From: Luteococcus sp. OSA5
GTDB taxonomy: Bacteria > Actinomycetota > Actinomycetes > Propionibacteriales > Propionibacteriaceae
Reading direction: 5' to 3'
Assembly (NCBI RefSeq): GCF_048595755.1
Contig: NZ_CP184360.1
Span: 1,463,090-1,487,089, forward strand
Length of the DNA: 24,000 nt
Numbering within the stretch: the stretch's first letter is position 1; every line of letters starts with the position of its first letter. This document shows positions 1 to 24,000 of this stretch, piece after piece. The translations under genes were made by a program, and so were the position numbers. Below the pieces are notes generated by a model. That model saw nothing but the letters and a program-made list of their open reading frames with translations. It was not told the DNA's origin and did not search any database.

Positions 1-201
1 GGGATGTTCCTGGTGGGGCTGGACATCGTCGGCGACAAGCTGATGGAGATCAACGTGTTCACCCCGGGTGGGCTGGGCAGCTCGCAGAACATCTACGACG
101 TGGACTTCACGCCCAAGGTGATCGAGGCCCTGGAGCGCAAGGTGCGCATGCAGGCGCACTACCCGCAGGGCCTGCCCAACAAGACCCTGGCTGCCATGTG
201 A
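1..201 (+). CDS. 3' end of a glutathione-synthetase-like ATP-grasp ligase (5' part lies upstream of the window)
   Basis: Frame +1 is open from base 1 to TGA at 199-201. The tail FLVGLDIVGDKLMEINVFTPGG closely resembles the C-terminal block LIFVGLDIIGDRLTEINVTSP of E. coli GshB (recalled sequence). Confidence 0.7.
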   Translation, partial: GMFLVGLDIVGDKLMEINVFTPGGLGSSQNIYDVDFTPKVIEALERKVRMQAHYPQGLPNKTLAAM

Positions 202-210
202 TCCAGGGTT

Positions 211-714
211 TCAGGCGGCGTCCGGCGTGGCCGGGCGTCGCCGCTGGCCGCGCACGAACGCCACGATGCCGGCCACGGCCAGCAGCACCAGCACGATGGC
301 CAGCGCGGGGTGCACCCGCCACAGTGTGACGAAGGCCCCCACCCCGATGAAGCCGGCGCTGGCATAGACCGTTGCCCAGATGATGCAGCCCAGCACCAGC
401 GCGGGAAGGTAGCGACGCAGCGGCATCCGGGTGAAGCCGGCCACCAGGTTCACCATGGTCTGCACCCCGACGGTCAGGAAGCTCAGCGTGATGGCGGGAG
501 CTCCCCACCGGTTGAGCTTGTCCTCGGCGGCGACGAAGCCCGGCCGGTTGGCCAGGGTGGCGTTGCGGGTCTCACTGCCCCGACGCAGCAGCCTCCCCAC
601 CAGGTAGGTGGCGGAGGCGCGGAAGAAGACGATCACGAATAGGGCGCCGGCCACGACGGCGAAGGGCGCATTCCAGCTGAGCGGATTCCACCAGGCACTT
701 TGCAGGGGCACCAC
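211..714 (-). CDS. DedA / VTT (SNARE-associated) family inner-membrane protein
   Basis: 167-aa ORF with GTG start at 714, preceded by AGGGTGGA. Multi-TM protein. The block RWGAPAITLSFLTVGVQTMVNLVAGFTRMPLRRYLPALVLGCIIWA fits the DedA core pattern (k.G...v.l.Rf.pg.Rt...l.aG...m....F......g...W). It lies 39 nt downstream of the kinase gene on the same strand. Confidence 0.75.
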   Translation of the reverse strand: MVPLQSAWWNPLSWNAPFAVVAGALFVIVFFRASATYLVGRLLRRGSETRNATLANRPGFVAAEDKLNRWGAPAITLSFLTVGVQTMVNLVAGFTRMPLRRYLPALVLGCIIWATVYASAGFIGVGAFVTLWRVHPALAIVLVLLAVAGIVAFVRGQRRRPATPDAA

Positions 715-753
715 TCCACCCTACGCGCCGCGACGGTGGGCGCCGGGCCGGGT

Positions 754-3081
754 TCACAGCTGCAGCTGGGCGGGGCCCTCCTGCGGCGGTTCCGGTGCCG
801 CACGCCGGGGCCCGAACCCGCGGCCCAGCGGCAGCACGATGCGGGCGAACTCCTCGTCGGTCTCCACCTGGCTGAAACTCGACTGCCATCGTTCGTACTG
901 CTTGCGGCTGGGAGAGAGAACCACCACCGAGATCTGGTCGGGGGCGGCGCTGACCGTCATGCGCTGCATCAGGTGACGGGGCGGGCCGATGTGGTCGAGC
1001 ATCAGGGCGGCCGCCTCCACCTGTGTGCGGTCATTGCCCTGGTTGAGCGTCGAGACCAGCAGCCAGCCCTCCTCGCGGCGTGCGGCCAGCGCGGTCAGCA
1101 GGTGGTGGGCGTTGGGGCCCAGCACCAGTTCGTCGCGAAGGGTCGCCTCGATCAGTTCGGCTTGGCGACGCAATTCCGGCTCGCTGGAGTGACGACGCCC
1201 CTCGGCCACGTCGCGCAGCAGGGGGAGGGCGTCACCCGTGACCCGGCGCGACCAGTACTGGTCCAGGTGGTGGCGTGCGCTGAGGCGGTTGGACTCGCGG
1301 CGCATCGTCAGTTCGATGTGGCGCTGCGTGGCGTCGCGCTCGGCGATGCGCTGCGCGGAGTGGTAGGCGATCAGCCCGACGGTGGCCTCGCCCAGACCCA
1401 CCGAGATGACCGGATGCAGGTTCTCCCACGGAAGCTGCCAGCCGAAGCGGGCCACCAGCAGCAGCACCATGGCGGCGAACCAGCCTGCCATCGCCGCCAC
1501 GGCAGTGCGTAGACGCACCTGCAGCACCACCAGCTGCAACAGGGAGGTGCAACCCCAGGCCAGCCACAGGTAGTGCACGGTGTCGGTGTCGTCGGGGGCG
1601 CACAGCAACTGCACCGCCCAGGAGCCGATGGCGACGAAGAGCAGGACCCCCGCATCACGTTCGGTCAGGGGGCGTCGGTGCAGGCGACGGATGCTCAGCA
1701 CACCCGTGACCAGCACCGCGATGGTCGCCAGCAGGGCGGGCCAGCGGGGATTGGCCAGGGGAAGCAGCATGATGGTCAGGATCGGCACCTGCGCCAGGTT
1801 GGGCCATGCCATGCGGGTGAGGACCTGGCGGGCACGGGCCTGCGCGTCCCCGGAGTCCAGCCGTGCCGGCTCCTCGGGAGCGGGCCAGACCAGCTCCACC
1901 GTGGTGCCGCGCCCCGGGCGGGAGGTGATGGTGGCACGGCCTCCCACCTCGCGCAGCCGATCGCCGATCGAGCGACGCACGCCCAACCGGCCGCGTGGGA
2001 TCTGGTCGGGGTCGAAACCGCGACCGTTGTCGAGGATCGTGCAGGTCCACTGCTGCGAGTCGTGGTTGAGTTCGACGGTGCAGTCGCTGGCGTGGGCATG
2101 CGAGGTGACATTGCCGAGGGCCTCGTGGGTGGCGTCGGCGAGGGCGCGGGCCACGTGGTGGGGCAGCTTGGGGGCCTCTCCTAGCAGGGTGGCCCCGGCC
2201 GCGGCCAGTGCCGGATCGGCGCGCACCATCTCTGCCAGGTCGACGGCCTGGTCGTCGTCGTGGTGCAGGTGGACGCTGAGCGCCTCCACGGCGGATCGGC
2301 ATTCCTCTGCTGCCATCTGGGGCGGCAGGTTGCCGTCGCGGCTCAGCGCGTGCAGGGCGTGCAGGACATGGTCGTGCAGCAGCCGGGCCGCTTCACGCTT
2401 GCCCTCCGTCTGCGCGGTGATGGTGTCGTGCTCCTGTTCGGCGGCCTGCCTGGTGGACGTGGCCGCGTCACTGCGTCGGGCCAGGTCGAGCAGACCGTCG
2501 CAGAACAGCAGCAGGATGGCGATGGGCACCACGATGCCCGGCACTGGTTGCAACGAGAACCGGTCGACCGGGGCCCCCACCAGGTACTGGACCACCACGT
2601 CGATCACCGGCAGGGTGGCGAAAATGCCGATGAGCAGTCTGAGGTAGTGGCGCCGCGGCAGGATGATGATGGCCATCGTGGCCCACGGCAGGGACCAGTA
2701 ACCGGGAGCCCAGAAGTTCTCGGGGTAGATGGTCTGGCGTACCGGGATGATCAGCGCGATGCCGGTGAACAGTGGAATGGCGGTGGCCACCAGCACGTCG
2801 CGGGTGAGCCACCCCCGCAGCAGCACGACGAGCACCGCGAACCAGTGCAACAGCACCAGCGACAACCCGACGATCACCCCACTGGGATGGTTGATCTCCT
2901 GCCGGATGACGGTGAGCAGCGCCCCGGGCAGCAGCAGGGTCCATGCCCCCAGCGCGGTCAGCCGCAAACCGCGCAGGACGGCGGCCTCCATTGCCCCCGG
3001 AGTGCGTGGCGCAGATGCCCGTGTCGTACGCTCGGTCGGCGTCGTGGGCGGGGCCTCTCGCCCAGCCGCGACACCATCCAT
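754..3081 (-). CDS. Atypical membrane sensor histidine kinase (HisKA_3/NarL-type core) fused to a second membrane module and a C-terminal soluble domain
   Basis: Continuous frame. H-box ARLLHDHVLHAL (His codon about 2374-2376), N-box HEALGNVTSHA, G1 DNGRGF, G2-like GRLGVRRSIGDRLREVGG (kinase core about 1882-2400). About 6 hydrophobic helices precede the core. A second block of about 4-5 hydrophobic helices (about 1390-1812) and a soluble tail of about 210 aa (757-1390) follow it. Start chosen at ATG 3081, preceded by GGGAGGA with a 4-nt spacer. Alternative ATG at 2991, where GC3 rises from about 63% to above 90%. The track's 951-aa version (to 3609) overlaps the upstream gene and is rejected. 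Confidence 0.8.
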   Translation of the reverse strand: MDGVAAGREAPPTTPTERTTRASAPRTPGAMEAAVLRGLRLTALGAWTLLLPGALLTVIRQEINHPSGVIVGLSLVLLHWFAVLVVLLRGWLTRDVLVATAIPLFTGIALIIPVRQTIYPENFWAPGYWSLPWATMAIIILPRRHYLRLLIGIFATLPVIDVVVQYLVGAPVDRFSLQPVPGIVVPIAILLLFCDGLLDLARRSDAATSTRQAAEQEHDTITAQTEGKREAARLLHDHVLHALHALSRDGNLPPQMAAEECRSAVEALSVHLHHDDDQAVDLAEMVRADPALAAAGATLLGEAPKLPHHVARALADATHEALGNVTSHAHASDCTVELNHDSQQWTCTILDNGRGFDPDQIPRGRLGVRRSIGDRLREVGGRATITSRPGRGTTVELVWPAPEEPARLDSGDAQARARQVLTRMAWPNLAQVPILTIMLLPLANPRWPALLATIAVLVTGVLSIRRLHRRPLTERDAGVLLFVAIGSWAVQLLCAPDDTDTVHYLWLAWGCTSLLQLVVLQVRLRTAVAAMAGWFAAMVLLLVARFGWQLPWENLHPVISVGLGEATVGLIAYHSAQRIAERDATQRHIELTMRRESNRLSARHHLDQYWSRRVTGDALPLLRDVAEGRRHSSEPELRRQAELIEATLRDELVLGPNAHHLLTALAARREEGWLLVSTLNQGNDRTQVEAAALMLDHIGPPRHLMQRMTVSAAPDQISVVVLSPSRKQYERWQSSFSQVETDEEFARIVLPLGRGFGPRRAAPEPPQEGPAQLQL

Positions 3082-3100
3082 GATTCCTCCCACCACAGGT

Positions 3101-3127
3101 TCGGGGCGCCACGGATGGGCGCCCCGA
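3101..3127 (-). promoter_or_regulatory. Strong GC-rich intercistronic hairpin between paralogue P1 and the kinase gene
   Basis: Perfect 10-bp inverted repeat TCGGGGCGCC (3101-3110) / GGCGCCCCGA (3118-3127) with a 7-nt loop. No U-tract follows on the minus strand. It lies between the P1 stop (3171) and the kinase SD/start (3081). Confidence 0.45.
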
Positions 3128-3170
3128 TCTTTCATCCAAGCCTGCCGGAGAGTCGAGGGCAATGGGGGGA

Positions 3171-3758
3171 TCAGCGGTGCCCGAGCAGGCGGCGTGTCCC
3201 CGGGGTGTCGGTGGTCAGTCCCAGCCGCTGCCGGTGCAGCCGGATCGCGACGGTGAGCAGATCGGCGGTCTCCTCGCGGCTGCACCCCGCGACGACGGGG
3301 AGAGCCACGCCCTCGGCCAGATAGGGGCGGGTGATGCAGGTCAGCACGATCCCCTCCTGCTCGGCCCAGTCGTAACCCTCCGGTGTGAAGGTCACCACGA
3401 TCCGACGACGGTGGTCGTCTCCGCCGCGGTCGTCCTTGCCGGAGTGCGCGCCACTGAGGTACTGCCAGGGCAGCACCCGGCCGTTCCGTTCGGCCAGACC
3501 TTCGGGCCTGATCCGGATCGTGCGGCGGATGTGCACCAGGCGGTGCGCGGCCCACGCCACCCCGACCAGGGTCAGGAGTGTGACGAAGCCCAGTCCCAGC
3601 CGTTGCCAACTGCTCTCCACCTCGAGGAACATGCCCAGCGCCAGGCTGAACAGGATGGCCTGCAGCAGCAGTTCACCGAGCACCCGCCACCCACTGCCCG
3701 GCAGGTCGACACAGGGGGAACCGTGGACAGCGTTGAGGTGCTTTTGAAGACGACTCAT
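3171..3758 (-). CDS. Small 2-TM membrane protein, paralogue P1 (PH-like domain suspected, conserved C-terminal helix)
   Basis: 195 aa, ATG at 3758, GC3 about 86%. N-terminus MSRLQKHLNAVH, two hydrophobic helices, then RRTIRIRPEGLAERNGRVLPWQYL (bacterial PH-like pattern) and C-terminal GCSREETADLLTVAIRLHRQRLGL. Clearly homologous to the ORFs at 3771-4328 and 4387-4968. Confidence 0.8.
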   Translation of the reverse strand: MSRLQKHLNAVHGSPCVDLPGSGWRVLGELLLQAILFSLALGMFLEVESSWQRLGLGFVTLLTLVGVAWAAHRLVHIRRTIRIRPEGLAERNGRVLPWQYLSGAHSGKDDRGGDDHRRRIVVTFTPEGYDWAEQEGIVLTCITRPYLAEGVALPVVAGCSREETADLLTVAIRLHRQRLGLTTDTPGTRRLLGHR

Positions 3759-3770
3759 GACAGCTCGCGA

Positions 3771-4328
3771 TCAGACGACTGGTGGCAGCCCGAGGTGGCT
3801 GCGGTGGGCTCGGATGGCGGCGGAGAGCACCTTGGCGGTCTGTTCGGTGGTGCAGCCCTTGATCAGGGGCATGGGGATGCCGCGCAGGTCACTGCGGTAG
3901 GTGGTGCGGCCGCGCAGGGTGCCGTGCTGGCGCAGCCACGCCTGGCCCTCATCGGTCAGGGAGAGGATGGCCAGTTCCTCGTTGGGGCCATTGACGTTGG
4001 GCTGCTCGGTGCGGAAGGCGCCGGCGATCAGGGGCCAGGGCATCGGTGGCGATCCGCTCCACGACAGGCCTTGGGGGCTGATCCGGTACAACCGCGGGGC
4101 ACGTCCGAGGTTGACCAGGTTGGACACCGCCGCGACTGCCATCCCCGCCCCAAAGACCAGCGCCAGCAGACGCGTGGCCGTGGACTGGGCAGAGGCTGCG
4201 GTCGCCAACAGCAGCAGGGCGAGGACCGTCGCGGCCCCCGCCTTCCACAACAGCTGGGAGGTCTTGCCCGGCAGCTGGGCGGTGGGCTGCTGCTGGACCA
4301 GGCGGATCAGCTCGTCGGGCTTGCCCAT
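3771..4328 (-). CDS. Small 2-TM membrane protein, paralogue P2 (more divergent member)
   Basis: Start chosen at internal ATG 4328 (MGKPDELIRL), preceded by AGGAG with a 4-nt spacer. The track's start at 4427 would overlap P3. Shares RLYRISPQGLSWSG, LTDEGQAWLRQHG and GCTTEQTAKVLSAAIRAHRSHLGLPP with P1 and P3. Confidence 0.75.
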   Translation of the reverse strand: MGKPDELIRLVQQQPTAQLPGKTSQLLWKAGAATVLALLLLATAASAQSTATRLLALVFGAGMAVAAVSNLVNLGRAPRLYRISPQGLSWSGSPPMPWPLIAGAFRTEQPNVNGPNEELAILSLTDEGQAWLRQHGTLRGRTTYRSDLRGIPMPLIKGCTTEQTAKVLSAAIRAHRSHLGLPPVV

Positions 4329-4343
4329 GTGACTCCTGTGCTC

Positions 4344-4371
4344 GATGGGATCGACTTGATGGGATCGACTT
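4344..4371. repeat. Perfect 14-bp tandem direct repeat (GATGGGATCGACTT x2) in the P3-P2 intergenic spacer
   Basis: Read directly: ctc GATGGGATCGACTT GATGGGATCGACTT gcttgcgca. It is locally less GC-rich than the surroundings and lies between the P3 stop (4387) and the P2 SD/start (4328). Confidence 0.9.
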
Positions 4372-4386
4372 GCTTGCGCATCCGGT

Positions 4387-4968
4387 TCATCGCAGGCTCC
4401 AGGGGGCGACGTCGGGTGGTAGCCCAAGGTGCTGGCGGTGCAGCCGGATGGCGACGGTGAGCAGCTCGGCCGTCTCTTGACGGCTGCATCCCCGAGCCTC
4501 GGGAATGGGGAAGCCCAGGGCCCGTTCGGGCTTGGCCACCTGGATGAGGGAAAGTCCCTGGGCGCGCGCCCAGGCGCGGCCCTCCGGGGTGGGGAGTGCG
4601 AGGACGCGCTTTCGGGTGGTGCCCTCGTAGCCTGAGGCTTCCTCGCCGTGGGTGGCGCCGGCCAGCATCTCCCAGCCGATCACCCGGTCATTGCGGGTTG
4701 AGAGGCCGTGCCGCGTGATCCGGATGGCCGGGCGGAGGGTGAGCAGCAGCCAGGAGCAGTAGACGACGCCCGCCAGCGGCAGCAGGGTGGCGAGCCCCAA
4801 CAGGAGGAGCTTCCAAGGTCCGGGCTTGCCCATCACCATGGCCGCGACGAGAAAGACCACCATGGCGATCATCGGGAGCAGCTGGGCGCCTTCACGCCAG
4901 GTGCTGCCGGGGATGTCCACCTCCTCATGGCGGTGGATTGCGTCCAGGTGCTTGTGCAGTTGGCTCAT
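4387..4968 (-). CDS. Small 2-TM membrane protein, paralogue P3
   Basis: 193 aa, ATG at 4968, preceded by AGGAG with a 4-nt spacer. MSQLHKHLDAIH N-terminus, two hydrophobic helices, LRPAIRITRHGLSTRNDRVIGWEML, C-terminal GCSRQETAELLTVAIRLHRQHLGLPP. Closest paralogue of P1. Confidence 0.8.
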   Translation of the reverse strand: MSQLHKHLDAIHRHEEVDIPGSTWREGAQLLPMIAMVVFLVAAMVMGKPGPWKLLLLGLATLLPLAGVVYCSWLLLTLRPAIRITRHGLSTRNDRVIGWEMLAGATHGEEASGYEGTTRKRVLALPTPEGRAWARAQGLSLIQVAKPERALGFPIPEARGCSRQETAELLTVAIRLHRQHLGLPPDVAPWSLR

Positions 4969-4980
4969 GGGGCTCCTGGT

Positions 4981-5088
4981 TCAGGCGACGGACGGCAGGA
5001 CGAGGTTGAGCGCGGTCCGCCGCCTGTTGGAGGCCAGGTCGACGGTCGTCGAGGTCTGGACGGCGATCAGATGGTACGGCGTGACCAT
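4981..5088 (-). CDS. Candidate 35-aa small ORF (MVTPYHLIAVQTSTTVDLASNRRRTALNLVLPSVA) immediately upstream of P3
   Basis: About 33-34 of 35 codons end in G/C, while middle codon positions are only about 50% GC, and the bias collapses upstream of the ATG. A TAACGT (-10-like, TAnnnT) lies 7 nt upstream of the ATG, a leaderless-type layout. The stop TGA at 4981-4983 is 12 nt before the P3 ATG and in the same frame as P3. Too short to be confident. Confidence 0.3.
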   Translation of the reverse strand: MVTPYHLIAVQTSTTVDLASNRRRTALNLVLPSVA

Positions 5089-5197
5089 GCCACCCACGTT
5101 AAGGGGAAGGCAGTTCGTCCGGATCGCGCGATTGCGCACCCCGGCGCTTTTCGAACGTGTCCTGGGCCGGTCTTCGCTCGATCCGGACGATCCATCT

Positions 5198-6025
5198 TCA
5201 GCAGATCGGCTGGAAGACGTCGGTGACGAGGTCTTCCGGGGCCGCCTGGTCCGGTGTCACCAGGTAGTGGTTGAACGGCTTGGCTGCCAGCGTCCCGTCG
5301 CTGCGCAGGGCGAGGCCGTCGGCGACCAGCCGGCTGTTGATCCGGTCGTGGGCGGTGGTGATCTGGTCATAGGGCCCGGCGACGTGCGCGACCAGGCAGT
5401 CGCGTTCCGGCAGCTCGAGGACCTGCAAGGGGGCGGTGGTCGTGGTGCCCGGCGCGACGGGGAAGAAGACCGACAGCTCGACGTCGTGTTCGGTGTACTC
5501 TTCGCAGTGCTCGATGACCCCGCACGGGCCGATCGGGGTGATGCCCTGGGCCTGCAGCAGCGGGAAGAACTGCTGCCACAGCTGGCCCTCGTCGGAGTAG
5601 GTGGGTACGACGCCGTGCAGGGCGACGAGGGTCTGGGCGGGCACGGTGGTGCGTTCGACGGTGATGGACATGCTGGGCTCTCCTTGGCTGAGAAGTGTGG
5701 TGATCAGGGCCAGCCGGGTCTGGGCGGCGCGCTGTTCGGCGACGAGGGTCTGGCGCTGCAGTTCCAACGCACTGGCCCAGGCCGACGTCCCGCGGGCGGC
5801 GAGGAGGGCTGAGATGGCGGAGACGCCGAAGCCGACGTCGCGCAGGTTGCGGATGTCCGCGGCATCCCGCAGCTGCTCCGGGGAGTAGCGGCGGTATCCC
5901 GTCCACGCGTCGACGTCCGCGGGCACCAGGACACCGTGGGTGTCGTAGTGGCGCAGCATCCGTACGGACAGGCGGGTCAGCGAACTGAACTCCCCGATCG
6001 TCATGAGCTTCGTGGTCTCGACCAT
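5198..6025 (-). CDS. MerR-family transcriptional regulator with a C-terminal GyrI-like (BmrR/AraC-E-bind type) effector domain
   Basis: N-terminal MTIGEFSSLTRLSVRMLRHYDTHGVLVPADVDAWTGYRRYSPEQL is a canonical MerR HTH. A coiled-coil linker follows, then an effector-type domain of about 150 aa. Start is ATG 6025 (fits a leaderless promoter layout) or ATG 6004. Confidence 0.85.
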   Translation of the reverse strand: MVETTKLMTIGEFSSLTRLSVRMLRHYDTHGVLVPADVDAWTGYRRYSPEQLRDAADIRNLRDVGFGVSAISALLAARGTSAWASALELQRQTLVAEQRAAQTRLALITTLLSQGEPSMSITVERTTVPAQTLVALHGVVPTYSDEGQLWQQFFPLLQAQGITPIGPCGVIEHCEEYTEHDVELSVFFPVAPGTTTTAPLQVLELPERDCLVAHVAGPYDQITTAHDRINSRLVADGLALRSDGTLAAKPFNHYLVTPDQAAPEDLVTDVFQPIC

Positions 6026-6029
6026 GGCT

Positions 6030-6091
6030 CCACTGTGGGCCCTGACACGGTGGCAGGGTCAAGGGCTGGCTCAGGGCTTCGCCTACAGTGG
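6030..6091. promoter_or_regulatory. Divergent merR / nucleotidyltransferase promoter region with a MerR-type dyad
   Basis: Minus strand: TTGACC (6057-6062), a 19-nt spacer, CACAGT (6032-6037), then 6 nt and ATG 6025. The spacer contains the dyad CTGaCAC-g-GTGgCAG (6042-6056). Plus strand: TACAGT (6084-6089), 6 nt, then ATG 6096. The two core regions form an inverted repeat CCACTGTGGGC (6030-6040) / GCCTACAGTGG (6081-6091). Confidence 0.4.
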
Positions 6092-6095
6092 GCGC

Positions 6096-6500
6096 ATGAG
6101 CGTTGCGGAGGTGGTGGAGCAGTTGCGCGCTGACAAGGCGTCGGGCGTGTTGGCCCAGCTGTGCGACGAACATGGCGTCGAACTCCTCACGCTCTTTGGC
6201 AGTGCACGGCTCGATCCGGAAACTGCCCATGACGTGGATGTCGCCTACCAGTTCCGTCCGGGGGCGCCGCGTGACGATCTGGCCGTGGTGAACGCCCTGG
6301 GGGAACGCTACGGAGACCTGCTGGACATCATGCCGCTGGACCGCGCGGGGGAGGTGGCTCGTTACGCCGCCCTGGGGCCCGCCGACGTGCTGGTGGAGTT
6401 GGATGGTGGGGTTTTCGCACGCTCCCAGATGAGGGCATTTCGTGACTACTGCGACACGCAACGCTTCCGTGACCTGATGGTGGAGGTGATGGCCCGATGA
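6096..6500 (+). CDS. Minimal nucleotidyltransferase (MNT / Pol-beta superfamily) domain protein
   Basis: 134 aa from ATG 6096. The track's upstream 31 aa are antisense to the merR start and are rejected. LTLFGSARLDPETAHDVDVAY carries the G-S ... D-x-D nucleotidyltransferase signature. Size and tail (FRDYCDTQRFRD) are typical of MNT-type antitoxin-like proteins. Confidence 0.75.
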   Translation: MSVAEVVEQLRADKASGVLAQLCDEHGVELLTLFGSARLDPETAHDVDVAYQFRPGAPRDDLAVVNALGERYGDLLDIMPLDRAGEVARYAALGPADVLVELDGGVFARSQMRAFRDYCDTQRFRDLMVEVMAR

Positions 6501-6751
6501 GTCCGGATGACCTGACGAGTGCACTCGAAAACGGACTCAGGGCCCTGGACCCTGCGGGAGCCGGTCCGTCGGCGCCGGCTGACGAGTATGCGCCGGAGGC
6601 GGTGGAGATTGGGCGACGGCTGCCCGAAGCCACTTGCGTCGGCGAGGTGCAGGAGCTGATCCACCACGTGATGGTGAGCTCCTTCTCACCCGTCAACGTG
6701 GGCGGCGCGAGCCAGTATCGGGAGCTGGCCGAGACGCTCTGGAATCGCTGA
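6497..6751 (+). CDS. 84-aa hypothetical protein translationally coupled to the nucleotidyltransferase
   Basis: ATGA start/stop overlap at 6497-6500. GC3 is about 79%, the same as the upstream gene (about 78%). No R-x4-6-H HEPN motif. The pattern LDP...P.DEYAPEAVEI...V.E.I..V is reminiscent, from memory only, of small helical DUF1871-type proteins. Confidence 0.55.
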   Translation: MSPDDLTSALENGLRALDPAGAGPSAPADEYAPEAVEIGRRLPEATCVGEVQELIHHVMVSSFSPVNVGGASQYRELAETLWNR

Positions 6752-6758
6752 TCGGGCG

Positions 6759-7223
6759 TCAGCGGCGCGACGTCCTCCTGCCCAGCATCAACCCGGCGAC
6801 GAGGCTGGCACCCCAGATCACGAACAGCGGATCCCACAGCCAGGCGTGGCCGATCATCGCCATCCGGTCGTAGCCCGGGCCGCCCACCAGGCCGGCCAGC
6901 ACCAGGTTGCAGACGACGGTGTTCACCCCGCCCCACGCGATCAGGATGACGGCGCCCAACCAACAGACCGTCCGTGCCCACCGGCGGTTGAGCAGGCCGA
7001 ATGTGGTCAGGGCGACGGGGAAGAGTGCGAAGCCCGCCTTGACCAGGGCGACGGGGATCAGGAGCCAGCGTCGGCCCTCGAAGGCCTGGACCAGTTCGGT
7101 GCCGATGGTGCTGAGTAGCCAGTTCCCGCCGAGTGCCCAGTAGAGGCTCAATCCGGCGTGGACAAGCCCCGCGAGGGCGGCGATGATCAGGAGCGGGTGG
7201 ATGCGGCGGGGTGTCGTCTGCAC
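6759..7223 (-). CDS. DUF3995-like integral membrane protein
   Basis: 154 aa, GTG start at 7223, about 4 TM helices. N-terminal HAGLSLYWALGGNW matches the H.YWA.GG.W motif I associate with DUF3995. Confidence 0.65.
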   Translation of the reverse strand: MQTTPRRIHPLLIIAALAGLVHAGLSLYWALGGNWLLSTIGTELVQAFEGRRWLLIPVALVKAGFALFPVALTTFGLLNRRWARTVCWLGAVILIAWGGVNTVVCNLVLAGLVGGPGYDRMAMIGHAWLWDPLFVIWGASLVAGLMLGRRTSRR

Positions 7224-7297
7224 CGCTCCAGTCTTCTTGTGGGGCTGGCCGAGCGCATCAGGGGAACCACCCGGATGGCCCCGATGAAGGAGCAGAA

Positions 7298-7828
7298 GTG
7301 GTCAACAGCCAGACCTTGAGCGAAGCGGACCGGCGGCTGCTGGCCTTGTGGGCGGCCGATTGCGCTTCGCGCGTCGTGTCGCTCGTCGACGGTGACGCGG
7401 AGTGCCTCGACACCATCACCGACGCCGTGGAGCGCGCCCGAGCCTTCGGAAATGGTGAGAGCACCGCCGCGGCCGAGATCAAGCTGCGGATGCGGGCGGT
7501 GAAGGCAGCGGGCAAGGCCGATTCCCCGGCCGGTGCAGCTGCCGCTCGGTCCGTCGCCCAAGCGGCAGCGGTGGCGCACATGGGCGCCCATGCGTTGGGA
7601 GCCGCCGCTTACGCCGCGAAAGCGGTGTCGCTGAGCCGCGGTGTGGATGCCGTTGATGACGAGATAGCCTGGCAGATCTCCCACCTGAGCTCCGACCAGC
7701 GTCGGGCGCTGGCGCAACTGCCCGAAGTTGGCTGTGACGAGCCGGGGCCGCTGGGGTCGGGCCTGCTGAGCCGCGGCTTCCTCGGCGAAGCGGTGCGATG
7801 CCTCCAGGGGGCAGTCGCGGGGGAGTGA
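7298..7828 (+). CDS. Imm5-like putative immunity protein (family often mis-annotated as 'exonuclease SbcC')
   Basis: Start chosen at GTG 7298, preceded by GAAGGAG (7286-7292), which avoids overlap with the divergent gene. All-alpha, Ala-rich. LLALWAADCASRVVSL ... AVERARAFGNGE ... AAARSVAQAAAVAHMGAHALGAAAYAAKAV ... EIAWQ matches the recalled pattern of the Imm5-like family. Confidence 0.65.
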   Translation: MVNSQTLSEADRRLLALWAADCASRVVSLVDGDAECLDTITDAVERARAFGNGESTAAAEIKLRMRAVKAAGKADSPAGAAAARSVAQAAAVAHMGAHALGAAAYAAKAVSLSRGVDAVDDEIAWQISHLSSDQRRALAQLPEVGCDEPGPLGSGLLSRGFLGEAVRCLQGAVAGE

Positions 7829-7987
7829 CACTCCCGCGAGCGCTTGGCTCGACGGGCGGCCTGGGCTCGTCTGGCTGGTGCCATCATGCCCGCCCTGCGT
7901 CGCGACGGGGAATGTGGTCTATTTGGGGTGTTCGCTGGCTCGTGGCAGACGGCGCCCCCCGGTCCCTTCCGGAGAGGGTAGACGCCA

Positions 7988-9781
7988 GTGCCGAGCTGGG
8001 TGGCCATCTTCCGAGAAAGAACCTCATTGTCGCTCACCACACATTTCGCATCGCTTCTACCGAATCGTGACGATGTCACAGAGGTGCGCCAGCACTGGAA
8101 GGGCGACATTCTGGCCGGCATCACCACCGGCATCGTGGCTCTGCCCCTCGCCCTGGCCTTCGGTGTTGCTTCCGGCATCGGCGCAACCGCAGGTCTGATC
8201 ACCGCGATCGTCGCCGGAATTGCCGCCGCAATCTTCGGCGGCTCCCGATTCCAGGTTTCCGGCCCCACCGGGGCGATGGTCGTGATCCTCGCGCCTCTCG
8301 TTGCCCAGCACGGCCTCGCCGTCATCCCGCTGTTGTCGATTCTCGCGGGCCTCATCCTGGTCGCCGGTGCTCTTGCCGGAGTTGGTCGGGCAGTCTCGCT
8401 CATTCCTTGGCCCGTCATCGAGGGCTTCACTGCCGGCATCGGTTTGATCCTGATCCTGCAGCAGATTCCGAACGCTCTCGGTGTGGAAGCTGAGGTGGGA
8501 GCCAACACCCTTGCCGCCGGCATTGACGCGATCGTCCAGGCTGACTACCCGAGTGCCCTCATCCCACTGGGAGTCGCCCTTGGCACCGCACTTCTCATCG
8601 TCGTCTTCGACAAGATTTCACCCCAGTTCCCCGGCACTCTTGCCGCCATCGTCATCGCCACTCTCGGCGTCATGGCCGCGAAATTCCAGATTGCAAACAT
8701 CGGCGAGATCCCGGACTCGCTCCCCGCTCCGACTCTGCCCGCCTTCAGCACCGACCTGCTCATGGCACTCGTGCCTGGCGCCATTTCCATCGCACTTCTC
8801 GCCGGTATCGAGTCCCTCCTCTCGGCGCGAGTGGCAGCCGGCATGGTCCGCGGAGGTACCTACCACCCCGACCGTGAACTCTTCGGTCAAGGCATCGCCA
8901 ACGCCGCTTCCGGAATGTTCGGCGGCATGCCCGCGACGGGCGCCATCGTGCGCACGGCCGTCAACATCCGTGCCGGCGGACGCTCCCGCCTTTCTCCGAT
9001 CGTGCACGCGCTGCTGCTCATGCTCATCGTCTACGCGGCATCCGACGTCGTTTCGGTCATCCCGATGGCCGCCCTCGCCGGGGTCCTCTTCGTCACCGCT
9101 GGCCGCATGATTCCCTGGGAGGCGATGAGTCAGATTCTGCGCTCGACGCGCGCGGATGCCCTGATCTTCATCCTGGCTGCGATCGTCACGGTGGTCTTCG
9201 ACCTCATCTGGGCGATTCTGCTGGGTGTGGTCATCGCAGTCATCGTCATGATGCGCCACTTCGCCCGCCTGTCCGGCATTCATCGCGAAGGTCCCGTGGA
9301 GGATCCCCGCATTCGCATTCTGCGGATCGACGGCGCGATGTTCTTCGGGGTTGCCGACCGCATCAGCCACGAAATCACCCGCCTCGATGCCGTTCGTGTT
9401 GTGATCCTGCGCCTGTCACGCGTGGGCATCATGGATGCCACGGGTGCGAAGGTTCTCTCCGAAATCGTCACCGCCCTGCGGCAGGCCGACAACCACGTCC
9501 TGCTCGTCGGCCTGCGCGAGCAGCACGAGGCACTGACCAACGTGCTCGGACTTCCGCAGGCGATGGACGCGCCTGATCGATTCTTCGACTCGATGGACGA
9601 GGCTCTGGTTGCGGCCGAGCAGATCGTTGCCGAAGACGAGCGTGAGCTCGAGGAAGAGCTCCGGCGACAGGCGCTCGCCGAGGCCTCTGGGGCGCCTGAT
9701 GCCACCGTCTCGACTTCCGCGTCTGGAAAGTTCGGAAGTCAGCTTGCTGCACGGGTCAACAGGATGCGTGGGCGCGGCTAG
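7988..9781 (+). CDS. SulP-family anion transporter with C-terminal STAS domain and an acidic coiled tail
   Basis: GDILAGITTGIVALPLALAFGVASG ... FGGSRFQVSGPTGAMVV are typical SulP motifs. The STAS-like part is ILRIDGAMFFGVADRI ... VILRLSRVGIMDATGAKVL. GTG 7988 has GGAGAGGG 9 nt upstream. Alternative starts at 8000 or 8027. GC3 is only about 74%, versus about 96% in the neighbouring cycA. Confidence 0.85.
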   Translation: MPSWVAIFRERTSLSLTTHFASLLPNRDDVTEVRQHWKGDILAGITTGIVALPLALAFGVASGIGATAGLITAIVAGIAAAIFGGSRFQVSGPTGAMVVILAPLVAQHGLAVIPLLSILAGLILVAGALAGVGRAVSLIPWPVIEGFTAGIGLILILQQIPNALGVEAEVGANTLAAGIDAIVQADYPSALIPLGVALGTALLIVVFDKISPQFPGTLAAIVIATLGVMAAKFQIANIGEIPDSLPAPTLPAFSTDLLMALVPGAISIALLAGIESLLSARVAAGMVRGGTYHPDRELFGQGIANAASGMFGGMPATGAIVRTAVNIRAGGRSRLSPIVHALLLMLIVYAASDVVSVIPMAALAGVLFVTAGRMIPWEAMSQILRSTRADALIFILAAIVTVVFDLIWAILLGVVIAVIVMMRHFARLSGIHREGPVEDPRIRILRIDGAMFFGVADRISHEITRLDAVRVVILRLSRVGIMDATGAKVLSEIVTALRQADNHVLLVGLREQHEALTNVLGLPQAMDAPDRFFDSMDEALVAAEQIVAEDERELEEELRRQALAEASGAPDATVSTSASGKFGSQLAARVNRMRGRG

Positions 9782-9810
9782 TTGACTCTTGTCACGACGC
9801 TGTGGACGCG

Positions 9811-9848
9811 AAACGCCCTCGGGAGCCAGAAGCTCGCCGAGGGCGTTT
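9811..9848. terminator. Bidirectional intrinsic-terminator-like hairpin between SulP and tRNA-Ser
   Basis: AAACGCCCTCGG-GAGC / GCTC-g-CCGAGGGCGTTT, a stem of about 16 bp with one bulge and a CAGAA loop. It is followed by TTTTC on the plus strand (after the SulP stop at 9781) and TTTCG on the minus strand (after the tRNA 3' end at 9864). Confidence 0.6.
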
Positions 9849-9863
9849 TCCCCTTGTCAGGGA

Positions 9864-9951
9864 TGGCGGAGGATACGGGATTTGAACCCGTGAGGGCGTG
9901 AACCCAACCCGCTTTCCAAGCGAGCGCCATAGGCCTCTAGGCGAATCCTCC
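9864..9951 (-). tRNA. tRNA-Ser (anticodon GGA), long variable arm, CCA encoded
   Basis: The reverse complement GGAGGATTCGCCTAGAGGCCTATGGCGCTCGCTTGGAAAGCGGGTTGGGTTCACGCCCTCACGGGTTCAAATCCCGTATCCTCCGCCA folds by hand as follows. Acceptor GGAGGAT/ATCCTCC. Anticodon stem CTCGC/GCGGG with loop TTGGAAA. T-arm ACGGG-TTCAAAT-CCCGT. Long extra arm, discriminator G, then CCA. Confidence 0.92.
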
Positions 9952-10006
9952 GTGGGAGAGCGTACACGTTGGGTTCACCTCGCCGCCAATCGGCGGTCTG
10001 TTGTGG

Positions 10007-11437
10007 CTAGCTGTCGTGGATGATCTCGGCGTACAGGGTGCCTGGGGTGACCTCGTCGGCGTCGGGCGCGACGTGCTTGCGTCCGAAGAACCACGCCACG
10101 CCCAGGACCATGAACCACACCGGGGTGACCAGCAGGGCCTGCAGGGTGTCCTTCTCCTGGGTGAGCACCGCCAGGATGAACACGAAGAAGACCAGCACCA
10201 CCTGCGGCATGAAGCGGGCCCCTGGCATCTTGAAGACGCTGTTGGCGTGCGCCTCGGGGTAGCGCTTCAGGTAGGTCATGTAGCTGAGCAGGATCAAGGT
10301 CCACACGAAGATGAACAGCACCGCGGAGATCGTCGTGACGATGGTGAAGGCGCCCATGATCGAGTCGTTGAGCATCAGCAGGATCGCGGTGAGGATCAGC
10401 GTCACCGAGACCACCAACCCTGCCACCGGAACCCCGTTGCCGGAGAGCTTGCCGAAGCGCTTGGGTGACATGCCGCGCTGGGCCAGCCCGTAGAGCATCC
10501 GTGAGGTGGAGTAGATGCCCGAATTGCAGGAGCTGGACGCCGAGGTCAGCACGACGAAGTTCATCACCGATGCGGCCGCGGCCAGACCCACCAGGCCGAA
10601 CAGGTTCACGAATGGTGACATGGTGGGGTCCACCTCGTCCCAGGGCGTGACGCACATGATCGCGGCCAGGGCGAGCACGTAGAAGACGACCACTCGCACC
10701 GGGATCGAGTTGATCGCCTTGGGCAAGGTCTTGACCGGGTCCTTGGTCTCCGCAGAGGTGGTGCCCACCAGCTCGATGCCGACGAAGGCGAAGACCGCAA
10801 TCTGGAAGGCCGCCAGGAAGCCCTTGAGGCCGGTGGGGAAGAAGCCGCCGTGGCTCCACAGGTTCGACAGTTGCGCCACCTGCCCACCGGGCGAGGTGAA
10901 GCGAGTGACGAGCATGAAGCCGGCGGCCAGGATCAGCACCACGATCGCGATCACCTTGATCAGGGCGAACCAGAACTCCAGCTCACCGAAGAGCCGCACG
11001 GTGAGCAGGTTGAGCCCCAGCAGCGCCAACATGACCGCCGCGGCCAGCGCCACCGACAGCGGCATGTCGTGCACCCAGTAGTCCCAGTAGCCGCTGATCG
11101 CCACCACGTCGGCCATGCCGGTCACCACCCAGCACATCCAGTAGGTCCAGCCGGAGAAGAAGCCGGCCCAGGGCCCGAGCATGTCGGTGCTGAAGTCCTG
11201 GAAGCTCTTGTAGTCCAGGTTGTGCAGCAGCAATTCGCCCATCGCGCGCATGACGAAGAAGAGCATCACGCCGATGATGGTGTACACCAGCAGCAGCGAC
11301 GGCCCCGCGACGTGGACCGTCTTGCCGGAGCCCATGAACAGGCCCGTGCCGATGGCACCGCCGATGACGATCAGTTGGATGTGTCGATTGCTCAGGCTGC
11401 GCTGCAGGCCCTCGCTGTGCTCGGTGGTCTGGGTCAT
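10007..11437 (-). CDS. cycA: D-serine/D-alanine/glycine:H+ symporter (APC amino-acid permease)
   Basis: 476 aa, ATG at 11437 with GAAGGAAG SD. LSNRHIQLIVIGGAIGTGLFMGSGKTVHVAGPSLLLVYTIIGVMLFFVMRAMGELLLHNLDYKSFQDFSTDMLGPWAGFFSGWTYWMCWVVTGMADVVAI is near-colinear with the recalled E. coli CycA (LTNRHIQLIAIGGAIGTGLFMGSGKTISLAGPSIIFVYMIIGFMLFFVMRAMGELLLSNLEYKSF...). Similarity continues through FQIAVFAFVGIELVGTTSAETKDP. Confidence 0.9.
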   Translation of the reverse strand: MTQTTEHSEGLQRSLSNRHIQLIVIGGAIGTGLFMGSGKTVHVAGPSLLLVYTIIGVMLFFVMRAMGELLLHNLDYKSFQDFSTDMLGPWAGFFSGWTYWMCWVVTGMADVVAISGYWDYWVHDMPLSVALAAAVMLALLGLNLLTVRLFGELEFWFALIKVIAIVVLILAAGFMLVTRFTSPGGQVAQLSNLWSHGGFFPTGLKGFLAAFQIAVFAFVGIELVGTTSAETKDPVKTLPKAINSIPVRVVVFYVLALAAIMCVTPWDEVDPTMSPFVNLFGLVGLAAAASVMNFVVLTSASSSCNSGIYSTSRMLYGLAQRGMSPKRFGKLSGNGVPVAGLVVSVTLILTAILLMLNDSIMGAFTIVTTISAVLFIFVWTLILLSYMTYLKRYPEAHANSVFKMPGARFMPQVVLVFFVFILAVLTQEKDTLQALLVTPVWFMVLGVAWFFGRKHVAPDADEVTPGTLYAEIIHDS

Positions 11438-11619
11438 GACTTCCTTCTGCCCCTGGGAATCACGGTGGCCATGGCCAGCCGCTCGTCAAGCACATGCGTG
11501 GGTGACGCAGGCACGCTACTCCTGCCGGCAGCTGCCCGGAAGGCATCCGGAAATGTGGACGACGCGGCGTCGGGAGAGCCGGATTCGTGCTCGGAGGCAG
11601 ACGGGCGGTAAGCTACTCC

Positions 11620-11715
11620 GCAAGGTCCCCGCGCGGCGGTACCTCGCCCAACTCCCCCAGGGTCGAAAGGCAGCAAGGGTAAGTGAGCTCTTCCGGGTGC
11701 GCGGGGGCCCCTTTG
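11620..11715 (+). ncRNA. ffs: Signal recognition particle RNA (small bacterial 4.5S type)
   Basis: Contains the conserved domain IV core AACTCCCCCAGGGTC-GAAA-GGCAGCAAGGGTAAG (GNRA tetraloop and symmetric-loop nucleotides). A long hairpin closes with CTCGC/GTGAG, CGG/CCG, CCCCGCGC/GCGCGGGG and AAGG/CCTT. A -10-like TAAGCT (11609-11614) lies 6-7 nt before the predicted 5' end. A T-rich stretch follows the 3' end. Ends are approximate, within about 5 nt. Confidence 0.85.
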
Positions 11716-11779
11716 TGTCTCCAAGCGCGTGTGTGTCTCGAGGCGCGTGCCGTCGCGCGCCTGCCCTCGGAGCCAGGGG

Positions 11780-12151
11780 TCAGCGACGCCCCGGTTCGCG
11801 GCCGATGAGTCGCTCAATCTCGCGCCGATCCTTCTTGGTGGGACGCCCGGCACCCCGGTCGCGTCGCGCCACCGGCCCCGCCAGCAGGTATTCCGGCTTG
11901 GGCGGCGACTGGTCGATGTAGCAGGTCCGCGCCACCGGGGCCCCGACACGCTTGGCGATGGTCTGGGTCACCTCATACTTGCGCTCCCAGCCGGGTTCCT
12001 TGACCGTCACCACATCACCGGGCACCACCGAATGCGCCGGCTTCACCGGGCTGCCATTGAGGCGGACATGCCCACCGCTGACGGCCTTGTTGGCGGCGGA
12101 GCGGGTCTTGAACAGCCGCACCGACCACAGCCACACGTCGAGTCGGGTCAT
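11780..12151 (-). CDS. hslR: S4-domain RNA-binding protein, Hsp15 (ribosome-associated heat-shock protein) homologue
   Basis: MTRLDVWLWSVRLFKTRSAANKAVSGGHVRLNGSPVKP and the C-terminal RPTKKDRREIERL parallel the recalled E. coli HslR (RLDKWLWAARFYKTRALA ... RPDKKERRDLLRF). ATG at 12151, with an in-frame GTG at 12157 also possible. Confidence 0.8.
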   Translation of the reverse strand: MTRLDVWLWSVRLFKTRSAANKAVSGGHVRLNGSPVKPAHSVVPGDVVTVKEPGWERKYEVTQTIAKRVGAPVARTCYIDQSPPKPEYLLAGPVARRDRGAGRPTKKDRREIERLIGREPGRR

Positions 12152-12202
12152 GCCCACAGACCCTAGCGCTGCCAGCCGCCGCGGCCGAGCAATCCCTTGG
12201 CG

Positions 12203-13774
12203 TCAGCCGCGCAGCAGGTCTCGACGCCGATGCAGCAGGATGGCAACGCCCAGGGCGCACGCCGTGGTCACGGCGATGGCCGCGGTGGCGACACGATCAC
12301 CCGCTTCCAGTGGCACTTGGCCAATGAGTTGCAGCAGCGACAGGTCCTTGGCCCACTGCGGCAGACGCAAGGGTTCGCCCAGGATTCCCACCACCAGCGC
12401 CCATCCCAGCGGCAACCAGGCGAGCCAGCGCAACCGCGGCGCGAGGCCGACGAAGACCGCACCGATCCCCACCAACGCCAGGCAGGGCACGAGATTCCAC
12501 GCCCCGGCGCGAAGGGCCCGCTCGAAGGCGTCGCGCTGGTCCAGCACGCTCCACTGCACCAGTCCGAGCACGGCAGCCGAGGCCAGAGTGATGACCAGGG
12601 TGCTCACCAGGGCCAACCCGGTGAAGGCCGCCCACCAACGCACACGTCCCTGCGTCGCGGACAGCAGGAGGCCATAGCGGCCGGATTCCTCCTCCTGACC
12701 CAAGCGCATCACCACTGTCAGCCCTGCTGCCGAGGCCATCGTGTTGGTCAACAGCAGCGCCATGATCGTGCCCAGCGACGATGCCTGCTCACCGAAGGCC
12801 TCGGCCAGGCTCGGGTTCGCGCGCATCACGTCGACGAATTCCTGCTGCATGGCACCGATCGCCGCAGCCCACACCACGGCGCCCAAGCCCCAGGCGAGGA
12901 TGCCGCCGCGGCCCAGCCGCCATGCCAAGCCAAGCGGCCCCCGCAACCATGGCGAGGCGGTGGGGCGGCCCAGCTTCACCGGCAAGACACCGGAACCCAG
13001 ATCGCGACGCAGGGCCAGGCCGACCCCGATCGTCGTGGCCAACAGGGCCGACGCGCCAAAGGCGGCCAGGGGCCACCAGACCCACTCGCCCCAGGGGCGT
13101 GACTCCGCAATCCATCCCAGCGGTGAGAGCCAGACCTGGTCCAACTGCCGCCCGTCGACGACCGCGCGCATGGTGAAGGTGGCCAGCGTTAGGGCGATTC
13201 CGCTTGTGAGGGCGGTGCGGGCGGTGGAGGCCAGCTGTGCCAGCACCAGTCCCACCGCGGAGGCCGACATTCCACAGGCGGTCAGGATTGCGGAGTAGCG
13301 GATGCTTCCCGCGGTGGGAAGGCCGACTGTCACCAGCCCTGCGGTCGTGAGGGCGGCGAACATCAGCCACGCGAGGGTGACGGTCACACTGGCGGCCAGC
13401 GGCACGGTGGCGCGGGAGATCCGCCCCGCGGTGACCAGTTCCATGATTCCGGTGTCCTCCAGGTGCCGCGTCAGTCGGATCGGCAGCAGCAGGCCGATCA
13501 CGGGCAGCGCCAACTGCCCCATGAAACCCACCTCATAGGCGACGATTCCGCCGAGGGTCTCCAGATCGTGGCCCCGTCCGTTGAAGGTCGCAGCCGCGGG
13601 GGAGGAGCCCATCGTCTGCTGGTAGGTCAGGCGCTGTTCCGCGGTGGGGTACAGCTCCGCGATTCCGGCGGCGGTGGCGGTGACGACGACGGCCAGCAGC
13701 GCCGGGGTCAGCAGCAGGAGTCCGCGGTGGGTGCGCCACTGCAAGGCCATGACGCGGCCGAGTCCGGTGGTCAT
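12203..13774 (-). CDS. ABC-2 type exporter permease (12-TM, 'putative exporter of polyketide antibiotics' COG3559-like)
   Basis: 523 aa and highly hydrophobic, with two sets of about 6 TM helices. The ATGA overlap (13771-13774) with the upstream ATPase gene indicates an operon. Confidence 0.8.
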   Translation of the reverse strand: MTTGLGRVMALQWRTHRGLLLLTPALLAVVVTATAAGIAELYPTAEQRLTYQQTMGSSPAAATFNGRGHDLETLGGIVAYEVGFMGQLALPVIGLLLPIRLTRHLEDTGIMELVTAGRISRATVPLAASVTVTLAWLMFAALTTAGLVTVGLPTAGSIRYSAILTACGMSASAVGLVLAQLASTARTALTSGIALTLATFTMRAVVDGRQLDQVWLSPLGWIAESRPWGEWVWWPLAAFGASALLATTIGVGLALRRDLGSGVLPVKLGRPTASPWLRGPLGLAWRLGRGGILAWGLGAVVWAAAIGAMQQEFVDVMRANPSLAEAFGEQASSLGTIMALLLTNTMASAAGLTVVMRLGQEEESGRYGLLLSATQGRVRWWAAFTGLALVSTLVITLASAAVLGLVQWSVLDQRDAFERALRAGAWNLVPCLALVGIGAVFVGLAPRLRWLAWLPLGWALVVGILGEPLRLPQWAKDLSLLQLIGQVPLEAGDRVATAAIAVTTACALGVAILLHRRRDLLRG

Positions 13775-14691
13775 CGCTCGCTCCTGCCGTAGTGCTGCCA
13801 GAACAGCTCGTCCAGGCTGGCGGGGGTTACGGTGAGGGTGGCGGGGGTTAGCTCGGTGAGGCGACGCACCACCTGGGTCACGCAGCCGGGCTCGACGCTC
13901 ATGGCCAGGTGCAGCCCGTCGCGGCTCAGCTCACGATCCTGCGCCCCGGGTAGCTCCAGGTCATGGGGTGGGGCTTGCTCGAAGCCCGCCTCGACGCGCA
14001 CCCGGGCCTGTGAGCGCAGCCGGTCCAAGGAATCGGTCACGACGGTGCGGCCGGCCCGGATGATGGTGATCCGGTCACACAGTCTTTCCACCTCGGCCAT
14101 GATGTGGCTGCTGAGCAGCACCGTGCGCCCCTCGTCGGCGATCTCCCTGATGGTCTGGATGAAGCGTTCCTCCATCACCGGGTCGAGCCCAGAGGTGGGT
14201 TCGTCCAACAGCAGCAATGGGGCTCGGGTGGACAGCGCCGCCACCAGCGCCACCTTCTGTCGATTCCCCTTGGAGTAGGTGGCGGCCTTGCGGCGGGGAT
14301 CCAGCTCGAAGCGCTCCACCAGTTCGGCGCGGCGCTGCGGGTCTTGACTGCCCTGCAGTCTTCCCATCAGGTCGATGCATTCTCCGCCGGACAGGCTGGG
14401 CCACAACGCAGTGTCGCCCGGGACGTAGGCCAGGTGGGCGTGCAGTTCGGGTGCCTGCCGCCACGGGTCCTGCCCGAACAGCGTGAGGCGGCCGCCGTCG
14501 GTGCTGATCTGGCCGAGCACCGCGCGGATGGTGGTGGACTTCCCCGCGCCATTGGGCCCCAGGAAGCCGTGGACCTCGCCGCGCTGCACCGTGAGGTCCA
14601 GGCCGTCGAGGGCCCGGACGGCACCGAAGGACTTGGTGACACCGTCGGCGCGAATTGGATAGTCGCTTTCAATTGAGATGCGCTGTCTCAT
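13771..14691 (-). CDS. ABC transporter ATP-binding protein (DrrA-like)
   Basis: Walker A GPNGAGKST, signature LSGGECID-type / YSKGNRQKVAL, Walker B LLLLDEPTSGLD, H-loop SSHIM. 306 aa, ATG at 14691. Confidence 0.9.
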   Translation of the reverse strand: MRQRISIESDYPIRADGVTKSFGAVRALDGLDLTVQRGEVHGFLGPNGAGKSTTIRAVLGQISTDGGRLTLFGQDPWRQAPELHAHLAYVPGDTALWPSLSGGECIDLMGRLQGSQDPQRRAELVERFELDPRRKAATYSKGNRQKVALVAALSTRAPLLLLDEPTSGLDPVMEERFIQTIREIADEGRTVLLSSHIMAEVERLCDRITIIRAGRTVVTDSLDRLRSQARVRVEAGFEQAPPHDLELPGAQDRELSRDGLHLAMSVEPGCVTQVVRRLTELTPATLTVTPASLDELFWQHYGRSER

Positions 14692-14718
14692 GGTGCAAGC
14701 GTAGGTTATTTGGGAGTC

Positions 14719-14746
14719 ACTGTCAGTTCTTGCGGGATACTGTCAG
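14719..14746. promoter_or_regulatory. Candidate TetR operator: two copies of ACTGTCAG spaced 20 bp apart in the divergent intergenic region
   Basis: gtcACTGTCAGtt (14719-14726) and ataCTGTCAGga (14739-14746). Each contains the small palindrome CTGnCAG. A TAGGTT/TAACCT -10-like hexamer sits at 14702-14708. The site lies between the ABC ATPase start (14691) and the TetR start (14777). Confidence 0.35.
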
Positions 14747-14776
14747 GAAGCATGTGAGCAGACCAGAGGAGCGGGT

Positions 14777-15358
14777 GTGGCAGGGCTGAGGGAGCGCAAG
14801 AAGGCGGCCGCGATGCGGCAGATCCAGCACCAGGCCGTGGCGTTGTTTCGTGAGCACGGTTTTGATCGGGTCACCGTGGAGCAGGTGGCGGAGGCCTCCG
14901 AGGTCTCACCGTCGACGGTCTACCGCTACTTCGGCACCAAGGAGGGCTTGGTCCTCCACGACGAGTACGACGACGTGATCCTCGAGGTGATGGAGGCGCG
15001 CTTGCGCGAAGGGGTGGCCTTCCTGCCGGCAGTGGGTGAGGCGCTCGGCGCCATCGGTCAGGGGCACTTCGGCGATGACCGGGAGGAGACGATGCTGCGC
15101 ATGCAGCTGTGGCTGGGGCACCGGGGCGTCCAGGCCGCGGCTGGGATCTACTTGACGGAGGTCACCGAGCGGGTGGCAGCCCTGCTGGAGGAGACCGGCC
15201 ATGGCAGTCGTGCCGAGGCGCGTTTCGTGGCCGCTGCAACCATCAATGGCTTCATCGCGGCCATCCGCAGCTGGCACGAGGACGGTGCGGTGCGTCCCGC
15301 CGAGGAGTACGTGCGGGAGGGGCTGGATGCCCTCGCGCGGCTTCTCCAGGCTGCCTGA
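14777..15358 (+). CDS. TetR/AcrR-family transcriptional regulator (divergent from the ABC exporter)
   Basis: GTG at 14777 with AGAGGAG 5 nt upstream. The N-terminal HTH RQIQHQAVALFREHGFDRVTVEQVAEASEVSPSTVYRYFGTKEGL is a canonical TetR_N. Confidence 0.9.
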   Translation: MAGLRERKKAAAMRQIQHQAVALFREHGFDRVTVEQVAEASEVSPSTVYRYFGTKEGLVLHDEYDDVILEVMEARLREGVAFLPAVGEALGAIGQGHFGDDREETMLRMQLWLGHRGVQAAAGIYLTEVTERVAALLEETGHGSRAEARFVAAATINGFIAAIRSWHEDGAVRPAEEYVREGLDALARLLQAA

Positions 15359-15381
15359 CCGGTGGTGCCCGGCTGGCCCCG

Positions 15382-15957
15382 TCAGGCGTTCTGCTCGTAG
15401 GCCTGCCGCAACAATCCTTCCAGCCAGCCCGGGTCGTCGCCGACGACCAGGTGGGTCCAGTGCGTGGCCTGGGCAAATCCCTTGGCGGGTACGATGCGCT
15501 CGTCGTCGGGGGCATCACGGAAACGCAGCCCGACGCGCACGGTGTTGCGCGGGCCGGGCCCCACGGCGGCAAACTGCCGCCGGTGCACGATCGGGGTGTA
15601 GGTGGCGCGTCCCTCGACGGTGGCCTCGGGGCCGACGGAGGCTGCCAGCGCCACCACCTGGTCATGGAGCGGACGCAGCGGCTGCTTCTTGCCGGCATAC
15701 ATCTGGTCTGCGAACTCGTCGGCCGTGGGCATCACCCATCCGTGGCGCCCGGCCACCTCGAAGGCGATGGCCCACTGGCTGTTCTGGGCAATGCCGTGCT
15801 CCTGCTTGAGCCAGCGCCGCACGGACAGCTGGTCCAACGGATCCAACCCACTGGCCTCCACCACCGCAACCCATTCCTCCAGGGTGCGCCCGGTGCGCTG
15901 GGCCATGGATTCGCTGACCGCGCGGGCCATGTCGTCTGGGCTTGCCATGCAGACCAT
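15382..15957 (-). CDS. DUF4287/DUF5655-like conserved hypothetical protein
   Basis: High-GC3 frame. QRTGRTLEEWVAVVEASGLD...VRRWLKQEHGI resembles the DUF4287 pattern (tGkt..e.....gl......WLk...Gl), and the C-terminal half resembles DUF5655 (recalled). Start is ATG 15957, 15948 or 15930. The Ser-rich extension to 16308 is the antisense shadow of dnaX. Confidence 0.6.
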   Translation of the reverse strand: MVCMASPDDMARAVSESMAQRTGRTLEEWVAVVEASGLDPLDQLSVRRWLKQEHGIAQNSQWAIAFEVAGRHGWVMPTADEFADQMYAGKKQPLRPLHDQVVALAASVGPEATVEGRATYTPIVHRRQFAAVGPGPRNTVRVGLRFRDAPDDERIVPAKGFAQATHWTHLVVGDDPGWLEGLLRQAYEQNA

Positions 15958-15979
15958 TCTGCCCCGCTGAAAACTGTCG

Positions 15980-18790
15980 GTGGCGTCAACTAGGCTCCAG
16001 TGCGTGGATGACGACTTCGAGGACGAGCTGCAGGACGATGCCTCCGAACCCTTCGAGCAGGACGGCCCGGGGCTGTTCGACGAGGGGCCCACGGCCGCGC
16101 CCGACGGTCCGCTGGTGACCCAGGAGCCGGACGATGGGCTCGAGGACGACCCCGAGGACGAGGTGCTGATGGGTGGCGCCGGTGATCCGACCGTGCTGGA
16201 TCCGGAGGAAGCCGACGATGCTGCCACCAGCATCGATGCCGCCCCGGTCGATCTGCAGGCTGCTGAGTCCGACGCGGATGCGCCCAGCACCCCAGGCGCG
16301 CCCACCACCGCTCCCGTGCCCAGCGCAGCCGAGGGCCCGGGCGAACTGGCCGCCCCGGCGGCTCGACACCAGCCGCGGGCCGTCGACGAGGCCCCTGCCG
16401 CGCCCCTGGCCCTGTACCGGCGCTACCGGCCCGAGACCTTCGCCGAGGTCATCGGGCAGGAGCACGTCACCGACCCGTTGCAGCGCGCCCTGCAGAACAA
16501 CAAGGTCAACCACGCCTACCTGTTCAGCGGCCCGCGTGGCTGCGGCAAGACCACGAGCGCGCGCATCCTTGCTCGTTGCCTGAACTGTGAGAAGGGGCCG
16601 ACCCCGGAGCCGTGTGGTGAGTGCCAGAGCTGCAAGGACCTGGCCCGCGGCGGCAATGGCTCCATCGACGTGATCGAGATCGACGCGGCCAGCCATGGCG
16701 GCGTCGACGATGCGCGTGACCTGCGTGAGCGAGCCTTCTTCGCCCCGGTGCACAGCCGCTACAAGATCTACATCATCGACGAGGCCCACATGGTGACCGC
16801 CCAGGGCTTCAACGCGATGCTGAAGTTGGTGGAGGAACCACCACCCCATGTGAAGTTCATCTTTGCCACCACCGAGCCCGAGAAGGTCATCGGAACGATC
16901 CGATCCCGCACCCACCATTACCCCTTCCGTCTGGTGCCGCCGAAGGTCCTGCAGGGCTACCTGGCGCAGCTGTGCCAGGCCGAGGGTGTCTCGGTCGACC
17001 AGTCGGTGCTGCCCCTGGTGGTTCGTGCCGGTGCCGGATCGGTGCGTGACTCGCTGAGCGTGCTCGACCAGTTGCTCGGCGGTGCCGCGGAGCAGGGGGT
17101 CAGCTACGAGCAGGCCTCGGCATTGCTGGGCTACACCCCTGATGCGCTGCTCGACGAGATCATGGACGCCTTTGCCGCGGGAGATTCCGCGGGGGTCTTC
17201 GCCACCATCGACAAGGTGATCGAGGTGGGCCAGGATCCCCGTCGCTTTGCCGAGGACCTGTTGCGTCGGTTGCGAGACCTGGTGATCGTCGCCGCCGTGC
17301 CGGATGCCGTGGCCAGCGGCCTGATCGACGTCTCGGGCGACCAGGCCGAGCGGTTGGAGACCCAGGCCAATGGTCTGGGGCGGGGCGAGCTGACCCGTGC
17401 CGCCGAGGTGATTGCCACCGGCCTGACCGACATGCGGGGCACCACCGCACCCCGGCTGCACCTGGAACTGATGTGTTCCCGCGTCCTGCTGCCCGGTGCC
17501 GACGTCGACGGTCGCGGCATCCACGCCCGGCTGGACCGGTTGGAGCGACGGATGGGAATGGTGGGTGGCGCTCCCGACACGGCGCCAGCCGACCAGGGGC
17601 GTTGGGAGATGCCCGAGCCGACGCCGCAAGGGCCAGTCGGCCCCCAGGCGGCCCGGGCCGCAGCCCAGGCCAGCCGTGCGCCGCAGCCCGCAGGGCCCAG
17701 CGAGCCGGCGCCCGGGCAGCGGCCAGCGCCGGCCCCGACCGGCGCCCCGGCCCCAGGCAATGCCCAGGCGCCCGACGTGCCGCCGGCTGCCGGGCAGCCT
17801 GCCCAGCAGAGGCCCGCGCCGGGTCCGGAGACGGCCGGCCAGCCCATGACCCCACAGACTCCCCAAAGCCATCAGCCGCAGCAGGCAGCGGGTCAACGTC
17901 CCGCTGCGGGGGCAGGGCAGCGCCCGGCAGGTCCGCCGCCAGGCCAGGGCCAGCGTCCTGCGGGGCCCCCGCCCGGCCAAGGCCAGCGCCCTGCGACAGC
18001 CGGGCCCCAGGCCCCCCAGCCGCAGCAGCCGTCACCCGCCCAGGGACCAGCTGCACGCGGGACCCTGTCGGTGGCCGACGTGCGTCGGTTGTGGCCCCAG
18101 GTGCTGGACGAGGTCAAGAACCGCAAGCGCTTCGCCTGGATCCTGCTGAGCCAAAACGCCCAGGTGGTCGATGTCAGCGACGGCGTCCTGGTGCTGGGCT
18201 TCACCAGCACGGGTGCGCGCGACCGTTTCGCCTCGGGCGGCACCCAGGACGTGCTGCGCGACTGCATGGTTCAGGTGATGGGCGCCGACCTGCGGATCGA
18301 ACCCATCCTGGAGGCCGGTGGGGGACGTGCGCGCACCGAGCCCAGCAACCGATCACAGCCTCGACCCGCGGCGCCGGACCATGCTCCCGGGGGTGCGCCG
18401 GCCGGACAGCCCCCGGCAGCGCAGGCTCCGTCGGGGCCGGCCCCGGCCGGTCCGGCGCCATCGGGGCCAGGCGATCGGCAGGCGGCGGCTCCTGCCGTCG
18501 CACCCCGCGCCCCCTACGACGACATGCCGCCACCCGACCCGGAGGATGCGCCTCCGCCAGACCCCCGTGACGAGCACGAGCCGCCCGCCACTTCACGCTG
18601 GACCCAGCAGGCGCGCCAGAGCATCCGCCCCACCGCGGCGGGCCCCAGCGCGCCAGAGGCCGAGGTGGACGAGTCACAGCTGGTCAGCGAGGACGACGAG
18701 TCCCTGGATGAGAGCGGCGAGTCCGCTGCCGAGCTGATCACCCGGGCGCTGGGAGGCGTCGTGATCGCAGAAGGTGAGTCGCAACTGTGA
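15980..18790 (+). CDS. dnaX: DNA polymerase III subunit gamma/tau, with an acidic N-terminal extension of about 142 aa and a long Pro/Gln/Ala-rich linker
   Basis: Conserved core starts at LALYRRYRPETFAEVIGQEH (about nt 16406). It contains GPRGCGKTTSARILARCLNC, a zinc module CGECQSCKD, YIIDEAHM and FIFATTEPEKV. An in-frame TGA at 15968-15970 limits the start to GTG 15980 or 16004. GC3 of codons 16011-16168 is about 93%, so the extension looks translated. Confidence 0.9.
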   Translation: MASTRLQCVDDDFEDELQDDASEPFEQDGPGLFDEGPTAAPDGPLVTQEPDDGLEDDPEDEVLMGGAGDPTVLDPEEADDAATSIDAAPVDLQAAESDADAPSTPGAPTTAPVPSAAEGPGELAAPAARHQPRAVDEAPAAPLALYRRYRPETFAEVIGQEHVTDPLQRALQNNKVNHAYLFSGPRGCGKTTSARILARCLNCEKGPTPEPCGECQSCKDLARGGNGSIDVIEIDAASHGGVDDARDLRERAFFAPVHSRYKIYIIDEAHMVTAQGFNAMLKLVEEPPPHVKFIFATTEPEKVIGTIRSRTHHYPFRLVPPKVLQGYLAQLCQAEGVSVDQSVLPLVVRAGAGSVRDSLSVLDQLLGGAAEQGVSYEQASALLGYTPDALLDEIMDAFAAGDSAGVFATIDKVIEVGQDPRRFAEDLLRRLRDLVIVAAVPDAVASGLIDVSGDQAERLETQANGLGRGELTRAAEVIATGLTDMRGTTAPRLHLELMCSRVLLPGADVDGRGIHARLDRLERRMGMVGGAPDTAPADQGRWEMPEPTPQGPVGPQAARAAAQASRAPQPAGPSEPAPGQRPAPAPTGAPAPGNAQAPDVPPAAGQPAQQRPAPGPETAGQPMTPQTPQSHQPQQAAGQRPAAGAGQRPAGPPPGQGQRPAGPPPGQGQRPATAGPQAPQPQQPSPAQGPAARGTLSVADVRRLWPQVLDEVKNRKRFAWILLSQNAQVVDVSDGVLVLGFTSTGARDRFASGGTQDVLRDCMVQVMGADLRIEPILEAGGGRARTEPSNRSQPRPAAPDHAPGGAPAGQPPAAQAPSGPAPAGPAPSGPGDRQAAAPAVAPRAPYDDMPPPDPEDAPPPDPRDEHEPPATSRWTQQARQSIRPTAAGPSAPEAEVDESQLVSEDDESLDESGESAAELITRALGGVVIAEGESQL
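17888..18001 (+). repeat. In-frame tandem repeats inside the dnaX linker (33-nt unit encoding GQRPAGPPPGQ)
   Basis: Units at 17915-17947 and 17948-17980 encode GQRPAGPPPGQ twice, with synonymous differences. Flanking partial copies encode (A)GQRPAAGA and GQRPATA. They are embedded in a P/Q/A-rich low-complexity region (about 17570-18060). Confidence 0.85.
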
Positions 18791-20001
18791 ACCCCAACGT
18801 GACGATCGTCTTGGCACCCGACTCCTTCAAGGAGAGCCTCACCGCCAAGCAGGTGTGCACCGCCCTGGAGGCCGGCCTGCGGCAGAGCCTGCCCGAGGCG
18901 AACATCCTCCACGTCCCGATGGCCGACGGCGGTGAGGGCACCGTGCAGGCGCTGGTGGATGCCACCGGTGGCAGCCTGCTCACCGCACCGGTCGCAGGGC
19001 CGATGGGAGGGCCGATCGAGGCAACCTTCGGGATCCTCGGCGACGGGGAGACCGCGGTGATCGAGATGGCCGAGGCGAGCGGTTTGGCCTTGGTTCCCGA
19101 GGGTCGGCGCGACCCGCGTCGGGCCACCACCCGCGGTACCGGCGAACTGGTGCTGGCCGCACTCGACGCCGGGGTGCGCAACATCGTGCTGGGCATCGGC
19201 GGCAGTGCCACCAATGACGGCGGTGCGGGCCTGGCCCAGGCGCTGGGTGCCCGCCTGCTCGACGAATCCGGCCACGAGCTGCGCCCCGGCGGAGCGGAGC
19301 TGGCCAAGCTGGCCACCATCGACGTCTCGGGCCTCGATCCGCGGCTGGCCGAGACCACCTTCCAGGTGGCCTGCGACGTGAGCAACCCACTGTGCGGCCC
19401 ACAAGGCGCCTCGGAGATCTTCGGCCCGCAGAAGGGCGCCGACCACCGCTGTGTGGCCGAACTCGACGCCGCCCTGGCGCACTATGCCCGCATCATCGAG
19501 CGTGATCTGGGCCGCGACGTGGCCACCCTGCCCGGCGCGGGCGCGGCGGGAGGCCTGGGCGCGGCCATGGTCGCCTTCTGCGACGCCACCCTGCGGCGCG
19601 GAGTCGACATCGTGCTGGAACACAGCGGTCTGGAGCAACACCTGCAGCATGCAGACCTGGTGATCACCGGCGAGGGGCGACTCGACGGGCAGACCCGCTT
19701 CGGCAAGACGCCCAAGGGCGTGGCCGATCTCGCCGGGGAGTACGAGGTGCCCGTCATTGCCCTTGCTGGAAGCCTTGGGGATGGGGCCGAGACCCTGCTC
19801 GATGCGGGCTTCAGCGCTGTCCTGCCCGTCGTTGCCGGGGTCGGCACCCTGCAGCAGGCGCTGGCCGAGGCGGCCGGGAACCTCGAGCGCACCGCACGCA
19901 ACCTGGGCGCCCTGCTGAGGATGGGGGCGGCGCTGCCCGTACCCCCGTGGCCCGTGGCAGACGCCGGTGGTGAGCAGTCCGGTGCCCAGCAGGCCACGTA
20001 G
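18787..20001 (+). CDS. glxK: Glycerate kinase
   Basis: Collinear with the recalled E. coli GlxK: IVLAPDSFKESLTA, VPMADGGEGTV, TRGTGELVLAAL, IGGSATNDGGAGLAQALGA, ACDVSNPLCGPQGASEIFGPQKGA, PGAGAAGGLGAAM, LVITGEGRLDGQT. The GTG at 18787 overlaps the dnaX stop (GTGA). Confidence 0.9.
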   Translation: MNPNVTIVLAPDSFKESLTAKQVCTALEAGLRQSLPEANILHVPMADGGEGTVQALVDATGGSLLTAPVAGPMGGPIEATFGILGDGETAVIEMAEASGLALVPEGRRDPRRATTRGTGELVLAALDAGVRNIVLGIGGSATNDGGAGLAQALGARLLDESGHELRPGGAELAKLATIDVSGLDPRLAETTFQVACDVSNPLCGPQGASEIFGPQKGADHRCVAELDAALAHYARIIERDLGRDVATLPGAGAAGGLGAAMVAFCDATLRRGVDIVLEHSGLEQHLQHADLVITGEGRLDGQTRFGKTPKGVADLAGEYEVPVIALAGSLGDGAETLLDAGFSAVLPVVAGVGTLQQALAEAAGNLERTARNLGALLRMGAALPVPPWPVADAGGEQSGAQQAT

Positions 20002-20088
20002 GGTGGTCAACGGCTCCCGGCGCGTTCCATGACCGGGATTCCCCGGTCCACCAGCAACCACCAGCAGCACCCGATGAGAGGAAACCGC

Positions 20089-20406
20089 ATGTTCCCCGAA
20101 GGCATGGACATGAACAGCCTGATGGCCCAGGCCCAGGCGATGCAGGCGCAGTTGCAGCAGGCGCAGCAGGAACTGGCCGAGTCCAGCTTCACCGGTACCG
20201 CCGGAGGAGACCTGGTGGAGGCCACCATGACCGGTGCCGGTGAGCTCACCGGGTTGGTCATCAAGCCCGAGGCGATCGACCCGGAGGATGCCGAAGGGCT
20301 CGCCGACCTGGTGCTGGCCGCCGTGCGCGACGCCAGCGCCCAGGTGAGCGCCAAGGCCGCCGCGGTGATGCCCGGCATGCCCGACATGGGCAGCCTGGGC
20401 TTCTGA
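20089..20406 (+). CDS. ybaB: YbaB/EbfC-family nucleoid-associated protein
   Basis: ATG at 20089, preceded by GAGAGGAA. NSLMAQAQAMQAQLQQAQQELAESSFTGTAGGDLVEATMTGAGELTGLVIKPEAIDPEDAEGLADLVLAAVRDA is the typical YbaB profile. Conserved position upstream of recR. Confidence 0.9.
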   Translation: MFPEGMDMNSLMAQAQAMQAQLQQAQQELAESSFTGTAGGDLVEATMTGAGELTGLVIKPEAIDPEDAEGLADLVLAAVRDASAQVSAKAAAVMPGMPDMGSLGF

Positions 20407-20423
20407 TCCTCCGCCCCGCGGGG

Positions 20424-20488
20424 CCTCGACAAGCTCGGCCGCCGTGGTTGCCGAGCTGAATCCATCACGGTCCCCGAGCTTGTCGAGG
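20424..20488. repeat. 15-bp perfect inverted repeat with an internal competing hairpin in the ybaB-recR spacer
   Basis: CCTCGACAAGCTCGG (20424-20438) and CCGAGCTTGTCGAGG (20474-20488). AGCTCGGC (20432-20439) can alternatively pair with GCCGAGCT (20450-20457). The palindrome CCCCGCGGGG (20414-20423) is adjacent. No T-tract follows. Confidence 0.8.
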
Positions 20489-20504
20489 GGCAAGAAAGGT
20501 CTCC

Positions 20505-21122
20505 ATGTACGAAGGTCCGGTCCAAGACCTCATCGACGAACTGGGCCGTCTGCCCGGCGTCGGGCCCAAGAGCGCCCAGCGCATCGCCTTCTGGATGCTC
20601 GATCAGCCGGTGGAGGACATCGAGCGCTTTGCTCGCGTCGTCGGCGAGGTGAAGGCGCGCGCCCGGTTCTGCCAGGTCTGCTTCAACGTCTCGCAGGAGG
20701 AGACCTGCCGGATCTGCCGCGACGCTCGCCGTGACCAGTCGGTCATCTGCGTGGTGGAGGAGAGCAAGGACGTGGTCGCCATCGAACGCACCCGCGAGTT
20801 CCGCGGGCTGTACCACGTGCTGGGTGGCGCCATCAGTCCGATCGACGGCAAGGGGCCGGCCGATCTGCACATCCGTGAACTGTTGAGCCGGCTGGCCGAC
20901 GGCACGGTCACCGAGATCATCCTGGCCACCGATCCCAATACCGAGGGCGAGGCGACTGCCACCTATCTCAGCCGCCTGTTGAAGGACATGGGATTGCGCA
21001 TCTCCCGGTTGGCCTCGGGGCTGCCGGTGGGCGGAGACCTGGAGTATGCCGACGAGGTGACCCTGGGGCGCGCCTTCGAAGGCCGGCGCTACGTCGACGG
21101 CTCCCCGGCCGGGAGGGCATGA
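20505..21122 (+). CDS. recR: Recombination protein RecR
   Basis: [21 protein letters not shown] (HhH), the zinc finger [18 protein letters not shown], and a Toprim region [17 protein letters not shown]...GLYHVLGG...[15 protein letters not shown] at 20505 with an AAGAAAGG SD. Confidence 0.95.
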
Positions 21123-21952
21123 GCGTGTTCCGGTTGGTGGCGACCGATCTGGACGGGACCCTGCTCCAGACGGACAAGAGCATCAACGCCTGGACTCGCA
21201 GCGTCCTCGACGCGCTGCAGGACCGAGGCGTGCCAGTGGTCCCCGTCACCGCCAGGCAGCCCAAGGGATTGGCCCCCATCACCGAGGCCTGCGGACTGGC
21301 CGGCTGGGCGATCTGCGTCAACGGCGCCCTGGCCCAGCACCTGGGAACGGGCGAGGTGGCCTTCGAACACCTGGTGCCGGTGGAGGCGATGGCCGAGCTG
21401 GCCAACCGGGCCCAAGCCGAGGTGCCCGGAACCGTCTTTGCGACGGTGCGTGACCGCGGCGCGACCTTCGGGCTGCAACCGGAGTACCGGGCCATCACCG
21501 GCCCCGACGACCACCAGCCCGCCATCGCGTCCTCCCATGACATGTCGCTGGCCGAGGTGATCGCCGAACCGGCGCTGAAACTGCTGGCCCGTCACCCCAG
21601 CATCCCCGCCCTGGAACTGTCGCACCGGTTGCAGGGGCTGGGCCTCGAGGGAGTCCACATCACCACTTCGGGGGCGGACTTCGTCGAGATGGCCGCCGGG
21701 GGAGTGACCAAAGCCACTGCCTTGGCCGAACTGTGCCAGGTGTTGGGGATCGACCAGCACCAGGTGGTGGCCTTCGGCGATGCACCCAATGACGTGGAGA
21801 TGCTGCGCTGGGCCGGCCGCTCCTACGCCATGGCGGGCGCTGACGAGAACGTCGTCGCCGCCGCCACCGCGCGATGCGGCAGCAACGACGACGACGGTGT
21901 GGCGCGCCAGTTGATGGAGCTGATGCGTTCCAGCAGCTTCCTGCTGGACTGA
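21119..21952 (+). CDS. Cof-type HAD-IIB family hydrolase/phosphatase
   Basis: Motif I is [11 protein letters not shown], the C-terminal motif is [12 protein letters not shown], and a cap-domain-sized insert lies between them. ATGA overlap with the recR stop (21119-21122). Confidence 0.85.
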
Positions 21953-21968
21953 CCTCCCGGCCGGGAGG
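21953..21968. terminator. Palindromic hairpin between convergent HAD and BCCT genes
   Basis: CCTCCCGGCCGGGAGG is a perfect 16-bp palindrome (effectively a 6-bp stem with a GGCC loop). It sits immediately after the HAD stop and 13 nt from the BCCT-fusion stop. No T-tract. Confidence 0.4.
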
Positions 21969-21980
21969 CCAGCCGTCGGG

Positions 21981-24000
21981 TCAGCTCTCCTCGTTCTTGT
22001 CGTCGAGCACCGGCTGCACCTTCTCCTCCCAGAAGGTGCGGGCTGCGGCGCGCAGCGAGTCGATGTCGGAGTCGTTGGTCACCACGTAGGTGGAGACCTC
22101 CTCGCGCTCGTCGTCGGTCACCCGGGCATCCAGCCGCTCCCAGGCCGCCTCGCGGCTGATGTCCTTCTCGCTCATCAGGCGTTCGGCCCGGTGCTCGACG
22201 GGGCTCGCCACGGCCACCACCTCGTCGAAGCGGCTGGCCTGGTTGGTCTCTGCCAGCAGCGGTGCATCCACCACGACGACGGCGTCCGGGCCGGCCTGGC
22301 GCGCCCGGGCCTCGATCTCGCTGATGATGCGCGGATGCATGATCGCCTCCAGCCGCAACCGGGCGTCGCGGGAGGAGAAGACCAGGCGGCCCAGGGCCTG
22401 CCGGTCCACGACGCCCTCGGCAGTGACGATGTCCTCACCGAAGACCGAGCGGATCTCGTCCTGGATCTCGGTGTCGTCGTCGAGCAGGCTGCGGTTGATC
22501 TCGTCGGCATCGATGACCACGCCACCCATCAGGCGCAGCTCGTCGGCGACGATCGAGGTGCCCGAGGCGGCTCCGCCGGTGATGGCGATCGACAGCAGGG
22601 GCAGCCCGGCCTGGGCCCGGCGCACCGCATAGGTGTTGGGCACGTGGGTCTCGAACTCGGGTTCGGTGCCCGGCTCGAACTCGGGACGGATCACGTACTC
22701 GGTGACCGGCACCCCGTCCTCCTGCACGCGACGCACGTACTCCTCGGCGGGCAGCACCTGCTTCCACTGGCGGGTACGTACCGGGCGTGCCGCGCCGGCA
22801 TCCTCGCGCAGTGCCTGGATGACCATCAGCATCTGCAGGAAGTTGATCACCATCATCGGGAAGCCGATCACGATGATGACCTCCTGCAGGGCGCTGAGGC
22901 CGTTCTCCCCGGCGGTGAGGATGATCGACGCGCACACCGCGCCCACCGACAGGGCCCAGAAGACACCCTGCCGCCGCGGGGCCGGGTCTTCGTGTCCGTT
23001 GGCCATGGCGTCCATCACCAGGGCGCCGGAGTCGATGGAGGTGATGAAGAACAACACGATCGCCACCAGGGCCACCATGGCGGTGATCTGGTACAGCGGC
23101 AGCGCGCCCAGGAACTGGAACAGGGCAGCCTGGACATTCCCCTCGGTGACGATGGTCTCGGTCAGGTCGCCTCCGCTGGCCGCATTCGGTGCGCTTGAGC
23201 GGTCCTGGGTGATGCCGTTGTAGCCGTAGATCGCCATCCAGACGATCACGAACAGCGACGGTGCGCCCAGCGTGCCCAGCACGAACTCCCGGATGGTGCG
23301 GCCGCGGGAGATCTTGGCGACGAACATGCCGACGAAGGGTGCCCAGGTGACCGTCCAGGCCCAGTAGAAGACGGTCCAGTCGCCGGACCACTGGCCGTCG
23401 TTGTGCAGGTCGTTGAAGAAGGACAGCACGGGCAGGTTGGCCGCATAACCGCCGAAGGACTCGACGATGGCGCGCAGGGTGGGCACGGTGGCGCCGGTGA
23501 TCAGGATGAAGACCAGCAGCGCGGTGACCACCACGATGTTGGCGTAGGACAGCCGCTTGACGCCCTTGTCCATGCCGGCCAGCACCGAGGCCAGTGCGAT
23601 GCCGGTGATGATCGCCAGGATCATCGCCTGCACCCAGGGAGCGATCTCGAGCCCGAAGACGTAGTTGGCGCCGGAGTTGATCTGCAGCGCGCCAAGGCCG
23701 GTGGAGACCGACAGACCGAAGACGGTGGCGACGATGGCGATCACGTCGATGATCTTGCCGATGGGGCCGTGGATGCCGTCACCCAGCAGTGGGTGGAAGG
23801 CCGACGAGACGCGCGGTGGCAGCTTGCGCTTGTACGTGAAGTAGCCGAAGCCCAGGCCGGGAACCACCAGGATCGCCCACATGTGCAGGGCGAAGTGGAA
23901 GTTGGCGATGGCCAAGGCCTGGTCGGCAGCTCGGTCGCTGAAGGGAACCGTATCGCCCAGCGGAGGATTGGCGTAGTGGTTCATGGGTTCCGCCACGCCC
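21981..24000 (-). CDS. BCCT-family (betaine/carnitine/choline) transporter fused to a C-terminal dephospho-CoA-kinase-like domain; N-terminus lies beyond the window
   Basis: The frame is open to the window edge. BCCT signature WTVFYWAWTVTWAPFVGMFVAKISRGRTIREFV. After the last TM and a linker (EYVIRPEFEPGTEPEFETH), residues of about 466-660 (nt 22601-22017) align with the CoaE pattern: IAITGGAASGTS.VA..L...G..VIDADEI ... FG..I...G.VDR..L...VF ... HP.I ... VVDAPLLAE. No stop codon separates the two parts. Confidence 0.85.
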   Translation of the reverse strand, partial: GVAEPMNHYANPPLGDTVPFSDRAADQALAIANFHFALHMWAILVVPGLGFGYFTYKRKLPPRVSSAFHPLLGDGIHGPIGKIIDVIAIVATVFGLSVSTGLGALQINSGANYVFGLEIAPWVQAMILAIITGIALASVLAGMDKGVKRLSYANIVVVTALLVFILITGATVPTLRAIVESFGGYAANLPVLSFFNDLHNDGQWSGDWTVFYWAWTVTWAPFVGMFVAKISRGRTIREFVLGTLGAPSLFVIVWMAIYGYNGITQDRSSAPNAASGGDLTETIVTEGNVQAALFQFLGALPLYQITAMVALVAIVLFFITSIDSGALVMDAMANGHEDPAPRRQGVFWALSVGAVCASIILTAGENGLSALQEVIIVIGFPMMVINFLQMLMVIQALREDAGAARPVRTRQWKQVLPAEEYVRRVQEDGVPVTEYVIRPEFEPGTEPEFETHVPNTYAVRRAQAGLPLLSIAITGGAASGTSIVADELRLMGGVVIDADEINRSLLDDDTEIQDEIRSVFGEDIVTAEGVVDRQALGRLVFSSRDARLRLEAIMHPRIISEIEARARQAGPDAVVVVDAPLLAETNQASRFDEVVAVASPVEHRAERLMSEKDISREAAWERLDARVTDDEREEVSTYVVTNDSDIDSLRAAARTFWEEKVQPVLDDKNEES

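What the first reader, a model, noticed from the sequence alone, without database searches (positions are those of the whole stretch)
754..5088. Candidate uncharacterised membrane signalling/envelope locus: three tandem 2-TM paralogues, a dual-module histidine kinase and DedA, all co-directional
Six consecutive minus-strand ORFs lie with gaps of 12-89 nt. They are a 35-aa candidate ORF, three paralogous small membrane proteins (193, 185 and 195 aa), an atypical 776-aa kinase, and a DedA/VTT protein. The three paralogues share one architecture. Each has a short cytosolic N-terminus (MS.L.KHL.A.H in two of them), two TM helices and a PH-like segment (R..IRI...GL......W..L). Each also has a motif (T/P).EG.(D/A)W and a strictly conserved C-terminal block GC(S/T)..(E/Q)TA..L..AIR.HR..LGL that I cannot assign to any named domain. 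No response regulator is present anywhere in the window. If the kinase signals, its partner is either unlinked or non-canonical, and the small paralogues are obvious candidates for accessory or sensor subunits. I know of no described system with this gene combination.
Basis: partly seen in the sequence, partly recalled or inferred. Interest (0 to 1): 0.7.

Follow-up and report, generated by a model that had tools for sequence, protein, structure and literature searches.

The report
Rare membrane-protein array beside orphan kinase
Three neighbouring genes encode diverged copies of a very rare, unnamed two-helix membrane protein and form their own gene array, which differs between strains; the array sits next to a sensor kinase only in this strain lineage, so the locus is probably not a new signalling system.

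Summary
Window 211-5088 (minus strand) carries a 35-codon ORF, three true paralogues (193, 185 and 195 aa), a 775-aa histidine kinase and a DedA protein. The window is Luteococcus sp. OSA5.

The proposed single "signalling/envelope system" is not supported.
- The paralogues belong to a tiny family: about 25 proteins among roughly 15 billion. It occurs only in a few Actinomycetota and has no Pfam, NCBIfam, PADLOC, PHROGs, PDB or BFVD match.
- In 8 of 9 distinct loci the family forms tandem arrays of 2-4 diverged copies. Outside the OSA5 lineage no array is adjacent to this kinase.
- In Luteococcus sp. H101, 8 kb including opposite-strand thiamine genes separates array from kinase. In another strain a formate/nitrite transporter follows the array. 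The kinase orthologue in Sow4_B9 keeps DedA but has PhzF upstream.
- The array appears to have its own leaderless promoter (TANNNT 6-8 nt before the first ATG in 8 of 9 loci). Strong hairpins flank it on both sides.
- The 35-aa ORF is a decayed stub of a fourth paralogue.
- Array content and order differ between strains whose flanks are 97% identical.

Best reading: an autonomous operon for a hetero-oligomeric N-in/C-in membrane complex, closest in architecture to YdbS/YdbT. It lies beside an orphan kinase-DedA pair. Function is unproven.

The parts
5198..6025 (-). MerR-HTH plus GyrI-like effector-binding regulator (275 aa), directly upstream of and co-directional with the array in all four Luteococcus loci.
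   Evidence: Pfam MerR_1 4.5e-14 and GyrI-like 1.8e-10. It is 91-97% identical in L001, L002 and L003, always followed by the array.
5106..5199 (-). Strong stem-loop starting at the MerR stop codon; a candidate terminator that separates MerR from the array.
   Evidence: RNA fold -46.2 kcal/mol, z -4.1. Equivalent hairpins occur in L001 (z -6.5), L002 and L003. Window and L001 differ by a paired change in both arms (CCGGATCG/CGATCCGG against CCCGATCG/CGATCGGG).
5096..5101 (-). TAACGT, a -10-like TANNNT box 7 nt upstream of the first ATG of the array, with no Shine-Dalgarno sequence. This is the inferred leaderless promoter of the array.
   Evidence: A TANNNT hexamer lies 6-8 nt before the first start codon in 8 of 9 family loci across genera.
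4981..5088 (-). 35-codon stub: a decayed, truncated remnant of a fourth (B-type) paralogue that keeps the array's original start and promoter.
4387..4968 (-). par1 (193 aa, C-type): two-TM hairpin with a cytoplasmic alpha/beta domain of about 115 aa.
   Evidence: AGGAG Shine-Dalgarno sequence. 82% identical to L001 copy 3. NCBI WP_420176800 hypothetical protein.
3771..4328 (-). par2 (185 aa, A-type paralogue).
   Evidence: AGGAG Shine-Dalgarno sequence. 48-50% identical to A-type copies of L001, L002 and L003. WP_420176799.
3171..3758 (-). par3 (195 aa, E-type paralogue).
   Evidence: 95% identical to P0005 in L016. WP_420176798.
3101..3127 (-). GC-rich hairpin of 10-11 bp between the par3 stop and the kinase start; a candidate terminator or attenuator at the end of the array.
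   Evidence: Pattern scan. Fold -22.9 kcal/mol, z -4.4.
754..3081 (-). Orphan sensor histidine kinase. It has 5 TM helices, a HisKA_3-like DHp domain (H-box LLHDHVLHAL) and HATPase_c. These are followed by a second block of at least 3 TM helices and a conserved C-terminal domain of about 200 aa with unknown function.
   Evidence: HATPase_c 7.8e-11. MacS/LiaS/NarX-type NCBIfam matches lie far below cut-off. 100% identical to the Luteococcus sp. OSA5 sensor kinase. Conservation map and TM scan. The C-half has no Pfam match and no internal duplication.
211..714 (-). DedA/VTT-domain membrane protein (167 aa), 39 nt downstream of the kinase.
   Evidence: VTT_dom 2.1e-12. 77% identical to the VTT gene that follows the kinase orthologue (with DoxX between them) in Luteococcus sp. 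Sow4_B9.

Best explanation
The region is a juxtaposition of separate units, not one system.

Unit 1 is the stub plus par1, par2 and par3. It is an autonomous operon, transcribed from its own leaderless promoter and bounded by hairpins. It encodes diverged copies of a very rare actinobacterial membrane-protein family. Each copy has a short cytoplasmic N-terminus with a conserved VDxPG strand, an N-in/C-in two-helix hairpin, and a cytoplasmic domain of about 115 aa that ends in a conserved basic helix.

The family is almost always encoded as 2-4 adjacent diverged copies, often with 4-8 nt gene overlaps. From this I infer that the copies assemble into a hetero-oligomeric inner-membrane complex. 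Its most likely mode of action resembles the adjacent-gene pairs of membrane-anchored bPH proteins (YdbS/YdbT, DdE/DdF). These handle membrane-active peptides or envelope stress. In Luteococcus the array may be under the neighbouring MerR/GyrI-like regulator. This functional step is inference only, with a probability of about 0.25.

Unit 2 is the kinase plus DedA, a conserved pair. The kinase is an orphan HisKA_3-type kinase whose partner is unlinked.

The array abuts the kinase in the OSA5 lineage only because the roughly 8 kb that separates them in a congener is absent here.
For: Family rarity and lack of annotation:
- 4 hits among 5.8e9 clusters.
- 14 representatives among 1.84e9.
- 1 genome among 185,579 species.
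- The sister subfamily has 8 proteins.
- No Pfam, NCBIfam, PADLOC or PHROGs family.
- No plasmid, phage or JGI-metagenome relatives.

Arrays everywhere:
- L001 has 4 copies, L002 has 2 and L003 has 3.
- L004 is sub1-sub2-sub1, L006 and L012 are sub2-sub2-sub1, and L011 is sub2-sub1.
- Start/stop overlaps occur in L001, L004 and L006.

Independence from the kinase. The kinase-DedA-GSH-synthetase synteny is conserved.

Own transcription signals: TANNNT 6-8 nt before the first ATG in 8 of 9 loci, and hairpins after MerR and after par3.

Topology and fold: AlphaFold2 pLDDT 81.6 for the full protein and 86.0 for the domain, and the positive-inside analysis.

Turnover between strains:
- Gene order is ABCD, ABD, AD and stub-C-A-E in different strains.
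- The stub is a gene remnant.
- Between window and L001, array dN is 0.125-0.46 against 0.006-0.019 for four of the five flanking genes (Imm5-like 0.067). dN/dS stays below 1.

The YdbS/YdbT and DdE/DdF precedent (a 2-TM protein with a PH domain, adjacent co-directional genes, both needed for export of a leaderless bacteriocin) is described in PMC8657885.
Against: - No experiment and no homology ties the family to any function.
- bPH Pfam models do not match.
- Foldseek finds no PH or other fold at E<0.001, with TM-scores of 0.38 or less.
- Hetero-oligomerisation was not modelled.
- All five genes from par1 to DedA are co-directional with short gaps. The two hairpins lack U-tracts, so read-through into the kinase cannot be excluded.
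- The adjacency is kept in a second, 94%-identical strain.
- One locus (L013) has a single copy. L004 has a Shine-Dalgarno sequence instead of a leaderless start.
- No MerR-type dyad operator was found in the array promoter.
Confidence: 0.6

Rival explanations
1. The three paralogues are accessory or sensor subunits of the atypical kinase, and together with DedA they form one membrane signalling and envelope system expressed as one transcript.
For: The genes are co-directional with gaps of 12-89 nt. The kinase has no linked response regulator and an unexplained second membrane and cytoplasmic module that could dock partners. The par2-par3-kinase order is retained in L016.
Against: Adjacency is absent in H101, L002, Sow4_B9, L009 and L015, and in all Microbacteriaceae arrays. 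A strong hairpin lies between par3 and the kinase. The kinase has its own strong Shine-Dalgarno sequence. The kinase family and the array family do not co-occur beyond one lineage.
Confidence: 0.1
2. The array is a conflict module (immunity to a membrane-acting toxin or bacteriocin, or a phage-defence or exclusion device) that evolves by gene birth and death. The diverged copies would give different specificities rather than forming one complex.
For: Copy number, order and alleles change between strains with 97%-identical flanks, and a decayed copy is present. In Luteococcus the array lies near an Imm5-like gene and an MNT/HepT-type toxin-antitoxin remnant. The taxonomic distribution is very patchy.
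Against: No PADLOC or PHROGs match. There are no toxin, bacteriocin or mobile-element genes next to any array. In Agrococcus-type genomes the array sits in a stable housekeeping context next to proC and a cation-efflux gene. dN/dS is below 1. Only about 5 residues are exposed outside the cell.
Confidence: 0.15
3. The array is the regulated target of the adjacent MerR/GyrI-like xenobiotic sensor, so the pair forms a drug- or toxin-inducible membrane-protection module specific to Luteococcus.
For: MerR is followed by the array in 4 of 4 Luteococcus loci. GyrI-like domains bind small molecules, and BmrR-type MerR regulators activate neighbouring resistance genes (established knowledge).
Against: All four loci are congeneric with conserved flanks, so the linkage may be plain synteny. 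Arrays outside Luteococcus lack MerR. A hairpin separates MerR from the array. No dyad operator or long-spacer promoter was recognised.
Confidence: 0.15

Closest known systems
YdbS/YdbT of Bacillus subtilis and DdE/DdF, LnqC/LnqD and Orf7/Orf8 of leaderless-bacteriocin loci (bPH_2, PF03703)
   Same: A small protein with an N-terminal two-TM hairpin followed by a beta-rich cytoplasmic domain capped by a C-terminal helix. It is encoded as adjacent, co-directional, distantly related genes that act together (PMC8657885). One distant family member once carried the name 'PH domain-containing protein'.
   Different: No sequence match to any bPH Pfam model. Foldseek gives no PH hit better than E 0.7 with TM 0.38. 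The domain is longer (about 115 aa against 72-80) and has an inserted helix. No multi-repeat YdbT-like partner is present, and no bacteriocin or ABC genes lie nearby.
STM3941 family protein (NCBIfam NF041635)
   Same: Recurrent weak matches over the TM hairpin plus the first strands of the domain in 6 of 17 members.
   Different: The best score is 18.4 bits against a cut-off of 40, with E 0.0015. Only profile positions 5-88 of 157 are covered. The family itself has no known function.
HisKA_3-class sensor kinases (MacS, LiaS, NarX/NarQ, UhpB)
   Same: The H-box LHDxxxxxL and the N, G1 and G2 boxes are conserved. NCBIfam MacS matches at 1.4e-17 over aa 210-401.
   Different: All scores lie far below the family cut-offs. 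There is no adjacent NarL-type regulator in six contexts. An extra C-terminal membrane block and an unknown 200-aa domain are present. The family is confined to Luteococcus-like bacteria.
DedA/VTT-domain proteins (for example the undecaprenyl-phosphate transporter UptA)
   Same: VTT_dom matches at 2.1e-12.
   Different: UptA and PRK10847 scores lie far below cut-off. The protein is short (167 aa). Its substrate was not tested.
BmrR-type MerR regulators with a GyrI-like domain
   Same: The same two-domain architecture, next to membrane-protein genes.
   Different: No operator was identified. A hairpin lies between the regulator and the array.

Membership tests
bPH_2 / YdbS-YdbT-type bacterial PH-domain membrane proteins | Sequence match to PF03703 or another bPH Pfam model at gathering score. 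| tested here: not met
   No bPH family was listed for any of 17 + 10 members, even at E up to 10.
bPH_2 / YdbS-YdbT-type bacterial PH-domain membrane proteins | PH fold: two antiparallel sheets (7 strands) capped by a C-terminal helix. | tested here: inconclusive
bPH_2 / YdbS-YdbT-type bacterial PH-domain membrane proteins | N-terminal two-TM hairpin with a cytoplasmic C-terminal domain. | tested here: met
   Helices at 24-46 and 51-77. Positive-inside distribution over 17 members.
bPH_2 / YdbS-YdbT-type bacterial PH-domain membrane proteins | Adjacent, co-directional genes for related partners. | tested here: met
   Arrays of 2-4 copies in 8 of 9 distinct loci.
Two-component signalling system | Kinase with a phospho-acceptor His box and an ATP-binding HATPase_c domain. 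| tested here: met
   HATPase_c 7.8e-11. LLHDHVLHAL and the N and G boxes are conserved in 15 homologues.
Two-component signalling system | Cognate response regulator encoded next to the kinase. | tested here: not met
   No receiver domain in the window ORFs that were scanned, nor beside homologues in L003, L007, L009 or L015.
   Adjacency occurs only in OSA5 and the 94%-identical L016. It is absent elsewhere.
   AF-Multimer and RNA data were not available. A hairpin (z -4.4) lies between par3 and the kinase.
STM3941 family (NF041635) | Score at or above the curated cut-off of 40 bits. | tested here: not met
   Best 18.4 bits, E 0.0015, partial coverage.
DedA / VTT | VTT domain above the gathering score. 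| tested here: met
   48 bits against 33.9.
Anti-phage defence systems (PADLOC) and phage protein families (PHROGs) | Match to any model. | tested here: not met
   No match for the paralogues, kinase or DedA.

The most novel reading that the evidence does not exclude
The paralogues carry a cytoplasmic fold with no solved or viral counterpart, mounted on a two-helix membrane hairpin. Their diverged copies would build a hetero-oligomeric membrane device of a kind not yet described. One version is a conflict or immunity module that evolves by gene birth and death. Another is that the OSA5 lineage has recruited the device as an input module for the orphan two-block kinase.
Probability: 0.15. Interest if true: 0.6.

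Novelty: new variant of a known kind. Interest (0 to 1): 0.3.

Why it matters
The main value is a correction. An attractive 'new signalling system' dissolves into a lineage-specific juxtaposition, so it should not be propagated as a system.

Three modest points remain of interest:
- A confidently modelled protein family has essentially no relatives among about 15 billion proteins and no fold match. It is always encoded as small arrays that are reshuffled between near-identical strains.
- It is a clean example of a leaderless-promoter operon whose first gene has decayed to a 35-codon stub.
- An orphan kinase family confined to Luteococcus carries an unexplained second membrane and cytoplasmic module.

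The narrow taxonomic range (Luteococcus and a few Microbacteriaceae) limits general impact.

Tried and rejected
- Pfam, NCBIfam, PADLOC and PHROGs scans of all family members gave nothing above threshold.
- Sub-threshold matches (DUF6232, Rv1678_C, holin-X, SLATT_1, Geo26A) mainly cover only the TM hairpin. I treated them as compositional.
- A profile search of PDB sequences gave only chance hits.
- Foldseek of the full-length and domain-only models against PDB, and of the full-length model against BFVD, found no hit at E<0.001.
- tblastn against plasmids and phages found no match.
- Two JGI-metagenome scans found no relatives.
- I tested whether the kinase is an internal duplication ('dual module'). 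hhalign of the N-half against the C-half gave E 0.18-0.19 and BLASTP E 0.5, so I rejected it.
- A Pfam scan of the kinase C-terminal domain from six homologues found nothing.
- An apparent in-frame fusion of two subfamily-2 copies in L012 is a scaffold gap of unknown residues, not a fusion.
- The sigma-70 consensus scan found no promoter. This is uninformative for high-GC actinobacteria.
- I looked for a MerR-type dyad operator by eye in the aligned intergenic regions and recognised none. The inverted-repeat tool call failed on strand syntax.


Full report
**Source and layout.** The kinase ORF is 100% identical to a sensor histidine kinase of Luteococcus sp. OSA5. The three small proteins are exact matches to OSA5 hypothetical proteins WP_420176800, WP_420176799 and WP_420176798. 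OSA5 is the type strain of L. struthionis, isolated from ostrich faeces (PMC13286285). The window is 64-74% G+C.

On the minus strand, in order of transcription, lie:
- a MerR/GyrI-like regulator (5198-6025);
- a 35-codon ORF (4981-5088);
- par1 (4387-4968), par2 (3771-4328) and par3 (3171-3758);
- a histidine kinase (754-3081);
- DedA (211-714).

The gaps match the finding. The kinase is 775 aa from the ATG at 3081. That start has a GGGAGG Shine-Dalgarno sequence and is also chosen by the gene call in L016. NCBI starts 30 codons later.

**The paralogues are real.**
- Pairwise BLASTP E-values are 1e-48, 1e-20 and 3e-18.
- GC3 is 0.84-0.89 for par1, par3 and the flanking genes; par2's stop-to-stop frame did not pass that filter and was not scored.
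- dN/dS against orthologues is 0.28-0.66, so the genes are under selection.

**Anatomy of the protein.** AlphaFold2 was run with the 17-sequence family alignment. It gives pLDDT 81.6 and pTM 0.72 for par1, and pLDDT 86.0 and pTM 0.80 for the C-terminal domain alone. The predicted elements of par1 are:
- helix 3-13 and strand 17-21, which carries the conserved VDxPG motif;
- TM helices 24-46 and 51-77;
- four strands, a helix (128-137) and two more strands;
- a long C-terminal helix (163-180) carrying the GC(S/T)xxxTAxxLxxAIRxxRxxLGLP block.

Over 17 members, the 5-residue inter-helix loop averages 0.24 K+R. The 20 residues after TM2 average 4.35 K+R. By the positive-inside rule both termini and the domain are cytoplasmic, and almost nothing is exposed outside the cell.

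**What family is it?** No Pfam, NCBIfam, PADLOC or PHROGs model matches any member.

The only recurrent sub-threshold signal is the uncharacterised STM3941 family. It appears in 6 of 17 members, at best 18 bits against a cut-off of 40, and covers the hairpin plus the first strands.

**Rarity.**
- The word-indexed search of 5.8 billion clusters found 4 relatives.
- A full HMMER scan of 1.84 billion representatives found 14.
- One genome among 185,579 species representatives has it: Luteococcus sp. H101.
- JGI metagenomes, plasmids and phages have none.
- A sister subfamily, found as neighbours of distant members, has 8 proteins, including one from Agrococcus casei.

Family loci are listed below.

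| Locus | Array and neighbours |
|---|---|
| L001 | MerR, then 4 copies, then contig end |
| L002 | MerR, then 2 copies, then a formate/nitrite transporter |
| L003 (H101) | MerR, then 3 copies, then an 8-kb spacer, then a 37%-identical kinase homologue |
| L004/L005 | sub1-sub2-sub1 beside an acetyltransferase |
| L006 and L012 (Agrococcus type) | sub2-sub2-sub1 between housekeeping genes and proC |
| L011 (Pseudoclavibacter) | sub2-sub1 |
| L013 | a single sub2 copy |

The 8-kb spacer in L003 holds TenA, ThiD and ThiE on the opposite strand, then PhzF, an ABC transporter and DoxX.

Kinase loci give the same answer:
- The 64% orthologue in Sow4_B9 has PhzF upstream and DoxX, VTT and glutathione synthetase downstream.
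- Homologues in L009 and L015 sit in unrelated contexts.
- Only L016, a 2.2-kb contig 94% identical to the window, repeats the par2-par3-kinase order.

So the tandem array itself is the conserved unit. The kinase-DedA pair is a second conserved unit (DedA 77%, kinase 64%, same downstream GSH-synthetase gene). Their adjacency is lineage-specific.

**Transcription signals (inferred from sequence).**
- A stable stem-loop begins at the MerR stop codon in all four Luteococcus loci (z -2.9 to -6.5). Window and L001 differ by a paired change in both arms.
- A TANNNT hexamer lies 6-8 nt before the first ATG of the array, with no Shine-Dalgarno sequence, in 8 of 9 loci from several genera. This is the usual layout of actinobacterial leaderless mRNAs (established knowledge). 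At about 70% G+C the chance expectation is roughly 0.01 per locus (my estimate).
- In the window the box is TAACGT at 5096-5101 and the ATG is at 5088.
- par1 and par2 have AGGAG Shine-Dalgarno sequences.
- A 10-11-bp GC hairpin (3101-3127, -22.9 kcal/mol, z -4.4) lies between par3 and the kinase.
- Neither hairpin has a U-tract, so read-through cannot be excluded.

**The 35-aa ORF is a gene remnant.**
- Its start and upstream region align with the first array gene of L001.
- Its body matches the 5' end of B-type copies best: 73% over 70 nt, score 32 against 15 or less for other types. AVQTSTTVDLASN compares with AIQTSTAVDLPAN.
- The invariant Pro-Gly is lost and the frame stops at codon 36, 12 nt before par1.

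**Turnover between strains.** Five orthogroups (A to E) can be defined. Their order is ABCD in L001, ABD in L003, AD in L002 and stub-C-A-E in the window.

Between window and L001, four of the five flanking genes tested (MerR, orf165, orf84, DUF3995) are 96-99% identical, with dN 0.006-0.019 and dS 0.10 or less (the Imm5-like gene diverges faster; see below). The shared C-type copy is 82% identical (dN 0.125, dS 0.45) and the A-type copy is 50% identical. Against L016, par2, par3 and the kinase diverge alike, at 92-95%. The pattern therefore fits replacement and rearrangement of copies rather than uniformly fast mutation.

**The kinase.**
- It has five predicted TM helices, then a DHp region with the H-box LLHDHVLHAL and conserved N, G1 and G2 boxes (HisKA_3 class).
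- MacS, LiaS and NarX models match far below their cut-offs.
- A second membrane block of at least three helices follows, then a C-terminal domain of about 200 aa with conserved motifs such as WSxRVTxEALPL and EATLRDELVLGP.
- That C-terminal domain has no Pfam match and no detectable similarity to the N-half.
- About 18 full-length homologues exist, and all those that carry a source name are from Luteococcus (the rest are unnamed metagenomic sequences). At least OSA5 and Sow4_B9 each have two paralogues.
- No response regulator lies beside any of the six contexts seen.

**Mechanism.** Several things are shown here. The family members are N-in/C-in membrane proteins with a conserved cytoplasmic domain. 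They are nearly always encoded as arrays of diverged copies, with start/stop overlaps in several loci. The array is independent of the kinase.

Other steps are inferred. The copies probably assemble into a hetero-oligomeric membrane complex. The closest working analogy is the YdbS/YdbT and DdE/DdF type of paired membrane PH-domain proteins. In that type, two adjacent genes are jointly required for export of, or self-protection from, a leaderless bacteriocin (PMC8657885). I put this functional analogy at about 0.25.

The rival readings and my rough probabilities are:
- a conflict or immunity cassette, about 0.15;
- a MerR-controlled stress module, about 0.15;
- kinase accessory subunits, about 0.1.

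**Verdict.** The system-level interpretation is not supported. What remains is a rare, unannotated, strain-variable membrane-protein array beside an orphan kinase-DedA pair. Interest is low to moderate.

Noticed in passing
window 754-1870 (kinase residues about 405-775): The kinase carries a second membrane block and a conserved C-terminal domain of about 200 aa (motifs WSxRVTxEALPL, EATLRDELVLGP, GW, VTLS, VVL.PS). It has no Pfam match and no similarity to the kinase core. The family has about 18 full-length homologues; all that carry a source name are from Luteococcus. At least OSA5 and Sow4_B9 have two paralogues, and no response regulator was adjacent in any context seen.
   Followed up: partly
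window 2991 vs 3081: NCBI starts the kinase at 2991 (745 aa). The ATG at 3081 has a strong GGGAGG Shine-Dalgarno sequence, and the independent gene call in L016 uses it. The annotated start may be 30 codons too short.
   Followed up: partly
window 6003-6751 (+); L002 1195-2300: A 165-aa ORF gives weak PADLOC PDC-S09 matches and is followed by an 84-aa ORF. In L002 a HepT-like toxin gene lies between the two homologues, but it is missing in the window and in L001. This looks like a toxin-antitoxin locus that has lost its toxin.
   Followed up: partly
window 7211-7828 (+): An Imm5-like putative immunity protein (1.8e-29) has no toxin gene nearby. It diverges faster than its neighbours between window and L001 (dS 0.36 against about 0.05).
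   Followed up: no
window 5106-5199 (-); L001 3706-3800; L002 3211-3260; L003 8703-8750: The hairpin after MerR is long-looped in window and L001 and compact (13-14 bp) in L002 and L003. The arms show paired changes between strains. The 3' arm reaches into the region just upstream of the array's -10 box, so it might couple termination to promoter activity.
   Followed up: partly
window 12203-13774 (-) with 13771-14691 (-) and 14777-15358 (+): A 523-aa ORF with no Pfam match overlaps the stop of an ABC ATPase gene by 4 nt. It lies next to a divergent TetR regulator and may be an unannotated ABC permease.
   Followed up: no
window 8001-11000: G+C drops to about 64% over the SulP/STAS transporter (7988-9781) and the amino-acid permease (10007-11437), against 69-74% elsewhere.
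   Followed up: no
L007 3919-6294 and 12015-14273: In Luteococcus sp. Sow4_B9 two paralogues of the two-block kinase (33% identical) lie 6 kb apart. Between them are DoxX, VTT, a glutathione-synthetase-like gene and a MATCAP-domain gene.
   Followed up: no
L006 10535-10590: A perfect hairpin of about 23 bp (-38 kcal/mol, z -8.6) closes the Agrococcus-type array. It is shared with the convergent proC gene.
   Followed up: no

Follow-up and report, generated by a model that had tools for sequence, protein, structure and literature searches.

A CoaE-like domain with a degenerate Walker A motif fused to a BCCT-family transporter in Luteococcus and other bacteria

Dephospho-CoA kinase (CoaE, EC 2.7.1.24) is the last enzyme of coenzyme A synthesis. 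To our knowledge, few families of secondary transporters are controlled post-translationally via appended ligand-binding domains and, among BCCTs, BetP, with its short osmosensory tail, is the only one whose regulation we know to be understood. This homotrimer is regulated via its C-terminal domain, and appended soluble ligand-binding domains gate transporters in the cases of MetNI (C2), ModC, MgtE and OpuA (CBS domains) and YiiP (C-terminal domain) (reviewed in PMC10710835). M. tuberculosis CoaE undergoes a trimer-monomer equilibrium and binds CTP at the dephospho-CoA site (PMC3123319). A sequence-only reading of the DNA studied here had claimed a fusion of a BCCT transporter and a CoaE-like domain and knew of no described example, and our literature searches on BCCT with dephospho-CoA kinase or CoaE returned no paper on such a fusion.

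The window, a 24,000-nucleotide stretch of the Luteococcus sp. OSA5 genome (NZ_CP184360.1), ends within a minus-strand ORF (21981–24000, TGA stop at 21981–21983, GC3 of 0.93). Since the frame is still open at position 24000, the 5′ end of the gene lies beyond the window. The visible part comprises 672 codons plus the stop and, by comparison with a 788-aa Luteococcus orthologue (locus L003, 8450–10816), lacks an estimated ~116 N-terminal residues of a protein of ~788 aa. Pfam detected both claimed domains in this single ORF, each above its cut-off: a BCCT transmembrane domain (22800–23996, minus strand), then a linker (22593–22799), then a CoaE-fold, dephospho-CoA-kinase-like P-loop domain (residues 469–671, 21984–22592). 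The gene adjoins a dnaX-ybaB-recR cluster, and its neighbours in the window (dnaX, glycerate kinase, ybaB, recR and a Cof-type HAD phosphatase) are housekeeping genes; we rejected them as functional partners because their association with the fusion does not extend beyond Luteococcus. Around the 3′ end of the fusion gene, we found neither promoter nor terminator motifs. Rfam and tRNA scans of the window returned an SRP RNA and a tRNA-Ser alone, both distant from the fusion gene.

What kind of transporter is it? The PF02028 match covers residues 1–399 (E 1.3e-127, 426.7 bits against a cut-off of 27) and spans profile positions 98–485 of 485, the N-terminal part being outside the window. TIGR00842 reached 394 bits against a cut-off of 407.55, scored on a protein devoid of its ~116 N-terminal residues. 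The core BCCT family signature is present, and the closest PDB matches of the core were TmaT (8ZW8) and BetT-type transporters (E 2e-88 and 3e-71), with BetP at E 6e-68. The TM4 motif HFALHMWAILVV (23862–23897) and the TM8 motif FYWAWTVTWAPF (23334–23369) read HFALHMWAIL and FYWAWTVTW, respectively, against HWGLHAWGIY and WAWWIAW in solved BCCTs. Neither the full Trp-rich TM8 signature FYWAWWxxW nor the TM4 aromatic residues of the trimethylammonium box were found in the window protein; three box positions are replaced, and the whole clade is alike in this respect. We take these positions, F, L and T in the window protein, to correspond to W189, Y197 and W374 of BetP. The ORF is best explained as coding for a secondary transporter from a distinct clade of BCCTs.

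The linker follows TM12 as a 69-residue cytoplasmic extension with no stop codon, close to the ~65 residues estimated earlier. It is Arg-rich and acidic, carries the motifs RTRQWKQVLPxEEYxRR (22749–22778) and PGTEPEFE (22650–22673), and is strongly conserved, with dN/dS values of 0.03–0.25 within Luteococcus; unfused BCCTs of the same clade carry it too. The extension, RPVRTRQWKQVLPAEEYVRRVQED, is conserved clade-wide and AF2 models it just as a short, low-confidence helix (pLDDT 50–70). No sequence similarity between the extension and the BetP tail was found.

Several lines of evidence support the CoaE fold that had been claimed for the C-terminal domain. PF01121 matched residues 469–645 (E 2.1e-43, 148.5 bits against a cut-off of 27) and TIGR00152 scored 122.9–126.8 bits, above its equivalog cut-off of 65.55; the actinobacterial equivalog PRK03333 gave 165–170 bits and its cut-off of 215 was not reached. 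A PDB search matched 6n39 (E 1.3e-23), the AF2 model of the domain has pLDDT values of 95–98, and the top 30 Foldseek matches in the PDB were all CoaE (4i1u: TM 0.85, rmsd 2.5). In place of a canonical GxxxxGK[ST] Walker A, the domain has GGAASGTS at 22554–22577, exactly where it had been located, with Thr480 (ACC, 22557–22559) at the position of the Lys that is invariant in canonical CoaE (Lys14 in M. tuberculosis). The VIDAD and DAPLLAE motifs are kept as described: the second Asp of DAD (22503–22511) is Asp498, equivalent to M. tuberculosis Asp32, the role of which is described in PMC3019153, and PLL (22254–22262), in the hydrophobic dephospho-CoA cleft, contains Leu580, the Leu114 equivalent. 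The lid arginine Arg140 corresponds to Arg606 (22179–22181), Arg145 to Lys611 and Asn175 to Asn641, and a Ser15 equivalent is also present. Overall, the dephospho-CoA-side motifs (DAD, HP, PLL, Arg606) are kept and the ATP side is changed (Lys to Thr, AQ to AR).

Is this architecture an isolated event? A phylogenetic survey recovered 34 fused ORFs in 32 species genomes from Luteococcus, Arcanobacterium, Luteimonas, Citricoccus, Micrococcus, Kocuria, Dermacoccus and Brachybacterium, so that the family extends to at least 32 species and is not peculiar to the window genome. NCBI already lists one member or more under the label 'dephospho-CoA kinase'. A search of a representative library of 1.84 billion returned one full-length fusion among its best 150 matches; as the degenerate fused domains score lower than canonical CoaE, this figure underestimates the family. 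In 20 genomes of Micrococcales, a canonical stand-alone coaE immediately follows the fusion within the rpsA-coaE-uvrB region: the start of coaE coincides with the fusion stop or is a few bases away from it, uvrB is next, and rpsA and polA are upstream. The motifs of the adjacent coaE are all intact (GLTGGIxSGKST, DAD, HP, PLLVE, AQA) and, wherever the downstream region is the ancestral locus, a separate canonical coaE is present in every genome. In Rothia, the order is coaE, unfused BCCT, uvrB. The window fusion lies outside this context, and no second coaE was found in the three 20-kb Luteococcus loci (within 10 kb of the fusion). Twelve fusion genes are not located beside a coaE, and the Walker Lys is absent from all 12. 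In a neighbour-joining tree with bootstrap (numpy implementation), the fused domains formed a bipartition of their own (bootstrap 0.975) nested among Micrococcaceae coaE. Thus, a single coaE duplication beside a BCCT gene, followed by fusion, likely occurred in the rpsA-coaE-uvrB region of Micrococcaceae, and the whole fusion then likely spread horizontally to Luteimonas (Gammaproteobacteria), Brachybacterium, Arcanobacterium and Luteococcus.

Comparison of 45 canonical CoaE with 40 fused domains revealed how constraint differs between them. The Walker Lys is present in all 45 canonical enzymes, whereas the fused domains have Lys (21), Arg (12), Thr (6) or Ala (1) at this position and, these sequences point to at least four independent losses of Lys within the fused clade. 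The DxD, HP, PLL and AQ motifs vary as well, both ATP-side and CoA-side motifs being relaxed somewhere in the family, and, of the 42 positions with conservation of 90% or more among canonical CoaE, the window domain deviates at 12 (the Lys and 11 others). Other features persist: Gly474, Gly479, Arg606 and Asn641 are found in 40/40 fused domains, Ser/Thr481 in 37/40, and a positive charge (Lys or Arg) at the Walker position in 33/40. Every canonical motif is intact in the fused domains of Citricoccus, which could be active kinases. Over matched species pairs, the fused domain evolved faster than the adjacent coaE (median, 1.6-fold). Its dN/dS was 0.02–0.36 in the Luteococcus clade and 0.10–0.46 in Kocuria, Luteimonas, Citricoccus and Micrococcus; in the K. 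rhizophila group, the most degenerate, it equalled that of the adjacent canonical coaE. At the level of substitution patterns, the fused domain is shown to be under purifying selection with an apparent relaxation of the constraints that define the enzyme.

What is the function of the tail domain? Like a pseudoenzyme, it is an enzyme homologue that lacks a residue common to all active members, and it is maintained by purifying selection beside a canonical coaE paralogue (adjacent in 20 genomes). We lean towards the view that it is a non-catalytic regulatory domain on a trimeric transporter, which would bind a nucleotide- or CoA-type ligand. The tail would no longer work mainly as a dephospho-CoA kinase; it would be a sensor for an adenine or cytidine nucleotide, or for CoA or dephospho-CoA, and the conserved linker would relay its ligand state to the trimeric core of the BCCT and so set transport activity. 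Such coupling to the BCCT trimer is proposed by analogy, and the signal may be a ligand-dependent monomer-trimer change as reported for M. tuberculosis CoaE. Because the dephospho-CoA-side motifs are kept while ATP-side features are changed, a CoA- or CTP-type ligand seems favoured over ATP. A fuller scenario is possible but more doubtful: a CoaE-derived pseudokinase that arose once in Micrococcaceae and spread horizontally to Gammaproteobacteria might sense the CoA/dephospho-CoA pool, CTP or adenylate in the cytoplasm, and gate a BCCT-clade transporter via ligand-dependent contacts of the three tail domains under the trimer. The sequence-only reading had already suggested a regulatory pseudokinase with a dead P-loop, which might tie transport allosterically to CoA or nucleotide status. 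The repeated loss of a Lys otherwise found in every canonical enzyme, the adjacent coaE and the purifying selection support a regulatory pseudokinase, but 'dead' is unproven since reports on the corresponding M. tuberculosis mutant conflict: K14A kept ~81% of kcat with a Km for ATP up only 1.5-fold (Walia et al. 2011, PMC3019153), so that loss of the Lys need not abolish activity, whereas K14A was inactive in a 2026 study (PMC13629385).

Any such reading presupposes that the fusion is real. Two genes split by a stop or frameshift near 22600–22800 and joined by an assembly, sequencing or gene-calling artefact would leave the same picture, but we found nothing in support of this, and its probability is negligible. 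The related strain L001, an independent assembly, has the same unbroken ORF and the same GGAASGTS despite several amino-acid and many synonymous differences, and the fusion ORF is also present in three Luteococcus genomes, which excludes a sequencing error or hidden frameshift. Comparison with L001 and the 32 species genomes exposed no stop or frameshift in the linker region, and the conserved linker protein sequence is itself under strong purifying selection. The sole candidate internal start for a separate CoaE-like protein, an in-frame GTG at ~22622–22624, has no recognisable Shine-Dalgarno sequence and was rejected. The BCCT-CoaE fusion is thus confirmed as a genuine inherited gene, in agreement with the sequence-only reading. 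Could the domain nonetheless be left over from an accidental fusion, without function and in neutral decay? Its degenerate catalytic motifs and faster evolution would fit, and in one Kocuria atrinae draft (L034) the CoaE-like domain is out of frame. We regard this as very improbable, and largely refuted, because dN/dS is far under 1 in all clades tested, even the most degenerate K. rhizophila domains are as constrained as their canonical neighbour, 34 ORFs carry an intact domain, which was kept after transfer into four unrelated lineages, and AF2 predicts a confident full fold.

Two functional alternatives deserve more weight, although both appear unlikely. The tail could be an active, membrane-tethered dephospho-CoA kinase in a bifunctional protein, perhaps the working CoaE of Luteococcus, with Arg606 offsetting the Lys-to-Thr change: the authors who found K14A active proposed compensation by Arg140, R140A being inactive (PMC3019153), the Asp32, Ser15, Arg140, Leu114 and Asn175 equivalents are all kept in the window protein, the TIGR00152 score exceeds the equivalog cut-off, and the 20-kb Luteococcus loci yielded no second coaE. 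Yet the presence of Lys in 45/45 canonical enzymes implies that it is strongly selected in real CoaE, the 2026 study found K14A inactive, the window domain departs from 11 further near-invariant positions, PRK03333 stays under its cut-off, the fused paralogue evolves 1.6 times faster, and a separate canonical coaE accompanies every fusion with the ancestral locus downstream. A purely structural role, such as that of a cytoplasmic cap that holds the BCCT trimer together or scaffolds it, with no ligand sensing, is about as improbable. BCCTs are trimeric, CoaE can trimerise and several CoaE crystal entries contain three chains; moreover, the fold is conserved and modelled with very high confidence while conservation of both substrate pockets is relaxed somewhere in the family. 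Against a mere scaffold, the conserved P-loop glycines and Ser/Thr481, Arg606, Asn641 and the frequent Lys/Arg charge at the Walker position fit better with retained phosphate binding.

If the sensor reading is true, the fusion would provide the first case of a BCCT gated by a metabolite, and also the first of a CoA-biosynthesis enzyme recruited into a transporter as its regulatory module. The family is a compact and evolutionarily well-resolved case of a housekeeping kinase turned transporter tail, in which natural Lys, Arg, Thr and Ala Walker variants, with the adjacent active paralogue as an internal control, make binding versus catalysis directly testable. The public 'dephospho-CoA kinase' label (at least one record) can mislead metabolic reconstructions, as well as essential-gene or drug-target lists for CoA biosynthesis.

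How does the fusion compare with known systems? With CoaE of M. paratuberculosis (6N39) and Burkholderia (4I1U), the window domain shares the three-part P-loop kinase fold, HMM scores above cut-off and the key residue equivalents, and it descends from Micrococcaceae coaE; it differs in sitting C-terminally on a membrane transporter, in its Lys-to-Thr and other changes at near-invariant positions, and in belonging to a fast-evolving paralogous clade outside the rpsA-coaE-uvrB context, with a canonical coaE alongside in every case that allowed a check. Other CoaE fusions (M. tuberculosis CoaE-GrpB/UPF0157, the eukaryotic PPAT-DPCK CoA synthase, and the CoaE-bPH_2 and GNAT-CoaE architectures seen in our protein database search) likewise have CoaE as one domain among several, but there the CoaE domain keeps a canonical P-loop and is the enzyme, whereas the window domain shows degenerate motifs and lies C-terminal to a carrier. 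Among solved BCCT cores, the closest are the TmaT-type trimethylamine transporter and the BetT-type choline transporters, which carry WAWWIAW (TM8) and HWxLHxWxIY (TM4) and lack both the RTRQWK linker and the CoaE-like domain. BetP of Corynebacterium glutamicum is also a BCCT with a cytoplasmic extension after TM12 that begins Arg-rich, and tail regulation of the trimer, as proposed here, would parallel it; its tail is a ~55-residue helix with no enzyme-derived domain, in contrast to a 69-residue extension plus a 200-residue CoaE-fold domain. The gating logic proposed here is that of MetNI, ModC, MgtE, OpuA and YiiP, in which sensing is demonstrated, but none of these involves a BCCT or a pseudoenzyme derived from a P-loop kinase.

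The fusion occupies the minus strand of the window in a single frame that ends at a TGA (21981–21983) and is open up to the last base, its 5′ end missing. Of the visible 671 residues, 1–399 form a BCCT domain (PF02028-family profile positions 98–485, Pfam E 1.3e-127) and 469–645 a CoaE domain (PF01121, cut-off 27 bits, score 148.5 bits, E 2.1e-43). Among NCBIfam models, this domain scored 122.9–126.8 bits on the dephospho-CoA kinase model TIGR00152 (cut-off 65.55) and 165–170 bits on the actinobacterial equivalog PRK03333, under the cut-off of 215. Its nearest solved sequences are CoaE throughout (best 6N39, E 1.3e-23). Structure prediction likewise returned a CoaE fold: AlphaFold2, run on the C-terminal 270 residues, modelled the domain at pLDDT 95–98, and the best 30 PDB matches by Foldseek were all dephospho-CoA kinases (30/30; 4I1U, TM 0.85, rmsd 2.5 Å). 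A sequence-only reading had described a BCCT transporter fused to a CoaE-like domain with a dead P-loop, and its coordinates and motifs were exact: the Walker A motif reads GGAASGTS (22554–22577), with a Thr codon, ACC (22557–22559), at the Lys site of canonical CoaE, and DAD (22503–22511) and PLL (22254–22262) are present, all on the minus strand. The HP motif and the lid arginine, Arg606 (22179–22181, minus strand), are also found. The protein is a CoaE homologue, although judged by its Walker A it does not belong to the CoaE enzyme family proper.

Could a hidden stop or frameshift have produced the fusion? The linker frame is open in the window and also in a Logan contig from a different sample (L001), which carries a closely related, non-identical allele (synonymous divergence 0.06–0.20, nine non-synonymous differences) and likewise reads GGAASGTS. 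A family survey that took a single genome for each species found 62 loci, of which 32 have one ORF of ~790–850 codons with BCCT core, linker and CoaE-like domain. The uninterrupted frame in L001 and the single ORF in 32 species genomes exclude an artefact. The 34 fused ORFs of these 32 genomes are spread over Luteococcus (3 genomes, 74–79% identical), Arcanobacterium ihumii (1), Citricoccus (9), Micrococcus (3), Kocuria and a Kocuria-like MAG (7), Dermacoccus (1), Brachybacterium (1), and Luteimonas, Alterluteimonas and gammaproteobacterial MAGs (7). A tandem pair is present in each of two Micrococcus MAGs, where two complete fusions are followed by canonical coaE (L012 6128–13420; L032 163–5079); the whole fusion was therefore duplicated again. 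Kocuria atrinae C3-8 (L034 8489–10821) has a BCCT ORF of 573 codons, with the CoaE-like domain following in a different frame; this is a natural pseudogene or else a frameshift of the draft assembly, and the fusion is intact in the JCM strain of that species (L023).

The window and the Luteococcus fusion loci have dnaX-glycerate kinase-ybaB-recR-HAD synteny in common, which marks the window as Luteococcus-like. The glycerate kinase gene (18787–20001, Pfam E 6e-154), whose start overlaps the stop of dnaX (15980–18790) by 4 nt, is also inserted between dnaX and ybaB-recR in Luteococcus H101 (L003). Elsewhere the window encodes a small SRP RNA (11620–11716, plus strand, Rfam 59.1 bits), a tRNA-Ser(GGA) (9864–9951, minus strand) and an Imm5-like putative immunity protein (7211–7828, plus strand, Pfam E 2e-29), for which none of the nearby ORFs (DUF3995 and a SulP-STAS transporter are among them) is an obvious toxin partner.

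What is the origin of the tail? The rpsA/polA-coaE-uvrB arrangement is the classical actinobacterial coaE locus. In 20 Micrococcales genomes, a stand-alone coaE of ~200 codons directly follows the fusion, often with a few-base overlap, with uvrB after coaE and rpsA and polA upstream. Rothia shows the order polA-rpsA-...-coaE-BCCT(unfused)-uvrB, and an unfused BCCT precedes coaE in Kocuria palustris and two other Micrococcaceae. When 85 CoaE domains were compared by neighbour joining, all 40 fused domains grouped as a single clade (200 replicates, bootstrap 0.975) within the Micrococcaceae canonical coaE. The BCCT halves agree with this tree, and those of Luteimonas and Citricoccus share a derived TM8 variant, FYYAWTVTWSPF. 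No separate canonical coaE was found within the Luteococcus loci; one is expected elsewhere in the window's genome because CoA synthesis is essential and both genes are visible in the 20 genomes. A fusion-family protein of Kocuria varians with a degenerate domain (P0247) is named only "dephospho-CoA kinase" at NCBI, probably an over-annotation, and such naming could double-count coaE in metabolic reconstructions.

The enzyme motifs GLTGGIxxGKS, DxD, HP, PLLxE, R..R and AQ are kept in 45/45 aligned canonical sequences but not in the fused domains. The Walker A lysine persists in 21/40 (Citricoccus, Dermacoccus, most Kocuria) and is replaced by Arg in 12 (Luteimonas, Micrococcus, K. carniphila), Thr in six (Luteococcus, Arcanobacterium) and Ala in one (Brachybacterium), with at least four independent losses when mapped onto the neighbour-joining tree. 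DAD has drifted to SAD, EFD, DND or DSV, PLL to RDL or RDP, and AQ to AR, DD or DE; canonical CoaE has 42 positions with ≥90% conservation, and the window protein departs from 12 of them. The lysine is absent from 12/12 fusion genes away from coaE versus 4/22 in place, counts that are phylogenetically non-independent. Relative to the neighbouring canonical coaE, divergence of the fused domain has a median of 1.6x and exceeds 1 in 89% of 209 species pairs with both genes.

That the tail is a neutral remnant is contradicted by dN/dS (Nei-Gojobori). In the Luteococcus clade, the values are 0.02–0.36 for the CoaE-like part, 0.11–0.18 for the BCCT part and 0.03–0.25 for the linker; the CoaE-like part gives 0.10–0.46 in Kocuria, Luteimonas, Citricoccus and Micrococcus, and for the K. 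rhizophila group, the most degenerate, it is equal to that of the true coaE next door. The domain thus remains under selection. Gly474, Gly479, Arg606 and Asn641 each occur in 40/40 fused domains (the latter two being Arg140 and Asn175 of M. tuberculosis), Ser/Thr481 is found in 37, and in 33 the Walker position stays positively charged as K or R, a pattern that fits a domain still binding a phosphate-bearing ligand without selection for phosphoryl transfer.

A rival reading takes the tail as an active, membrane-tethered kinase. The one enzyme with direct data is M. tuberculosis CoaE, for which the findings on K14A conflict: Walia et al. 2011 found 81% of kcat retained and a 1.5-fold higher Km for ATP (PMC3019153), and a 2026 study no detectable activity (PMC13629385). 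R140A is inactive and D32A severely impaired (PMC3019153). Given this conflict and the equivalents of Asp32, Arg140, Ser15 and Asn175 kept in the window protein, residual kinase activity is possible. The K14A disagreement weakens any call of a "dead" CoaE P-loop from sequence alone; of that earlier claim, the Lys-to-Thr change (ACC) stands and deadness may hold. Another rival makes the tail a purely structural cap.

The 69-residue linker between TM12 and the CoaE-like domain (...RPVRTRQWKQVLPAEEYVRRVQED...YVIRPEFEPGTEPEFETH...; 22593–22799) is more strongly conserved than any other segment of the tail, with consensus RTRQWKQVLPxEEYxRR ... RPE(F/Y)ExGTEPE. Pfam holds no family match for it, and AlphaFold2 confidence is low over it, a short helix excepted. 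Within this BCCT clade, unfused members from Rothia, K. palustris and Pseudoclavibacter helvolus (P0054; a linker-bearing locus is L036 10849–12690) have it too, which makes it an ancient functional element of the clade and not a fusion scar. The transporter itself is a BCCT family member with an atypical substrate box, and its core falls in a distinct clade. At two TM motif sites (23862–23897 and 23334–23369, minus strand), three positions, which form the trimethylammonium aromatic box in BetP (W189, Y197 and W374), are unlike those of solved BCCTs and read F, L and T in 66/66 linker-bearing BCCTs (L001–L063). The clade motifs are HF(A/G)xHMWxxL and FY(W/Y)AWTVTW, whereas TmaT, BetP and choline transporters have HWxLHxWxIY and FYWAWWIAW. 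The transported substrate may therefore not be classical betaine or choline.

How might the tail act? The C-termini of BCCTs are cytoplasmic. In our proposal, the CoaE-like domain would sense a ligand and pass its ligand state on, by way of the conserved linker, to the trimeric carrier. The window protein has kept its CoA-side motifs and changed those on the ATP side, which points to a ligand of CoA type or CTP type. Within the literature library searched, no paper pairs BCCT with dephospho-CoA kinase or CoaE, in line with the earlier reading, which knew of no described fusion; the architecture does occur in public databases. Among 1.84 billion cluster representatives, the best 150 matches contain only one full-length fusion (P0097, 792 aa, Walker A GGIGSGRS) and two fragments. 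BetP, a homotrimer, regulates transport by changing the contacts of its C-terminal domain (review PMC10710835), and M. tuberculosis CoaE is in a trimer-monomer equilibrium that both dephospho-CoA and CTP shift, CTP occupying the dephospho-CoA site (PMC3123319). Taken as a system, the fusion would join the known transporters whose cytoplasmic side bears an added regulatory domain or pseudoenzyme, and as such is not categorically new.
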